DNA of 64,000 bases from Prevotella sp. (GTDB lineage Bacteria > Bacteroidota > Bacteroidia > Bacteroidales > Dysgonomonadaceae): the NCBI GenBank assembly GCA_031285625.1, contig JAITVV010000092.1:32001-96000 (forward strand), written 5' to 3'. Of the stretch, positions 1 through 64,000 are shown piece by piece. The stretch's first letter is position 1; the number at the start of each line of letters is the position of its first letter. Below the pieces are notes generated by a model. It was not told the origin of the DNA, made no database searches, and was given only the letters and a program-made list of their open reading frames with translations. The position numbers were made by a program, and so were the translations under genes.

Positions 1-1460
1 GCAGTATTATCGGCCGAATTTTCAATTGGTTACTTGTTCCGTTGCATACATATATATTTACAGATACCGTAGAATACGGTAAAGTAAGCTATATATACGG
101 ATATACAGCCTTGTTTATGGTACTACTCACCTATGGTATGGAAACGGGCTTTTTCCGTTTCATGAATAAGAAAGACGAAAACCCCGATAAAGTTTATGCG
201 ACTTCCCTCATTTCATTAGGTACCACATCTCTCCTATTTATATTATTTTGCTTTAGTTTTATTACTCCCATATCGTCATGGATGGAATATACAGAGCATC
301 CAGAACACATATGGATGATGGCTATAGTAGTTGCTCTAGACGCCTTTATGACAATCCCGTTCGCTTACTTGCGATACAAAAAGAGACCTATACGTTTTGC
401 CTCACTAAAACTCGTATTTATAGGTCTTAATATATTCTTCAATTTGTTATTCCTAGTGGTCTGCCCTTGGGTATACAAATCATATCCCGATTTTGTATTG
501 AATAAGTTCTATCATCCTGATATCGGAATCGGATATATCTTCTTGGCTAACTTACTTTCAACATTGGTACTCCTTCTGTTATTGATTCCTAATACAATGA
601 GGGGACTGAAATTTCAATTTGACAATAAACTGTTGAGGAGAATATTAAAGTACTCTTTCCCTTTGCTTATTTTAGGACTGGCGGGGGTAATTAACCAGAC
701 AGTTGCCCAATTGACTTATAAGTATCTATATCCAACGCCGGAAGAAGCATTCAGTCAACTTGGTATTTATCAGGCCTGCCTCAAAATCACCGTAATTATA
801 ACGATGTTTACACAGGCATTCCGTTACGCTTACGAACCGTTCTTCTTCAATAAAAACAAGGAAGATGGCAGCACAAAGCCATATGCAGATGCGATGAAAT
901 ATTTTATCATTTTTGCATTATTGGTTTTCTTAGGCGTCGTTTTCTATCTGGATATACTGAAATATATCATCAGTGAAAATTATACAGTAGGCACCATAAT
1001 AGTACCAATAGCAATGCTGGGAGAAATATTCTTCGGTATATATTTCAACCTGTCTGTATGGTACAAGTTAACAGATAAAACAAAATACGGGGCTTATTTC
1101 TCTGTCTTCGGTTGCTTCCTGCAGGTTGCAATCAATATAATCTTTGTTCCTATCTACGGATATATAGCTAGCGCGTGGGCTACCTTCTTCTGCAATCTGA
1201 TTATAATGACAATATCATACTTTATAGGACAAAAATACTTCCCTATAAAATATGACTTGAAAAATATACTCTTCTATTTCATACTAGCCATTGTATTCTA
1301 TATTGCGGCTATGTACCCTCAAATAGACAATGAAGCTTTAAGGTTAGCTTACAGGACTGTATTCCTTGTTATCTTTACAGCAATTATAATAAAGAGAGAC
1401 CTGCCATTGAAAGAAATGCCGGTAATAGGTAAATATTTTGGCAACTCTAAAAAGAAATAA
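1..1460 (+). CDS. Polysaccharide biosynthesis flippase (Wzx/MOP family), 5'-truncated by the window
   Basis: The frame is open from position 3 (SIIGRIFNWLLVPLHT...). Many TM helices, with LTYGMETGFFRF and QAFRYAYEPFFF motifs typical of Bacteroidetes flippases. Confidence 0.85.
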   Translation, partial: SIIGRIFNWLLVPLHTYIFTDTVEYGKVSYIYGYTALFMVLLTYGMETGFFRFMNKKDENPDKVYATSLISLGTTSLLFILFCFSFITPISSWMEYTEHPEHIWMMAIVVALDAFMTIPFAYLRYKKRPIRFASLKLVFIGLNIFFNLLFLVVCPWVYKSYPDFVLNKFYHPDIGIGYIFLANLLSTLVLLLLLIPNTMRGLKFQFDNKLLRRILKYSFPLLILGLAGVINQTVAQLTYKYLYPTPEEAFSQLGIYQACLKITVIITMFTQAFRYAYEPFFFNKNKEDGSTKPYADAMKYFIIFALLVFLGVVFYLDILKYIISENYTVGTIIVPIAMLGEIFFGIYFNLSVWYKLTDKTKYGAYFSVFGCFLQVAINIIFVPIYGYIASAWATFFCNLIIMTISYFIGQKYFPIKYDLKNILFYFILAIVFYIAAMYPQIDNEALRLAYRTVFLVIFTAIIIKRDLPLKEMPVIGKYFGNSKKK

Positions 1461-1483
1461 TCCAACAATTAATAACTAAAACA

Positions 1484-3619
1484 ATGAGAAAACTATTTTT
1501 ATTATTAGCCGTTTTCCTCACCGTCATGGGAGCAAAAGCCGATGAAGGTATGTGGCTGCTAAAAGAATTGAATAAACAAAGTATGGCCCGTATGAAAGAA
1601 CTGGGCTTTAAATTTCCGACAGACAGTATATATAGTGAGACCAACCCTTCACTAAAAGATGCAGTTGTTATTTTCGGAGGAGGTTGTACAGGTGTTGCAG
1701 TATCCAGCCAAGGTCTGATCTTCACCAACCACCACTGTGGCTACGGTGCTATCCAGAAACTAAGTTCGGTTGAACATGACTACCTCAAGGATGGCTTTGT
1801 AAGTCAGACTTTCCAAGAAGAACTTCCAGCCGAAGGTCTTACTGTTTCTTTCCTACAAAAGACAGAAGATATTACCGATTTTGTAACCTCTACAATTCTA
1901 GCCGATGACAGTGAAGAGGTTCGTGGTGAAAAGATAGATTCTTTATCTGAAGTATATCTGGAACAATATAAAGGGAACAGCTTCCTTAGAGCACAAGTTA
2001 TCCCTTTCTACTCCCACAACAAATACTATGCTGTAATCTACGAAGTATTCAAAGATGTAAGACTTGTTTTTACACCACCATCTTCTGTAGGTAAATTTGG
2101 AGGAGAAACTGACAACTGGATGTGGCCGCGTCATACAGGGGATTTCTCAGTATTCCGTGTATATGCCAACAAAGATAATAGTGCTGCCAACTACAGCCCC
2201 GATAATGTGCCTTACCAACCTAAATATTCAGTACCTGTTTCGCTAAAAGGGTATCAGGAAAAAGATTATGCTATGACTATCGGTTATCCAGGTAGTACAG
2301 AACGCTATATGACATCATGGGGTATCAACCAGATGGTGGAATCTGAACATAAACCTCGTATTGAAGTACGCGGTGCTAAGCAAGATGTATGGAAAAAAGA
2401 TATGAATGCCAGCGATGCAATCCGTATCAAATACGCATCTAAGTATGCCGGAAGTTCAAACTACTGGAAAAATGCTATGGGTATGAATGAAGCAATTGCA
2501 AAACTGGGTGTGATCAAAGATAAAGAACAACTGGAAGATCAATTTGCGAAATGGGCATCATCCAAACCGGCTATCAAAGCAAAATATGGAGAAACGTTAT
2601 CTTTACTGAAAGATGGTTATACTGCTACAATGGATGTAGCCAAAGTACAAACTTATTTGTTTGAGACATTCTACAATGGTGTAGAAGTTACCCGTTTTGC
2701 AAATACAGCTGTATTTATCAACAAAATGGAGGATAAAACAGCTGAAGATAAAGCAAGCGATCTAAGACGAAGATTGGAATCTCTTTATAAAGATTATGAA
2801 CCGACACTAGACCGTAAAGTTATGCCTGCACTATTGAAGATATATGCAGAAAGAGTTCCGGCTGAATATCTACCTTCTTTTTATAGTACCATAGCCGATG
2901 AATTTGGAGGCGACTATGACAAATATGCTGAATGGTTCTATAACAATACTAAATTTACAAATCTTGATGCAGCTATTGCACTGATAGGCAGTGAGGATCA
3001 GGAGGCTATAAGTAATGATCCTGCTATTGCTTTTGCAAGGTCTATCGAGCCATGCCTGAATAAACTACGTGAGTCATTTGCACCTTACTATCCGCAGATT
3101 GATAAGGGTAGCCGCTTGTTCATGGCTGGACTAATGGAGATGGAACCAAGCAAGACGTTCTATCCTGATGCTAACTTCACTCAGCGTTTGAGTTATGGCT
3201 CTATTGGGGGTTATAAACCTGCTGATGCTGTTATTTATGATTATTACAGTACATCTAAAGGTATATTGGATAAACAAGTACCTAACGATCCTGAATTTAA
3301 TGTACAACAGTATATTTTGGATGATCTTGCAGGAGGAGACTTTGGTGAATATGCAAACAAATCTGATGGTAAGATGTATGTAAACTTCTTATCGAACAAT
3401 GATATTACAGGAGGTAATTCAGGTAGTCCTGTATTCAATGGCAATGCACAATTGATAGGTCTTGCTTTTGATGGTAACTGGGAATCGCTGAGTGGTGATA
3501 TCCTGTTCGAACCAGACTTACAACGTATGATCAGTGTAGATATCCGTTATGTATTGTATACAATAGATAAGGTAATGAAATGCCCTCGATTAATTAAGGA
3601 ATTGAAAATTGTAAAATAA
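1484..3619 (+). CDS. dpp7: S46 family dipeptidyl peptidase, DPP7-type
   Basis: Signal peptide followed by DEGMWL, TNHHC and the catalytic TGGNSGSPVF motif. AFDGNWE has Gly at the S1 position (DPP7-like) rather than Arg (DPP11). Confidence 0.88.
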   Translation: MRKLFLLLAVFLTVMGAKADEGMWLLKELNKQSMARMKELGFKFPTDSIYSETNPSLKDAVVIFGGGCTGVAVSSQGLIFTNHHCGYGAIQKLSSVEHDYLKDGFVSQTFQEELPAEGLTVSFLQKTEDITDFVTSTILADDSEEVRGEKIDSLSEVYLEQYKGNSFLRAQVIPFYSHNKYYAVIYEVFKDVRLVFTPPSSVGKFGGETDNWMWPRHTGDFSVFRVYANKDNSAANYSPDNVPYQPKYSVPVSLKGYQEKDYAMTIGYPGSTERYMTSWGINQMVESEHKPRIEVRGAKQDVWKKDMNASDAIRIKYASKYAGSSNYWKNAMGMNEAIAKLGVIKDKEQLEDQFAKWASSKPAIKAKYGETLSLLKDGYTATMDVAKVQTYLFETFYNGVEVTRFANTAVFINKMEDKTAEDKASDLRRRLESLYKDYEPTLDRKVMPALLKIYAERVPAEYLPSFYSTIADEFGGDYDKYAEWFYNNTKFTNLDAAIALIGSEDQEAISNDPAIAFARSIEPCLNKLRESFAPYYPQIDKGSRLFMAGLMEMEPSKTFYPDANFTQRLSYGSIGGYKPADAVIYDYYSTSKGILDKQVPNDPEFNVQQYILDDLAGGDFGEYANKSDGKMYVNFLSNNDITGGNSGSPVFNGNAQLIGLAFDGNWESLSGDILFEPDLQRMISVDIRYVLYTIDKVMKCPRLIKELKIVK

Positions 3620-3620
3620 G

Positions 3621-3659
3621 AAAAATAAGGCTGCACACAGTGTGCAGCTTTTATTTTTT
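3621..3659. terminator. Bidirectional intrinsic terminator
   Basis: ctgcaca-cag-tgtgcag hairpin flanked by A and T tracts, between convergent genes. Confidence 0.8.
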
Positions 3660-3671
3660 ACATTAAATAAA

Positions 3672-4124
3672 TCAGAAATATAAATACCAAAAGAGAATTA
3701 TTGCAATAAGCAATAAAGATAGGATGGTAACTCCAATATAAAAAAACTCTAATATTTTCGTATGACTATGCTCTTCCCTCTTTTGATGAAGCGTTGAAAA
3801 TAACATAGCATCTTCATCAATATTATCCAATATTTTCTCTTCTATCTTCCTCATCACTTCACTACAAGCTCCAAATAACTCTTTAATTCTTTTATCGATA
3901 AAATAGAATAAAATGGATATAGCAGTAATAATCAGTAGTATTGAGATCGAAAAGATAATTTTTCCACTATCAAACATCTCAAAAAACAACCTAAGAAGAA
4001 AATATATTGCAACGACATAACCAGCAAATGAAATTTGCCTCCAATTAAGATAATACTTGTGGTGCTCACAAGCTTGCTTATATAACATCTTCAAATTCTC
4101 TATTCTATCTTTAGAATCTTCCAT
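3672..4124 (-). CDS. Hypothetical small membrane protein (about 3 TM)
   Basis: 150-aa ATG ORF with three hydrophobic segments, very AT-rich. Confidence 0.7.
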   Translation of the reverse strand: MEDSKDRIENLKMLYKQACEHHKYYLNWRQISFAGYVVAIYFLLRLFFEMFDSGKIIFSISILLIITAISILFYFIDKRIKELFGACSEVMRKIEEKILDNIDEDAMLFSTLHQKREEHSHTKILEFFYIGVTILSLLLIAIILFWYLYF

Positions 4125-4191
4125 AATTTAGATTAGTTACTGTTTTGAAACATAAGGTTAAGCTGTATCACACAATTATTATATCGGAAAT

Positions 4192-5523
4192 TTATATCAA
4201 CCCCCTTGCCTTAAATTCAAGATATTTATTTATAGAATCTATCGTAAGGTTTTCCGGCTTGGACAAAATAGTATAGATACCATATCTATTTAGTTCTTTT
4301 ACAATCAGATATTTATCATTCCATAACTTCTCAGCCATACCTTTTCTAAATGTTTCTTCCAGGTTGGTAGGTGGTGTTTCCAATACTTCATTAAATTCCG
4401 AATTAAGGAAGAAGCAAACCAATACTAAATGATCCTTTGCCATATGGCTCAGATACTTTAGCTGACGACGCATACCATTCACCGTTTCAAAGTTAGTATA
4501 TAAAATAATCAGGCTTCTTTGAGACAGCTTGCGACGTACAGTAGCATATAAACGCTCATAATCGGATTCTTTAAAATCTGTTTTCTGAGCATATAAAGTT
4601 TCAAGTATTTTATTACGTTGGCGTCGTTGTTTATCGGCCGGGAGGATTTCGTCTATATCTTTAGAGAAAGTGATCAATCCGGCTTTATCACCTTTATTTA
4701 GTGCTGTACTACATACCATCAAAGTCGAATTGATCGCATAGTCCAACAAGGTCATTTCATTGAAAGGCATTTTCATTGTACGCCCTTTATCAATAAGACA
4801 ATATACAGGCTGAGACTTTTCTTCCTGATATGTATTCACCATTAATTGATTCATACGGGCAGTTGCCTTATAATTGATCGTACGGGGATCATCTCCCATC
4901 ACATAATGTTTTATATGATCAAACTCTGTGGCATGCCCTATCCGTCTTATTTTCTTCACCCCATAGTCCGTCAATCGGTGCGATGCAGCCAATAGTTCGT
5001 ACTTATGCATCTCGATAAAGGACGGGTATACGGCAATATCTTTTCCTTCATCAAAAATATAACGTCTGGTTACCAGACCAAATAGTCCGCTCGCATAAAT
5101 ATTTACAGCGCCGAATTTATAAACTCCACGCTCGGTAGGACGAAGGTCATAATACAAAGTTTCAGAACTATTTACTCCTAAAGAGGTTTTAAACATCAAA
5201 TTCCTCTTTTGAAACTGGAAAGGGACTTCTTCTATGATTTTTATACCTGCTCTGAATGGATACTTATTTGTAATAGATAACGATATGGTATTCATATCCC
5301 CATTCGATAATCTTTCAGGGCAATTACGGGATGCAATTATGCCTTTCGACTGCCTGAATAGAGTGAACATATCAAGCAAAAGAAAAACTCCTACTACACC
5401 CAATATGATGAGCATAATAAAAAAGAAATTATCGAAAATAAAGCATGCAAAAAGCCCCAGCACACATACAATGAGTGCAATAAAGAAACGATCTGAAAGA
5501 TATAAGCTCTTAAAGAAACGCAT
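4192..5523 (-). CDS. DUF58 domain protein (MoxR partner)
   Basis: EFDHIKHYVMGDDPRTINYKATAR and DKGRTM motifs. The likely ATG at 5523 overlaps the MoxR stop (TAATG). Confidence 0.88.
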   Translation of the reverse strand: MRFFKSLYLSDRFFIALIVCVLGLFACFIFDNFFFIMLIILGVVGVFLLLDMFTLFRQSKGIIASRNCPERLSNGDMNTISLSITNKYPFRAGIKIIEEVPFQFQKRNLMFKTSLGVNSSETLYYDLRPTERGVYKFGAVNIYASGLFGLVTRRYIFDEGKDIAVYPSFIEMHKYELLAASHRLTDYGVKKIRRIGHATEFDHIKHYVMGDDPRTINYKATARMNQLMVNTYQEEKSQPVYCLIDKGRTMKMPFNEMTLLDYAINSTLMVCSTALNKGDKAGLITFSKDIDEILPADKQRRQRNKILETLYAQKTDFKESDYERLYATVRRKLSQRSLIILYTNFETVNGMRRQLKYLSHMAKDHLVLVCFFLNSEFNEVLETPPTNLEETFRKGMAEKLWNDKYLIVKELNRYGIYTILSKPENLTIDSINKYLEFKARGLI

Positions 5524-6497
5524 TACCGGGGAACCTCCGCTTTGTCTATTAGCTGACATATAATTGTATCGGTAGATGTGCCATCCATCTCCTTTTCGGG
5601 TGTTAATAATATCCTGTGTCTAAGTACTGGCACAGCCACTTCTTTAATATCATCAGGCGTTATAAAATCACGTCCTCTGATAGCAGCTAATGCCTTCGAA
5701 GAGTTTAATATAGCCAAAGATGCACGCGGTGACGCTCCTAATGTAATCCATGGGCTTTGACGTGTTGCAGCTACAATCTGAGCAATATATTCAAGCAATT
5801 GGTGTTCTACCTGAACCTTCTCTACTGCCAGACGCAAGCTGTTTAGTTTTTCGGCTGTCAATACAGGTCGTATACCGATTTCAGCAGACAATTCACCTCT
5901 GTTTTGTCGATCAAGTATATTGATTTCATCAACAATATTGGGGTAGTCAACAACAATTTTGAATAAGAAACGGTCTAATTGTGCCTCAGGCAGACGATAG
6001 GTCCCCTCCTGCTCTATCGGATTCTGGGTTGCCATAACAAGAAACGGATAACTCATCTTATAAGTAACACCATCATTTGTTACCTGACGTTCTTCCATCA
6101 CTTCGAAAAGTGCTGCCTGAGTTTTTGCAGGAGAGCGGTTTATTTCATCGATAAGCACTATATTAGAGAATATAGGGCCTTTCTTAAATTCGAATTTTCC
6201 AGATCCCGGAAGGAATACACTTGTACCCAATACGTCGGAGGGCATAAGATCGGGAGTAAACTGGATACGGCTAAAAGCCACATCGACTGTCTTAGCCAAG
6301 AGCTTAGCAGATAAGGTTTTGGCAACTCCAGGAACACCTTCTACCAGAACATGTCCGTTTGCTAAAATAGCAATAATCATTTGTTCCACCAGCTGATGCT
6401 GTCCGACAACAACACGCCCTATTTCGCTTTTTATTTCCTGAACACTTTGGCTCAATTCGGAAAAATCTATTCTTGATTGAAATTCTAAATCTGACAT
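5523..6497 (-). CDS. moxR: MoxR family AAA+ ATPase
   Basis: EGVPGVAKT Walker A, RIQFTPDLMPSD, DEINR and ATQNPIEQEGTYRLPEAQLDRF. Confidence 0.95.
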   Translation of the reverse strand: MSDLEFQSRIDFSELSQSVQEIKSEIGRVVVGQHQLVEQMIIAILANGHVLVEGVPGVAKTLSAKLLAKTVDVAFSRIQFTPDLMPSDVLGTSVFLPGSGKFEFKKGPIFSNIVLIDEINRSPAKTQAALFEVMEERQVTNDGVTYKMSYPFLVMATQNPIEQEGTYRLPEAQLDRFLFKIVVDYPNIVDEINILDRQNRGELSAEIGIRPVLTAEKLNSLRLAVEKVQVEHQLLEYIAQIVAATRQSPWITLGASPRASLAILNSSKALAAIRGRDFITPDDIKEVAVPVLRHRILLTPEKEMDGTSTDTIICQLIDKAEVPR

Positions 6498-6508
6498 ATG
6501 TTCTGTTT

Positions 6509-7894
6509 TTATTTATTTTTCACGTTTCTATAAAACTCTTCCAGTAAATTATTATATTTCAGGAATATTTCGTTCGGCGCATATGGTAATATTATCAACT
6601 CCTGATATGCATCGAATAATTGTTTAAGTTTGGCCCTTTCCATTCCCGACTTCAGACTCAACACATTCAGAAACTCATCATCTATATTTTCGGTAGACAT
6701 GTAATAATTCTTTCTTATATAATCCAAAAAATAAGCATGACGCTTTTCTGCTATTGTTTTAAAATCTTTTTTCCTGTAATATAGATTACTGATCGTACTT
6801 AAAAATTCTAACGAGGAGTTTACAGGCGGATTTATAACAGGCACTATGCGTTGTGTCCGTTTTGCCCTAAATATAACAAACAGTAAAAGTCCGGCAAGGA
6901 TAATATACAGAGCTATACGCAATGGTTTGCTATTAAGCATTGCCCTGAATTCGCTGTCACTCTCTCCCATTGCACCCTGCTTCTGGTATTCATCCCATAT
7001 TACCTTACTATTCTTAGGCAGATATGATAGACTCCTGAATGCGAAATCATACTTTTCCGTTTGCAACATATTTACATTTACAAATGCAGTGGGAACCGTA
7101 TGAAGATAAAAATGTCCTTTCCCATATTGCACATCTACAAATACAGTGTCTCCTTTGTTATTTAAAGCCAATGGACGTACAGGTAAAAGACAGCTATCTG
7201 TATTCAATCGTGTTTGCCCATAAAGACTGCCAAAATCGTATTTCTTATTTGGAAAATCAACTAACGAATATATAGTGTCATTGGCAAAATATTCTCTTTT
7301 ACTCTTAATTTTTAATGTATCCATCAAACTAGAGGAGAATATTTCTGAAGCAATGAAAACATTATTACCCAATCCGACAAAATCAAGTAAATATTGTAGA
7401 TCAACTTTATCCAGAAGAAACTTAGAGTTGATAAAAATATACGATGTGGTATCTATCGAAGCCTCAATATCACGGTACCATGCAGTAGGATCTTCCTTGG
7501 TAATTGTATCCGAAATAAAAACCTCTTCTACAGGTATTGTATCTGATTTTATAGAATCTTCATCTTGATAATAATCGTAATAATCCCCATATGCTTCATA
7601 ATCTTTGTAATAACCTGAGCCATAAGAATCGTAATCTTCTTCATATGAGAAGTATTCCTCCATATCTTTTTTCAGATTATTATAGATCGGTCTGCGTGTA
7701 GAACGTATGTGCATTTTGTTGAATATATCACCCAACAATTCGTAAGTAATATACGTTCCGTACGGATCAGTTTTTGTATTATAAAAAGTAGGTTCCCAAC
7801 TTACACCTTTGGGACCTTTGCTGCTTGCATATGATAAACCGAACAGAAGGACGATAATCACAACAATCACTATTATTGTCTTTTTATCCTTCAT
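6509..7894 (-). CDS. DUF4350-type membrane protein of the MoxR cluster
   Basis: N-terminal TM, DPYGTY, and a C-terminal TM followed by KRTQRIVP...NSSLEF. Position in the operon fits. Confidence 0.75.
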   Translation of the reverse strand: MKDKKTIIVIVVIIVLLFGLSYASSKGPKGVSWEPTFYNTKTDPYGTYITYELLGDIFNKMHIRSTRRPIYNNLKKDMEEYFSYEEDYDSYGSGYYKDYEAYGDYYDYYQDEDSIKSDTIPVEEVFISDTITKEDPTAWYRDIEASIDTTSYIFINSKFLLDKVDLQYLLDFVGLGNNVFIASEIFSSSLMDTLKIKSKREYFANDTIYSLVDFPNKKYDFGSLYGQTRLNTDSCLLPVRPLALNNKGDTVFVDVQYGKGHFYLHTVPTAFVNVNMLQTEKYDFAFRSLSYLPKNSKVIWDEYQKQGAMGESDSEFRAMLNSKPLRIALYIILAGLLLFVIFRAKRTQRIVPVINPPVNSSLEFLSTISNLYYRKKDFKTIAEKRHAYFLDYIRKNYYMSTENIDDEFLNVLSLKSGMERAKLKQLFDAYQELIILPYAPNEIFLKYNNLLEEFYRNVKNK

Positions 7895-8624
7895 GTTTTA
7901 CCATATTATTAAATTCATCCATCCTGCGGTTAATTTCCGAAAACTGTGATTCATCAAGTACAAATTTTCCGTACCATACATAATCGAAGATAAGTGTCGC
8001 CTCCAGAAATTTATTTCGTAATGAATTATTCTTTATTTCATACTGATAACTATAGTTTGTTTTATTCGTACTCCAATCTATAATCTCCTTATCAGACATT
8101 AGCTTCAGGTTTTTCAAATACAGAAAACGTACAACCAAACGATAGTCCCTATTTTTTAAAGCATTCGATATCAATTCATCAAAGTTCATATTATGAACAT
8201 TCTCTGTATAAATGTCAATTTCCGGTGTATCCAGTTTTTTCTTACCCATCAAAGTCCGATAATCCACTCCGATCAATTTCATTATTATGAGGCATACTAC
8301 CAGGATAATAATAAGAACGACAACCACACTCAGCATGCCAGATCCGGCAGCAACACGGAAAAGGCCATTAATAAAATCAGACACAGCATACCAGAACTTA
8401 TCCCACCAGGACAAACTGCGCTCCACTTTTTTATACTGAAAACGTGAATCTTTTTGATATTCTTCTATCTTACTTTTCTCAGGAATACGAAAATCTACCT
8501 CTTTCTGAGCAACAGGCACAGACATTTTGCTAGGATCTGTTTGTGCAAAAACAGTTGAACAAAAACAGAATAAGAGCATCACAAGAATGCTCTTTACTGC
8601 AGATATATTTATTTTTCTTATCAC
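7884..8624 (-). CDS. DUF4129 domain membrane protein
   Basis: DYRLVVRFLYL, KTNYSY and FDYVWYG motifs. Confidence 0.75.
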   Translation of the reverse strand: MIRKINISAVKSILVMLLFCFCSTVFAQTDPSKMSVPVAQKEVDFRIPEKSKIEEYQKDSRFQYKKVERSLSWWDKFWYAVSDFINGLFRVAAGSGMLSVVVVLIIILVVCLIIMKLIGVDYRTLMGKKKLDTPEIDIYTENVHNMNFDELISNALKNRDYRLVVRFLYLKNLKLMSDKEIIDWSTNKTNYSYQYEIKNNSLRNKFLEATLIFDYVWYGKFVLDESQFSEINRRMDEFNNMVKHEG

Positions 8625-8639
8625 CCTAAATATAAAATA

Positions 8640-9524
8640 TTAGTACTGTGTATTCTGATCCGAATTATTTGTTGTACCAATCATATCTATCTCATCATAT
8701 GTACTTATTCCTTCCAGCTTATTCCTATAGCTGAAATAAATAACACCCAAAACAATACACATTATTGGATTAAGTAAAAAGCGTGCAACATAATTGATAG
8801 AATATGTAATATAAAGAAAGATATCACTGGTAAGGAAATCTATCTGGAAAATTGCGCCAACCATCGTTCCATAAACAGGCAATGTGAATATAAAACTTAC
8901 AGCGCCTATAATAAATGAAAAAACGAGCATGATACCCAGAGTTACCCACCAATTATGGTTTATCAGGTCAAAACTCCGTTGGAAAGTTTCCACAATTCCC
9001 CTTCTTTTCTCAACCAAGTATATATAGGAATATAAACAAAGATAAACCGCAGCAATAATACCCGGAATAAAACACAACATACTCCCTATGAATACTAAGA
9101 TAAAGTATATAATACCATACCCGAAAAGAGGTAGAGCCGATTGTTTTACTTTAGCCCAAACTTCTTCATTCTTTACAACACCATCTTCCGATTCAGCATA
9201 GAGTGCCATATAGCACATAGGATACAGATACATCAGATATGCTACTACAGATAAGATAATAAGGCCAACAAAGAATTTCCATGAAAAAATATAAAAAAAC
9301 ACTTCTTGTGGATCATCAAAAGCAGCCATTTCATTCATTCCACCCATAGTGGACATTCTCAATATATCTAAAAAGAAATATATAGCTACTAATAAGAAAG
9401 GGATGAATATTAATAAACCTTTTAATATCACTCCATAATTTTGTTTGATAAAGGATATCGAAGTATCAAAGTTTCCACTAAAATCACGACTCTGATATAA
9501 CCTGATCTTTTTCGGCTGTTCCAT
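8640..9524 (-). CDS. Hypothetical polytopic membrane protein of the MoxR/SpoIIM cluster
   Basis: About 6 TM helices with RSFDLINHNWW. Overlaps the SpoIIM gene. Confidence 0.75.
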   Translation of the reverse strand: MEQPKKIRLYQSRDFSGNFDTSISFIKQNYGVILKGLLIFIPFLLVAIYFFLDILRMSTMGGMNEMAAFDDPQEVFFYIFSWKFFVGLIILSVVAYLMYLYPMCYMALYAESEDGVVKNEEVWAKVKQSALPLFGYGIIYFILVFIGSMLCFIPGIIAAVYLCLYSYIYLVEKRRGIVETFQRSFDLINHNWWVTLGIMLVFSFIIGAVSFIFTLPVYGTMVGAIFQIDFLTSDIFLYITYSINYVARFLLNPIMCIVLGVIYFSYRNKLEGISTYDEIDMIGTTNNSDQNTQY

Positions 9525-10476
9525 TTAATTTTTTGTTTAAAGAATAAGGATAGTAAATAAAATACCATATAATAAATAAGGCCGACAAGCCTATTATTGC
9601 CAGATTAAAATAAACAGGCATCTCCGTTAAACGGGTGAGGTAACTTTCGATAAATGCTGCAATGAGGAATACAGGAACTAAAGCAACAACAATTTTTACT
9701 GCATCTTTAGCCGCATGTTGCAAAGAAACCATACGGCTGTATGTACCAGGAAAAAGCAAACTATTACCTAATAGCATACCTGCTCCACCTGCTATAATAA
9801 TTGCAGATATCTCGAGTGTACCATGCAGCCAGATAGAAATGGCAGATGAAAACAAAAGTCCCTTCTTGAAAAAGAAATACTGAAATACTCCTAACATGAC
9901 ACCATTAGAAAACATGATATAAACCGTAAACACTGAACCTAATACTCCCAATATGAATGCAAAGAACGCAACTTTTATGTTATTGGTGGATATAAAGAAA
10001 AACATCGGGGCTTCATCAGAACTTTTATATATTGCCATCGGATCACCACTCTCTATATTCTCAAGGGTTTGATTTACATAGCCTGGACCGAGAATAAGAC
10101 TGGCAAAACTAGAATCCTGCTCTAATGAGAATATACCCAAGAGAGCCCCTACAAACATAGCGATGAAAGAATAAAGCAAATATTTGCGACGCTTATACAC
10201 AATAAGAGGAATTTCTTCTTTCCAGAAGCGGAGAAAGCGGCCTTTCTCTTTTTTACGGTATTTGTAGATATTAATAAAATAGCGTCCCGCAAGCTGATTC
10301 AGGTATCTTACTGTTTGCGATTTTGGATAGAATGTACGGGCATAGGACAAATCATCGGTCAGTTCGATGAAATTATCCGCTAGTGTTTCAGCAGGGATGT
10401 CTCTCCCATTTGTTTCATTATCTATCTGCTGCCACTTATCCCGATTCTGTTTAACAAATGCGGCCTCTCTCATCAA
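9484..10476 (-). CDS. Stage II sporulation protein M (SpoIIM-like) membrane protein
   Basis: MREAAFVKQN, DDLSYARTFYP, NNIKVAF and HGTLEISAI motifs. Confidence 0.88.
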   Translation of the reverse strand: MMREAAFVKQNRDKWQQIDNETNGRDIPAETLADNFIELTDDLSYARTFYPKSQTVRYLNQLAGRYFINIYKYRKKEKGRFLRFWKEEIPLIVYKRRKYLLYSFIAMFVGALLGIFSLEQDSSFASLILGPGYVNQTLENIESGDPMAIYKSSDEAPMFFFISTNNIKVAFFAFILGVLGSVFTVYIMFSNGVMLGVFQYFFFKKGLLFSSAISIWLHGTLEISAIIIAGGAGMLLGNSLLFPGTYSRMVSLQHAAKDAVKIVVALVPVFLIAAFIESYLTRLTEMPVYFNLAIIGLSALFIIWYFIYYPYSLNKKLNGTAEKDQVISES

Positions 10477-10508
10477 GCTACAAGTTTGTATTTTTTAGAT
10501 TGTTTTGG

Positions 10509-10516
10509 CAAATATA
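10509..10516 (-). promoter_or_regulatory. Bacteroidetes sigma-A -7 element for the SpoIIM/MoxR operon
   Basis: TATATTTG on the minus strand (TAnnTTTG consensus), about 35 nt upstream of the start. Confidence 0.6.
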
Positions 10517-10569
10517 GTTCTTTGAGTAAAAAGAATGAAGGAAATAGGCTAATAATCGCACAAAAAAAT

Positions 10570-10577
10570 TAAATTTG
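10570..10577 (+). promoter_or_regulatory. Bacteroidetes -7 element for the RDD gene
   Basis: TAAATTTG. Confidence 0.6.
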
Positions 10578-10600
10578 TCCTTCATTTCTCATTTGTGATT

Positions 10601-11350
10601 ATGATTATAGAGGTTCAAACAACTCAAAACGTTACAATTGACTACGAAACGGCAGGTATAGGTTATAGATTATTAGCTTATTTCCTCGATTGGGTTATTA
10701 TCTTTATCTGGTATCTGGGTTGGGTTGGTATTATATCTATATTTTCAGAAGTAGGCCTCTGGTCTGCATTTGACGGAAATGGTATAATGATCTTTCTAAT
10801 TATTATAATTGCTTTTCCTATCTTGTTTTATGATTTGCTTTTCGAAACACTGAACAATGGTCAGAGTATCGGTAAAATGATTGTGAAAATAAGAGTAGTG
10901 AATGTGGATGGCACAGCTCCTTCCAGCAGTTCATTCTTGCTAAGATGGCTTTTCAGGCTAGTGGATTTTACTATGACCGAAGGATTTCTGGCGATTATTA
11001 TGATTGCAGTTACAAAGAAATCGCAACGGCTGGGCGATTATCTTGCCGGCACTACAGTTATTGACTTACGACTGAACTCAAAGAATAAAGAATTAAAACT
11101 ATCTGATCTTGATTTTCACGAAGATTATAAAGTTAGCTATAAAGATGTATTAGATAGATTGTCAGACAGGGATATTCAGACCATTACTTCCATTATAGAT
11201 GATCAACGGATGCAATATAATGAATATTTCAACCAGCGATTGGCAGACAGGATAAAGTCTATTACAGGGTATGAATATGATGGTCCGGATAGAATTTTCC
11301 TGCGTAAGATTGTTACAGACTACAATTATCTGGCTGTACAAGAGCAATAA
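10601..11350 (+). CDS. RDD family membrane protein
   Basis: RLLAYFLD, GQSIGK and QRLGDYLAGTTV. Divergent from SpoIIM. Alternative GTG start at 10595. Confidence 0.9.
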   Translation: MIIEVQTTQNVTIDYETAGIGYRLLAYFLDWVIIFIWYLGWVGIISIFSEVGLWSAFDGNGIMIFLIIIIAFPILFYDLLFETLNNGQSIGKMIVKIRVVNVDGTAPSSSSFLLRWLFRLVDFTMTEGFLAIIMIAVTKKSQRLGDYLAGTTVIDLRLNSKNKELKLSDLDFHEDYKVSYKDVLDRLSDRDIQTITSIIDDQRMQYNEYFNQRLADRIKSITGYEYDGPDRIFLRKIVTDYNYLAVQEQ

Positions 11351-11351
11351 G

Positions 11352-12440
11352 CTATTGTATTTCGCCTTCTTTTATCCGTTTCAGGTGGCAAAATAATAAT
11401 TTACCATTTTCATCGCGTAAATGCATACCATTTCCCTCACAGTAGCGAAAATACTTGCAATCCTTACATTCGTCTTTCCTCATCCAACTACGATCTCTGA
11501 ATTGTTGGTAGCGATTTGTCCATATATCCCAGAAATTGTCCTGATAAATATTCCCCTGTATAAAATTTGAACGGAGATTAGGGCACGCAGAAACAGAACC
11601 ATCTACTAACACAGATCCTATCTGAACACCTGCCCTGCAAAAAAAGAAGTTATCCCTAACTTCTCCTTCATAATCCCCGAGAAAACCTTCACAACCATAA
11701 TCTATCTTAATTAAACCTTCCTTACGTGTGGTCTTTATAAAATCAAATAACAGTTTAAACTCAGGAGGTGATAATTGAAGGCTTCTATGCTGTGTAGCCC
11801 GCCCGATAGGAAATACAGTAAAAATACGCCATTCCTTAACACCAGTATCAATAAGAAGTTTTTTCAGATCGTTTAATTGTGGAAAAGTATTTGCAGTAAC
11901 ACATGTTACCACATCATATACGATATCATCAGCTTTGGACAATAAGGAAATAGCATTATATGCCTGACGAAAGCTGTTTTTATTCCCACGCATCAGATTG
12001 TGAGCTTCTTCAAGTCCGTCAAGGCTAACTGTTACAGAACGTAAACCAGTATTTAAGAGACTATTTAATCTTTTTTCAGACAGGAATAATCCATTAGAAA
12101 CCATTCCCCAGGGATATTCCCTTTTGTACAGTTCTTGTCCACAGATTTCCAAATCGTCACGCATAAGCGGTTCGCCTCCTGTGATAACGATCATCGTTTC
12201 GTGAGGATTTACATGGGGTGTTATGCTATCGATTACATTTAGAAAATCCTCAAGAGGCATATCATTTTGTCGCATATCCTTATGGCAATCACTGCCACAA
12301 TGCTTACAAGCCAGATTACATCTCAAAGTACATTCCCAGAAAAGATAATTTAATTTATGAAGAGTAGCAGCATTCTTTTTATGTTGCCGGAATAGTTCCA
12401 GACCAATCCGTTTTCGAAAAGAAATATCTTCTACTCCCAT
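11352..12440 (-). CDS. Radical SAM/SPASM enzyme of the rSAM/lipoprotein system (TIGR04133-like)
   Basis: CxxxCxxC (CNLACKHC), ITGGEPL, YGCEGFLG, CRAG and the SPASM CKDCKYFRYCEGNGMH. Confidence 0.88.
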   Translation of the reverse strand: MGVEDISFRKRIGLELFRQHKKNAATLHKLNYLFWECTLRCNLACKHCGSDCHKDMRQNDMPLEDFLNVIDSITPHVNPHETMIVITGGEPLMRDDLEICGQELYKREYPWGMVSNGLFLSEKRLNSLLNTGLRSVTVSLDGLEEAHNLMRGNKNSFRQAYNAISLLSKADDIVYDVVTCVTANTFPQLNDLKKLLIDTGVKEWRIFTVFPIGRATQHRSLQLSPPEFKLLFDFIKTTRKEGLIKIDYGCEGFLGDYEGEVRDNFFFCRAGVQIGSVLVDGSVSACPNLRSNFIQGNIYQDNFWDIWTNRYQQFRDRSWMRKDECKDCKYFRYCEGNGMHLRDENGKLLFCHLKRIKEGEIQ

Positions 12441-12443
12441 CAA

Positions 12444-12920
12444 TTAATCTTTCTTAGCTGAAGTTATTTTTATTGCTTGTATATCTTTTGTCGTTTCACC
12501 TGCATACCAACCATTGTTTCCATTAGTGAAGCTTGGGTCTTTAAATTCAACAGTTTCTATTTTAGTTTCAAAGGCTCCATTCTCATCACCATCAACATCT
12601 TCTATTTTTAATATAAACTCTTGCGATGTAGGAAACTCTACGACATTTAATTCAAATTTACCTTCACTATCAGTAAAAACACTATCAATATAATACGGTC
12701 GGTCTCCCAATTCCGTTTTATATGATTTACCCAGTACCGTTTTTATCTTTGTTATTGGCGCTTCTGATTCATCCACAATCGTTCCTTTTACCTTGAACTT
12801 AGCAGTTGGGGTACCATACTCTGCTGCACCGCCACCACCACTATCACAAGATGAAAATCCCAGCAACACAAGAAAGAAAGATAGAATTTTAGAATATACA
12901 GATAACATTTTCACTTTCAT
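12444..12920 (-). CDS. Radical SAM-associated lipoprotein (TIGR04134-like)
   Basis: Lipobox LGFSSC followed by AEYGTP, with EDVDG.ENG.F and GWY.G motifs. Lies directly upstream of the rSAM gene. Confidence 0.85.
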   Translation of the reverse strand: MKVKMLSVYSKILSFFLVLLGFSSCDSGGGGAAEYGTPTAKFKVKGTIVDESEAPITKIKTVLGKSYKTELGDRPYYIDSVFTDSEGKFELNVVEFPTSQEFILKIEDVDGDENGAFETKIETVEFKDPSFTNGNNGWYAGETTKDIQAIKITSAKKD

Positions 12921-12991
12921 AGTAATAATTTTAAACCATAATCCAGGTATCTATATATTATGATGCAGCATATTCTAAAAAAGTTGCATAT

Positions 12992-14563
12992 CTATCTCTT
13001 TTCCTTAGTTTTTGGTTTTGTTTCCGCCTTCGGTTTAGAAGTTGCTGGTTTAGCTTTTACTGCTGGTTTAGACTTAACCTCTGCTTTCGGGTTCGCTATT
13101 TTCGCCGCTGCCGGTTTTACTTCCGCTTTTGGCTTAGCTACAGCAGGAGTCTTAACTTGGGCCTTAGGCTTTACGTCTGTTTTTAGTTTTGCTTCTGCCT
13201 TTAGCTTAGAAGTTACAGATTTTACAACAGGTTCAGCTTTTTTAGTCGCAGGTTTTGGTTTCACTGTAGTTTTTGCTGCAACTTTCGGAGTTTTTGGCTC
13301 CAACTGTTTTAGTTTTTCTTCAAGCTTTTCGATCTCAGTAGCCTGATTATGAATTGTTGTAAGTAATGCATTCAGTTCCTCATTTTCGATAGAACTAGGA
13401 AACTCTGATTCAACACGTTCTTTGAAATCACTCAATACGTTCATATATGTATTAAAGGCATCATAAGGCGATGAATACGGGCTAAATGGCAATGCATTCT
13501 TGGTTCCCATATAATAAAAATGATCACTCGATTGTAAATATGTCCAATCTTGAAGAATACGTCTGGACTGGCTTAAACTTACACGTTCAGATATTTCGTA
13601 TAATTTATTAAATGCATCTTGTTGCAATGTATTACCTAACCATGCTGAAACATCCTTTTCTTCGCCAACCCACGAAATAGGGTGCATAGAAGAAATAGAA
13701 TCGATTGGTTTCATTGTTTTAAATATCTCGGAAGGCGTAGCAAAACCAATATTCTGTTCAGCCGCAAAACGAGGTAGAACCCGCATAAAATCAAAAATAC
13801 CGGAACTCTTTTTCTGAAAATTACCTAAAGCTTCATAATTCATAAAGAGATTTATAACCTGCTCCTCCTTAGGTGTTGCAGCAATCCAGTTAATAAATTT
13901 ATCAGCAGTTAAAGGATACTCATTCCAATCATAATTTGAAAAACGAGTTGCTATATCATCACTAAATTTAGCATTACGCAATAAGAGTTTCAACTTAGGC
14001 TGTTCAGCAGCCTGATACAGGTAATTGGGGCTTTTCCACCCCAGCGTACGTTTAGCGCCTTCGGTAAGCACCCCAGAAAAACCCATTTCGTATATTAGAT
14101 GAGCAATTTCATCCGAATAGATAAGTTCAGTATTACGGAAAGTTTTTGGTCGTTGGCCAAAGAGACTTTCTATCTTATCGCTATGCTCTTTTACTTGTTT
14201 TTTAAACTCTTCGGGGTCCACCAAAGAAGCTAAAGAATGTCCTTGTGTTTCTGCTAGAAATTCCACACAACCAGTATCGGCCAGCTCTTTAAATCCATCA
14301 ATAACTTCTGGTGCATAAATCTCCATCTGATCTAAAGCTACCCCTGAAATAGAGAAAGCCACCTTAAATTTACCATTATATTCGCGAATCATATCCAGCA
14401 TTAACCGGTTAGCAGGAACATAAGAAACCTCTGCTACCTGTTGCATAAAATCTTCGTTGGCAAAGTCATCATAATAATAATGATCACCGCCTATATTGAA
14501 AAATCTATAACGTTTAAGCCTGTGTGGCTGGTGTATCTGGAAGTAAAAACAAATATTTTTCAT
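12992..14563 (-). CDS. Glycoside hydrolase family 57 (alpha-amylase-like) with a Lys/Ala/Pro-rich tail
   Basis: FQIHQP, FRNTELIY and LQSSDHFYYM motifs. Confidence 0.9.
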   Translation of the reverse strand: MKNICFYFQIHQPHRLKRYRFFNIGGDHYYYDDFANEDFMQQVAEVSYVPANRLMLDMIREYNGKFKVAFSISGVALDQMEIYAPEVIDGFKELADTGCVEFLAETQGHSLASLVDPEEFKKQVKEHSDKIESLFGQRPKTFRNTELIYSDEIAHLIYEMGFSGVLTEGAKRTLGWKSPNYLYQAAEQPKLKLLLRNAKFSDDIATRFSNYDWNEYPLTADKFINWIAATPKEEQVINLFMNYEALGNFQKKSSGIFDFMRVLPRFAAEQNIGFATPSEIFKTMKPIDSISSMHPISWVGEEKDVSAWLGNTLQQDAFNKLYEISERVSLSQSRRILQDWTYLQSSDHFYYMGTKNALPFSPYSSPYDAFNTYMNVLSDFKERVESEFPSSIENEELNALLTTIHNQATEIEKLEEKLKQLEPKTPKVAAKTTVKPKPATKKAEPVVKSVTSKLKAEAKLKTDVKPKAQVKTPAVAKPKAEVKPAAAKIANPKAEVKSKPAVKAKPATSKPKAETKPKTKEKR

Positions 14564-14599
14564 ATATATAAAGTTTTTGTTATAAAATGGAGGTTGTAA

Positions 14600-15856
14600 T
14601 TATTGACAAAGATTATTGTATATATCTCTTACCTTCTGGCCTGCATATTCCCATTTGATATTATCCACTTCTTCTTTTCCTTCCTTACTCAGAAAATCAG
14701 ACATCGAGTCATATGTACAAATCGAGTAAATAGCATCTGCCATACCTTCTACATCCCAATAATCGATTTTAACTGCCTTATCAAGTATTTCGGCACAACC
14801 TGACTGTTTGGATATAATAGTAGGAATACTACACTGCATGGCTTCCAGAGGAGATATGCCAAAAGGTTCTGATACGGATGGCATTACATATACATCACTA
14901 CGTTTTAACATTTCATATACCTGCTTTCCTTTCAGGAATCCTGTAAAATGAAATTTATCAGACATTCCTTTTTCGGCAACAAGATATATCATACGTTCCA
15001 TCATATCACCGCTACCCGCCATTACAAAACGAATATGTTTTGCCTTTTCCAATACACGTGCGGCTGCTTCAACAAAGTACTCAGGTCCTTTTTGCATTGT
15101 TATACGCCCAAGAAAAGTAACAACCTTATCCTTCCCTTTTTTAGGTTCTATAGCTACTATATCCGCACTTAGCGGCTCCACCGCATTATGAACAGTCGTT
15201 ACCTTAGCCGGATTCTGATGATACTTTTCTATAACCGTATTACGTGTAAGATCACTTACACAGATAATATGATCGGCATAATCCATCCCATTTTTTTCCA
15301 TCTGATAAACCTGAGGGTTTACATTTCCCCTGCTACGGTCAAAATCAGTTGCATGTACATGAATTACCAGCGGTTTTCCCAGAATATTTTTAGCATGTAA
15401 TCCTGCCGGATAAGTAAGCCAGTCATGGGAATGGATAATATCATAATTGTGGCTGCGGGCAATAACTCCTGCAACTATCGAGTAATTATTTATTTCTTCA
15501 AGCAGATTATCAGGGTAGCGTCCTGAGAATTCGATACACCCGAGGTCGTTTGGATGCAGATAATTAAAATCCGCATAAATATGATCTCTCAAATTATAAT
15601 ATTCCTGAGGGTCCATATATTTTGATAATCTTTCACTTACATAGTCCCAATGAACATCTCGCCATGCTACAGGTGTATTACAAGCTCCTATTATTTTTAG
15701 AAAACTTTGGTCTTCGTCTCCCCAAGGCTTAGGAATTACAAATGTAATATCCATATCGGGCTGTAAAGACATTCCTTTAGTCAGCCCATAACTTGCCGTT
15801 CCAAGTCCACCCAATATGTGGGGAGGAAACTCCCATCCAAACATTAATGCTTTCAT
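14600..15856 (-). CDS. GT4 glycosyltransferase (glycogen synthase-like)
   Basis: MFGWEFPP...GGLG, HSHDWLT and PSVSEPFGISPLEA. Confidence 0.9.
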   Translation of the reverse strand: MKALMFGWEFPPHILGGLGTASYGLTKGMSLQPDMDITFVIPKPWGDEDQSFLKIIGACNTPVAWRDVHWDYVSERLSKYMDPQEYYNLRDHIYADFNYLHPNDLGCIEFSGRYPDNLLEEINNYSIVAGVIARSHNYDIIHSHDWLTYPAGLHAKNILGKPLVIHVHATDFDRSRGNVNPQVYQMEKNGMDYADHIICVSDLTRNTVIEKYHQNPAKVTTVHNAVEPLSADIVAIEPKKGKDKVVTFLGRITMQKGPEYFVEAAARVLEKAKHIRFVMAGSGDMMERMIYLVAEKGMSDKFHFTGFLKGKQVYEMLKRSDVYVMPSVSEPFGISPLEAMQCSIPTIISKQSGCAEILDKAVKIDYWDVEGMADAIYSICTYDSMSDFLSKEGKEEVDNIKWEYAGQKVRDIYNNLCQ

Positions 15857-15932
15857 ATATTCTAGTTTCAAGTTGAAAGTGTTATTACAAGAGAAATCTT
15901 ATAATAAACTATGAACTGATTGCTGATTTTAA

Positions 15933-17906
15933 TTAATATTCATCACTAAATGACTTCTGTGTATTCAACGCATTTATCACTCCGGCTACATTTGTAGAAT
16001 ACGAAATCGGGCCATGTCCGAAATAAGGAATACTACCATCATATACGGCAGATAAAGACCCGATTCCATCGTTAGACATCTCCTCTTCGACTCCAATTAG
16101 TAAACGATCCAGAAATGATATACCACTTCGTTGAAATATTTTTTGATACGCTTCCTGATATGCCCTTAACAACCAAGGCCAGGCAGCACCATTATAGGTA
16201 CTGTACAAACGTTCAGACAAAGGCCCTTCACATCTAGGCCTGAAACCAATACTTTTGGGACTTAAAGTACGTATACCTTTAGCTGTTAATAGTTCTTTGG
16301 TTATAATATCAATAATAGATTTACTTAGCCTTTTATCTAGTAATGGATAATCTAAAGCAATTGCTAATAACATATTTGGCCTGACACTCCAGTCAACAAA
16401 ATTACCGACAACATAGTCATATAAATAGCCACTATCGTTAAGAAATACTTCAAGAAATGATGTTTTGGTTATTTCTGCCAATAGCCCCATCTTTTTTTCT
16501 AATTTAGCATTTCCCTGATTATGGGCTGTCTCTTCATTAAATTTAAGTGCATTATACCAATACGCATTAATCTCAACCAAGCATCCTGTACGGGCAACTG
16601 TATAATAACCATCGGCCGATTTGTTATGCATCCAACTCGGATGCCCCTTCGTATTATCAACACTTAACAAGCCATTTGTTAAAGAAGTCAGATTTGGATG
16701 ATTTCCTTCCTGGATAAATGCAACTACTTTATTTACAAGTTCGGCATACTTTAGATAATAACGCTCAGTATCATGGTTTGCAAACTTTTTCAAAGCACGT
16801 AATAACCATAACAAAACATCACCATCTCCTATATCTTTCAAAAAGCCGGTTATTGGCTTCCCTTGCATAAATTCTTCTATAGCTGGGATAGCAGTATCCA
16901 CAGCTTCTTCAAAAGCATCACTTTTCCCTATACCTAAAGTTAAACCTTCTAAAGCCATAAATTGTTCTCTGGCCCGGACTTCACCCCATGGATATCCGTT
17001 TAAAAGGTAAAGTTCTTCTTTACTTGGACGAAAATAAAACTGATGAGCAGAATTCTTAAGGCAGTTATAGAATGAAGATCGAGGTGTTCTTTCTTTAATA
17101 CCTTCTTCAAAAAGTGTTATTAGCTTACTTGTATCTGCATGGACATCACTTGCCGAAAATATAATCGACTCTCCCTTTTGAATAGGTAATTCGAAATAGC
17201 CGGGCACATATAAGTCCTCTTTATATGGTAACCCCTGATCCATATCCTGTAAATATTCTATTCCTTTATACCAGTTAGGGTCAAAAATAAAATCCACAGG
17301 CTTGTTGAATTGCATAAACAGTTCGGGATAGCCGCTATACATACACATACTGATACCATTCTCCACTTCCTTATAACCATGTTCGGCTACAGAATTTTCT
17401 TTTGTAAGCTGATTGATATCACGGAATGCGAGAAACGGCTTAAAACGCATTGTTGTAGGAGAATGTGCATCCAGTAGCGTATAACGGATAAATATCATAT
17501 TCTCTTCTAACGAAAACATTTTCTCCTTCGAAAGGATAACTCCTCCTACCCTGTATATCGTACGAGGCAGAGAATCGCAATCGAACTCCCGGATATACTT
17601 ATGCCCCATCGGACTATAGTTATTCCCATCATATTTATGAATACCCAGATTGAAATCTGCGCCATGTTGTATTACAGTCTCATCAAAAGACGATAGAAGC
17701 ACATGGTTGGTATTTCCTAATTTAGGAACTGGCATAACGAGTAAGCCATGCTGCTTACGGGTATTACACTCTACTAATGTCGTACAATGATATGCTCCTC
17801 GCCTGTTTGTTCTCAAAATCTCTCTATTAAGGGAATATTCAAGGTTAACCATTCGGGACTTATCAAATTTTAAATAGGCATTTGTTTTTTTATAATTGTA
17901 ATCCAT
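15933..17906 (-). CDS. Glycogen debranching enzyme (GDE_N + GDE_C, archaeal/Bacteroidetes type)
   Basis: CNTRKQHGLL, VEINAYWYNAL, VRPN, GIRTLSP and YNGAAWPW. First gene of the glycogen operon. Confidence 0.85.
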   Translation of the reverse strand: MDYNYKKTNAYLKFDKSRMVNLEYSLNREILRTNRRGAYHCTTLVECNTRKQHGLLVMPVPKLGNTNHVLLSSFDETVIQHGADFNLGIHKYDGNNYSPMGHKYIREFDCDSLPRTIYRVGGVILSKEKMFSLEENMIFIRYTLLDAHSPTTMRFKPFLAFRDINQLTKENSVAEHGYKEVENGISMCMYSGYPELFMQFNKPVDFIFDPNWYKGIEYLQDMDQGLPYKEDLYVPGYFELPIQKGESIIFSASDVHADTSKLITLFEEGIKERTPRSSFYNCLKNSAHQFYFRPSKEELYLLNGYPWGEVRAREQFMALEGLTLGIGKSDAFEEAVDTAIPAIEEFMQGKPITGFLKDIGDGDVLLWLLRALKKFANHDTERYYLKYAELVNKVVAFIQEGNHPNLTSLTNGLLSVDNTKGHPSWMHNKSADGYYTVARTGCLVEINAYWYNALKFNEETAHNQGNAKLEKKMGLLAEITKTSFLEVFLNDSGYLYDYVVGNFVDWSVRPNMLLAIALDYPLLDKRLSKSIIDIITKELLTAKGIRTLSPKSIGFRPRCEGPLSERLYSTYNGAAWPWLLRAYQEAYQKIFQRSGISFLDRLLIGVEEEMSNDGIGSLSAVYDGSIPYFGHGPISYSTNVAGVINALNTQKSFSDEY

Positions 17907-18217
17907 AATTAACAGATATGCTTATTAATACATTTTATATATAACACAAATTAAACATAGATGTTTTCTATTGCTTGATTTCCGTTTTTAAAGATAGTGA
18001 AAATGTTAATGAATCAACCTTACTAATAAAGATGTTTATTAACATAAACGCTTTTTAAGATCAATTTATAAACAAAGCTTATTTAGAATAATTTTACATA
18101 ACAACATAATAGTAAAATATACTACATTCTTTTAAGGATAAAACATTTACATTAAATATGCCTTAAAATCGGCCTCAACTTATTTATATATTCTATCTCA
18201 ATTGACAAGTATTTTTA

Positions 18218-18225
18218 TATATTTG
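18218..18225 (+). promoter_or_regulatory. Bacteroidetes -7 element for lgt-fprA
   Basis: TATATTTG. Confidence 0.6.
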
Positions 18226-18271
18226 TAGTCCGAAAAAGATTACTAACTAGTTTGAAATTAAAATAACTTAT

Positions 18272-19132
18272 ATGCTTTCATTTATCACATGGAATGTAGA
18301 TCCCGAAGCATTCTCTATATTAGGTCGGGAAATACGCTGGTATGGTATTTTATGGGCAGCAGGAGTTCTTTGTACCACTATGGTTGTACAGAGAATGTAT
18401 AAATCGGAAAAACTTCCGGAAAAATGGTTCGACTCTCTCTTTATCTATGTCCTCACAGGCCTTATCATAGGAGCACGTTTAGGACATTGCTTGTTTTATG
18501 ATCCGGTGTACTATCTAACCAATCCATTGAAAATGTTAATGGTATGGGAAGGTGGGCTATCCAGTCATGGAGGAGCTATAGGAATGACAATCGGTATATG
18601 GCTATACTGTAAACGGGTTTCGAAAAGAAGTATTATATGGGGATTAGACAGACTCATCGTTGGAGTAGCTGTAGGTGCAGCATCAATAAGATTGGGTAAC
18701 CTGATGAATTCGGAAATATATGGAGGTCCGACTACCTTACCATGGGGATTTAATTTTGTAAGAGATCCACACTGGCACTATCCGTTAACAGACGGAGGAT
18801 CAGGAGAACTACCCTGCCATCCTACTCAAATATACGAAGTACTTATTTACCTTGCTGTATTTGCTGTCGGATTATATTTATTCTATAAAACAAACGCTAA
18901 AGATAAACAGGGATTAATCCTGGGTATTTCATTAATAGGCATTTTCCTGTCACGATTCTTCATTGAATTTATTAAAAACATCCAAGAACCATTTGAAATG
19001 AACATGATAGCAACCTATGGGATCAACATGGGACAACTATTGAGTATTCCATTTGTTATATGGGGAATATGGCTTGTATGGAATGCCTTGAGAACGAAAG
19101 AAACTATTGAAACCAAAATAAATAAAAAGTAG
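18272..19132 (+). CDS. lgt: Prolipoprotein diacylglyceryl transferase
   Basis: RWYG, GARLGH, GGLSSHGG, RLGNLMNSEIYG and HPTQIYE. Confidence 0.96.
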   Translation: MLSFITWNVDPEAFSILGREIRWYGILWAAGVLCTTMVVQRMYKSEKLPEKWFDSLFIYVLTGLIIGARLGHCLFYDPVYYLTNPLKMLMVWEGGLSSHGGAIGMTIGIWLYCKRVSKRSIIWGLDRLIVGVAVGAASIRLGNLMNSEIYGGPTTLPWGFNFVRDPHWHYPLTDGGSGELPCHPTQIYEVLIYLAVFAVGLYLFYKTNAKDKQGLILGISLIGIFLSRFFIEFIKNIQEPFEMNMIATYGINMGQLLSIPFVIWGIWLVWNALRTKETIETKINKK

Positions 19133-19147
19133 ACATAATTTACCGAT

Positions 19148-20350
19148 ATGTTAAAACCAATTCCTATAAAAGAAGATCTTTATTACATCGGTGTAAACGA
19201 CCGTACGAAGCATCTTTTTGAAAATTTATGGCCGTTGCCCAAAGGTGTATCATATAACTCATATCTCATAGTAGATGAAAAGACAGCTTTATTTGATACT
19301 GTAGATGTGTGCTATTCTGATATCTTCTTCCACAAACTGGAAATAGCACTGGATGGGAAACCTTTAGACTATGTTATCATCAACCATATGGAACCTGATC
19401 ATTCGGGATCGTTGGGCCTTTTAAGAAACAGATTTCCAAATGTACAAATAGTAGGAAACAAGCGGACTGCCGATATGGTGCAGGGATTCTTTGGAATCAC
19501 TGAGGGCGTAAAGGTAATAGAAGATGGAGAAAACCTGTCATTAGGGAAACACAATCTCGTATTCCACCTGACTCCCATGGTCCATTGGCCAGAAACAATG
19601 ATGACCTATGATACACTCCACAAGATTATCTTTTCCGGCGATGCATTCGGTACTTTCGGAACATTGGATGGAGGAATAACAGATGCTCAGTTACATCCCG
19701 AACGCTACTACGATGAGATGATACGTTACTATTCTAATGTAGTCGGAAAATTCGGTTCACCTGTTCAGAAAGCATTGGAAAAACTAGGAACCCTTGATAT
19801 AAAATATATCTGTTCTACGCATGGCCCTGTGTGGACATTAGATGAGCAAATAAAAAAAGTAATAGGAATATATGATAAACTAAGCCGATACGAAGGTGAT
19901 GAAGGTGTTGTTATTGCCTATGGAAGTATGTATGGGAATACCGAACAAATGGCGGAAACTGTTGCATACGAGTTGGCTCAACAAGGTATAAAAGAGGTTA
20001 TACTGCATAATGTATCAAAGCGCTCACACTCTTATATCATTCGTGATATATTCAAATATAAAGGCCTTATCGTTGGATCACCGACTTATAATAACAAGCT
20101 GTTTCCTGAAGTGGAGTATTTGCTTTCTAAAGTTGAAGGGCGCGATATGAAACACCGCTATTTCGGCTATTTCGGTTCATTTACATGGGCGGGAGCTGCA
20201 GTGAAACGTTTGGCACAATTTGCACAGGATACCAAATTTGAAGTAGTGGGTTCACCTGTAGAAATGAAGCAGGCTATGCGCCTTGATACTTATGATGCTT
20301 GTATATCATTAGGAAAATCGATGGCTGAAAGATTGAAACAAGATAGATAA
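19148..20350 (+). CDS. fprA: FprA family A-type flavoprotein (flavodiiron protein)
   Basis: NHMEPDHSG, HWPE, SGDAFG and the flavodoxin SMYGNTE motif. Confidence 0.92.
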   Translation: MLKPIPIKEDLYYIGVNDRTKHLFENLWPLPKGVSYNSYLIVDEKTALFDTVDVCYSDIFFHKLEIALDGKPLDYVIINHMEPDHSGSLGLLRNRFPNVQIVGNKRTADMVQGFFGITEGVKVIEDGENLSLGKHNLVFHLTPMVHWPETMMTYDTLHKIIFSGDAFGTFGTLDGGITDAQLHPERYYDEMIRYYSNVVGKFGSPVQKALEKLGTLDIKYICSTHGPVWTLDEQIKKVIGIYDKLSRYEGDEGVVIAYGSMYGNTEQMAETVAYELAQQGIKEVILHNVSKRSHSYIIRDIFKYKGLIVGSPTYNNKLFPEVEYLLSKVEGRDMKHRYFGYFGSFTWAGAAVKRLAQFAQDTKFEVVGSPVEMKQAMRLDTYDACISLGKSMAERLKQDR

Positions 20351-20369
20351 AATATAAACGATCCTTTAT

Positions 20370-20410
20370 AATGAGTTGTAAGTCTATTGATTTACAGCTC
20401 ATTTTATTTT
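20370..20410 (+). terminator. Intrinsic terminator after fprA
   Basis: aatgagttgtaa...ttacagctcatt hairpin followed by a T-rich run. Confidence 0.7.
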
Positions 20411-20437
20411 ATAGGTAAACATTCCAAAATAAAAACT

Positions 20438-20466
20438 AAAAAAAGCCGCTCTTATATAGGAGCGGC
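20438..20466 (-). terminator. Intrinsic terminator after the OMP gene
   Basis: gccgctc-N8-gagcggc hairpin preceded by A7, which is a U-tract on the minus strand. Confidence 0.75.
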
Positions 20467-20491
20467 CTTATTATGTTAGAATATTTTATTC

Positions 20492-21070
20492 TTAGAATAC
20501 GATACTTACACCAAGTTCTGTTTGTCCAAGATCAAAATCAAATCCGAAATCATCGGTTTTAACACCATCGAATTTCTCATGTTGATAGCCTAAAAAACCA
20601 AATTTACCTGTTAATGTAATTCTCTTCGATACATTTACAGCAACACCCGGACGAAAACCAACTTCCCATGCATTTAATTTGATTTTTTCGTCATTCGCAT
20701 TCACAGCTTCACTTTTACCATAAGTATAACCTGCACCACCATCTACGAATAAGCTACCCATCTCACCTTTTAGGAAAGCCATACGAAGAAAAGGATTTAC
20801 TGTAAATGCATCTTTAGCATTAATACCTCTAAAGTTACCCATAACAGTTTTATTATGTGCATATCCCAATCTGATACCTACACCCATGTTTTCAGCAAAA
20901 GCATAACCGATTTCAGGAATGATACGGTAAGATGAAACTCTGTCACCGTCACCAACTTTAGTACTGTTGAAACCAACGCTACCGCCAATCCACATTTGAC
21001 CAACTTCTTGTGCAGAAACTGTTGTAGCTAAACCTAACATAATCGCTAGAGTAAAAAATAATTTTTTCAT
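20492..21070 (-). CDS. Outer membrane beta-barrel protein (8-strand type)
   Basis: Signal peptide ending SAQ, alternating beta-strands and a C-terminal Phe. Likely ATG at 21070. Confidence 0.85.
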   Translation of the reverse strand: MKKLFFTLAIMLGLATTVSAQEVGQMWIGGSVGFNSTKVGDGDRVSSYRIIPEIGYAFAENMGVGIRLGYAHNKTVMGNFRGINAKDAFTVNPFLRMAFLKGEMGSLFVDGGAGYTYGKSEAVNANDEKIKLNAWEVGFRPGVAVNVSKRITLTGKFGFLGYQHEKFDGVKTDDFGFDFDLGQTELGVSIVF

Positions 21071-21314
21071 AATTTTCAATTTAGTTTGTGATTTACCTTA
21101 AATAATTAACTCAAATTTGTGATTTTCTCAAATCGCGGGGACAAAGGTCTTATAAATTAGTATATACAAAAAGTCCCAATAAGGATTAAAGATGTTCTAA
21201 AGTTCCTTTTTCCGATAAAAACGTGTATATTCAGCCAACCACATCTGTCCATATATTCTTATCCTATGTTCAAAAGTTCCCGTACAAAATAAAATGATAA
21301 TAAAGAAAAAAGAT

Positions 21315-21322
21315 TAAATTTG
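21315..21322 (+). promoter_or_regulatory. Bacteroidetes -7 element for the AraC gene
   Basis: TAAATTTG. Confidence 0.55.
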
Positions 21323-21354
21323 CATCTCCTGTAACAAAACGATATAAATACTAC

Positions 21355-22236
21355 ATGAAATTAGCGAAAATACAACTCGACGATATATCCGAACATATAG
21401 ATCCGTTTGCCATCAAAAACTTTATCATATCAGATAAAGCTGTAATATTCCCTCCCCTATCTTCAAACTTTCCATTTGTACTGGATGGTGTAGCTTTTGC
21501 CATTTGTATCGGAGGAAAAGCACGGATAAAGATAAATTTTAAAGAGTATGATATAGAGAAAAACATGATCATTACCATCATGCCCTATTTCGTTACCGAA
21601 TTTATAAGCAGGAGTGATGATTTAATGTTAGAATTTCTCATTTTCTCTATCGACTTTCTCACAGAGATGCCTACCGTCTCCAACTTTGATATATCAAAGA
21701 GCATAATGCAAGACTCATGCTTAAGAATTACAGAAGCCGATGCCGAAAAATATCTTGAGTTCCATACATTCATTGTAAAACAATATAAACGTAGGGATCA
21801 TCCTTTCAGAAAAGAAATGGCAAAAAGTTTATTATATGCAATGCTCGCCGAAATCGGAGGCATCTACTATAATACACTACAAAAAGATAACAATGAGCAG
21901 GATGTTATACCAACCTCACATCAGGAAGAGCTTATATCACGTTTCTTTAAGTTATTGTTATTGCATCACAAACAAGAGAGATCTCTTCAGTTCTATGCAG
22001 ATAAGATGTGCCTTACCACAAAATATCTATCCACAACAGTAAAAGAAAGAACAGGACGAACTGCCTTTGGCTGGATCAATGAAGCACTGATAGCATCATC
22101 TAAACATTTACTTAAAACCACTGATATGACTATATTGCAGATATCAGATGAAATGAGTTTTCCAAACGCTTCATTTTTTGGCCGTTTTTTTAAAAAGCAT
22201 ACCGGCATAACCCCTGTACAGTATAGAGAAAGTTAA
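21355..22236 (+). CDS. AraC family transcriptional regulator
   Basis: FYADKMCLTTKYLS and FPNASFFGRFFKKHTGITP HTH motifs. Confidence 0.93.
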   Translation: MKLAKIQLDDISEHIDPFAIKNFIISDKAVIFPPLSSNFPFVLDGVAFAICIGGKARIKINFKEYDIEKNMIITIMPYFVTEFISRSDDLMLEFLIFSIDFLTEMPTVSNFDISKSIMQDSCLRITEADAEKYLEFHTFIVKQYKRRDHPFRKEMAKSLLYAMLAEIGGIYYNTLQKDNNEQDVIPTSHQEELISRFFKLLLLHHKQERSLQFYADKMCLTTKYLSTTVKERTGRTAFGWINEALIASSKHLLKTTDMTILQISDEMSFPNASFFGRFFKKHTGITPVQYRES

Positions 22237-22380
22237 CATGAAAAATTTACCTTTTATAGGAAATTTTTTTCTTTATATTTGGTAAATGTAATGATGCAGA
22301 ACTAATGTCACTAGGATGACTTGTATGTCAGCAGCTTGAATTATGCTATCTAATCAAAAACCTAAATTAAATATACAATC

Positions 22381-22692
22381 ATGAATAAATGTCCTAACTG
22401 CGATGCAGAACTAACAGATAATCTAGGAGTTTGTAAAAAATGCAATTACAGCCTGTATGAAGGACGGGTAATCGGATATGAAGAAATGTATCCCGAAAAG
22501 AAAGAATTAAAATGTCTACGTTGCAATATTAAATTATTCTTTGCCGGGAACTTTCAGTTCCACGAAGGGATGAGAGTAGGCATACTGGGTAATCTGCTCG
22601 AAGGCTTGGGAAACAAAGAAAGCTTCGATCTGTATGTATGTTCCAAATGTGGTAAAGTGGAATTCTTCCTGCCAAAAGAAAAATATTATTGA
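22381..22692 (+). CDS. Hypothetical double zinc-ribbon protein
   Basis: Four CxxC pairs (CPNC, CKKC, CLRC, CSKC). Confidence 0.75.
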   Translation: MNKCPNCDAELTDNLGVCKKCNYSLYEGRVIGYEEMYPEKKELKCLRCNIKLFFAGNFQFHEGMRVGILGNLLEGLGNKESFDLYVCSKCGKVEFFLPKEKYY

Positions 22693-22979
22693 ATAAATTT
22701 TCTTAACAGGGGATGCTTTTCCATATCCTCATATTTCCGTACTATTACACCTAGTTTCTCAAATAGTTTACGGATCAGGGGATCTATATCCATTACATAA
22801 ACCTCTTTGATACGTTTGGTCAATAACCAAAGTGCCAAATAATTGACGTCCTTATTTACGATAATATCTTTTTCAACTTCTACTATCGATTTATTATCCG
22901 TATGTAATACAATTATCGGAATTGTATCGGTATAGGACTCGTCAATCTTATTATCTTTAAGGAGTAGGGCTATTCTCAT
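22686..22979 (-). CDS. Hypothetical protein, possible NifB/NifX-like fold
   Basis: 97-aa ATG ORF. The MRIAL...LWLL..RIKEVYV.DI....RKLFEKLGVIV pattern loosely resembles that fold. Confidence 0.6.
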   Translation of the reverse strand: MRIALLLKDNKIDESYTDTIPIIVLHTDNKSIVEVEKDIIVNKDVNYLALWLLTKRIKEVYVMDIDPLIRKLFEKLGVIVRKYEDMEKHPLLRKFIQ

Positions 22980-23149
22980 AAGACTAACTTTTAAGTAATT
23001 AAGTAAAGATCACTAATATAAACGGTTAACAAATGTCCCGATCTACGGAAGATATGTTCTAAAAGGGGCATAATTATACAATATGAACAAAATAGCTCTA
23101 TATAATGTTCTAAAAGTAAATATACTACATAAAATTAAAAAGAAACATT

Positions 23150-23422
23150 ATGAAGAAACTTTTAATTGGAGCAGCAGCAGGAATAGGTCTTGCTCTTGTA
23201 ATTTATAAATTGGCAGAGAGTGGAAAACTAGATTGTGTATGCGATGATCTGGATAAACTATCGGGCCAGGCTAAAAAGAAAATCAAAGATGGTATTGACG
23301 TTGGTAAAAATCAACTGGAATACTTAAAAGAGCGTGCTGCTTTCAAATCAGAACAGTTAAGCGAAATAGCTGATGAAGTAGAAAAAAAGGTGATGGATAA
23401 ACTGAATAAAGCTAAAAGCTGA
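23150..23422 (+). CDS. Small YtxH-like membrane-anchored helical protein
   Basis: LLIGAAAGIGLALV TM followed by a charged coiled coil. Confidence 0.65.
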   Translation: MKKLLIGAAAGIGLALVIYKLAESGKLDCVCDDLDKLSGQAKKKIKDGIDVGKNQLEYLKERAAFKSEQLSEIADEVEKKVMDKLNKAKS

Positions 23423-23449
23423 TTCTGTAATTACTTATTTATGGATGAT

Positions 23450-23485
23450 AAAAGTGGGTTATGCCAGATAGTATAACCCACTTTT
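23450..23485. terminator. Bidirectional terminator
   Basis: aaaagtgggttat...ataacccactttt inverted repeat between convergent genes. Confidence 0.85.
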
Positions 23486-23507
23486 ACTATTATGGTCAAA
23501 TCAAATA

Positions 23508-24524
23508 TCACATTACCACCCTAGAAAACGGAGCCGCCCCCATAGAGCAAAAATCATTGTCTAAATATTTGAAATAGCCGGATATAGCTATCATAGCTGC
23601 ATTATCTGTAGTATAGCCAAAGGGAGGAATATGTATCTTCCAGCCATATCGCTTGGCATGATCTTCGAATGCTGTACGAAGCCCTGAATTAGCAGAGACC
23701 CCACCGGCGACAGCAACCTCCTTTATGTTTAAGTCTTTAGCAGCACGACGCAATTGCTCCATTAATACATCTATGATTGTTTTTTGTAACGATGCACATA
23801 AGTCCTCTTTATTCTTTTCAATAAAGTCAGGATCTTTCTTTATTTCATCTCTCAATAGATATAGGAATGAGGTTTTCAATCCGCTAAAGCTATAATCATA
23901 CCCTTGTATATGTGGCTTGTTCAATTTGAACTTTGTAGGATCCCCTACTTTTGCCAGCCGATCGACAACAGGACCACCGGGATAACCCAGTCCCATTACT
24001 TTAGCACACTTGTCAAATGCTTCACCGGCGGCATCATCAATAGTTTGCCCTATAATTTCCATATCCTTATAAGACTTCACTAGTATAATCTGAGAATTAC
24101 CTCCCGATACCAGCAAGCATAAGAACGGAAACTGAGGCTCATGATTGTCCTCTTTATTCTCCTTAATAAAATGAGCCAAAACATGCCCATGCAAATGATT
24201 TACATCAATCATTGGAATATTTAATGCTGACGAAAGTCCTTTTGCAAAAGATGTGCCTACAAGTAAAGACCCCATAAGTCCGGGTCCACGGGTAAATGCT
24301 ATTGCAGACAAGTCTTCTTTATTTATCCCTGCCTTCTTTATTGCCTGATCCACCACAGGAATTATATTCTGCTGATGAGCCCGGGATGCCAGTTCAGGAA
24401 CAACACCACCATAGGATTCGTGTACCTTCTGGCTGGATATAATATTTGATAAAAGAACCCCATCCTGTATTACAGCGGCAGCTGTATCATCACAAGATGA
24501 TTCTATTCCTAGTATAATTGCCAT
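23508..24524 (-). CDS. tsaD: tRNA N6-threonylcarbamoyladenosine synthase subunit
   Basis: GIESSCDDT, GGVVPELASRAH, HLHGH, TIDDAAGEAFDK and TDNAAMIA. Confidence 0.97.
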   Translation of the reverse strand: MAIILGIESSCDDTAAAVIQDGVLLSNIISSQKVHESYGGVVPELASRAHQQNIIPVVDQAIKKAGINKEDLSAIAFTRGPGLMGSLLVGTSFAKGLSSALNIPMIDVNHLHGHVLAHFIKENKEDNHEPQFPFLCLLVSGGNSQIILVKSYKDMEIIGQTIDDAAGEAFDKCAKVMGLGYPGGPVVDRLAKVGDPTKFKLNKPHIQGYDYSFSGLKTSFLYLLRDEIKKDPDFIEKNKEDLCASLQKTIIDVLMEQLRRAAKDLNIKEVAVAGGVSANSGLRTAFEDHAKRYGWKIHIPPFGYTTDNAAMIAISGYFKYLDNDFCSMGAAPFSRVVM

Positions 24525-24696
24525 TAATTATATTTATTACTGTTTCTTATTAAAAATTGCTTTCTATCTTTGTATGTATCTAAATAATATATAGTTGATT
24601 TTTCAGTTATAACATTATAGATACATACTCGAAAAGCAAAACAAAATTAGGAAATATAAATTATCTTCGCAAAGAAGAAATCTTAAAAGGAAATAA

Positions 24697-25689
24697 ATGA
24701 AAAATATAATTTATTTAGTGAGTTTTACTATAATATCTTTTATTGGTTGTTCGGGAACTGTTAAGGGTGACAGCAAGCAGATACAGCAAGACAAAATATC
24801 AATTATACGTTTTGATAAAGATGTATATAATTATTTACAGCAACCTGATACTGAAAAGGAAAATAATCTGAAAGAAAAATATACGGAACTACTTCCGGCA
24901 TTTGGACAGATAGCGATGGAGCATAATGATGGCACTACCCTCTTCCCTGCTCTAAGAGATTACTTTTCAAATCCGGTATTATTAAATATATATAAAGACG
25001 CGCTGGATAAATATAAGGATCTTTCGTCATACGAAAATGAACTTTCGTCAGTAAATAATATAATAGAAGATCAGTTTACAGGTAAGAAATTACCCCTACT
25101 GGCAATGCATGTGTCCGGATTCAGGGAAAATGTTATAATTACAAATAATCTGATATCTATATCTACCGACAGATACCTGGGTAGCGAATACCAGGCATAT
25201 ATGGAGTTCTTCCAACCTTACGAAAGACAGCAAATGCAGCCAAAATACATAGTTAGAGATTACCTCAGAGCATGGCTGATGAGTGATATCATACAACACG
25301 GATCTGACTCTGAGAATCTTTTAACAGCCATGGTAAATGAAGGTAAAGTTTTATATGCATTATCGGTTTTATTACCCAATTATGATATAAACGATGTTAT
25401 AGGTTACACTTCCGATCAAACTAAATGGTGTAAAGACAATGAAAAAAACGTATGGCAGACCATTGTAAAACAGAACTATCTGTATTCTACAGACCATATG
25501 CTTATTACACGACTGATTAATGATGCTGCATCTACTTCGGTGGTCTCTCCTCAATCTCCGGGACGCGTAGGAGTCTGGATGGGATGGCAGATAGTAAATC
25601 AATATGCAAAAAATAAAGGCTTCCTATTAGAAGACATTCTTTTGATGGATGCGCAGACAATACTGAAAGGAGCAAAATATAATCCGTAA
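24697..25689 (+). CDS. gldB: GldB-like lipoprotein
   Basis: Lipobox FIGC, IIRFDKD, ISTDRYLG, GKVLY and SPGRVGVWMGWQIV. Confidence 0.75.
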   Translation: MKNIIYLVSFTIISFIGCSGTVKGDSKQIQQDKISIIRFDKDVYNYLQQPDTEKENNLKEKYTELLPAFGQIAMEHNDGTTLFPALRDYFSNPVLLNIYKDALDKYKDLSSYENELSSVNNIIEDQFTGKKLPLLAMHVSGFRENVIITNNLISISTDRYLGSEYQAYMEFFQPYERQQMQPKYIVRDYLRAWLMSDIIQHGSDSENLLTAMVNEGKVLYALSVLLPNYDINDVIGYTSDQTKWCKDNEKNVWQTIVKQNYLYSTDHMLITRLINDAASTSVVSPQSPGRVGVWMGWQIVNQYAKNKGFLLEDILLMDAQTILKGAKYNP

Positions 25690-25693
25690 CTAC

Positions 25694-26138
25694 ATGCACA
25701 ATAGTTATTTCTATAATTTGTTTTTTAATTTTGAGAGTGCGATCAGTAAGAAAGAACTAAGCCTGGGGCTTATCACTGTATTTTTTACTATGGATACTCT
25801 TTCTTAATATTCCGTTTATAAATATTTCGATCCCGATTATTTATTATATAGTTATTATTGCTACCGTCATTATTCTGCTATATGTGCCTTATATATTTGC
25901 TATTAAATATCATAAAGGTTTAGAATATACATCATCAGGCAGATTAACAGGATTAGGCACAAGTTTATTCTTCCCTGGCTTGATGTACTTACTTACGTTA
26001 TGTGGGTCAATAATAGAAAAAGGATCGAATAAAAACTATTACGGACTGGAACTATCTGAACAGATATTCCTTTCAATCTCATTAGCTGGAATATTCTTTG
26101 GTATAATATCTATCTATAACCTATTAAAACAGGAATAG
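25694..26138 (+). pseudogene. Frameshifted membrane protein gene (DUF805-like), or an assembly error
   Basis: The ATG 25694 frame (MHNSYFYNLFFNFESAISKKELSLGLITVF) joins the 25884-frame ORF (LLWILFLNIPF...) if one T is removed from the T6 run at 25781-25786, giving 147 aa. Confidence 0.6.
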
Positions 26139-26375
26139 AAAAGTTCTGATCACGACTTTTTATAAAAAGTGACAAAAGTAACAGGTTTTTATATATTATT
26201 TCGCGTTACTTTTTCTCATCTGTCTGTAATACTTAAAATTGTTTCATTATATCAAATATCTCTACATTAGATAATTTCCACAAAAAGATATAATGAATAA
26301 ATATTGCTGTTCTGATTTACAATAGTTATTAACATCTTGTTCAAAACTTAAATCTTTCTGATGCGTTATTTATTT

Positions 26376-26383
26376 TATCTTTG
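26376..26383 (+). promoter_or_regulatory. Bacteroidetes -7 element for dnaB
   Basis: TATCTTTG. Confidence 0.6.
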
Positions 26384-26418
26384 AATAAAATTAAGAGAGG
26401 GGGAACATAGATAAAAAA

Positions 26419-27936
26419 ATGGCAGATTCAAACAAGAACCAGGGAAGACGAAAACCAAAAGAAACAACATTAATCCCAGACATAGGAAAAATACAACCTC
26501 AGGCTCGAGAACTCGAAGAAGCAATACTCGGCGCCCTAATGCTAGAAAAAGATGCTTACTCGCTTGTCAGCGATATCCTGAAACCTGAAAGTTTCTACGA
26601 TAATATACATCAAACTATTTATAGGGCAATTGTAGATTTAGCTGTTCGTCAGGCACCGATCGATATGCTTACTGTGGTAGAGCAGTTAAAAAAAGATGGA
26701 GAACTAGAGGCTGTTGGTGGTCCTGTATATATAGCCCAGCTAACAGAGAAAGTTGCTTCTGCAGCACATATTGAATTCCATGCACGCATTATTGCACAAA
26801 AATACCTGGCACGGGAATTAATATCTTTTTCGTCACATGTTACCAATAAGGCTTTTGATGAAACATCAGATGTGGACGACCTCATGCAGGAAGCCGAAAG
26901 TAAGTTGTTTGAGATATCTCAGCGAAATGTAAAGAAAGATGTGACCCAGATAAATCCGGTTATCAAAGAAGCTTTGCATTTGCTCGAAATCGCAGCAAGC
27001 AGGGACGACGGTTTAAGTGGATTAGAGACAGGCTTCACACCCTTGGATAAGATTACCTCCGGATGGCAAAACTCTGACCTTGTGATTATTGCTGCCCGCC
27101 CCGCAATGGGTAAAACAGCATTTGTATTATCTATGGCTAAAAATATGGCTGTATCATACAAACACCCTGTTGCTCTTTTCTCTCTTGAGATGTCGAATGT
27201 ACAGTTAGTAAACCGTCTGATTGTAAATACTTGCGAGATTCCGGGTGAAAAAATCAAAAACGGGCAGCTACTACCATATGAGTGGGAACAGCTCGACTTC
27301 AAGATAAAAGAACTATACGACGCTCCATTATACATTGATGATACTCCCAGCTTATCTGTTTTTGAATTAAGAACCAAAGCCCGCAGGCTTGTCCGTGAGC
27401 ATGGAGTTAAAATAATTATTATCGACTACCTGCAGCTGATGAATGCCAGTGGTATGCAATATGGTAGCCGCGAACAGGAAGTAAGTATGATATCCCGTTC
27501 ACTAAAAGGTTTGGCAAAGGAATTGAATATACCGATTATCGCCCTATCGCAGCTCAATCGTGGTGTAGAAGGCCGTACAGGAGCTGAAGGCAAGCGTCCG
27601 CAGTTATCAGACTTACGTGAATCGGGTGCCATCGAACAGGATGCCGATATGGTTTGTTTCATTCACCGTCCCGAATATTACAAGATACTCGAAGATGACA
27701 AGGGTAACTCCCTGATAGGCTTAGCAGAAATAATTATAGCAAAACACCGTAATGGTGCCACCGGAGATGTCTTACTCCGCTTTAAAAGTGAATTTGCCCG
27801 TTTTCAGAATATTGATGACGATTACAACTTCGGCGCAGGCCAACAGTTCTCTTCCAAGATTAATAACGACCCCATCAGTTCCGCTCCAGAAGCACACCCT
27901 ATGCAAGGAGGAGGAAACGATTTTGTACCATTCTAA
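26419..27936 (+). CDS. dnaB: Replicative DNA helicase
   Basis: AARPAMGKT, IIDYLQLM and DLRESGAIEQDAD. No intein-sized insertion. Confidence 0.98.
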   Translation: MADSNKNQGRRKPKETTLIPDIGKIQPQARELEEAILGALMLEKDAYSLVSDILKPESFYDNIHQTIYRAIVDLAVRQAPIDMLTVVEQLKKDGELEAVGGPVYIAQLTEKVASAAHIEFHARIIAQKYLARELISFSSHVTNKAFDETSDVDDLMQEAESKLFEISQRNVKKDVTQINPVIKEALHLLEIAASRDDGLSGLETGFTPLDKITSGWQNSDLVIIAARPAMGKTAFVLSMAKNMAVSYKHPVALFSLEMSNVQLVNRLIVNTCEIPGEKIKNGQLLPYEWEQLDFKIKELYDAPLYIDDTPSLSVFELRTKARRLVREHGVKIIIIDYLQLMNASGMQYGSREQEVSMISRSLKGLAKELNIPIIALSQLNRGVEGRTGAEGKRPQLSDLRESGAIEQDADMVCFIHRPEYYKILEDDKGNSLIGLAEIIIAKHRNGATGDVLLRFKSEFARFQNIDDDYNFGAGQQFSSKINNDPISSAPEAHPMQGGGNDFVPF

Positions 27937-27937
27937 A

Positions 27938-27967
27938 ATTCTTTTCGGATTACAAATCCGAAAGAAT
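27938..27967 (+). terminator. Hairpin after dnaB, possible terminator
   Basis: attcttttcggat-tacaa-atccgaaagaat, with a weak U-tail. Confidence 0.5.
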
Positions 27968-28110
27968 AGAGTAAGTATGTGTACCTAACTAGTGTAAGTA
28001 TCTTGTCCGCGTTTATAAAAACCATTTTTGTTTTGCAGCACAGACTATAAACATATATGAGTAAGAATAATTACTATCTTTAAAACTTTACCATAAAAAC
28101 ACAAGTTATA

Positions 28111-28932
28111 ATGGACGCAAAACAATTATTCAGACTATATCAAAATAAATATCATTTGACAAACTGGTTAAATGAGAATGGTGAATTAGCCCAGAAAGAA
28201 GGTGATGTAAAATGGTCTTACTGCGGAGTTAGCAAAGATTTTAAAAGTGAAATTGTTAGTCAGGCAATAAACAATACTTTTACAGAGGATGAACTCTATT
28301 TGTGTATTTCTTCCAATAAAAGTTCATTGGTTTTAAAATCGATAGTTGTTGATGAAATTGGCAATATCCTACATAAAAAGGAAGTCGGTATAATGAATAA
28401 ATCGTGTACAACAATCCTGTTTTTTAGTCAATATGGAACATTTAAAAGCGGAATAATCAGAGAGTTTCCCGATAGTCGGCCAAGACCAACAGGAATTCCT
28501 TTAAAAGTAGCATTCCATGCAAACATGATAGAAAAAAGTACAAAGAAAGTTGCTGAAATCATTAGTAATCATTTTGGTAATCTTGAAATGGAGCTAAACA
28601 AGGATTATGGAGGGCCTATGGAACACCTCTGGATTGATGTAGAATTGGTTAGCAGTCATGATGCGTGGCCCTTTCGATTTCAGAAAAGAGTTAATAACCC
28701 AACTTCGTATACTGAATTTTACTCCTATAATGTAGGGCATTATAGTATTAAACCGAATTTTGAAAAGTTGAGAGAATTATCGTCCGATGAAGCAATTTGT
28801 TCATACGTATTTGGGTTGTTGTATGAATCTACCCAAATCTTAATTGATAAACAGAAAAAGCTAGAAGGATTTAATGCAACTGCATTTCGATTAGATTTCC
28901 TATCTGCTTGTAAGAATTGGGGTACTCTTTAG
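28111..28932 (+). CDS. Hypothetical protein with a C-terminal immunity-protein-like half
   Basis: 273-aa ATG ORF. DYGG.MEHLWID...FN...FR.DF pattern in the C-terminal half. Confidence 0.7.
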   Translation: MDAKQLFRLYQNKYHLTNWLNENGELAQKEGDVKWSYCGVSKDFKSEIVSQAINNTFTEDELYLCISSNKSSLVLKSIVVDEIGNILHKKEVGIMNKSCTTILFFSQYGTFKSGIIREFPDSRPRPTGIPLKVAFHANMIEKSTKKVAEIISNHFGNLEMELNKDYGGPMEHLWIDVELVSSHDAWPFRFQKRVNNPTSYTEFYSYNVGHYSIKPNFEKLRELSSDEAICSYVFGLLYESTQILIDKQKKLEGFNATAFRLDFLSACKNWGTL

Positions 28933-28965
28933 ATTCCTAAATATTATTACATTCACTATTATAAT

Positions 28966-29001
28966 AACAGAGGCTGATCAATCAAATGATCAGCCTCTGT
29001 T
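28966..29001. terminator. Terminator hairpin between convergent genes (secDF end)
   Basis: Perfect 15-bp stem: aacagaggctgatca / tgatcagcctctgtt. Confidence 0.85.
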
Positions 29002-29022
29002 CGAAAAGATAATATTTAAGTT

Positions 29023-31992
29023 TTATTTAGCCACGTCAACAACTTTATCTTGTTTTCTCTTCAGCATTGCCCAAGCAACAGGGGTTGCAACAAACAAAGA
29101 TGAATATGTACCGATAATGATACCAATAAAGATAGCAAATGTAAAGCTACGGATAGTATCACCTCCCAACAGGAAGATAATAAATACACCTAACAAGGTA
29201 CTCATAGCTGTATTTACTGTACGGCCTAATGTCGAGTTCAAAGCTTCATTTATAGTCTCTGTTACATTTCTCTTCGGATAAGTAGTTCTGATTTCACGAA
29301 TACGGTCAAAAATAACAACTTTATCATTGATAGAGTAACCTACTACTGTTAATATCGCAGCGATAAACGACTGGTCAATTTCCATTGAGAACGGCATGAT
29401 CTTATAAAGAATAGAATACAATAGGATTACAACAATAGCATCATGTGCCACAGCAACCAATGTACCTACCGAGAACGCCACATCGCGGAAACGAATCAAT
29501 ATATATAATCCCATACATAAGATAGCGAAAATAACCGCTATCGATGCAGATTGTTGTAAATCTTCAGCTACACTCGGTCCTACACGTTGAGAACTGATAA
29601 TATAGTTGTCAATTGTTGTACCAGGAGTAAGATCACTTTGCAGTGCTTTAGTCATCTTAGCTCTGATCTCAGCTTCTACATCATCTCCTGTCTCTTCTAC
29701 CTTGTAGTTAGTAGTAATACGTACCTGACTGGAAGTAGATGCCTGACTGGCAGAACCACTGGTCAATACAAGAACAGTTGATCCTTCAAATTCAGGTACT
29801 AATAATTTCTCAACTTCATCAGCATTTACATTTTTCTCAAAACGAACCAGATAGTTACGTCCTCCTGTAAAATCAATACCCCAGTTCAGGCTATTGATAA
29901 ACATTGAAGCAATACCGGCAACCGCAATAACAGCTGTAAGAATAAGAATTTTCTTTGTCAGACCCAGGAAGTCAATCTTGGTATTAACAAACAAGTTTTT
30001 AGTTATAGGAGTTGTAAAAGTCAGATTTCTGAATTTACCTCTGTTCAACATGAAATCGTAGAACAAACGGGTAAGGAATACTGCTGTAATAAATGAAGCA
30101 ACGATACCAATAATCAATGTGGTAGCAAAACCTTGTATAGCTCCGGTACCAAATATAATTAATATAGCCGCAGTAATTACAGAAGTTAAGTTGGCATCAA
30201 AGATAGCCGAAAATGCATGCTTATATCCATCCATTATAGCCACTTTAGTATTCTTTCCGGCACGTAATTCCTCTTTTGCACGTTCATAGATCAATACGTT
30301 TGCATCGACAGCCATACCCAGTGATAATACCAACCCGGTAATACCTGGTAAAGTCATTACAGCGCCAAATGATGCAAGAATACCCATCGTGAAGAACAGG
30401 TTAAGTAATAACGCACCATTTGCAATTAATCCAGGAATCACACCATATGCAAGACACATATATGCCATTACTATAATAAGGGCAAGAACGAATGATATCA
30501 TACCAGCCTGAATAGCTTCTTCTCCCAAAGAAGGCCCAACAATATCTTCCTGAACGATACTTACACCGGCTTTCATTTTACCTGACTTCAAGACATTTTC
30601 CAAGTCTTTTGCATCATCTACAGTAAATCGCCCTGTAATTTGAGAACGTCCCCCTTCAATTTTATTTTGCACATTCGGAGCAGAGTAAACAGATCCGTCA
30701 AGGACAATTGCAATGCTCTTACCTATTTCAGATTGTGTAATTGTAGCCCAACGCTGAGTTCCAGTAGAGTTCATTTGCATATCCACTTCCCATGCAGCAC
30801 TATGTTGTGACTGATCAGCTTTAGCTGAAACAACAACTTCTCCATCCAATGCTGCACCCTTCTTCAATCCGTCACCACGAAGAGAATATAGAGCAAACAA
30901 TGTTTCTCTTGGATCTTCAGCTTTAAAGCCCCAAGCAAATTTCAGATCGTTTGGATATAGATCCCTATATTTATATAAAATAGTATTTATTGCAGCTGTA
31001 TCATTCTTATTTACAAATCCGACTATAGATCCGCCAACAAATGTGTTAAATAAATCCCTGAAAGATTTATTAAAGCCTAACTTAGCCGGCACACTCGCTT
31101 TTAAAGAATCAACAACAGGAGTTCCTAAAGAATCGGCAGCAACAGTTGCAGAATTACCAACAGCAGCTAAAGCTTCTTTAGAGCGTTGATCTAAAGCCTC
31201 AATATAGCCTTGTATTTCCTGTAGGTTATAGGTTTTCCAAAATTCAAGATTTGCACTACCTTGTAATAGCTTTTTCACACGCTCAGGTTCTTTAATACCC
31301 GGCAATTCTATCATAATACGTTCTGCACGGTCTAACTTTTGAATATTTGGAGCAACAACCCCAAAACGGTCGATACGTGTACGAAGTACGTTGAACGAAT
31401 TATCAGCTATACTTTGTAATTCTGTTCTAAGAACACCTACTACTTTATTATCATCATCTGTTGGAGTAATCTGATCTCTCAATTTAGTTGTAAAAATAGG
31501 TGCCAGTTTATTATTCCCGTTATTAGCTTTGAACTTATCAACAAATATAGTGATATAGTCACGGTTACTACCTTTCCGGTTTTCATCCGAAGCTTGATTT
31601 AGAGCTGTAATAAATGCGTCATTATCTTCATCACCAAGTGAACGAAGTACAGCAGCAGCATCTACTTCCACGATAACACTCATACCACCTTTCAGGTCAA
31701 GTCCCAGTCCTATTTCTTTTTCGCGACATTCCTTAAGGGTATATCCTATACTGTCGTTTCTGATAGGCCAAACTTTCTCTGTAGACATTGAGTCCAGATA
31801 GCGATTGTATTCTTGATTGTACAACTCTTCGTACAATTGTTGATTGTCTTTTGCATGCTCCGAAGCATATGCAGTTGCAAATTTTTCTGCTTTACTTTCA
31901 TAACTTTTGGTTACAAATGTAAAAGACAAGTAAAATAAGCATACTACTGTAAGGAGTATGGCAAATGTCATTACAAAGCCTTTGTTTTGCAT
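29023..31992 (-). CDS. secDF: Protein translocase subunit SecDF (fused)
   Basis: LGLDLKGG, RIDRFGV, GMAVDANVLIYER, GIDFTGG and GYSINDKVVIFDRIRE. Confidence 0.97.
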   Translation of the reverse strand: MQNKGFVMTFAILLTVVCLFYLSFTFVTKSYESKAEKFATAYASEHAKDNQQLYEELYNQEYNRYLDSMSTEKVWPIRNDSIGYTLKECREKEIGLGLDLKGGMSVIVEVDAAAVLRSLGDEDNDAFITALNQASDENRKGSNRDYITIFVDKFKANNGNNKLAPIFTTKLRDQITPTDDDNKVVGVLRTELQSIADNSFNVLRTRIDRFGVVAPNIQKLDRAERIMIELPGIKEPERVKKLLQGSANLEFWKTYNLQEIQGYIEALDQRSKEALAAVGNSATVAADSLGTPVVDSLKASVPAKLGFNKSFRDLFNTFVGGSIVGFVNKNDTAAINTILYKYRDLYPNDLKFAWGFKAEDPRETLFALYSLRGDGLKKGAALDGEVVVSAKADQSQHSAAWEVDMQMNSTGTQRWATITQSEIGKSIAIVLDGSVYSAPNVQNKIEGGRSQITGRFTVDDAKDLENVLKSGKMKAGVSIVQEDIVGPSLGEEAIQAGMISFVLALIIVMAYMCLAYGVIPGLIANGALLLNLFFTMGILASFGAVMTLPGITGLVLSLGMAVDANVLIYERAKEELRAGKNTKVAIMDGYKHAFSAIFDANLTSVITAAILIIFGTGAIQGFATTLIIGIVASFITAVFLTRLFYDFMLNRGKFRNLTFTTPITKNLFVNTKIDFLGLTKKILILTAVIAVAGIASMFINSLNWGIDFTGGRNYLVRFEKNVNADEVEKLLVPEFEGSTVLVLTSGSASQASTSSQVRITTNYKVEETGDDVEAEIRAKMTKALQSDLTPGTTIDNYIISSQRVGPSVAEDLQQSASIAVIFAILCMGLYILIRFRDVAFSVGTLVAVAHDAIVVILLYSILYKIMPFSMEIDQSFIAAILTVVGYSINDKVVIFDRIREIRTTYPKRNVTETINEALNSTLGRTVNTAMSTLLGVFIIFLLGGDTIRSFTFAIFIGIIIGTYSSLFVATPVAWAMLKRKQDKVVDVAK

Positions 31993-32052
31993 TTTGGATT
32001 TTACTTTTTGTTATTTAAATATATTATTTCTATTTCGTTCAAAACTAATAAA

Positions 32053-32113
32053 ATACACACATACCTTAATTCCCCGTTTATAAAAATGAGGCTTAATCAA
32101 GGCATATGCACAC
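32053..32113 (-). promoter_or_regulatory. Long RNA hairpin in the secDF 5' leader
   Basis: 19-bp stem with 7 G-U pairs on the mRNA strand, followed by a U-rich run. Lies between the -7 element (32125-32132) and the start codon. Confidence 0.55.
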
Positions 32114-32124
32114 TTTTAGGCGTG

Positions 32125-32132
32125 CAAATATA
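32125..32132 (-). promoter_or_regulatory. Bacteroidetes -7 element for secDF
   Basis: TATATTTG on the minus strand. Confidence 0.65.
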
Positions 32133-32227
32133 ATCTTTTATTCTTTACAAATCATAATAAATATAAAGAAAATGAACTAATTTATAAATTCACAAACGAG
32201 CTAATTAAGAGGATATATTAACTACAA

Positions 32228-33877
32228 TTATTCCTGCTTCCTAATCTCTGCTCTCTTTATTTTTCCACTTATTGTTTTTGGCAGTTCATCTACAAATTCA
32301 ATGATACGCGGATATTTATATGGAGCTGTCACTTTTTTTACATGATCCTGTATTTCATGTTTAAGGTGATCGTTTGCTTTATCCTTATAGTCCTGGGCCA
32401 AAACGATAGTAGCTTTCACTACCTGCCCCCTTATCTCGTCGGGAACACCTGTTATGGCACATTCCACAACAGCAGGATGTGTCATTAAGGCACTCTCTAC
32501 CTCAAATGGCCCTATACGATAACCGGAGCTCTTGATTACATCATCCATACGCCCTACAAACCAGTAATAACCATCTTCGTCACGCCAGGCCATATCACCT
32601 GTATGATATACATTATTATAGTAAACCTGTTTGGTAAGAGCTTCATCGCGATAATATTCCATAAACAACCCTAAAGGTCTCCATCTATCAGTTTTGATAA
32701 CAACTTCTCCAACCTCTCCGTCTTCTACTGAACGTCCATCCGCCGCAATAAGGTCCATATCATATGCCGGATTAGGCACACCCATCGATCCCGGTTTAGG
32801 CTCCAGCCAAGGAAAAGTTATAATAGTAGGTGTAGTCTCTGTTTGACCAAACGCCTCCATCATCTTAATACCTGTTCCTTTATAGAAAGCATCAAACACA
32901 GATGGATTTAGTGCTTCCCCTGCTGTAGTTGCATACTTTAATGATGATAGATCATATTGGGCTAAATCCTCGCGTATCATAAAACGGAATACCGTAGGAG
33001 GTGCACAAAAAGATGTCACTTTATATTCCTGAATAAGATGTAGCATGGCTTGTGGAGTAAATTTCTCGTGATCATAGACCATCACGGCAGCACCTACAAT
33101 CCATTGTCCGTATAGCTTTCCCCACACAGCCTTGGCCCAGCCGGTATCGGCAACTGTAAGATGCAAACTCTCTTCATTCAGGTTATGCCAATACTTTGCA
33201 GTAACAATATGTCCCAAAGGATATACAAAGTTATGAATTACCATTTTGGGCTCACCGGTTGTACCTGAGGTAAAATATAATATAGAAATATCATCATTCG
33301 TATTTACACTTTCCGGTCTCACAAAAGGCTTCGCTTTTTCTAGCCCTTTATGAAAATCATCCCATCCTGATGGTATATTATCGCCACATGCAATCAGATG
33401 CTTTATTGTAGGTGATTCTGACATTGCATCGTTTATATGATTGATTACAATTTCATCATTTACACTGATGATTGCTTTTATATCTGCCGCATTGTTACGA
33501 TAAACAATGTCCTTTTTTGTCAGTAAGTGTGTCGCGGGAATGGCAACAGCACCTATTTTATGTAATCCGATAACTGCAAACCAGAATTCATAGCGGCGTT
33601 TCATGATCAACATTACCATATCTCCTTTTCCTATTCCAAGGGAAAGGAAATAGGATGCAGCCCTGTCACTTTGTTCTTTTATATCTGCAAATGTAAAATC
33701 AATATGTTCACCCTGATCATTAGCCCAACAGATTGCTCTTTTGTCAGGATTTGTTTTTGCCCATCCATCTACAACATCATATCCAAAATTAAAATTCTCC
33801 GGAATCTGTACATGATAATTATCGGCAAAATCTTTGGTTGAAGTAAAATGTGTTTGTTTTAAAAATCTTTCTAACAT
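32228..33877 (-). CDS. Acyl-CoA synthetase (AMP-forming, medium-chain/acetyl-CoA synthetase-like)
   Basis: FTSGTTGEPK, FGQTET, YHTGD, GYRIGPFEVES and LPKTISGKI. Confidence 0.93.
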   Translation of the reverse strand: MLERFLKQTHFTSTKDFADNYHVQIPENFNFGYDVVDGWAKTNPDKRAICWANDQGEHIDFTFADIKEQSDRAASYFLSLGIGKGDMVMLIMKRRYEFWFAVIGLHKIGAVAIPATHLLTKKDIVYRNNAADIKAIISVNDEIVINHINDAMSESPTIKHLIACGDNIPSGWDDFHKGLEKAKPFVRPESVNTNDDISILYFTSGTTGEPKMVIHNFVYPLGHIVTAKYWHNLNEESLHLTVADTGWAKAVWGKLYGQWIVGAAVMVYDHEKFTPQAMLHLIQEYKVTSFCAPPTVFRFMIREDLAQYDLSSLKYATTAGEALNPSVFDAFYKGTGIKMMEAFGQTETTPTIITFPWLEPKPGSMGVPNPAYDMDLIAADGRSVEDGEVGEVVIKTDRWRPLGLFMEYYRDEALTKQVYYNNVYHTGDMAWRDEDGYYWFVGRMDDVIKSSGYRIGPFEVESALMTHPAVVECAITGVPDEIRGQVVKATIVLAQDYKDKANDHLKHEIQDHVKKVTAPYKYPRIIEFVDELPKTISGKIKRAEIRKQE

Positions 33878-33923
33878 TACATATAGGAATTAGACGATTA
33901 GCTAATATGAAAATAATTAAAGC

Positions 33924-34484
33924 TTATAAAACAACTGCTATAAACTTTACTTTTTTGCCATCTAAGGCTTTCATACCATGAGGCAGGCCTGAATCGAAGT
34001 AGATACTATCCCCTTCTTCCAAAATCAAGTCTTTTCCATTTATCTGGAGCAACATGCGACCTTCCAACACAAGATTAAATTCCTGACCAGAATGTCTGCT
34101 ATGATGGATTTCCACATCATCCCCTTTAGGCTCTACTGTAACTTCAAATACATCGGCCTTGCGATTATTGAAACCTCCGGCTAAAGTCTGATAACTGTAA
34201 TCAGCTACACGGTTTACAGCCATCCCTTTTCCTTTACGTGTTAGAAAATAGCTGCTCATACGTGGTTCTCCATCAAACATAAGAACCGAAACATCAATAT
34301 TATGTTTTGATGCAATTCCTTTCAGCAGGCTTATAGTTAAATCTCTTTCCCCGGCTTCGTACCTAATATACTCATCTACCGGAATATCACAAGATGTGGA
34401 GAATTCTTCCACAGTCATATCCAGAGCCTCACGCAAGCCCTTCAGACGTTGACCTATTTGTTTCATATCTTCGTTCATATCCAT
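33924..34484 (-). CDS. XRE-family HTH/cupin transcriptional regulator
   Basis: IGQRLKGLRE HTH, with an H.GQEF and GDSIYFDSGLPHGM cupin domain. Confidence 0.9.
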   Translation of the reverse strand: MDMNEDMKQIGQRLKGLREALDMTVEEFSTSCDIPVDEYIRYEAGERDLTISLLKGIASKHNIDVSVLMFDGEPRMSSYFLTRKGKGMAVNRVADYSYQTLAGGFNNRKADVFEVTVEPKGDDVEIHHSRHSGQEFNLVLEGRMLLQINGKDLILEEGDSIYFDSGLPHGMKALDGKKVKFIAVVL

Positions 34485-34494
34485 CGGAATTATA

Positions 34495-35412
34495 TTATGA
34501 ATCTTTCTTCTTAGAAATATCAGTAAGCAACATCTGCATATTTTTTGGCACAGAACTCTTAAACTCTAACAGTTCGCCTGTTGCCGGATGCTTCAACGTC
34601 AGTTCGCCTGCATGGAGAGCTATCCGCTTTATAGGATTATTAGATGCTCCATATTTTTTATCACCTACTACCGAGTGTCCTATTTGTTGCATATGAACAC
34701 GAATCTGATTCTTACGCCTGGTTTCGAGATTAAAACTTAACAAAGAATAGCGGCCTATCGATTTTATTGTTTTATAGTGTGTTATGGACTTCAAACCTCC
34801 ATTATCTGTAGGAGATGACATCATTACAAAATTTTTATTCTCTGTCAACCATGAAGTTACTGTTCCATTTGATGGATTCGGGCGACCGTCTACTACTGCT
34901 ACATATGCATAATTAATTACTATAGCATCCCAGTTTTTCTGGAATATCTCTTGTAATTCCGGGTTTCTTGCAAAAATCATAAGTCCGGAAACTTCCCTGT
35001 CGAGCCGGTGCAGAACAAAAACCCGTCCGTTCTTATCTTTCTTTTTCACATATTCATTCAAAGCTTTAAAAACTGTGCGCGATTTTTCTTTATCTGTAGA
35101 TACAGACAGGAAACCGGCTTCCTTATCTACAACAATTATATCATCATCTTCAAACAGTATTTTTGCACCTTTCAGCTTCTTTTCTTTACGAGACTGGTCG
35201 AACTTCATCACCGAAACTTTATCTCCGGCTTTTAACTCAAAATCAAACTGGGTAACAAGCTTCCCATTCACCTTAATTTGCTTATGGGCAAGAAGTGACT
35301 TTACTGCATTACGGCTTTTACGCACCTGTTTCTCGATAAGAAAATCAAGTAGCTGAGCTTGCTGAATTACCTTGATTTCCTGAAGCGACTTATCCTTAGG
35401 ATTATTTCTCAT
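34495..35412 (-). CDS. RluA family pseudouridine synthase
   Basis: S4-like N-terminus, HRLDREVSG and RKNQIRVHM...GDKKYG. Confidence 0.93.
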   Translation of the reverse strand: MRNNPKDKSLQEIKVIQQAQLLDFLIEKQVRKSRNAVKSLLAHKQIKVNGKLVTQFDFELKAGDKVSVMKFDQSRKEKKLKGAKILFEDDDIIVVDKEAGFLSVSTDKEKSRTVFKALNEYVKKKDKNGRVFVLHRLDREVSGLMIFARNPELQEIFQKNWDAIVINYAYVAVVDGRPNPSNGTVTSWLTENKNFVMMSSPTDNGGLKSITHYKTIKSIGRYSLLSFNLETRRKNQIRVHMQQIGHSVVGDKKYGASNNPIKRIALHAGELTLKHPATGELLEFKSSVPKNMQMLLTDISKKKDS

Positions 35413-35436
35413 TTAGTTTTATGTATGAATAGAAAA

Positions 35437-35444
35437 CAAAGGTA
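35437..35444 (-). promoter_or_regulatory. Bacteroidetes -7 element for the rluA-xre-acs unit
   Basis: TACCTTTG on the minus strand. Confidence 0.6.
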
Positions 35445-35586
35445 AGTGTTTTTCTTTTATACAAAGAACTGAATTTACATTTTTACACCTCGCATATAAT
35501 ATATTCAAATTCTCTACAGATTTGCTACAGAATCGCACTTTATGTTTGCATTAGAAACAAGAACATGTTTTACAAAATATACAATT

Positions 35587-35901
35587 ATGAAAAAACTACT
35601 ATTTTTGGCTCTTTTGTCTATAACTATTAGTACAATCAGCGCAGAAAACAATACTATAGCAAAGGTTGAATGGAGTTACGGTTATCCATACAAAGGATAT
35701 AAAGGTAATATTGCACCCGAAAAACTACCAAAATCCATTCAAAAATATCTGAATGAAAATTATCCGGATCACTCTGTAATAGTATCTAAAAGAAAAGGAA
35801 ACGGTAATTATTTTGTAAAGATCAGATTTGGAGGAAACCAGTACAGATCATATTACAGAAGTTTGGTATTTGACAGTGAAGGTTCGGTAATAAAAGGCTA
35901 A
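35587..35901 (+). CDS. Small secreted protein, PepSY-like/BLIP-like repeat
   Basis: Signal peptide MKKLLFLA, then LPKSIQKYLNENYP...LVFDSEG. Confidence 0.7.
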   Translation: MKKLLFLALLSITISTISAENNTIAKVEWSYGYPYKGYKGNIAPEKLPKSIQKYLNENYPDHSVIVSKRKGNGNYFVKIRFGGNQYRSYYRSLVFDSEGSVIKG

Positions 35902-35932
35902 ACACACCTTCACAAACTACACAATAATAGAG

Positions 35933-35959
35933 ATGTCCGCGTTGATAATGCGGACATTT
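35933..35959 (+). terminator. Intrinsic terminator
   Basis: atgtccgc...gcggacat hairpin followed by T-rich sequence. Confidence 0.65.
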
Positions 35960-36034
35960 CGCTTTATTAGCCCTATCTAATCAAAGCATTACCGAATTAA
36001 CATTTATATTTTGTCTTTCACTGTATTTTATTCT

Positions 36035-36042
36035 TACCTTTG
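36035..36042 (+). promoter_or_regulatory. Bacteroidetes -7 element for the B12 operon
   Basis: TACCTTTG immediately before the riboswitch. Confidence 0.7.
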
Positions 36043-36047
36043 CACCG

Positions 36048-36331
36048 CTTTGTTTCGCTAACAGATTATTCTTAAAGATCTGTACGAATTAAAAGGGAAT
36101 CAGGTGAAAATCCTGAACAGACCCGCTGCTGTAAGCTCTTTTCAGTTAACAGTCATCAGTTAACAATATAGCTGAGAAAGTCTTTGAGTAAGAAAAGCCA
36201 CTGTCACAAACAGTAATCAGGCATCAGTGATCAGGCATCAACCTTTTGTTGATAACTGCTAATTGATAACTGTTAACTGACATAGATGGGAAGGCCGTTC
36301 AAAGACAGAGTAAGTCAGAAGACCTGCAAAG
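36048..36331 (+). ncRNA. Cobalamin (B12) riboswitch, enlarged
   Basis: AAAAGGGAATCAGGTGAAAATCCTGAACAG, CCCGCTGCTGTAA, GCCACTG, GGGAAGG and the B12 box AGTCAGAAGACCTGC, upstream of a btuB-like gene. Confidence 0.93.
36143..36280. repeat. Heptamer tandem/inverted repeat arrays (CAGTTAA-like) inside the riboswitch
   Basis: cagttaa-cagtcat-cagttaa, then cagtaat-caggcat-cagtgat-caggcat, then the complementary ataactg-ctaattg-ataactg-ttaactg. Confidence 0.8.
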
Positions 36332-36428
36332 TAGATATTCGGACAGCTTTCGAGGAATAAGGCTTAAGAAACAGTGTAAAGAATCTCCGTTCTTTTCTTT
36401 GTTCTTATCGAAAGCAATATAATATTGT

Positions 36429-38423
36429 ATGATGAGAACTTTTTTATTCTCCGTTTTATTCTTTTTTGTTATAGGATGTATTCCTTCACAGGCCCAGATA
36501 AATGATAGTATCAATGCTAAGAAACTATCTGAAGTAGAGGTATCTGCACATATCAAGCCATCTGTATCGCGCTCCACTACCCCATTGCAGGTAATAGATA
36601 ATACCGAAATGGAACGTATTGGAATATTATCGGTATCCGATGCGGTAAGACGTTTTTCGGGTGTCACAGTAAAAGATTATGGAGGCATTGGGGGTATGAA
36701 AACTGTTTCTATAAGAGGGATGGGCGCTCAACATACTGCTGTAAGCTACGATGGAGTAACGATGAGTAATGTGCAATCAGGACAAATAGACATCAGTAGG
36801 TTCTCATTAGATAATGTATCTATGGTAACACTCTCCATTGGTCAGTCTGACAATATATTCCAGCCTGCCCGATCATATGCTTCAGCCGGGCTGCTTGAAG
36901 TTACAACTGCAAATCCTCTTTTTTCGAATAAATCATATAATCTGAATGCCCAGATCAAAACAGGCTCATATGGTCTGTTTAATCCCACAATATATTATGC
37001 CCAGCGAATAAATAGCAAATTTTCAATTTCTTTGAACAGTGGCTGGGAAAGAGCTGATGGCAGATATAAATTTACATTCAAAAACGCAACACAAACAGAG
37101 GAACGTAAACGCAGAAACTCAGATGTAGATATCTGGAGAACGGAACTCAATCTCTATGGCAACATGGGAAAGGCCGGGGAATTAAGATTTAAGGTCAATT
37201 ACTATGATTCGGAAAGAGGGTTACCGGGCTCTATCATTTTTTATAAAGACGATAATGATGAAAGGGTTTGGAATAAAGATTTATTTTCCCAACTATTATA
37301 CAAAAACAAATTAAACGAGAAACTGGAAATAAAGGCACAGGCTAAATTTAGCCGCAACTATTACAAATACCTGTCAATAACAAATAATGTAGAGGGAGGC
37401 AAACAAGAAGACAGAATTACGCAGTTTGAATATTATGCTTCAGCAGGTGTTTTATACAGGCCACTGCAATACCTTTCAGTCAGTTTGTTTGAAGATGTTT
37501 TTCAGAATCGCCTGAATAGCAATTTTGCGGATGTGGATAAGCCCAAAAGGTTTTCATCTCTTACTGCATTGGCAGCCCAGTTCAACAACAAGCACTTAAC
37601 TATAACAGGAAGTTTATTAGCGACTTATGTAGACGAAAATGTAAAAGGTGAGGATGCGCCGGATGATAAGAAGAAGATCACTCCATCCTTAAGTATCTCC
37701 TATCTGCCATTCAATGAGACCAATCTTAGAATACGAGCTTCATATAAAAAGATATTCAGGGTGCCAACTTTTGATGATATGTATTATATACGCATGGGTA
37801 ATATCAATCTAAAGCCCGAATATGCTACACAATATAATATAGGATTGACTTGGACAGAAAAAATTTCTGACACATTCGATTTCATCAGCATATCATTGGA
37901 CGGATATAAGAATAAAGTGGATGATAAGATTGTACCATTTCCTACAATGAATATTTTCAAAATGAGAAATTATGGTAATGTGGACATGACCGGATTGGAT
38001 CTTAATACACGTCTCCATGCAGCACTTACTTCTGATATTTCACTCGATGTAACCGGAAACTACAGTTATCAGAAGGTTATCGATGTAACAGACAAGGATA
38101 GTAAAAACTACAAAGATCAAGTACCTTATACTCCGCGCCATTATGGTTCAGGCTCAGTAAGTCTCGAAAATCCGTGGATAAATTTTGCCTATACGGTTAT
38201 CATATCAGGTAAGCGTTATGCGTCAGACCAGAACCTTACCGAAAATGAAATAGAATCATATACAGATCATAGTATCTCTTTTAATAAAGCATTTACTATA
38301 AATAATAATCGTTTACGGTTACAGTTGAATCTGATAAATCTGGCAAATAAGAATTATCAAATCATCGAATATTACCCAATGCCCGGACGATCGTTTACTA
38401 TATCGGCAAATTATAATTTTTAA
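36429..38423 (+). CDS. btuB: TonB-dependent corrinoid receptor (BtuB-like)
   Basis: Plug VKDYGGIGGMKTVSIRG, NLKPE and the C-terminal YPMPGRSF...YNF. Lies under the B12 riboswitch. Confidence 0.85.
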   Translation: MMRTFLFSVLFFFVIGCIPSQAQINDSINAKKLSEVEVSAHIKPSVSRSTTPLQVIDNTEMERIGILSVSDAVRRFSGVTVKDYGGIGGMKTVSIRGMGAQHTAVSYDGVTMSNVQSGQIDISRFSLDNVSMVTLSIGQSDNIFQPARSYASAGLLEVTTANPLFSNKSYNLNAQIKTGSYGLFNPTIYYAQRINSKFSISLNSGWERADGRYKFTFKNATQTEERKRRNSDVDIWRTELNLYGNMGKAGELRFKVNYYDSERGLPGSIIFYKDDNDERVWNKDLFSQLLYKNKLNEKLEIKAQAKFSRNYYKYLSITNNVEGGKQEDRITQFEYYASAGVLYRPLQYLSVSLFEDVFQNRLNSNFADVDKPKRFSSLTALAAQFNNKHLTITGSLLATYVDENVKGEDAPDDKKKITPSLSISYLPFNETNLRIRASYKKIFRVPTFDDMYYIRMGNINLKPEYATQYNIGLTWTEKISDTFDFISISLDGYKNKVDDKIVPFPTMNIFKMRNYGNVDMTGLDLNTRLHAALTSDISLDVTGNYSYQKVIDVTDKDSKNYKDQVPYTPRHYGSGSVSLENPWINFAYTVIISGKRYASDQNLTENEIESYTDHSISFNKAFTINNNRLRLQLNLINLANKNYQIIEYYPMPGRSFTISANYNF

Positions 38424-38440
38424 TATAAATATTTATCAAT

Positions 38441-39529
38441 ATGAAAATGAATAAGCTTTTTTACATCTTTCTTTCTATCACATTAGTTCTAGGATTTGCT
38501 TCCTGTAGTGACGATGATGATTACCCTGTTGTCGAACCACCTTTGGTAGGTACAGGAGCATATATCTTAAATAGTGGAAAGAGTGGAGATAATAATACTA
38601 ATATTGCTTATTATGATTATGAAACAGGTAAGGTTACCTATGGTATATTCGAATCTATAAACGATAAGCAACTAGGCGACACCGGACAAGATATTATCAC
38701 GTATGGGGAAAGAACCTATGTGGCTGTATATGGTTCAGCTGTTATTTATGTCTTAGATAAAACAGGTAAAATATTAAGCACGATAGAATCGACAAATGAT
38801 GGTAAAAAGCAACAGCCAAGAAATCTGACCGCATATGATGGCAGGATATATGTAACATATTTTGATGGATACCTGGCAAAAATAAATCCCAGCACTTTGA
38901 AAATTGAAGCTCAGGTAGCCGTTGGCCGTAACCCTGAGTATGTACGCGCATCCAAAGGTAAACTATATGTTGCCAATTCCGGAGGTATGGATTATAATAC
39001 ACCTATAGGATATGATAAAACAGTTTCGGTAGTAGATGTTGCAACCTTTAAGGAAGATAAGAAAATAGATGTAGTCCTTAATCCTGATAAGATGGTAGTA
39101 GATAGTCAGGGAGACATTTATGTAATATCGAATGGTAACTATGGAGATATCCCAAATACCCTGCAACGTATAGATGCTAATACTCAAGAAGTAACTCAGG
39201 TAGGAAATGCAACCTGGATGACAATGTGTAATGATAAATTATATATCATTTATTCTCAGTACGATGCTAACTGGAATCAGACCATAACATATAGTGTATA
39301 CGATGCCATAAATGAGAAAAAAATAAGTGATAATTTTATTACTGACGGAACTGATATAGATAAGCCATATAGTATATCTGCCGATCCTGTAAAAAATTAT
39401 ATTTTCATTGGAACATCCAACTATACGACCAATGGCGATATGTATATATTCAGCACAGATGGGAAACTAGTAAAAAAAATTGACACAAACGGATTAAACC
39501 CTATTGTTGTTTGTGCTACTGTTAAATAA
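38441..39529 (+). CDS. btuG: Surface beta-propeller lipoprotein, BtuG-like
   Basis: Lipobox FASC with an acidic export signal (SDDDD), LGDTGQ and YVANSGG repeats. Lies in the B12 operon. Confidence 0.7.
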   Translation: MKMNKLFYIFLSITLVLGFASCSDDDDYPVVEPPLVGTGAYILNSGKSGDNNTNIAYYDYETGKVTYGIFESINDKQLGDTGQDIITYGERTYVAVYGSAVIYVLDKTGKILSTIESTNDGKKQQPRNLTAYDGRIYVTYFDGYLAKINPSTLKIEAQVAVGRNPEYVRASKGKLYVANSGGMDYNTPIGYDKTVSVVDVATFKEDKKIDVVLNPDKMVVDSQGDIYVISNGNYGDIPNTLQRIDANTQEVTQVGNATWMTMCNDKLYIIYSQYDANWNQTITYSVYDAINEKKISDNFITDGTDIDKPYSISADPVKNYIFIGTSNYTTNGDMYIFSTDGKLVKKIDTNGLNPIVVCATVK

Positions 39530-39537
39530 ATCTGTTA

Positions 39538-40683
39538 ATGAAATTCTTCAACATAACATTACTTATTTCAATCTTCTTTGCACTTGCGGCCTGTAATAAA
39601 AACAGGCCAGCAGGGCAAGATAATAACCAGACTGAAGCAAATGCAGATACGGCATATACCGTACATTATGCAAAAGGTTTTCAAGTGAAAAAGTATGGTG
39701 ATTATACATTTGTATCAGTACGTGACCCATGGGATACAACCCGTTTGCTGCAAACATATATCTTAGTGGATAAGCAAAAAGAATTACCTGCTAATTTGCC
39801 TCAGGGTACAATAGTGAGAACGCCTCTAAATAATGTTGCTACATATTCTACTATACACTGTTCATCACTGAATGAACTGGGAGTTACAGATATTATAAAA
39901 GGTGTATGTGAGCCACAATATATCAAATTAGATGTGATTCAGCAGGGTGTAAAAAGCGGGACTATAACAGATCTGGGAATGGCAAGTAAACCTGATGTTG
40001 AGAAAATAATAATGTTGAATCCGGATGCGATTTTTGCCACTCCCATACAGGGCTGGACATATGGTAATATAGAAAAGACAAAGATACCTATTCTGGAAAC
40101 AATAGACTATACCGAGTCAAATCCGTTGGGACGCGCCGAATGGGTACGTTTTTATTCCCTGTTTACAGGAACAGAACAATTAGCTGATTCTCTCTTTGCT
40201 ATTACAGAAAAGAATTACAAAGAGATCAAAAAGATAGTATCTAACACCACCCAACGTCCGTCAGTTTTGACGGATATTCGCTATCAGGGCAAATGGAATA
40301 TGCCGGGAGGAAAAAGTTTTATGTCTAATATGCTGGCTGATGCCGGAGCTACATATCCTTGGGCAGAGAACAGTTCAACGACTTATATGCCTTTAGCTTT
40401 CGAAAGTGTACTGGATAAAGCAGGTGATGCTGATATATGGATCATAAAATACAATACACCTTCGGACTTGACTTATGAAAGCCTTGAGAAAGAGTATAAG
40501 CCATACTCTCACTTTAAATCATTTAGAGACAGGAATATATATGGATGTAATACCGCTTATAGCAGCTATTACGAGGATCTGCCAATTCATCCGGATTATA
40601 TATTAAAAGATATGGCATACGTGTTTCATCCTGAATTATTTCCGGATTACACACCTAAATATTACAAAAAGTTTGGTGAATGA
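39538..40683 (+). CDS. btuF: ABC transporter substrate-binding lipoprotein (BtuF-like)
   Basis: Lipobox LAAC, YAKGF, ESNPLGRAEW, PGGKS and HPDYILKD...FHPEL. Confidence 0.8.
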   Translation: MKFFNITLLISIFFALAACNKNRPAGQDNNQTEANADTAYTVHYAKGFQVKKYGDYTFVSVRDPWDTTRLLQTYILVDKQKELPANLPQGTIVRTPLNNVATYSTIHCSSLNELGVTDIIKGVCEPQYIKLDVIQQGVKSGTITDLGMASKPDVEKIIMLNPDAIFATPIQGWTYGNIEKTKIPILETIDYTESNPLGRAEWVRFYSLFTGTEQLADSLFAITEKNYKEIKKIVSNTTQRPSVLTDIRYQGKWNMPGGKSFMSNMLADAGATYPWAENSSTTYMPLAFESVLDKAGDADIWIIKYNTPSDLTYESLEKEYKPYSHFKSFRDRNIYGCNTAYSSYYEDLPIHPDYILKDMAYVFHPELFPDYTPKYYKKFGE

Positions 40684-40701
40684 TTATTATATATAGGTTT
40701 G

Positions 40702-40740
40702 AAAAGGTGTTGGAGTCATATTTGATCTAACACCTTTTTT
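40702..40740. terminator. Bidirectional terminator
   Basis: aaaaggtgtt...aacacctttt. Confidence 0.8.
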
Positions 40741-41401
40741 ATTCTGCATCTTCATTATCACCGCAACCTTTATCAAAATACTCCATCGTTTCGGGATCTA
40801 ATTCCAGACACTGTTTTTTTATTATTACCATTTTGTTGTCTACAACCTTATATGTTGTTTCATCCACATACATCCCTGCACAACACTGGTTTCGTTCAAA
40901 AATAGTTTTATTGTCGTCATTAAATTCTAAAGAGGTACCCATTATCTCACTTACAAAAAACTTTTTGATTTCAGGATCGTACAGTAAATATAAACTTACA
41001 GTATTAGGACCCGCTGCATATCCTGCAAACAATGAGAAATCCTCATAACCATCAAAATTAAAATCCCCGCCTCCTATGGTTCCCGCACCATGCCAATTAC
41101 AGAAATCACATTCAAGCTCAATTTCCTGAACAAACCTATTGGTATATTTATCAAATACCTGTACACTCGTAAAATCAGCAAAAGAGTATTCTTTACCTTT
41201 GGTTGTAACTAGTTTCAGATAATAATTTTCGAGTGAGTCTACTTCTGATATTTTGTTACACCATTCATCTTTTTCCCAGTCTTCTTCAGTAAGTGCCGAT
41301 ATTGTGCTTGGCGCTATCTGTCCATAGATATTTGCTGATATAATAAATAAGAATATAAAAGAAATAAGTTTCATAGTAGTATTGTAACAGTTAGATAGCA
41401 A
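40739..41401 (-). CDS. Hypothetical secreted protein (XAC2610-related, DxNFDGxxD Ca-binding-like loop)
   Basis: Signal peptide and GDFNFDGYEDFSL...YLYDP. The true start may be the second Met. Confidence 0.65.
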   Translation of the reverse strand: MLSNCYNTTMKLISFIFLFIISANIYGQIAPSTISALTEEDWEKDEWCNKISEVDSLENYYLKLVTTKGKEYSFADFTSVQVFDKYTNRFVQEIELECDFCNWHGAGTIGGGDFNFDGYEDFSLFAGYAAGPNTVSLYLLYDPEIKKFFVSEIMGTSLEFNDDNKTIFERNQCCAGMYVDETTYKVVDNKMVIIKKQCLELDPETMEYFDKGCGDNEDAE

Positions 41402-41416
41402 ATGTATAAAATAAAT

Positions 41417-41454
41417 AAAAGCAATACTCTTCTTTAATCAAGAGTATTGCTTTT
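41417..41454. terminator. Intrinsic terminator
   Basis: aaaagcaatactctt...aagagtattgctttt perfect stem. Confidence 0.85.
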
Positions 41455-41474
41455 TATAAATATGTTCAAATTAT

Positions 41475-42113
41475 TCAGTAATAATGAACAATATCTATTA
41501 CATCAGATATGGACATTGCTCCCGGATTAATCCCCGGTTCCCCTTCAGGTACAGGTAGATTCAGTTTCCCGAAGTATTCTTTCCACTCTTTGGTTATCTC
41601 ATCCGAATCAGGCGATTTGAAAGTCATTATATTTAAAGGAAAAACAGGAACATTGTTATTTGCCCTTAATAGTATCTCATAAATAAATTCAGAGCAATAA
41701 TATTTATCATTCCCCATTACAAATCCATCATCATATTCTTTCCCGACCAACATAAATCCTTCCTCAATCGCTTTTGGAATACATCGTTGATACTCATCCT
41801 TCAGACGCCCGACCACAGATACGGGAAAACATCCTTTTCCATCTTCAGGATACAAATATCGATGCAAGGGCGTTACAGCTACTTTAGGATGAATAGCTTC
41901 AATCACATAAATACTACCTTTTTCATCGATATATACCATGCCTACATGAGTAAATTGATATCGATCCACACTAATTGTAACATCTTTTATAGCATTCCCC
42001 ATATTTCCTGAACATGATTCCTGAAAGATGAGATCGCCAGTCTGAAGTTTAAAGTCATCAGCCTTAACATTTAGGAATGATAAAATCAAGATAAAATATA
42101 TTATATTTCTCAT
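41475..42113 (-). CDS. Permuted papain-like NlpC/P60 enzyme (YiiX/YebB-like)
   Basis: LQTGDLIFQ, THVGM, VIEA and YYCSEF. Confidence 0.88.
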   Translation of the reverse strand: MRNIIYFILILSFLNVKADDFKLQTGDLIFQESCSGNMGNAIKDVTISVDRYQFTHVGMVYIDEKGSIYVIEAIHPKVAVTPLHRYLYPEDGKGCFPVSVVGRLKDEYQRCIPKAIEEGFMLVGKEYDDGFVMGNDKYYCSEFIYEILLRANNNVPVFPLNIMTFKSPDSDEITKEWKEYFGKLNLPVPEGEPGINPGAMSISDVIDIVHYY

Positions 42114-42121
42114 GTCTTTTT

Positions 42122-44140
42122 TTATCTGAAAGTATAATTAATGCCCCCCATCAACCAAAAACCGGCCTGTGGAATATTACCCCTATCGAAATAATGGGTA
42201 TCATAAAGGTTATTCATACTTAAATTGAATAAGATGTCCTTATATCTATAATTCAGTTTAAGGTCAAGAGTCGTAAATGAAGGATATGGTTCATTACCCA
42301 CTTTCTCCCGATTTTCGTATTTCTCATATACTCCCATCCTTTTCTGAAAACGAAAATACCATCCTGCTGAGAATCCCTTATATATCTCATGATGAAATTG
42401 TACCGTAAATTTATCTCGCAAATAATTAAGGCTATACAGTGAAACAAAATCCAGCGTATTACTCGACTGATGCATACGGGCATAGTCCAAAGAGAGCGAG
42501 GCCTGCTGACCTAAAGCAGGGAGAAGGTCTCCTAAACGAAATTTCACACCCATTTCCACTCCTTTTGTGTCTATCTTGGTCATGTTCCATGAAGCCCATT
42601 TATCATCTACTTTCACCCAGTCTATCATATCTCTTCCCCATAGAAGAAATCCGGTAAGATATGCACTGAAAAAAGAATTATTATACTTTAGATTAAGATC
42701 TAAAGACTCTGATTTCTCGGGTTTCAGTCCACTATTTCCATTATGTGTTTCTGTAGTATAATACAGGTCTGTAAAAGTCGGCATACGCGTCGATTTACTC
42801 CATGATGCCGATATATTAAATTTATCAACAGGACGGTAACTAACACTCATTGTTGGGTAAAATTTATATTTACCACTCAATAATGTATTATGATTCATTA
42901 GTACCCCCGCTGATATAACTACTTTTTCTAAATTCAATGTATGCTCCAATGCCACACTGGTATTGGTGCGGTCATCATACATTTTATATTTCCGGTGAGG
43001 TTCTACCATTGGTTTGCCCAGTACCGTACTCATTATATCTTCTCTTCGGATTTCACTCCCCAGGCTTGTTGTACCCAGTTTCCATTTATACATAAAAATC
43101 AGGTTTGCACCATATGTATCATTACGATGAAAATTACGCCCGAAGTCGGTATCTTTAACCAGATCAAACTGATCATGATGCCTGTTCCAGTAAACAATTG
43201 GAATAACTTTAAAATCTGAACCGAATTCACCTTTCAGTGATCCCATATAAGTACTGGTGTGATCGTACTGATTCGGATATTTAGCTGAATAAAAAGTATT
43301 AGCCCCATACTTTTTATCGTTATAACCCAATTGAAGGTCGACTTTAGATGCGTCCTTCACTCTGAAACGGGTCTGCCAAAGCACATTATAAAGGTCATAA
43401 TCACTATTTGCGATATACCCTGATGAAGAACTATATCCCACAGATAAGCTACTTGTAGCAATACCGGTTTTGGCAACGCCACGCACTTCCATGCCGCGTA
43501 GTTTATGCATGCCTGCTTCCACGCTTGCATAAGCTTTATAATCTGCATTTTTTTTAGTAATAATATTGATTCCCCCTGAAAAAGCACTGGCACCATATAT
43601 AAGGGCTGATGGGCCGTGAATGATTTCGATACGTTCAATGTCGGAAAGATTGATGGGAATGTCGAAGCTGTAGTGTCCTGTCTGGGCATTGGAGATATTA
43701 ACTCCGTTTAATAGGACTGCGTTTTGATCGAATGTGCCGCCTCTGATCGAAATGTCGGCTTGTACACCATGTCCGCCTCGTTGGATTACATCTATGTTAG
43801 CGGCGTAAACTAACAAATCCTGAATACTCTGGACGGGTGCCTGCTCTATCTGCTCTTTGGTGATTACCGTCACAAGCTTTGCTGTCTGATTGATCGGAGT
43901 CTCTACCCTCGATGCCGTAACCATGACTTCATCCAGCTCTTTCTCCATTACTTTTTGTTGTTGCTCGTTACTAGCTGTCGTTTGTGCAGAAACGGTGGAT
44001 ACATGCAAAAATGTAAGTGCACACCCTGTTACAACGCCAATGTTCACAAGCCTGTGCATACTGTTAAATGCACTGTAAGCCTTTCGCAAAAATCTTTTGA
44101 AGCGATAAGCTTGTTGTTGATTCGAATGCTTTTGATTCAT
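42122..44140 (-). CDS. TonB-dependent receptor
   Basis: LDEVMVTASR, ISIRGG, ERIEIIHGPSALIYG, LKPEKS and a C-terminal YTFR. Confidence 0.92.
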   Translation of the reverse strand: MNQKHSNQQQAYRFKRFLRKAYSAFNSMHRLVNIGVVTGCALTFLHVSTVSAQTTASNEQQQKVMEKELDEVMVTASRVETPINQTAKLVTVITKEQIEQAPVQSIQDLLVYAANIDVIQRGGHGVQADISIRGGTFDQNAVLLNGVNISNAQTGHYSFDIPINLSDIERIEIIHGPSALIYGASAFSGGINIITKKNADYKAYASVEAGMHKLRGMEVRGVAKTGIATSSLSVGYSSSSGYIANSDYDLYNVLWQTRFRVKDASKVDLQLGYNDKKYGANTFYSAKYPNQYDHTSTYMGSLKGEFGSDFKVIPIVYWNRHHDQFDLVKDTDFGRNFHRNDTYGANLIFMYKWKLGTTSLGSEIRREDIMSTVLGKPMVEPHRKYKMYDDRTNTSVALEHTLNLEKVVISAGVLMNHNTLLSGKYKFYPTMSVSYRPVDKFNISASWSKSTRMPTFTDLYYTTETHNGNSGLKPEKSESLDLNLKYNNSFFSAYLTGFLLWGRDMIDWVKVDDKWASWNMTKIDTKGVEMGVKFRLGDLLPALGQQASLSLDYARMHQSSNTLDFVSLYSLNYLRDKFTVQFHHEIYKGFSAGWYFRFQKRMGVYEKYENREKVGNEPYPSFTTLDLKLNYRYKDILFNLSMNNLYDTHYFDRGNIPQAGFWLMGGINYTFR

Positions 44141-44176
44141 TTTTAGTTAATTTGTTAATAAAATAAAATGTCGCCA

Positions 44177-44184
44177 CAAAAGTA
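44177..44184 (-). promoter_or_regulatory. Bacteroidetes -7 element embedded in an 8-bp inverted repeat
   Basis: TACTTTTG on the minus strand, with tcgccaca (44171) and tgtggcga (44195) around it. Confidence 0.55.
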
Positions 44185-44227
44185 TAAAAACTGATGTGGC
44201 GAACAATATAAAACGAGCTTTATTTTA

Positions 44228-44998
44228 TTATTTCAATGATTCAAAATCATCTTTTGCCGGTATCCGTTTTTCTTTGAGCACTTCCATAAAAATTTCTTCG
44301 GCTTCTTCTGCTTGATCATCTTCCAAGCCCATAGCTTCACAAAGAAACAGTTCAAACATTTCCTCAATAGCACCGTTCCCTTCTGTTTCTTCCCACGCAG
44401 CCAGTTCTTTCAGATAGTTGTTCAGATTGTTTCCTTCATTCAGATATGTGGTTATTTCATTTACGTCATCATATGTAAAATTATCCCCTCTGTGTTGGCT
44501 GTTTGCAAAAAATAAAGCAATCAATACAGGAACAGTTTTTTCACAATATCCCATTTTATTCAATATCTCCCAAACTCCAAAGAATGCAAAAGGATCGGCT
44601 TCATGATCCAAATCCCTGGTCGCCAAATGACGTGCGAAAAGCAGAATATCCCCATCCTCTTGACTGGCCATCGCCAATTGCCCCGCAAAGAAAGAGCCGG
44701 CAGACCATTCGCTGTCAACATCAATAGGGCCATTCCAATATTTGTTATTTATACTGGTAATCCCTTCAATTATCTGACGTATTACAGGATATAGCTCAGG
44801 ATATTGAACTGCATCTATAGCAAGGGTATCTTCTATATTCATTCCTTTCCCATTTTCAAAATAGTCTTCCAGTTCATCTTGCCATAAAAGATCACTATAC
44901 CAGTTATCTTCCTCATAGTCTTCTTGGGTAGCTTTCTTTATAGTTTCGTAAATTCTGTTGAGTGTTTGCTCAAGTGTGTGTTTTGTAAGGTTAGTCAT
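44228..44998 (-). CDS. Hypothetical highly acidic cytoplasmic protein
   Basis: 256-aa ATG ORF rich in Asp/Glu, with no signal peptide. Confidence 0.7.
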   Translation of the reverse strand: MTNLTKHTLEQTLNRIYETIKKATQEDYEEDNWYSDLLWQDELEDYFENGKGMNIEDTLAIDAVQYPELYPVIRQIIEGITSINNKYWNGPIDVDSEWSAGSFFAGQLAMASQEDGDILLFARHLATRDLDHEADPFAFFGVWEILNKMGYCEKTVPVLIALFFANSQHRGDNFTYDDVNEITTYLNEGNNLNNYLKELAAWEETEGNGAIEEMFELFLCEAMGLEDDQAEEAEEIFMEVLKEKRIPAKDDFESLK

Positions 44999-45236
44999 AA
45001 GTTTATTATTTAGAATAGATTAGAAATCAAATATAAAAACTTTATAATCCTATCAGACTGAATATTGAAAGTTTTTATCTCATTGACACATTGTATAAAA
45101 TATTTCTATTATATTTACTACCCCGAACAGGTATTAAAAAGTATAAAAATAATGTTTGAACCTTACAAAATACTCCCTTCTCTTAATACGAAAGAACAAT
45201 CCCATTAAAATCAACTAAAAAACAATCTATATAATA

Positions 45237-46775
45237 ATGAAGAAATCTTACGAACAATTTATTGCCCGTCAGGAGCTTCTGAAGAAACAATATGACGATA
45301 CATATTATCAGAAACAACACCAACGAGGCAAATTAACCGCGCGTGAACGCATCTTATTACTCTTCGACGAAGGTACATTTGAAGAAACGGATGCTTATGC
45401 TCCGCCCGCAACAGCATCATTCGGGAAAACAGTAAAAGCCTTTGGCGATGGAGTAATCACCGGATTTGGAAAGGTAAACGGACGACTGGTATATGCCTAC
45501 TCTCAGGATTTTAATGTATTGGGTGGTTCACTGGGTGCCACCCATGCCGCTAAAATAGCCAAAATACAAGGTATGGCACTTAAAACCGGTTCACCGATGG
45601 TGGGACTTATCGACTCGGGTGGCGCACGCATACAAGAAGGAATCAGCAGTCTCGACGGATATGCCAGTATATTCAGGCAAAATATATTATCATCCGGTGT
45701 GATTCCTCAAATATCCGTGATCATGGGACCGGCAGCCGGAGGAGCAGTATACTCCCCTGCCCTCACCGACTTTATCTTTATGACAGCCGATACAAGCTAT
45801 ATGTTTGTTACCGGCCCTAATGTAGTAAAGGAAGTTCTGAATGAAACCGTATCAACGGAAGATCTGGGAGGCGCCTCAGTACATGCAACAAAATCAGGAG
45901 TAGCAGATTTCGTTTACAGTGATGATGAGAATACGCTGTTAGGTGTTAAAAAATTATTATCATATCTGCCATCAAACAATTTGGAAAATCCGCCTCTTAC
46001 CGAACCTGCAATACCAACCAGAGAAGATGAGCAATTGAGAAATATTGTTCCCGAAGACCCGGATAAACCATATAATGTAAAAGATATTGTAAGCCTGATA
46101 GTAGACAATGGAAATTTCCTCGAAGTTTCTGAAAATCATGCAGCGAATATATTCACTGCTTTTGCCCGTATCGACGGACAGGTAGTTGGTATTGTAGCCA
46201 ATCAACCAAAAGTAATGGCAGGTACACTTGATACTCATTCATCGGTAAAGGGGGCACGCTTTATCAATATATGCGATGCTTTCAATATACCAATTGTAAC
46301 ACTGGTAGATGTTCCGGGATTTCTTCCGGGTACAGACCAGGAACATGAAGGGATTATCCGTCATGGAGCTAAATTATTGTATGCTTATACTTATGCCACT
46401 GTACCTAAAATAACAGTCATATTACGCAAAGCCTATGGAGGTGCATATATAGTAATGAACAGCAAAGGCATTGGCGGCGACTTTAGTTTTGCATGGCCTA
46501 CTGCCGAGATTGCTGTGATGGGGCCCGACGGAGCTATCGCAATACTCTACCGAAAAGAATTGAGCGAAGCGGAAGATCCTGTAATACTGAAAAAGGAGTT
46601 AACAGACAAATACCGTGAAGAAGTAACAAATCCATATATAGCTGATGAAAAAGGCTATATAGACGAAGTAATCGATCCGGCACTCACCAAGCAGAAAATC
46701 GCTTCGAGCCTGAAAGCCCTGCAACGTAAGATTGAACTCAGACCAAAACGTAAACATGGTAATCTACCTTTGTAA
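45237..46775 (+). CDS. pccB: Acyl-CoA (propionyl/methylmalonyl-CoA-type) carboxyltransferase beta subunit
   Basis: GKLTARERI, DSGGARIQEG, GGAVYSPALTD, RKAYGGAY and KHGNLPL. Confidence 0.9.
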   Translation: MKKSYEQFIARQELLKKQYDDTYYQKQHQRGKLTARERILLLFDEGTFEETDAYAPPATASFGKTVKAFGDGVITGFGKVNGRLVYAYSQDFNVLGGSLGATHAAKIAKIQGMALKTGSPMVGLIDSGGARIQEGISSLDGYASIFRQNILSSGVIPQISVIMGPAAGGAVYSPALTDFIFMTADTSYMFVTGPNVVKEVLNETVSTEDLGGASVHATKSGVADFVYSDDENTLLGVKKLLSYLPSNNLENPPLTEPAIPTREDEQLRNIVPEDPDKPYNVKDIVSLIVDNGNFLEVSENHAANIFTAFARIDGQVVGIVANQPKVMAGTLDTHSSVKGARFINICDAFNIPIVTLVDVPGFLPGTDQEHEGIIRHGAKLLYAYTYATVPKITVILRKAYGGAYIVMNSKGIGGDFSFAWPTAEIAVMGPDGAIAILYRKELSEAEDPVILKKELTDKYREEVTNPYIADEKGYIDEVIDPALTKQKIASSLKALQRKIELRPKRKHGNLPL

Positions 46776-46792
46776 CACTAAAACAGTATCTG

Positions 46793-48295
46793 ATGAAACA
46801 TAAAAATAAAATAAAATCGATCCTCATAGCCAATCGTGGGGAGATTGCCATCAGGATAGCACAAACAGCTAAAAAGATGGGAATAGAATCAGTAGGAATA
46901 CGCACATCCAAAGAGCCAAATGCCTATTATCTGACTCAGGTAGACCGGATTCTTAACTTTCCGGAAAGAGAAATCAATGATACTCCAGAATTTTTAGATA
47001 TAGAATGCCTTGTTCTATTAGCCAGCAGGAATAAGATTGATGCCATTCATCCGGGATACGGATATCTGTCGGAAAATGCCCAGTTTGCAACCCGCTGTAC
47101 AGAAGAAGGAATTATCTTTATTGGCCCCTCTCCCCGTATTATTCAAAACATGGGTGATAAAATCACTGCTAAAAACATTGCCGCAAAAGGTAAGGTTCCT
47201 ATGCTCGGAGGTAGCGGTGGTAGTGTAGATACACTGGATGAAGCACTGGAAATAGCTAAAAACATAGGGTTTCCCATCATAATAAAAGCTTCAGCAGGAG
47301 GCGGTGGACGTGGTATGCGTATTGTACGTAAACAATCGGAACTCAAGCAAATGTATCTGTCGGCAGCTTCCGAAGCATTAGCAGCATTCAATAATCCATC
47401 TGTTTTTATCGAAAAATATCTGGAAAACCCCAAGCATATCGAAATACAGATTGTTGCAGATTCTCACGGAAATATAATTCATTTGGGAGAGCGGGAATGT
47501 TCTGTTCAACGCAAACATCAGAAACTGCTTGAAGAAGCTCCTTCACCAGCCCTGGACGAAGAATTACGCAAGAGGATGACAGATGCTGCAATTTCTCTGG
47601 CCAGGGAAGCCAAATACTTGAGCCTTGGTACTGTAGAGTTTTTGTTGGATAAGGATAAGAACTTTTACTTCATGGAAATGAATACACGAGTTCAGGTTGA
47701 ACATCCCGTTACAGAGATGATAACAGGACTTGATCTGATCGAATTACAGATACGTATTGCTAATGGGGAAAAACTACCTATCACACAAGATGATATAAAA
47801 CTTACAGGCTGGGCAATTGAGTGCCGTATCAATGCAGAAGATGTGCAGGCAAATTTCTCTCCTTGTACCGGTATTATCAAAGCATTACGCCTACCTAAAG
47901 GCAGTAATACAAGAATAGACAAAGGAGTGATAGTCGGTTCTGAAATCACACCATTCTTTGATTCGATGATTGCAAAATTGATTATTCATGGAAAAGACCG
48001 GGATACAACTATTGCCAGAACAATAAAAGCGCTGAATAAATTCCATATAAAAGGGATTAAAACAACAATACCTTTCGATAAAGCTGTATTGCATAACAAA
48101 ACATTCCAAAAGGGTGATTATAATACCTCCTTTATTGAAAAGCAATTAGACTCTCTGGTATATCGTGAAAAAGATGAAGACCTGTTCGCTGCCTTATTTT
48201 CAGCTAACCAGTTCAGAAAACAAAATCAGAACGTGGTAGAGAAAAAAGAAGAAATAGACAACTGGTCTCTGAGAAACAGGATTAATAATCTGTAA
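46793..48295 (+). CDS. accC: Biotin carboxylase subunit
   Basis: IANRGEIA, HPGYGYLSEN, GGGGRGMR and EMNTRVQVEHPVTE. Confidence 0.93.
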   Translation: MKHKNKIKSILIANRGEIAIRIAQTAKKMGIESVGIRTSKEPNAYYLTQVDRILNFPEREINDTPEFLDIECLVLLASRNKIDAIHPGYGYLSENAQFATRCTEEGIIFIGPSPRIIQNMGDKITAKNIAAKGKVPMLGGSGGSVDTLDEALEIAKNIGFPIIIKASAGGGGRGMRIVRKQSELKQMYLSAASEALAAFNNPSVFIEKYLENPKHIEIQIVADSHGNIIHLGERECSVQRKHQKLLEEAPSPALDEELRKRMTDAAISLAREAKYLSLGTVEFLLDKDKNFYFMEMNTRVQVEHPVTEMITGLDLIELQIRIANGEKLPITQDDIKLTGWAIECRINAEDVQANFSPCTGIIKALRLPKGSNTRIDKGVIVGSEITPFFDSMIAKLIIHGKDRDTTIARTIKALNKFHIKGIKTTIPFDKAVLHNKTFQKGDYNTSFIEKQLDSLVYREKDEDLFAALFSANQFRKQNQNVVEKKEEIDNWSLRNRINNL

Positions 48296-48306
48296 TATCC
48301 ACAAGT

Positions 48307-48837
48307 ATGAGAAATAAACAAGATAAACCTATTATAGCTCTTGACAAGAACTCAAATAATGCATTTGAATTCTTAGTAGACGACAATAACCGATATACAT
48401 ATACTTCGAAAGAACTGAACTTCGAAATTGAAACTACCCTTGACGGCTTTACTGTTATGACTGTAAATGGTATCACCTATCCTGTAGAGATCATATCCCA
48501 ACACCAGAATGAGTATGAACTGCTTGTAAATGGGGTTAGCTATCTTTTTTCGATAGAATCACCATTTTCGCTACAGCGCAAAAAATTATTATTAACATTG
48601 TCAAGCGAGTCCAGTACAATACGTCTGAAAGCTCCTATGCCGGGCAAAATACTCGATGTATTGGTAAAAACAGGAGATGCTGTAAAAGTGGGTGATACAC
48701 TGCTTATATTGGAAGCTATGAAAATGCAGAATGCGATTCTGGCCAGTACAAAAGGTATCATAAAGAAAGTATTAGTTAAAAAAGGTGATACCACAAGCAA
48801 GAGTGACTTATTGATTGAATTGGAAAAAGAAGTATAA
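48307..48837 (+). CDS. Biotin carboxyl carrier protein
   Basis: APMPG...EAMKMQN biotinylation motif. Confidence 0.92.
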   Translation: MRNKQDKPIIALDKNSNNAFEFLVDDNNRYTYTSKELNFEIETTLDGFTVMTVNGITYPVEIISQHQNEYELLVNGVSYLFSIESPFSLQRKKLLLTLSSESSTIRLKAPMPGKILDVLVKTGDAVKVGDTLLILEAMKMQNAILASTKGIIKKVLVKKGDTTSKSDLLIELEKEV

Positions 48838-48850
48838 AAATAGTATCGTT

Positions 48851-49560
48851 ATGAGACTCTTTATAATAATAAATTTGCTTTTATCATTGGCTTTAATATC
48901 TTGCCAAAAGAAACAGCTAAGTCAAGACGATTATCAATCAAATTCAACAATGATTGGTGTAGCTGTATGGAAAATGAATCAAAAGATAAAACACCGGAAG
49001 TTATCATTTCACAAATTTCGGTTAACTGTATTCAAAGTGTAATGCTGCAATATACGCAAGATGAACAATTATATGATGATATTCGCGCACTTGTAGCAGC
49101 AAAAGGTTATGATGATACTTTGTCGGATTATGAAAAAGAGAAGTTATTCGGCAAAGAACTTGGGAAAATTTTAATAACAAACGCTGTCGATAATTGCATT
49201 GCATATCGCCATGCTTTAGTACAATATAAAAAAGATTATATTGAAAAAGCAAAAAAAGAAATGGACCCGGAAGACAAAACCGGAACAGACGAATTGATAA
49301 ATAATATGCAATCGCATCTGGATGGAATTGATGCAGGCCAAACAAATAACCCTCAAATAAAGAAACGGGTCAGTGCTTATTATGCATTATTAGGACTGTT
49401 ATATGAATATGCAGGTAAAGAGATTCCTGCAATTGAACAGTATGATAAAGCTATATTAATCGATCCGGAGAATTCCAATGCAATTGCATTCAAAAAATTA
49501 CTGGTAAGGTATAAAAATGATGAGCAGGACCTTTCATCTCATCGAATTCATAATGATTAA
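48851..49560 (+). pseudogene. Frameshifted TPR-containing lipoprotein gene, or an assembly error
   Basis: ATG 48851 gives MRLFIIINLLLSLALISC (lipobox). Adding one A at caatc (about 48937) joins it to the 48901-frame body IKFNNDWCSC..., which ends in a TPR (YALLGLLY...AIEQYDKAILIDP). Confidence 0.7.
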
Positions 49561-49610
49561 CTTTGCTGTAATTAACGCCCAAAAGGCTTCTAAAAACAAT
49601 ATTTTATAAT

Positions 49611-50534
49611 ATGAAAAAGATATTATTCGGGTTAGCGTTTTTTTGCTTATGCCCGTTTATTTTTGCCCAAACACTCAATGTTGCAACTTATAACGTAAGA
49701 AATGATAACCAAGGTGATGCTAAACAAGGGAATGGATGGATACAGAGATGCCCTGTGATAGCCAATCTTATTACTTATAATGACTTTGATATATGGGGCT
49801 CACAGGAAGTAAAGCATAACCAGTTGCTTGACCTACTCGATGCATTACCACAATATAGCTATGTAGGAGTAGGCAGAGACGACGGAAAAACAGTTGGAGA
49901 ATATGCTCCTATCTTTTTCAAGAAAGATAAATATAAAGTATTGAAATCGGGGCATTTCTGGATGGCTGAGAAAACAGATGAACCGAACAAAGGATGGGAT
50001 GCTGCACTTCCACGGATTTGTACATGGGTACAACTAAAAGAGAAAAAAGGAAAACTTAAATTCTGGTTTTTCAATCTCCATATGGACCATGTCGGTGTGC
50101 TCGCACGTAGAGAAAGCGCTAAACTGGTATTGGAAAAAATAAAAGAAATGTGTGGAAAAGATCCCGTTATTTTAACTGGAGATTTCAATGTAGACCAACA
50201 TCATCAGAGCTATACGCTGCTAAGTACATCCGGTATCCTCACCGATTCGTATGAAAGGGCAGATGTACGCTATGCCCTGAATGGCACATTTAATGCATTT
50301 AAGCCTGACCTGCTGACAAACAGCCGCATAGATCACATATTTGTAAGTCCAAGTTTATATGTTGAACGTTATGGTGTATTGACCGATACCTACCGTACAC
50401 CGCGCGATGGGGAAAATAATATTAAAGCCGGAGACTTTCCTAAAGAATATTCTTTTGAAGGTTGTGATATTCGCCTTCCTTCAGACCATTTTCCTGTATG
50501 TGTAAAACTTGTATACAAGAAGAAGAAAAAATAA
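49611..50534 (+). CDS. Endonuclease/exonuclease/phosphatase family protein (secreted)
   Basis: ATYNVR, GSQE, TGDFN, RIDHIF and SDHFPV. Confidence 0.92.
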   Translation: MKKILFGLAFFCLCPFIFAQTLNVATYNVRNDNQGDAKQGNGWIQRCPVIANLITYNDFDIWGSQEVKHNQLLDLLDALPQYSYVGVGRDDGKTVGEYAPIFFKKDKYKVLKSGHFWMAEKTDEPNKGWDAALPRICTWVQLKEKKGKLKFWFFNLHMDHVGVLARRESAKLVLEKIKEMCGKDPVILTGDFNVDQHHQSYTLLSTSGILTDSYERADVRYALNGTFNAFKPDLLTNSRIDHIFVSPSLYVERYGVLTDTYRTPRDGENNIKAGDFPKEYSFEGCDIRLPSDHFPVCVKLVYKKKKK

Positions 50535-50592
50535 TCAAATCATAAAAATCATTTTTTGAGTGGAAATAATCGTTCTTCGGTTATTTATTTTG

Positions 50593-50600
50593 TAATTTTG
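50593..50600 (+). promoter_or_regulatory. Bacteroidetes -7 element
   Basis: TAATTTTG upstream of the CoA-transferase. Confidence 0.6.
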
Positions 50601-50670
50601 CACCGTGAAAAATAAGGTGTCTAGAAATCAACTTTATACAATATATTAAATCATACTTTTTAAAAAAAAC

Positions 50671-52161
50671 ATGGCTTTAAAATTTATGACTGCTGAAGAG
50701 GCAGCCTCACTAATCAACAACAACAATAATGTTGGATTCAGTGGTTTCACACATGCGGGATGCCCTAAAGTAGTCCCTGGTTTTATTGCAAAACGCGCAG
50801 AAGAAGAACATGCTAAAGGTAATCCGTTTAAGATAAACGTATTTACAGGAGCATCTACCGGTGATAAACTGGATGGCGTATTAACAAGAGCCCACGCAAT
50901 CAATTTCCGCGCTCCTTACCAAACTAACAAGAGCATGCGCGAAGCTATCAACAACGGAGAGGTTAAATTCTGTGATTTGCATCTTTCCACAATGGCTCAG
51001 GATATTCGTTACGGATTTTACGGCGATATTGATGTTGCTGTTATCGAAGCATGTGATGTAACCGAAAGCGGGGAAATCGTTCCTACCTGTGGTGTTGGAA
51101 TCTCGCCTACAGTAGCACGTTTGGCTAAAACAGTAATTGTAGAGCTAAACAGATGGAATCCGAAAGAAATGCGGGGTATGCATGATACATTGGAGCCTCA
51201 GGATCCGACACATCGCAAAGATATGCCTGTATACAATGTAAAAGACAGAGTAGGTTCAGACTGCATAAAAGTTGATCCGAGCAAAATAATAGTTGTAGAA
51301 ACAAACGAACCTAACGAAGGTGGTGGCTTTGCTCCTGTTGATGAAGTAACAGCCAAGATTGGTGAAAATGTAGCTAAATTTTTCGTTCAGGAAATGGCTG
51401 CGGGCCGTATGCCCAAGACGTTTCTGCCTGTTCAGTCGGGTGTAGGTAATATTGCCAATGCTGTACTTGCCGCTATGGGAGACAGTAAAGAAATTCCTGA
51501 TTTTGAAGTTTACACAGAAGTAATTCAGGATGCTGTTATTGGGTTAATGGAATCAGGCCGTGTAAAATTTGCCAGTGGTTGCTCATTAACTGTAAGTAAT
51601 CCATGTATCGAACATATATACCAAAACCTAGACTTCTTTAAAGAAAGAATCGTTCTGCGCCCGTCAGAATATTCAAACAATCCTGAAATTGTCCGTCGTC
51701 TGGGTGTTATCGCTATTAATACGGCTATCGAAGCTGATATCTATGGTAATATCAACTCTACTCATGTAATGGGTACCAAGATGATGAATGGTATTGGAGG
51801 TTCCGGAGATTTTACACGCAGTGCCTATCTTTCAATATTTGTGACTCCTTCTGTTGCTAAAGACGGTAAGATCAGTTCTATCGTTCCATTAGTATCGCAT
51901 GAGGATCATAGTGAGCATTCTGTAAAAATCATTATTTCGGAATACGGTGTAGCTGACCTTCGAGGAAAATGCCCTGAAGACAGAGCTCAGGAAATAATAA
52001 ATAAATGTGCTCATCCTGATTATCGTCCTCTATTGCAGGAATACATAAAAAATGCGCCTAAAGGACAAACACATTTTGATATGTATAATGCATTTGCTTT
52101 CCACAAAGCATTCCAGGAAACAGGCGATATGCACAACGTGAAATGGGAGAAGAGACCATAA
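50671..52161 (+). CDS. Acetyl-CoA hydrolase / succinate CoA-transferase
   Basis: SGFT.AG.PK, QSGVGNIANAV, TEVIQD and MMNGIGGSGDF. Confidence 0.93.
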   Translation: MALKFMTAEEAASLINNNNNVGFSGFTHAGCPKVVPGFIAKRAEEEHAKGNPFKINVFTGASTGDKLDGVLTRAHAINFRAPYQTNKSMREAINNGEVKFCDLHLSTMAQDIRYGFYGDIDVAVIEACDVTESGEIVPTCGVGISPTVARLAKTVIVELNRWNPKEMRGMHDTLEPQDPTHRKDMPVYNVKDRVGSDCIKVDPSKIIVVETNEPNEGGGFAPVDEVTAKIGENVAKFFVQEMAAGRMPKTFLPVQSGVGNIANAVLAAMGDSKEIPDFEVYTEVIQDAVIGLMESGRVKFASGCSLTVSNPCIEHIYQNLDFFKERIVLRPSEYSNNPEIVRRLGVIAINTAIEADIYGNINSTHVMGTKMMNGIGGSGDFTRSAYLSIFVTPSVAKDGKISSIVPLVSHEDHSEHSVKIIISEYGVADLRGKCPEDRAQEIINKCAHPDYRPLLQEYIKNAPKGQTHFDMYNAFAFHKAFQETGDMHNVKWEKRP

Positions 52162-52185
52162 GAAACTAATAATTTACTAAATAAT

Positions 52186-52220
52186 AAAAAGCCTTTCAAT
52201 ATTTGATTGAAAGGCTTTTT
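52186..52220. terminator. Bidirectional terminator
   Basis: aaaaagcctttcaat...attgaaaggcttttt. Confidence 0.88.
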
Positions 52221-52320
52221 ATTTATAATTGAATCGCATTAAACTAAGTTTGAGTATAGTTATAACCTGTCAATACAGTTTTGAATAAATTATAGCTTAT
52301 CAAAAGTAATATTTACAAGT

Positions 52321-53298
52321 TTACCTATATGGAAAGGTTATATTATCCATATTTTTTACGTACTCACGCTGTTTACGAAAAAACTCACTCTGCATCAATT
52401 CATTCGAAGAGGTAATAAGGGTCGAATATTTCATAAGGGATTCTAACCATTTCTTTTGCACAGTACATACTTCCTTATTACTAATAAAAATGGGTGGCAT
52501 GGAAACTACCCAGAAAATACAGACTTCTTTAGTATCATATTGTACATAGATAGTATTGGTATCAATTTCAAGTGATGAAAGATAATAACTGATTTTTCCC
52601 TCTTCATTAAATTTACCATCCTGAACCAATTTCTCAATAATATCAATCATCTTATACAAATCTTCTTTTAGAACAGCCTTTTCCTCATCTGTAATAAGCT
52701 TCCTGATATAATAATATTGAATTTCTTTTATCAAATTTAAAAAGATACTTGGTCCCATTACCGAAATAACATTCCGGCTTGTCTTGATGTCTGATATAAG
52801 TTGTTCCTTTAAAGAAAGAATTTCGGATGGCACTATAACATCTGAATACATCCTGTTAGAAGGGATATCGGCACCCTGATGTAACCATTTGAAATATCTG
52901 AATTTAAAGAGATGGTCACATTTCACGAGAAATATCGGAGGCAGGTGATTCCATGCATTGATCGTTTCTGTATCCCCAGATACGGCTACCTCATTGAGAT
53001 GCTCTTTGACTAACTTCAATATATTTAAAAAAGTATCTGAATATGACGTTGTACTATTTGCTAATAATTCGAAAGAAGCTATCCCACCATCTTCTGAAAT
53101 GAGCTCATCAACAGAAAAACCTAATTCATGGGATAATTTAATTATCTCATCAAAAGAGAAAGAAACCTCCCCCTTCATTCTTCTATACACTGACTCATTG
53201 CTTATATCTAACAAATCTACTAAATATTGAACTGGCTTCAGTTCTTTTGGGATATGATCCAATAATTTTTGAATAATATCACTTTTGGATTGTGGCAT
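52321..53298 (-). CDS. HTH (XRE-like) transcriptional regulator, paralog 3
   Basis: LLDISNESVYRRMKGEVSFSFDEI..L...LGFSVDE HTH, and HLFKFRYFKW. Confidence 0.8.
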   Translation of the reverse strand: MPQSKSDIIQKLLDHIPKELKPVQYLVDLLDISNESVYRRMKGEVSFSFDEIIKLSHELGFSVDELISEDGGIASFELLANSTTSYSDTFLNILKLVKEHLNEVAVSGDTETINAWNHLPPIFLVKCDHLFKFRYFKWLHQGADIPSNRMYSDVIVPSEILSLKEQLISDIKTSRNVISVMGPSIFLNLIKEIQYYYIRKLITDEEKAVLKEDLYKMIDIIEKLVQDGKFNEEGKISYYLSSLEIDTNTIYVQYDTKEVCIFWVVSMPPIFISNKEVCTVQKKWLESLMKYSTLITSSNELMQSEFFRKQREYVKNMDNITFPYR

Positions 53299-53442
53299 AT
53301 TGTATTTTTATTTCCATATATAAACAATCTTTGTTGGGTATAGTTTTCACTCGAAAGCCCTCAATTAGACTACAAAATAATAAAAATCTCTTTTACAGCT
53401 AATTGCCACAAATCTTAAATTACTAAATAATAAGAGATAAGA

Positions 53443-54411
53443 TCAAAAATTACCAAATTTTATATTTTCAATACATTCCCTTTGTCTATCAAAATACTCC
53501 TCTTGTACTATCTCATTTGACTGTGTAATTAATACAGAATATCTTTTTAATGACTCCAACCATTCATGGTGAGCATCACAGATTTCGGGATTAGATATAA
53601 TTATTGTATTAAACTGATGAAAATTAAATGAGGAAATTATATTATCATCCCATTTGAGATAAGTACTATTACCGTCGAGATTAAATTCGGAAAGATAATA
53701 ATAATGCTCGGTTCCTGGATTTGCTTCTCCGGTTCTTACTATTATTTCTATATCATCTATCAAATCATGAAAACTTTTCCTTATACCTTCAAGCTCACTA
53801 TCACTTATCAACCCCAGTTTATAAAAATAATATACTTCCCTTAAAGGACTCTTAAATACATTCATATCCAGAATAAAAGTAATCTTTTTCTGACTCCGTA
53901 CCTTCATATCCAATTCTGCACACAATCTTTGTAGTTCATCTGATATGATTATATCAGAATAATACAACTTTGGTAATTCCTTATATTTCCTATGCATCCA
54001 TGTATAGTAATAAAAGCGGAAAAGCTCTTCAAAATGCAGGCAAAATATTACAGGTAAATAATTCAAAGCCATTGTAATAGTTGAACCCCTACTATTCATC
54101 TGATTATCAACATACTTTGTCAGCTTTTGTATTTTTAAAAGAAATGCATGTTGCGGATCCTTATTAATCTGCAAATTCAGACCTATCATATTAAAACTTT
54201 TATTACCGGCCAATTCATCTATAGAGAATTCTAGTTTTTGCGATAGCTTTACAATTTCTTCAAAAGTAAAAGCCATCTCTCCCCTCAACCGTCTGTATGC
54301 AGATTCTTTGGCAATATCAAGAGTAGCAGAAAGAAAATCTACAGGCTTTATATGTAAAGGTATTTCGCTGATTATCTTATTTATTATTTTTTTCCTAAAA
54401 GCTTCATTCAT
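53443..54411 (-). CDS. HTH (XRE-like) transcriptional regulator, paralog 2
   Basis: LDIAKESAYRRLRGEMAFTFEEI, and LFRFYYYTW. Confidence 0.8.
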   Translation of the reverse strand: MNEAFRKKIINKIISEIPLHIKPVDFLSATLDIAKESAYRRLRGEMAFTFEEIVKLSQKLEFSIDELAGNKSFNMIGLNLQINKDPQHAFLLKIQKLTKYVDNQMNSRGSTITMALNYLPVIFCLHFEELFRFYYYTWMHRKYKELPKLYYSDIIISDELQRLCAELDMKVRSQKKITFILDMNVFKSPLREVYYFYKLGLISDSELEGIRKSFHDLIDDIEIIVRTGEANPGTEHYYYLSEFNLDGNSTYLKWDDNIISSFNFHQFNTIIISNPEICDAHHEWLESLKRYSVLITQSNEIVQEEYFDRQRECIENIKFGNF

Positions 54412-55399
54412 AAGAGAAATTCTTATTTTTAATGTTGTCTACATAGCTTCTTTGCTGATCGAGAAATGCAGTTTGTAACGGTTCGTTACAACCTGTAATC
54501 AGGCTGGAATATTTCTTAAAGGAAACAAGCCAGGCTTTATATGTTTTACAGACTTCCCGATCTTTAGATGCTATATGTGTCCCCGAATATATCCAGAAAT
54601 GGCACTCTTCCTGATCTCCATATCTGGCATACAAGCCTGATGACTCTATCCTGAATGAAGGGATATAGATCTGACTGTTAAAATTAGGTGATTTGATTTT
54701 TTCTTTGACCATTCCCTCCAGCATATCTACAAAACTTGAGAAATCCTGTTGTATTAAAAGTAATTCTTCGTCCGAAATAAGCTTCCGTTTATAATAATAT
54801 TGAACTTCAAGAAGAGTATTTTTTATAAAATTTTGGTCTAATATATATATATTATTTCCCACAAAAACTCCATTTGATTTGATATTATCTCTTAATATTG
54901 ATATTTTTTCGGGTATTTCTATGTCTGACAGCCTAAACTTAAGCGGCATTAAATGAAATTGTTGCACCCATTTATAATAATAAAATCTGAATAAATGGTC
55001 GAGATGTATTGTGGAGAAAATCATCAGATGGTTTACTGCAATTATTACTTCAGTTTCCTTATAAACCAAGTTTGCCAGGCTATTATCATACATTGAAAAA
55101 ATTTCAAAGAATAATTGCTCCGGATCAAATATACTATTACTTCTATACTCAAATAAAGACAGTTTTGAATTCAAGTTCTTTTCTTTTGAAGAGTGTATAA
55201 TCTCATCCAGCGAAATTGATAAGTCTGTTGCTAATATATAAATATCTTGTAATGTAAATGGAACTTCATCTCTAATCCTACGATAAATAGATTCTTTACT
55301 CAAATTTAATGCACTAGCAAGGTAGTTAATTGGGCTTATATAAGGAGGAATCTTAGATAATACTGTATCTATTATCATTTTATTGAATAAGTGTGTCAT
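54404..55399 (-). CDS. HTH (XRE-like) transcriptional regulator, paralog 1
   Basis: LNLSKESIYRRIRDEVPFTLQDI, and HLFRFYYYKW. Confidence 0.8.
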   Translation of the reverse strand: MTHLFNKMIIDTVLSKIPPYISPINYLASALNLSKESIYRRIRDEVPFTLQDIYILATDLSISLDEIIHSSKEKNLNSKLSLFEYRSNSIFDPEQLFFEIFSMYDNSLANLVYKETEVIIAVNHLMIFSTIHLDHLFRFYYYKWVQQFHLMPLKFRLSDIEIPEKISILRDNIKSNGVFVGNNIYILDQNFIKNTLLEVQYYYKRKLISDEELLLIQQDFSSFVDMLEGMVKEKIKSPNFNSQIYIPSFRIESSGLYARYGDQEECHFWIYSGTHIASKDREVCKTYKAWLVSFKKYSSLITGCNEPLQTAFLDQQRSYVDNIKNKNFSYE

Positions 55400-55423
55400 T
55401 AGTTTTTGCTTTTGTCTTAGTCA

Positions 55424-55431
55424 CAAAACTA
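55424..55431 (-). promoter_or_regulatory. Bacteroidetes -7 element for the regulator trio
   Basis: TAGTTTTG on the minus strand, 25 nt upstream of the ATG. Confidence 0.55.
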
Positions 55432-55989
55432 CTTATTAATTTTATATATTAAGAAAAAGTAGATAATGTGCTAATTCACAACAAATTCACGAGTCCACAC
55501 TCAACTTTTCAAAGAAATAAACCAACTAATTTGAAAAAAAAACTTTTTTTTTAAAGAATAATGAAAAAATATTGTGGGCATAAAAGCAACATTTCAATTT
55601 TTTGAAAAATAAAATTTATATTATGTCAGATTATTGAAACAAATATTTTCATCTGTCATTTTTTATATCTAATTCCTAATTTATTAGTAGTTATTTTGCT
55701 TCACGAAATGATAAGGTATTATAATAAGCAAACATTTTAATAGTAAAGATAGTTCACAAATATTTATCCTATTTAAACTTTAACACCCTTTTATTGAAGA
55801 CAACAGGAGGCTAAAGGTAAAACTTGAATAATATCCACAAAACTTCAACAATAGTACAAGCTATATTCCAATTTCAAGTAATATACATAGTGAAGTATAA
55901 TGGGAATAAAGAAGACAATTCCAGTTAGGACTACTATTATTTTGACCAATTAATTTTTATTTTTTATTAAACATAAGTATATATAAATG

Positions 55990-56104
55990 AATTCAATGTC
56001 TCAAAGATATGGCGTATCAAAAGTTGTCTTCAATTGTCTGTCTTAAATGTCTCAAATTGTTGCTTGCGAAAGTAATAAAGAGGATATCTGAGAGGCATTG
56101 AATT
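55990..56104. repeat. 21-bp imperfect inverted repeat enclosing TGTCT(C/T) direct repeats
   Basis: aattcaatgtctcaaagatat (55990-56010) matches the reverse complement of 56084-56104 at 18/21 positions. Confidence 0.7.
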
Positions 56105-56167
56105 ATTTTAAACGGAAAAGAATAAAGCAAAAACATTATCCAAGGCAAACTAATAAATTAATTAATT

Positions 56168-56944
56168 ATGATCACAAAACTTGCAACCTTTTTATCAATT
56201 ACACTGTTAACGATAGGAGTTACAGGACTAAGAGCCCAAGTTACAATTGGTTCTGATCTTGAGCCTGTAAATGCAGCATTACTTGAGCTAAAGAACTTCG
56301 ATGCAACCAATCCGGCAAAAACAACTGACAATGAAAATATTACTTCCGATAAGGGTGGCTTATTATTACCCCGTGTAATACTTGTCAACCGGAAAACTCT
56401 CGAACCTTTTATTAAAACAACAGACCCTTTATGGGTTGATGCTTCCACTTCCAAAATAAAAGAAAAGCATACAGGGCTCACTGTATATAACATAAACGAA
56501 TCGCCCGAAACAGTCACCGAATTGAATAATATATTCCATCAGGGAGTGTATCTGTGGGATGGTGCAAAATGGGTAACAATGGGAGACTCAAATGTCGGAC
56601 AACGATATTTCAACATGCCTGCATTCAATCTGCCGCTAACAAAAATAACCCAGTCGGGAGATACAAAACCCACATACGACCTCTATGCTGAATATAAGAG
56701 ACAGTTCACCAATGATACCAACAATCCTCTTTTCGAAAGCAATAAAGCTACCCTGCCCGGAATTCCTTCACCGGAATGCGGAAAACTATATGAAGCAGGC
56801 GAACTTGATTATGTAGTCACACACTACGATAAAGATGTACTCACAATAAATGGTATAGATGCCAACGGTGTAATGACTTACGAGGTAAAAAGCCTGGATC
56901 CGGGGCCAAACTCATTTGTAAATATCGTATTCGTTATCAAATAA
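56168..56944 (+). CDS. Secreted hypothetical protein A1 (AQVTIG / GGLLLPRV / WDGAKW family)
   Basis: Signal peptide ending RAQ. Paralog of 59098-59865. Confidence 0.85.
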   Translation: MITKLATFLSITLLTIGVTGLRAQVTIGSDLEPVNAALLELKNFDATNPAKTTDNENITSDKGGLLLPRVILVNRKTLEPFIKTTDPLWVDASTSKIKEKHTGLTVYNINESPETVTELNNIFHQGVYLWDGAKWVTMGDSNVGQRYFNMPAFNLPLTKITQSGDTKPTYDLYAEYKRQFTNDTNNPLFESNKATLPGIPSPECGKLYEAGELDYVVTHYDKDVLTINGIDANGVMTYEVKSLDPGPNSFVNIVFVIK

Positions 56945-56961
56945 TTAATTGAATAAAAAGC

Positions 56962-59070
56962 ATGAAAAAAATATACATACTAGTTTTCTTATTAATGTAT
57001 GTAAGCATTACACTGTTTGCACAGAAAGAAGCTTATACATGGGCCTTTGGGAATAAGGCAGGACTGGATTTTAATAATCTTCGTTCAGCACCGTTTTCCG
57101 CTACACGCCTTTATCCCTCTGCCGGAACGGTATCCATCCCTAATCTACCAACGGCTATCACAACAAATATCACAACATATGAGGGTTGCTTTGCCCTGTC
57201 AAATGCCGTTACAGGACAGCTAATGTTCTATTCGGACGGAGTAAATGTATTTAGAAGTAACGGATCAATTATGAGTAACGGTACAGGACTGGCCGGACAT
57301 GTATCCTCTACCCAATCCGGTGTTTTGATGCCATTTCCCGGAAATTCAAATAAATATATAGCGTTATCTATCAATTTAATTGCTGCATCAACACAAGTAG
57401 CCTATTCAGTAATTGACATGAGCGATGGAATAGGCAAAGTACTGGACGAAAGCCCTTTCTTAAAAAACACACGACTAACAGGACATCAGGGTATTTTAGG
57501 AGAAAGTGTAAATACTATCCAACACGGAAATAAAAATGACTTCTGGATAATAGCCCCCGGATCGGGAACCAACTCAGCATTTAATGCATGGAAGGTAACC
57601 AAAGAGGGGGTACAAGCATCTACTCCTGTTGTTTCATTATTCCCGGCAGGAGCACTGGAAGCGAGCAGAAATACATATATAAAATTCTCTCCTGACGGAA
57701 AGCATTTCGTATGGTGTAATAATTTCAACTCAACTCCATTCTGGTTTGGGGATTTCGATAATATGACTGGTGAATTTTCCAATATACAGATGGGTATTTC
57801 AAGAAATCAATCAGGAGGAACAATATTGGGTTCATATAGTGCAGAATTTTCTCAGTCAGGCAAATACTTATATGTATCTACAGGGAGTGGGTTAAATGTT
57901 TATGATTATGCTGCCCTGGCTGCTAACCCAAGTACTTATACAGCTACAGTTTACACTATGAATGGAGGTGATGCTACAAGCACAACACAAAACTCTTTAG
58001 CATTAGGGTCCCTGCAATTAGGACCTGACGGGTATATATATGCAACATACTATGATAGGATGAAATCACCTAATGATGATTTAGCAAATTTAACTAATGG
58101 TAGCAGGCGCTATATGATATTGATAACCAATCCGGAAAACCCCACAAACTTAAATATTTACAGGCTCGACAACTTCCTCAATGCCGGTACCGGAGGCCAT
58201 GTTGGTATCACTTCATTTTCTCCTTCATGGTTTACACTTGAGATAAATGGAGAAGCCTCTATCTGTACAAATCCGGCAAGCAATATTACAGAAAGTTATT
58301 CTATCAACCTGGCCGGGACAAGTGCTTCAAGACCGACAGAGCTTCGCTGGTATTTCGATGCTGACAACTCCTCTTCATACACTTCACAGACAGTAAACTC
58401 TACTGATATGACATTAAGTATGGCCGGAAGTTTTCCACCTGTATCTTCTGTTACTACACGCAAAATAGTAGTAAAAGCATATAACGGTTCTACAGAGTTA
58501 GCAGACCTGGAACAATCCCTTACAATTACCTTGTATCCCGCTGCGTCAGTCAGCGCTTCCGATGTCTCTGTCACTTCTGGCAGTACAGCTACATTAACAG
58601 CCACAGCCAGTACCGGAGCTACCATAAGCTGGTATGATTCTGCCACAGGTGGCACCCTGTTGGGTACAGGTGCTACCTATACGACCGGAGCAATCAGCAG
58701 CGAAAGGTCATTCTATGTAGAGGCTGCAAATCCTGCATGTTCATCAGGAAGGCAAGAAGTAAAGGTTACGATCAGAATAGCACAACCAACAATTGATGTT
58801 TCTGATCCGGCTACTATCTGTGCAGGCAGCACAGCCACACTAATAGCTACAGTCAGTGCCGGAGCCAATGCCTACTGGTTCTTAACGCCAACCGGTGATT
58901 CTCCTGTAATGATAGGCACATCGGTGACTACTCCTGTCCTCGATTATACGACTACATACTATGTAGAAGCACAGAATTCAGGAAATGTGCCATCGGAACG
59001 CAAAGCAGTAAAAGTTGTAGTAAACCCGTGTACACTTCCGGTAAACCCGAATATACACCTCATTAATTAA
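56962..59070 (+). CDS. Secreted adhesin-like protein B1: beta-propeller, PKD-like domain, two Ig-like repeats and a CTLPVNP tail
   Basis: Signal peptide (FAQ), WAFGNKAGLDF, KFSPDGK, EFSQSGKYLY, LQLGPDG and two TATL.AT...W...TG...G...TT.....YVEA repeats. Confidence 0.85.
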   Translation: MKKIYILVFLLMYVSITLFAQKEAYTWAFGNKAGLDFNNLRSAPFSATRLYPSAGTVSIPNLPTAITTNITTYEGCFALSNAVTGQLMFYSDGVNVFRSNGSIMSNGTGLAGHVSSTQSGVLMPFPGNSNKYIALSINLIAASTQVAYSVIDMSDGIGKVLDESPFLKNTRLTGHQGILGESVNTIQHGNKNDFWIIAPGSGTNSAFNAWKVTKEGVQASTPVVSLFPAGALEASRNTYIKFSPDGKHFVWCNNFNSTPFWFGDFDNMTGEFSNIQMGISRNQSGGTILGSYSAEFSQSGKYLYVSTGSGLNVYDYAALAANPSTYTATVYTMNGGDATSTTQNSLALGSLQLGPDGYIYATYYDRMKSPNDDLANLTNGSRRYMILITNPENPTNLNIYRLDNFLNAGTGGHVGITSFSPSWFTLEINGEASICTNPASNITESYSINLAGTSASRPTELRWYFDADNSSSYTSQTVNSTDMTLSMAGSFPPVSSVTTRKIVVKAYNGSTELADLEQSLTITLYPAASVSASDVSVTSGSTATLTATASTGATISWYDSATGGTLLGTGATYTTGAISSERSFYVEAANPACSSGRQEVKVTIRIAQPTIDVSDPATICAGSTATLIATVSAGANAYWFLTPTGDSPVMIGTSVTTPVLDYTTTYYVEAQNSGNVPSERKAVKVVVNPCTLPVNPNIHLIN

Positions 59071-59097
59071 CAGAACAATACCTAAACATATTAAATT

Positions 59098-59865
59098 ATG
59101 AAAAATTTAAAACTGAAAATCAAAACTACATTTACATTATTGGCTATCATTGCATGTTCTTATCAGGCACATGCACAAGTAACTGTAGGTTCAAATAATC
59201 CCCCTGCAAAAGCGGCATTACTTGAAATAAAAAATATAGAACCAAATGATCCGGCCTCACCTACCGATGCTAATAATATCACAGTAAATGATAAAGGCGG
59301 AGGACTGGGACTACCCCGGGTCAAGCTTGTAAATATAAATACATTGCAGCCATTCATTCCTACCGGAACAGACTGGACAAATAATACGGACAAAGTAAAG
59401 GAAAAACATGCCGGACTAATGGTGTATAATATATATGTATCACCAGATGGAGAAGATGCAGATAAAACTTTCTCACAGGGAATATATGTATGGGATGGAG
59501 CAAAATGGAAAAAAATGATGGATGGTACAGCACAGCGTTATTTTTACATGCCATCGTTTACCATCAAGCTTGTTGAGAATAATAATCCCCAAACGTGTGA
59601 TTTGTATGCCGAATATAAAAAACAGTTCACAAACGACAGCAACAATCCGTTGTTTGTAAGCAGCAATGCAAGTCTTACCAGAATACCATCTCCGGAAAAA
59701 CAGCGGTTATATGCAAAAGATGAACTTGACTATGCCATTACTTACTATGATACGAATATCATTAATAATGTAAGCATAGATGAAGACGGTGTCATGACCT
59801 ACGATGTAGTATCTGTGAATACAAATTCCAATTCGTTTGTAAATATTGTATTCATTGTAAAGTGA
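59098..59865 (+). CDS. Secreted hypothetical protein A2 (paralog of A1)
   Basis: AQVTVGS, ALLEIK, GLGLPRV, HAGLMVYN, WDGAKW, YFYMPSF and FVNIVFIVK. Confidence 0.85.
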   Translation: MKNLKLKIKTTFTLLAIIACSYQAHAQVTVGSNNPPAKAALLEIKNIEPNDPASPTDANNITVNDKGGGLGLPRVKLVNINTLQPFIPTGTDWTNNTDKVKEKHAGLMVYNIYVSPDGEDADKTFSQGIYVWDGAKWKKMMDGTAQRYFYMPSFTIKLVENNNPQTCDLYAEYKKQFTNDSNNPLFVSSNASLTRIPSPEKQRLYAKDELDYAITYYDTNIINNVSIDEDGVMTYDVVSVNTNSNSFVNIVFIVK

Positions 59866-59872
59866 TAAAAAT

Positions 59873-62800
59873 ATGAAAAAACTATATATATTATTATTGT
59901 TGCTATCCTTGGCAGGCATACAAAATATGTTTGCCCAGAGAGAAGTAAACAATTGGTTCTTCGGAAAGAACGCAGGGCTCACATGGAACACTATACAGGA
60001 TTTCAGTGCCACAGGGCTATTCGGAACGCCCAACACTACACTAAAGAGAATACCCACCGAACTGACAGGTTCACCTATGAACACACACGAAGGTTGTTTC
60101 ACCCTATCCGATTCGGATGGGCGTTTATTAGCCTTTTCGGATGGTATAACCCTTTACAATAGGAATTATGAAGTAATTACCAGTGGTCTGGGGGGGCATG
60201 CATCATCAGCTCAGTCCGGCATTATAATACCTTATCCCGGACATCTTAACAAAGCTGTTGTAATTTCACTAGGAGCCGAAGGGGCTAATAACTTAGGCTT
60301 CAACATCCTGAATATGTCACTCAATAACGGTTTAGGTGGAATGGAAGGAACCAGGGTGCTATTTACAGGAATACCGGCAGGAAGTAAAACTAGTGAAAAC
60401 GTAACATCTGTACGGCATGCCAATAAAAAAGACTATTGGATTGTAGCCACATCAAAAATCACATCAGGCAAGACTTACCTGAATGCATGGCTGGTAACCT
60501 CATCCGGAGTACAATCCGGTAATGCTGTTACATATGAAATTCCCGGATTAACAACAAATGCCGAAAGCTCCCAGGGATATCTGAAATTTTCGCCCGATGG
60601 TAAGCATTTTGCATGGGGCACATGGGAAGGAAAGCTTGTATATGGAGACTTTAACAGTTCCACAGGAGCATTCAGTAATGCCAGATATATAGATACAAAT
60701 TATACAAGGGATTTTTATGGAGTAGAATTCTCCTTGTCAGGCAAATACCTGTACACTACCGGAAGTGAGCAGTACAGCCCCCAGATAAATGGGATTAAGG
60801 TCTGGGATTTTGATGAATTACTTGCTACGGCTTCACCTACCCCGGCACTTGCGAAAAAAAATTTCCATTTCGATGAATATACTCAGCTGGGAGCTTTGCA
60901 GATGGCACCAGACGGACGCATATACATCCCGGCAAACATTTTTCAACCATGTATATTTGTGATCGACAATCCGGAAGAAGATCCGAATTCTCTCAGACTA
61001 TATAAACTGGATAACTTATTCTCTGCGGGTGCTTATCCAAACATAGGGCTTCCTTCATTTGTAGCATCCTGGTTCAGCACCAATATTATCGGCACGAATG
61101 AATTCTGTATGGATACAGATCAATATTTCGAATACAGGGGTAAGATAGACAACATATATATAAATACTCTAAAAAATACGGTCTGGGACTATGGAGATGG
61201 GATAACAGAAACAAAACCGTTGATTATATCCGGTTCTAATGTATTCTTTGCCTCAACTACTCATCGCTACAAAAACAGGGGAGAGTATACTATCCTGGTA
61301 AAAGTATTAGATACCGATGACGATGAGATAAGGGATTTGGAGCAAACACTACATATCAAAGTCAATAGCTGTGCAATCCCTGTGAATCATATAACCACTC
61401 ATCTGAATAATACTGCATCCAGACCGGGATGTACACTGCCTGCTCCTCCTACAATTACATTTAATCCAAGCCCGGTCAATATAACAGAAGGGGATACATT
61501 CACAGCAACTATAACATCTAAAGCCGGAGAAACTTATGCATGGTCAATTTCGAACTCTGTCACTAACGGATTATCGATCGAAGGTACAACCAAAGGAAAC
61601 TCTATTACAATAAGAAGTTCCATTGCCGGAACATTCAATGCAAATAATATAAAAGTGACTGCGACCAACTCCTGCGGTTCTACAAATGGGTATGGCAGCG
61701 GTAATATCGTTGTAAACGGAGCATGTCTGGTACCGGTAACTCCGGTTATTGTTCTCAATCCTAGCCCTACGAAAGTAAACAGGAACGAAACATTCACAGC
61801 CAGCATATCATCTCCTGAAAGCGGAGTATCCTATAGTTGGAGTATCTCAGACGCTACTAATAACGGACTAACAATCCCTGGCACTATTACAGGAAATTCG
61901 ATTACCATAAAAGCGACAAAGAGCGGTTCATTCGATGCCAGTGCGATTAATGTTATAGCCACCAACAGTTGCGGTAACACACCGGGACTAGGCTCAGGGA
62001 CTATCACAGTTAATAACTGTGAAGCCGCTCCTGACCCAACTATAGCATTCAGTCCAAGCCCTGTCGTTATTAATCAGAATGGTACATTCACAGCTACTGT
62101 ATCGGTATCAGACCCTACCGGAGTAACCTATAAATGGGCTATTTCACCGGCCGGACAAGCGCAGGGATTATCTATCGACGCTTCTACACCGGACACAGGT
62201 ACTTTCATTACAATAAAAGGGGCCACAGTAGGAACAATCGATGCAAATGTGATTTCCGTTACTGCAACAAATCAATGTGGAACAGGAACAGCTACAGGTA
62301 GTGGAAATATTACAGTAAACGACTGTTCACCTGTAAGCAGGACTATTACCTTCACTCCTAGCCCGGTAGTCATTGATATTAATAATACATTTATTGCAAG
62401 CATATCTGTTTTACCTGGTGAAACAGTCTTATGGTCAACTGGCAATTCTGCAACTAATGGCTTATTAATACAAGGTAGCAATAATGCCTCTTATGTAACT
62501 ATCAAAGGAACTAAGTCCGGCTCATTCAATGCCAGCGATATAAAGGCAACTATAACCAACTCATGTGGTTATACGGAAGTAATGGGTACAGGTACTATAA
62601 CTGTCAACAATTGTGTAGTTCCTAATCCGACTATTACATTCAGTCCTAGCCCTGTAGTAATTGAGAGCAACAATAATTTTACAGCTACTGCATCGGTATC
62701 AGACCCTACAGGTGTTACTTATAAATGGACTATTTCCACCGAAGGTATATCCAAGGGATTATCTATAGTAGGCTCAGATACACAAGCCTCTGTTGCAATA

Positions 62801-63661
62801 AAGGGAGGAACAGCAGATATTATCAATGCTAATGTAATTTCTGTTACTGCCACTAACAGTTGTGGTTCAAAGACAACTACAGGTTCTGGCAATATAACTG
62901 TGAAGGCGCCATTCTCATTGATATGTAACGATGTATATGCTACGGGATACATAAATTATGATATGGGTACAGAGGTTATCCAGATACCTTATACAATGAC
63001 CAGTGGCTCATCTTATAAATTACTAGCTGCTGAGATTGGAACACATAGTGGTATAACAGCCAGAGTAGAGGAACAAACACTGGATAAACAAACCGGAGGC
63101 TATATCGAAGTTAAGTTCTCAGGTTCTACAAGTTCACGTCTGGATAAGGTTGAATTCTCGATAAAAATTGGCGGCAATGTATGTAGCATCTATCTGTCAA
63201 CCATTACGCCTCCTAAAGACTGTGAGAATGGAACTTCCGGTAAAGCTTTCGTCTTCGAACAAAACTCTAAATGGTATGTTGTAGCTATAAGAGGAAAAAT
63301 GTATGGAGAATTTGCGGTTGCCGAAACCATTGAATGTAATAGTGAAGAAGAAGCACTTAGACACCCGGAAGCACTCCAATATTGTGGAGATAAAGACGAG
63401 CCCAGATGTATAAAACTATTTAACAGAAACGGAACGCATGTAGGGTCTGTATATGTATCCGGAACTACTGAGGGCTGGACAGACAAAATTACTTTTGGAA
63501 ATATGGGATGTTGGGAATCTATCAGAGCATATGCAGGCAGCAGGATAGAAGCTACCAAATATGTAAGCGGATATTTTGGAGCATACAAGGTAGTTGGCGG
63601 AGTAGGCTATCTGGGTATAACCAGTGATATAGCAACACTAACAACCAAATCTCTGAGATAA
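59873..63661 (+). CDS. Secreted adhesin-like protein B2: beta-propeller, PKD, five Cys-bracketed Ig-like repeats and C-terminal domains
   Basis: Paralogous to B1 over the propeller. PKD WDYGDG...HRY..RGEYTI, an internal CAIPVNH motif, then five ~98-aa repeats. Confidence 0.88.
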   Translation: MKKLYILLLLLSLAGIQNMFAQREVNNWFFGKNAGLTWNTIQDFSATGLFGTPNTTLKRIPTELTGSPMNTHEGCFTLSDSDGRLLAFSDGITLYNRNYEVITSGLGGHASSAQSGIIIPYPGHLNKAVVISLGAEGANNLGFNILNMSLNNGLGGMEGTRVLFTGIPAGSKTSENVTSVRHANKKDYWIVATSKITSGKTYLNAWLVTSSGVQSGNAVTYEIPGLTTNAESSQGYLKFSPDGKHFAWGTWEGKLVYGDFNSSTGAFSNARYIDTNYTRDFYGVEFSLSGKYLYTTGSEQYSPQINGIKVWDFDELLATASPTPALAKKNFHFDEYTQLGALQMAPDGRIYIPANIFQPCIFVIDNPEEDPNSLRLYKLDNLFSAGAYPNIGLPSFVASWFSTNIIGTNEFCMDTDQYFEYRGKIDNIYINTLKNTVWDYGDGITETKPLIISGSNVFFASTTHRYKNRGEYTILVKVLDTDDDEIRDLEQTLHIKVNSCAIPVNHITTHLNNTASRPGCTLPAPPTITFNPSPVNITEGDTFTATITSKAGETYAWSISNSVTNGLSIEGTTKGNSITIRSSIAGTFNANNIKVTATNSCGSTNGYGSGNIVVNGACLVPVTPVIVLNPSPTKVNRNETFTASISSPESGVSYSWSISDATNNGLTIPGTITGNSITIKATKSGSFDASAINVIATNSCGNTPGLGSGTITVNNCEAAPDPTIAFSPSPVVINQNGTFTATVSVSDPTGVTYKWAISPAGQAQGLSIDASTPDTGTFITIKGATVGTIDANVISVTATNQCGTGTATGSGNITVNDCSPVSRTITFTPSPVVIDINNTFIASISVLPGETVLWSTGNSATNGLLIQGSNNASYVTIKGTKSGSFNASDIKATITNSCGYTEVMGTGTITVNNCVVPNPTITFSPSPVVIESNNNFTATASVSDPTGVTYKWTISTEGISKGLSIVGSDTQASVAIKGGTADIINANVISVTATNSCGSKTTTGSGNITVKAPFSLICNDVYATGYINYDMGTEVIQIPYTMTSGSSYKLLAAEIGTHSGITARVEEQTLDKQTGGYIEVKFSGSTSSRLDKVEFSIKIGGNVCSIYLSTITPPKDCENGTSGKAFVFEQNSKWYVVAIRGKMYGEFAVAETIECNSEEEALRHPEALQYCGDKDEPRCIKLFNRNGTHVGSVYVSGTTEGWTDKITFGNMGCWESIRAYAGSRIEATKYVSGYFGAYKVVGGVGYLGITSDIATLTTKSLR
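61430..62905 (+). repeat. Five tandem ~96-102-aa coding repeats
   Basis: Units begin at Cys codons 61430, 61724, 62018, 62324 and 62612. Consensus PTITF.PSPV.I...TFTA...W.IS...GL.I...ITIK...VTATNSCG...GSG.ITV. Confidence 0.9.
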
Positions 63662-63695
63662 TACAAGAATTTTTGAATAAGTATTACTTAATTTC

Positions 63696-63734
63696 ATGTG
63701 GAGGACTACGATTTGTAATCCTCCACATTTTTTT
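63696..63734 (+). terminator. Intrinsic terminator closing the A-B-A-B operon
   Basis: atgtggagga...tcctccacat hairpin followed by a T run. Confidence 0.88.
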
Positions 63735-63793
63735 ATAAATTATAAATTATCAATCCAATACTAATATCTTCTATTTATTTACTTTTATGTTAT

Positions 63794-63801
63794 TACCTTT
63801 G
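63794..63801 (+). promoter_or_regulatory. Bacteroidetes -7 element
   Basis: TACCTTTG upstream of the RluA gene. Confidence 0.55.
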
Positions 63802-63844
63802 TTCGCATTATATTTGAGTTATATATTATCATATTTACGTTAAA

Positions 63845-64000
63845 ATGACCGTATTATACGAAGACAACCATATCATTATTGTCAACAAGACTGTTTCGGA
63901 GATTGTACAGGGAGATAAAACCGGAGATAAGCCCCTCTCAGAAATTGTGAAAGAATACCTCAAGGAGAAATACAATAAACCCGGAAATGTATTCTGTGGT
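63845..64000 (+). CDS. RluA family pseudouridine synthase, 3'-truncated by the window
   Basis: Not in the ORF track. Translates as MTVLYEDNHIIIVNKTVSEIVQGDKTGDKPLSEIVKEYLKEKYNKPGNVFCG. Confidence 0.88.
   Translation, partial: MTVLYEDNHIIIVNKTVSEIVQGDKTGDKPLSEIVKEYLKEKYNKPGNVFCG

Follow-up and report, generated by a model that had tools for sequence, protein, structure and literature searches.

Within the 64,000-nucleotide stretch of DNA analyzed here (the window), four genes on the plus strand, A1, B1, A2 and B2, are separated by gaps of only 17, 27 and 7 nt, and a single intrinsic terminator located 3' of B2 ends the set (Table 1). The terminator hairpin has a dG of -18.5 kcal/mol (z -5.4), and none of 200 shuffled sequences was equally good. 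The four genes form two paralogous pairs: A1 shares 54% identity with A2 (E 1.6e-71), and residues 1-446 of B1 show 40% identity to B2 (E 4.2e-61). The ORF calls and comparisons thus bear out a previous sequence-only reading of this DNA, which had described four genes with gaps of 7-27 nt, arranged as two paralogous pairs and closed by one terminator. The signal peptides proposed in that reading, with cleavage before Gln, are also recognizable by eye, the leaders ending in Ala immediately before this Gln. The stated lack of a lipobox holds for most leaders but not clearly for A2, where residues 17-20 read as a lipobox-like IIAC, a feature found likewise in 2 of 57 other A leaders.

The AT-rich spacer upstream of A1 is presumed to be the promoter region; a sigma-70 scan, which does not extend to Bacteroidota promoters, found 36 sites, no better than the shuffled mean of 32.4. 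Beyond the spacer lie three tandem paralogous genes for HTH proteins, which are transcribed away from the A/B operon and are candidate regulators. The BetR profile weakly matches one of the three, the respective atlas clusters are named BetR/HTH, and the same family adjoins the A/B loci L016, L023, L035, L051 and L107-L109.

Table 1. Features of the A/B operon and its flanks (positions in the window)
Feature	Position	Strand	Description
HTH protein 1	52321-53298	-	ORF, BetR-type, ~325 aa
HTH protein 2	53443-54411	-	ORF, BetR-type, ~325 aa
HTH protein 3	54404-55399	-	ORF, BetR-type, ~325 aa
Spacer	55400-56167	.	768 nt, AT-rich, GC 0.25, from regulator genes to A1
A1	56168-56944	+	ORF, 258 aa
A1 leader		+	residues 1-23
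A1 N-domain	56237-56587	+	PTL_trimer-type, residues ~24-140
A1 A_C	56600-56941	+	residues 145-258
B1	56962-59070	+	ORF, 702 aa, with leader
B1 propeller	57016-58281	+	7-bladed (predicted), residues ~19-440
B1 Ig-like region	58537-59025	+	includes 2 Ig_7
B1 PVN tag	59029-59067	+	residues 690-702
A2	59098-59865	+	ORF, 255 aa, with leader
A2 N-domain	59176-59520	+	PTL_trimer-type
A2 A_C	59530-59862	+	
B2	59873-63661	+	ORF, 1262 aa
B2 propeller	59930-61123	+	
B2 PKD domain		+	between propeller and tag
B2 internal PVN tag	61370-61417	+	residues 500-515
B2 repeats	61433-62902	+	five, PKD-like
B2 head	62909-63658	+	residues 1013-1262
Terminator	63696-63735	+	hairpin 63696-63728, then U7

The A proteins and their C-terminal domain

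The sequence-only reading treated A as an unclassified protein, which turns out to be incorrect. The N-terminal ~115 residues of both A1 and A2 carry the Pfam domain PF26696 (PTL_trimer, phage-tail-like trimerisation region; PF26696.1 in the precomputed Pfam column), the atlas clusters of A are 84-100% PF26696 and bear the name 'Phage tail like trimerisation region', and each A is one of 26 PTL_trimer-type paralogs in the genome of the window that share the A-like leader and a QVTIGS-type start. A literature search found no paper on the PF26696 family. The remainder of A is a separate beta-sandwich of ~110 residues, for which a profile was built and which is denoted A_C; it occupies the extreme C-terminus in 150 of 150 cases among the matches listed (of 1118 representative matches). 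Only 3 of the 26 in-frame PTL ORFs contain A_C, and a fourth PTL paralog, on contig C4, has it out of frame; the other paralogs have their own heads in its place, including, among 18 scanned, Fib_succ_major in 2 and a weak C1q match in 1. Within A, only the C-terminal domain is specific to the pairing with B, the N-domain being common to the PTL paralogs.

The AlphaFold2 (AF2) monomer model of A1 has a pLDDT of 86.6; in the A monomer model, residues 24-100 are mostly coil, and a known-fold search gave no match (best Z 4.1). The best cohesin row for A_C, 7urp_A, scores Z ~3.2, a level that many Ig-like sandwiches reach as background. With regard to type V pilins (FimA/Mfa), Pfam detects no fimbrillin family in A or B, the leaders of which end at the Ala-Gln junction.

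B proteins and the missing T9SS C-terminal domain

The description of B as a propeller/PKD/Ig protein is upheld. Residues ~19-440 are predicted to adopt a 7-bladed propeller fold of the lactonase/YVTN type, as modeled: the N-terminal 500 residues match 1l0q_A, an archaeal S-layer fragment, in Foldseek (E 4.3e-9), and the propeller has weak profile matches to the lactonase-type propellers 5c2v_B (1.2e-4), 3hfq and 4qrj. The resemblance to such propeller-PKD surface proteins is one of fold, carries no catalytic implication and does not extend to the A partner system, which is absent there. B1 includes two Ig_7 domains, whereas Pfam assigns PKD and PKD_6 domains to B2, in which the post-tag repeats are ~98 residues each and are followed by the 250-residue head. 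The AF2 model of B1 has a pLDDT of 85.9, with tail blocks at 55 and 47, and the PVN tag forms its low-confidence, unpacked end.

The host genome has a type IX secretion system (T9SS). SprA is present (2723 bits), and whole-genome six-frame scans with TIGR04183 and TIGR04131 detect five type A and two type B C-terminal domains (CTDs), respectively, all on other contigs and none at the A/B operon; the GldM model gives 0 matches in this genome and likewise 0 in the control genomes. No T9SS CTD is detectable in B1 or B2 at E<=0.1 (Pfam, NCBIfam), which agrees with the sequence-only view that B is not ordinary T9SS CTD cargo. Among the propeller relatives outside the A/B lineage (17 proteins in 16 loci), 14 have such a domain (CHU_C, PF13585, in 12; Por_Secre_tail, PF18962, in 2) and 3 have neither; an A_N or A_C ORF was found in 0 of these 16 loci. 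The B proteins appear, from these comparisons, to descend from a family of T9SS cargo, with the CTD lost in this lineage and a short tag in its place.

Type B cargo can have a PorP/SprF-like partner, for example, in the SprB/SprF pair (PMC9143113). The A/B pairs resemble this arrangement in that a large adhesin-like protein with PKD and Ig_7 repeats is encoded beside a small dedicated partner, and many CHU_C proteins begin with a domain homologous to the B propeller. They differ from it in that B lacks CHU_C and has a ~15-residue tag in the place of the CTD, and in that the partner of B is a soluble PTL_trimer protein encoded upstream rather than a PorP/SprF barrel. No PorP/SprF-like gene lies beside B, where the neighbors are A and the HTH proteins; the only PorP match in the genome (TIGR03519) is on contig C75, away from the operon.

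The PVN tag and its linkage to A_C

The tag has the pattern C-x-[LI]-P-V-N-[PH] or, in its fuller form of ~15 residues, [SP]-C-x-[LI]-P-V-N-[PH]-N-I... The sequence-only reading had cast it as a tail, CxxPVN(P/H), and this is correct for B1, where it is C-terminal, but not for B2, where it is internal (residues 500-506). The pattern occurs in 10 of the 4158 genes of the window's genome. Among the 472 rough genes of 43 public loci, all retrieved with A, are 50 tag-ending ORFs, 46 of which are no more than two genes away from an A_C gene on the same strand. The tagged clients include not only propeller proteins but also unrelated proteins of 460-1093 aa and small ones of 136-214 aa.

Of 151 genomes of the host's family, 37 contain A_C and 24 the B propeller, and each of these 24 also has A_C. 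An A_C gene ends within 400 nt upstream, on the same strand, of at least 63 of the 89 propeller matches, across several genera, a fraction that can only be an underestimate, since 63 A_C matches lie outside those listed; in each of the six exceptions looked at again, B directly adjoins an ORF of the A_C type that is weaker or unlisted. Strong enrichment of A homologs directly upstream of B-type and other PVN-tailed genes, anticipated by the sequence-only reading, is thus observed. Together with the lack of a CTD in B, it upholds, as an evolutionary statement, the proposed replacement of the CTD by a short motif and a partner.

The tag comes in three subtypes, and in a tree of A_C covering 33 A-client pairs, the tag label requires 5 changes, fewer than in any of 200 shuffles (mean 14.9), and the cargo label 8, although these tree statistics, like those of linkage, overstate independence because related genomes share labels. 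On this tree, the tag subtype tracks the A_C clade better than cargo type does. One 14-member clade (support 96/95) contains every one of the 11 A proteins whose client bears the NH tag; 7 of these clients are propeller proteins and 4 are not. Strict monophyly of the 11 A proteins is rejected (p-AU 0.023), with three NP rows nested among them, so that the specificity between A_C and tag subtype is loose. The RK tag is found with both kinds of A N-domain (alternative, 5; PTL, 1).

A possible two-part fiber and its alternatives

We give an about even chance to the reading in which A is a trimeric stalk and its A_C domain docks tagged clients. The operon would then encode two cognate copies of a two-part envelope fiber. 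A1 and A2 would be Sec-exported base or stalk proteins, in which the PTL_trimer N-domain (~115 residues) is expected to trimerize in the manner of a phage tail-fiber shoulder and A_C would be a dedicated docking module; B1 and B2 would be Sec-exported binding proteins derived from T9SS-cargo ancestors. Capture of the ~15-residue tag by A_C would allow an A trimer to carry the client adhesin, and B2 continues past its tag as a stalk of repeats topped by a head of the kind that otherwise sits directly on PTL fibers. Heads on PF26696 proteins share 49-53% identity with the B2 head, with PF26696 present in 14 of 14 shorter homologs, and this sharing provides a Rosetta-stone link of B to PTL fibers. 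On contig C4, one gene with a B2-type head on a PTL fiber immediately precedes the third A-B pair. The docking reading is further favored by the linkage of A_C to B, the portability of the tag, the match of tag subtype to A_C clade, the lost CTD, the unpacked end of the B1 model and the C-terminal position of A_C. Counting against it are the loose subtype specificity, the internal tags, the mostly coiled N-terminal part of the A model with its lack of a fold match, the mirror-tree comparison and the A_C genes without a tagged neighbor or a B propeller in the genome (both given below), and the lack of an evident outer-membrane component or export route.

Partial parallels to such an arrangement exist. 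Cohesins bind dockerins, calcium-binding modules of ~70 residues, and some phages have fibers with a separately encoded tip adhesin. The inferred likeness is that a small beta-sandwich would recognize a short portable module, with subtypes, on diverse clients; A_C shows no sequence or convincing fold similarity to cohesins, and the tag has ~15 residues rather than ~70. The mosaic adhesive trimer (MAT) fibers of Bdellovibrio bacteriovorus resemble the A/B system in layout and similarly form a large paralogous family with swapped tips (PMC10769870). In MAT fibers, the tip is in the same chain, whereas the A/B binding protein is a separate gene product, presumably joined through the tag, and the self-cleaving chaperone domain of the S74 subgroup (Peptidase_S74) is absent from A1, A2, B1 and B2 in a Pfam scan.

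A bolder version of this reading, which we consider possible but doubtful, is a modular display system of Bacteroidota, in which the PVN tag could be moved onto any exported protein and captured by the A_C domain of a phage-fiber-like trimer, the pair having taken over the function of the T9SS CTD and the PorP-type anchor in an entire adhesin family. If true, this would imply either piggy-back passage of clients with A or a new surface route independent of the T9SS CTD.

An unlikely alternative is that the PVN tail directs sorting or processing by other machinery, perhaps some protease or transpeptidase or a T9SS used in a variant way, with A acting as a co-substrate, chaperone or acceptor and not as the tag receptor. 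The conservation of the tag, which is far above that of the protein bodies, its location 4-10 residues from the C-terminus throughout the 45 tabulated tails and the Cys preceding PVN in most B homologs are all compatible with such a signal, as are the T9SS ancestry of B and the presence of the system in the genome. However, the tag is internal not only in B2 but also in L054 and in the second client of L016, neighbor clustering over the 43 loci found no conserved gene other than the HTH regulators, the subtypes follow A_C, and the A_C profile resembles neither the type A nor the type B CTD (hhalign probability 0.1%, with the type A profile built from 7 sequences).

We find it quite improbable that A and B act independently, as secreted binding proteins that share regulation and are adjacent only through operon inheritance and tandem duplication. 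A mirror-tree comparison gives r 0.45 for A_C against the adjacent propeller and r 0.48 against partners swapped within the locus, and nothing here points to co-evolution of A_C with the B body; furthermore, 13 of the 37 A_C genomes have no B propeller, nine loci on roomy contigs (L028, L029, L036, L038, L039, L043 and L056-L058) contain an A_C gene without a pattern-tagged neighbor, and the PTL paralogs with their own heads evidently work alone. This independence is difficult to reconcile with the position of A_C directly upstream of most B genes, with the presence of the same tag on unrelated bodies only beside A genes, and with the near-identical A proteins of L030 and L031, the clients of which differ in body but share the tag.

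There is only a small chance that A and B form a periplasmic or cell-wall-associated complex that is never exposed at the surface. Neither an outer-membrane component nor an export route is evident for A/B, which have no barrel, CTD or lipobox (apart from the ambiguous A2 leader), and in some distant relatives the propeller is joined to an OmpA-type peptidoglycan-binding domain (PF00691). Nevertheless, T9SS surface cargo makes up the nearest outgroup, extracellular adhesins typically have Ig_7/PKD arrays and lectin-like heads, and the Foldseek neighbors of B, namely GhpA, the archaeal S-layer propeller-PKD protein and integrin alpha, are surface proteins. Finally, despite the homology of B to CTD-bearing proteins in a genome with a T9SS, it is hardly credible that a cryptic or degenerate CTD makes B1 and B2 ordinary cargo of this system, given that scans detecting seven true CTDs gave nothing at either gene and that B1 stops 13 residues past its last Ig domain, too soon to accommodate a domain of 70-90 residues.

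Overall, the A/B pairs of this termite-gut Dysgonomonas point to a putative, undescribed tag-and-adaptor mode of building envelope fibers in Bacteroidota. The host apparently comes from a termite-gut sample, and adhesion to fiber or to protists is plausible, if speculative. The locus bears on the question of how Bacteroidota display at the surface proteins that are neither lipoproteins nor equipped with a CTD, and on the large PTL_trimer families. It offers a handle on both, with a small A_C domain, a short tag in three subtypes, unrelated tagged cargo and sister proteins that use the CTD. If the docking is real, it would explain the lineage-specific loss of the T9SS signal, add a compact pair of the tag/catcher kind, and help annotate about a thousand clusters of A_C-bearing proteins.

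The A1-B1-A2-B2 operon and its surroundings

The genome from which the window derives (4.84 Mb, 96 contigs, 94% complete; contig C37 contains the window) has its closest protein matches, as judged from the window, in Dysgonomonas, and all sequencing runs that contain this DNA are labelled termite-gut or insect-gut. The co-directional genes A1, B1, A2 and B2 are separated by intergenic gaps of 17, 27 and 7 nt. A1 and A2 share 54% identity, and B1 and B2 are 40% identical over the N-terminal ~440 residues. The sequence-only reading of this region as an operon of two paralogous A-B pairs is borne out by the ORF spacing, these identities and the terminator. All four proteins start with a hydrophobic leader that, read by eye, ends in ...A↓Q. 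The same reading had denied a lipobox to all of them; this needs correcting for A2, in which a lipobox-like IIAC (residues 17-20) precedes the usual A↓Q site of the family. Such a motif is rare, occurring in 2 of the 57 other leaders of A proteins, and lipidation of A2, which most related proteins would not share, is conceivable.

Features of the window around the A/B operon
Feature	Coordinates	Strand	Description
Uptake-type locus	36429-44140		two TonB-dependent receptor genes, periplasmic binding protein gene, DUF5074 gene
HTH genes	52321-55399	-	three tandem paralogous BetR-type HTH genes, ~325 aa each, facing the operon
A1	56168-56944	+	ORF, 258 aa
B1	56962-59070	+	ORF, 702 aa
A2	59098-59865	+	ORF, 255 aa
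A2 leader	59098-59175		contains lipobox-like IIAC
B2	59873-63661	+	ORF, 1262 aa
Terminator	63696-63735	+	strong hairpin + U7, dG -18.5 kcal/mol, z -5.4

The HTH genes occupy a stretch of low GC (about 0.29-0.32), and an AT-rich spacer of 768 nt lies between them and the operon. Members of this HTH family, usually paired, are found beside A/B genes in at least seven other public loci (L016, L023, L035, L051, L107, L108 and L109) and are the sole other conserved neighbours of such loci; they are candidate regulators of the operon. A sigma-70 promoter scan of the spacer, a model that Bacteroidota promoters fall outside of, yielded matches at the chance level, and NCBIfam gave no informative match for the HTH proteins, two head proteins or the neighbour of an A gene on contig C30. 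The TonB-dependent receptor genes and their companions farther upstream have the look of a common uptake locus with no relation to the A/B operon.

A common N-domain and a narrowly distributed C-terminal domain in protein A

A1, A2 and nearly all of their listed relatives have PF26696.1 as their precomputed assignment in the protein search (PF26696 is PTL_trimer, named 'Phage tail like trimerisation region' in the atlas); local Pfam and NCBIfam searches of the A proteins returned no family match. The host genome contains 26 ORFs with the A-type N-domain, ranging from 153 to 830 aa, all with a leader followed by a QVTIGS...ALL.LK...LPRV-type start. Their C-termini are varied: Pfam searches, which covered 20 of the 26, detected Fib_succ_major in two and a weak C1q-like match in one among 18 paralogues. 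A thus belongs to a large exported fibre-like family with exchangeable C-terminal parts. A phage origin of A was considered and rejected: a single IMG/VR contig matched, in the N-domain only, and tblastn found no match among 50,697 phage records.

A is distinguished by the ~110 residues at its C-terminal end (A_C), which the AF2 model (pLDDT 86.6) shows as a beta-sandwich. With the A model, Foldseek against the PDB and a BFVD search each produced 0 matches at E<=0.001, and VIA-align against 48,161 chains reached at best Z 4.1 (7z47_G), with none at 5 or above; sequence searches of the PDB with A1 and the tail region of B2 yielded nothing useful. Searching representative clusters with the A_C profile retrieves 1118 of them at E<=0.001 and 810 at E<=1e-10, and in all of the 150 listed among these 1118 the domain is located at the extreme C-terminus of proteins that are mostly 190-290 aa, some 430-1184 aa, long. 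Pfam found nothing informative in 18 of the long proteins. In a second class of A proteins, A_C follows another N-domain with a similar pattern (QVGINT...). A_C was also considered, and discarded, as a hidden C-terminal sorting domain (CTD) for secretion by the type IX system (T9SS), as hhalign gave a probability of 0.1% with small profiles of either CTD type (A and B); no CTD family turned up when 55 A_C domains were scanned permissively with Pfam.

Taxonomically, A_C is narrow. In the same family, 37 of 151 genomes contain it, among them 25 of the 34 others that belong to the genus of the window and 8 of the 10 that belong to a second genus, where a genome holds up to 26 copies. This drops to 2 of 301 genomes sampled across the order and 7 of 301 across the phylum. 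Six genomes of the second genus (G310, G335, G342, G349, G355 and G365) have 12-26 A_C matches each, many in pairs ~2.1-2.3 kb apart with a propeller gene in between (A-B-A triplets). In Myroides and Paenimyroides (Flavobacteriales; L034, L037, L040, L041, L056-L058), genes are arranged in the order client-A-A, so the A/client module extends across orders of the class. Long fibre-like proteins (634-1095 aa, QVGIGT...LPR start) are encoded a few genes away from these A genes.

A short PVN tag on the genes next to A

Nearly all B homologues adjoining A genes end with the tag C-x-[LI]-P-V-N-[PH]-N-I followed by 4-10 residues, in three subtypes: NP (PVNPN.H, 25 tails), NH (SC.LPVNHNIS.M, 13 tails) and RK (SC.L.VNPHIRG.N, 7 tails). 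In A-B-A'-B' operons, including that in the window, the first client is NP-tagged and the second one NH-tagged. The key finding is that the tag is not bound to the propeller: where no propeller gene adjoins A, the adjacent gene still ends with the tag and encodes either a different protein of 460-1093 aa or a small one of 136-214 aa. A census of the last 25 residues of 472 roughly called genes in 43 public loci found with A detected 50 ORFs with the tag pattern, 46 of these within two genes of a same-strand A_C gene, a result in favour of the first reading, which had proposed a survey of this co-occurrence. For comparison, the pattern occurs in 10 of the 4158 genes of the host genome, B1 and a third B being two of them. 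A tagged neighbour was identified in 27 of the 43 loci and a variant or internal tag in two more; the other 14 include five cut by contig ends and nine with room for such a neighbour and none present. At G000:C30:96527-98967 (L072, L073), an in-frame A_C gene (259 aa, the third in the host genome) is followed by a gene for a 544-aa exported protein without a propeller, PVN tag, Pfam or NCBIfam match. It is unlikely that the tag serves to sort or process the protein through some other machinery, rather than as a docking site for the neighbouring A.

The linkage also holds from the side of the propeller. All 24 propeller-bearing genomes in the family sample have A_C, and at least 63 of the 89 propeller matches (a lower bound, 63 A_C matches being absent from those listed) have a same-strand A_C match ending <=400 nt upstream, as expected if A homologues are enriched beside B-type genes. 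In the six of the 24 exceptions that were re-examined, B is in every case adjoined by an ORF of A_C type that is weaker or unlisted. The third B of the host genome (contig C4) is preceded by an A-type gene with its A_C end in another frame (G000:C4:24319-24979); three other genomes carry intact orthologues (219-224 aa), and the break reflects a frameshift or else a fault in the assembly. When 33 A-client pairs are placed on a tree of A_C, the label for the tag requires 5 changes (shuffled mean 14.9, with 0 of 200 shuffles as low) and that for the cargo 8. One clade of 14 (support 96/95) contains every one of the 11 A proteins whose clients are NH-tagged (7 of these clients have the propeller, 4 are other proteins). 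The remaining three, nested within it, have NP-tagged clients, and monophyly of the NH group is rejected by the AU test (p 0.023), so a strict tag code is disfavoured. Mirror-tree comparison of A_C with the propeller body detected no partner-specific co-divergence (r 0.45 for true vs 0.48 for swapped pairs; kinship among genomes inflates the linkage, tree and mirror-tree statistics alike). The reading of A and B as independent proteins that are simply co-regulated is considered less likely still than a separate sorting signal. Tandem arrays of 5-7 tagged propeller-PKD genes after one or two A genes, in L021 (Parabacteroides sp. PF5-9) and at G017:C6:150253-162165, suggest that one A may serve many clients.

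Protein B and a possible route of display

In the AF2 model of B1 (pLDDT 85.9), a propeller (residues ~26-425) is followed by Ig-like domains, and the last 12 residues have low confidence. Profile matches to lactonase-type propellers are weak; the structural neighbours given by Foldseek are integrin alpha, the Ig arrays of GhpA, which is secreted by the T9SS, and a propeller-PKD fragment from an archaeal S-layer. A periplasmic location of the A-B complex appears improbable.

The propeller itself is widespread, being present in 58 of the 301 genomes that sample the phylum. Among 17 outgroup propeller proteins in 16 excised loci, 12 have a type B CTD (CHU_C), two have Por_Secre_tail and three have neither; a PorP/SprF neighbour is present in one of the 16 loci and an A-type ORF in none. 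In contrast, Pfam and NCBIfam found no CTD family in B1, B2 and their closest listed relatives, and six-frame scans of the host genome with two CTD models gave 5 and 2 matches, all away from the A/B operon. SprA and PorP are encoded in the same genome. Taken as a claim about evolution, replacement of the CTD thus finds support; a cryptic CTD in B is very improbable. The CxxPVN tail proposed along with it is indeed found in both B1 and B2 but is not terminal in B2, where it is internal (residues 500-506).

Beyond the internal tag, B2 has five PKD_6-like repeats, a correction to the first reading, and a 250-residue head. The 14 shorter homologues of this head all have an N-terminal PF26696 domain, and one also has PKD_6 repeats; a gene combining PF26696 with a B2-type head is located directly upstream of the third A-B pair. 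In L016 (Dysgonomonas sp. 521), the second client has lost the propeller, kept the PKD, the internal tag and the repeats, and has a different head. Thus, heads, stalks, tags and bases have been shuffled among one set of proteins.

The reading to which we give about an even chance is that A, once exported, acts as a base or stalk that is probably a trimer, with A_C docking the PVN tag of the client encoded by the adjacent gene. B would provide a binding surface through its propeller and Ig/PKD domains, presumably exposed at the cell surface, to which B2 would add a distal stalk and a head; the two A-B pairs would be old paralogous cognate sets. The route by which A and B would be exported is a matter of inference.

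PF26696 is already a Pfam family; in the literature searched, from which subscription journals are excluded, no description was found of this PTL_trimer family, the A_C domain or the PVN tag. The layout resembles that of the Bdellovibrio MAT fibres, which combine a signal peptide and a conserved ~130-residue N-domain with variable tips and an unknown anchor (PMC10769870); the logic resembles that by which T9SS type B cargo is paired with partners of PorP type (PMC9143113). In contrast to both, the adhesin would here be a chain of its own, linked through a short tag. A/B may, tentatively and with the doubt outweighing, represent a genuinely new tag-and-adaptor route of display.
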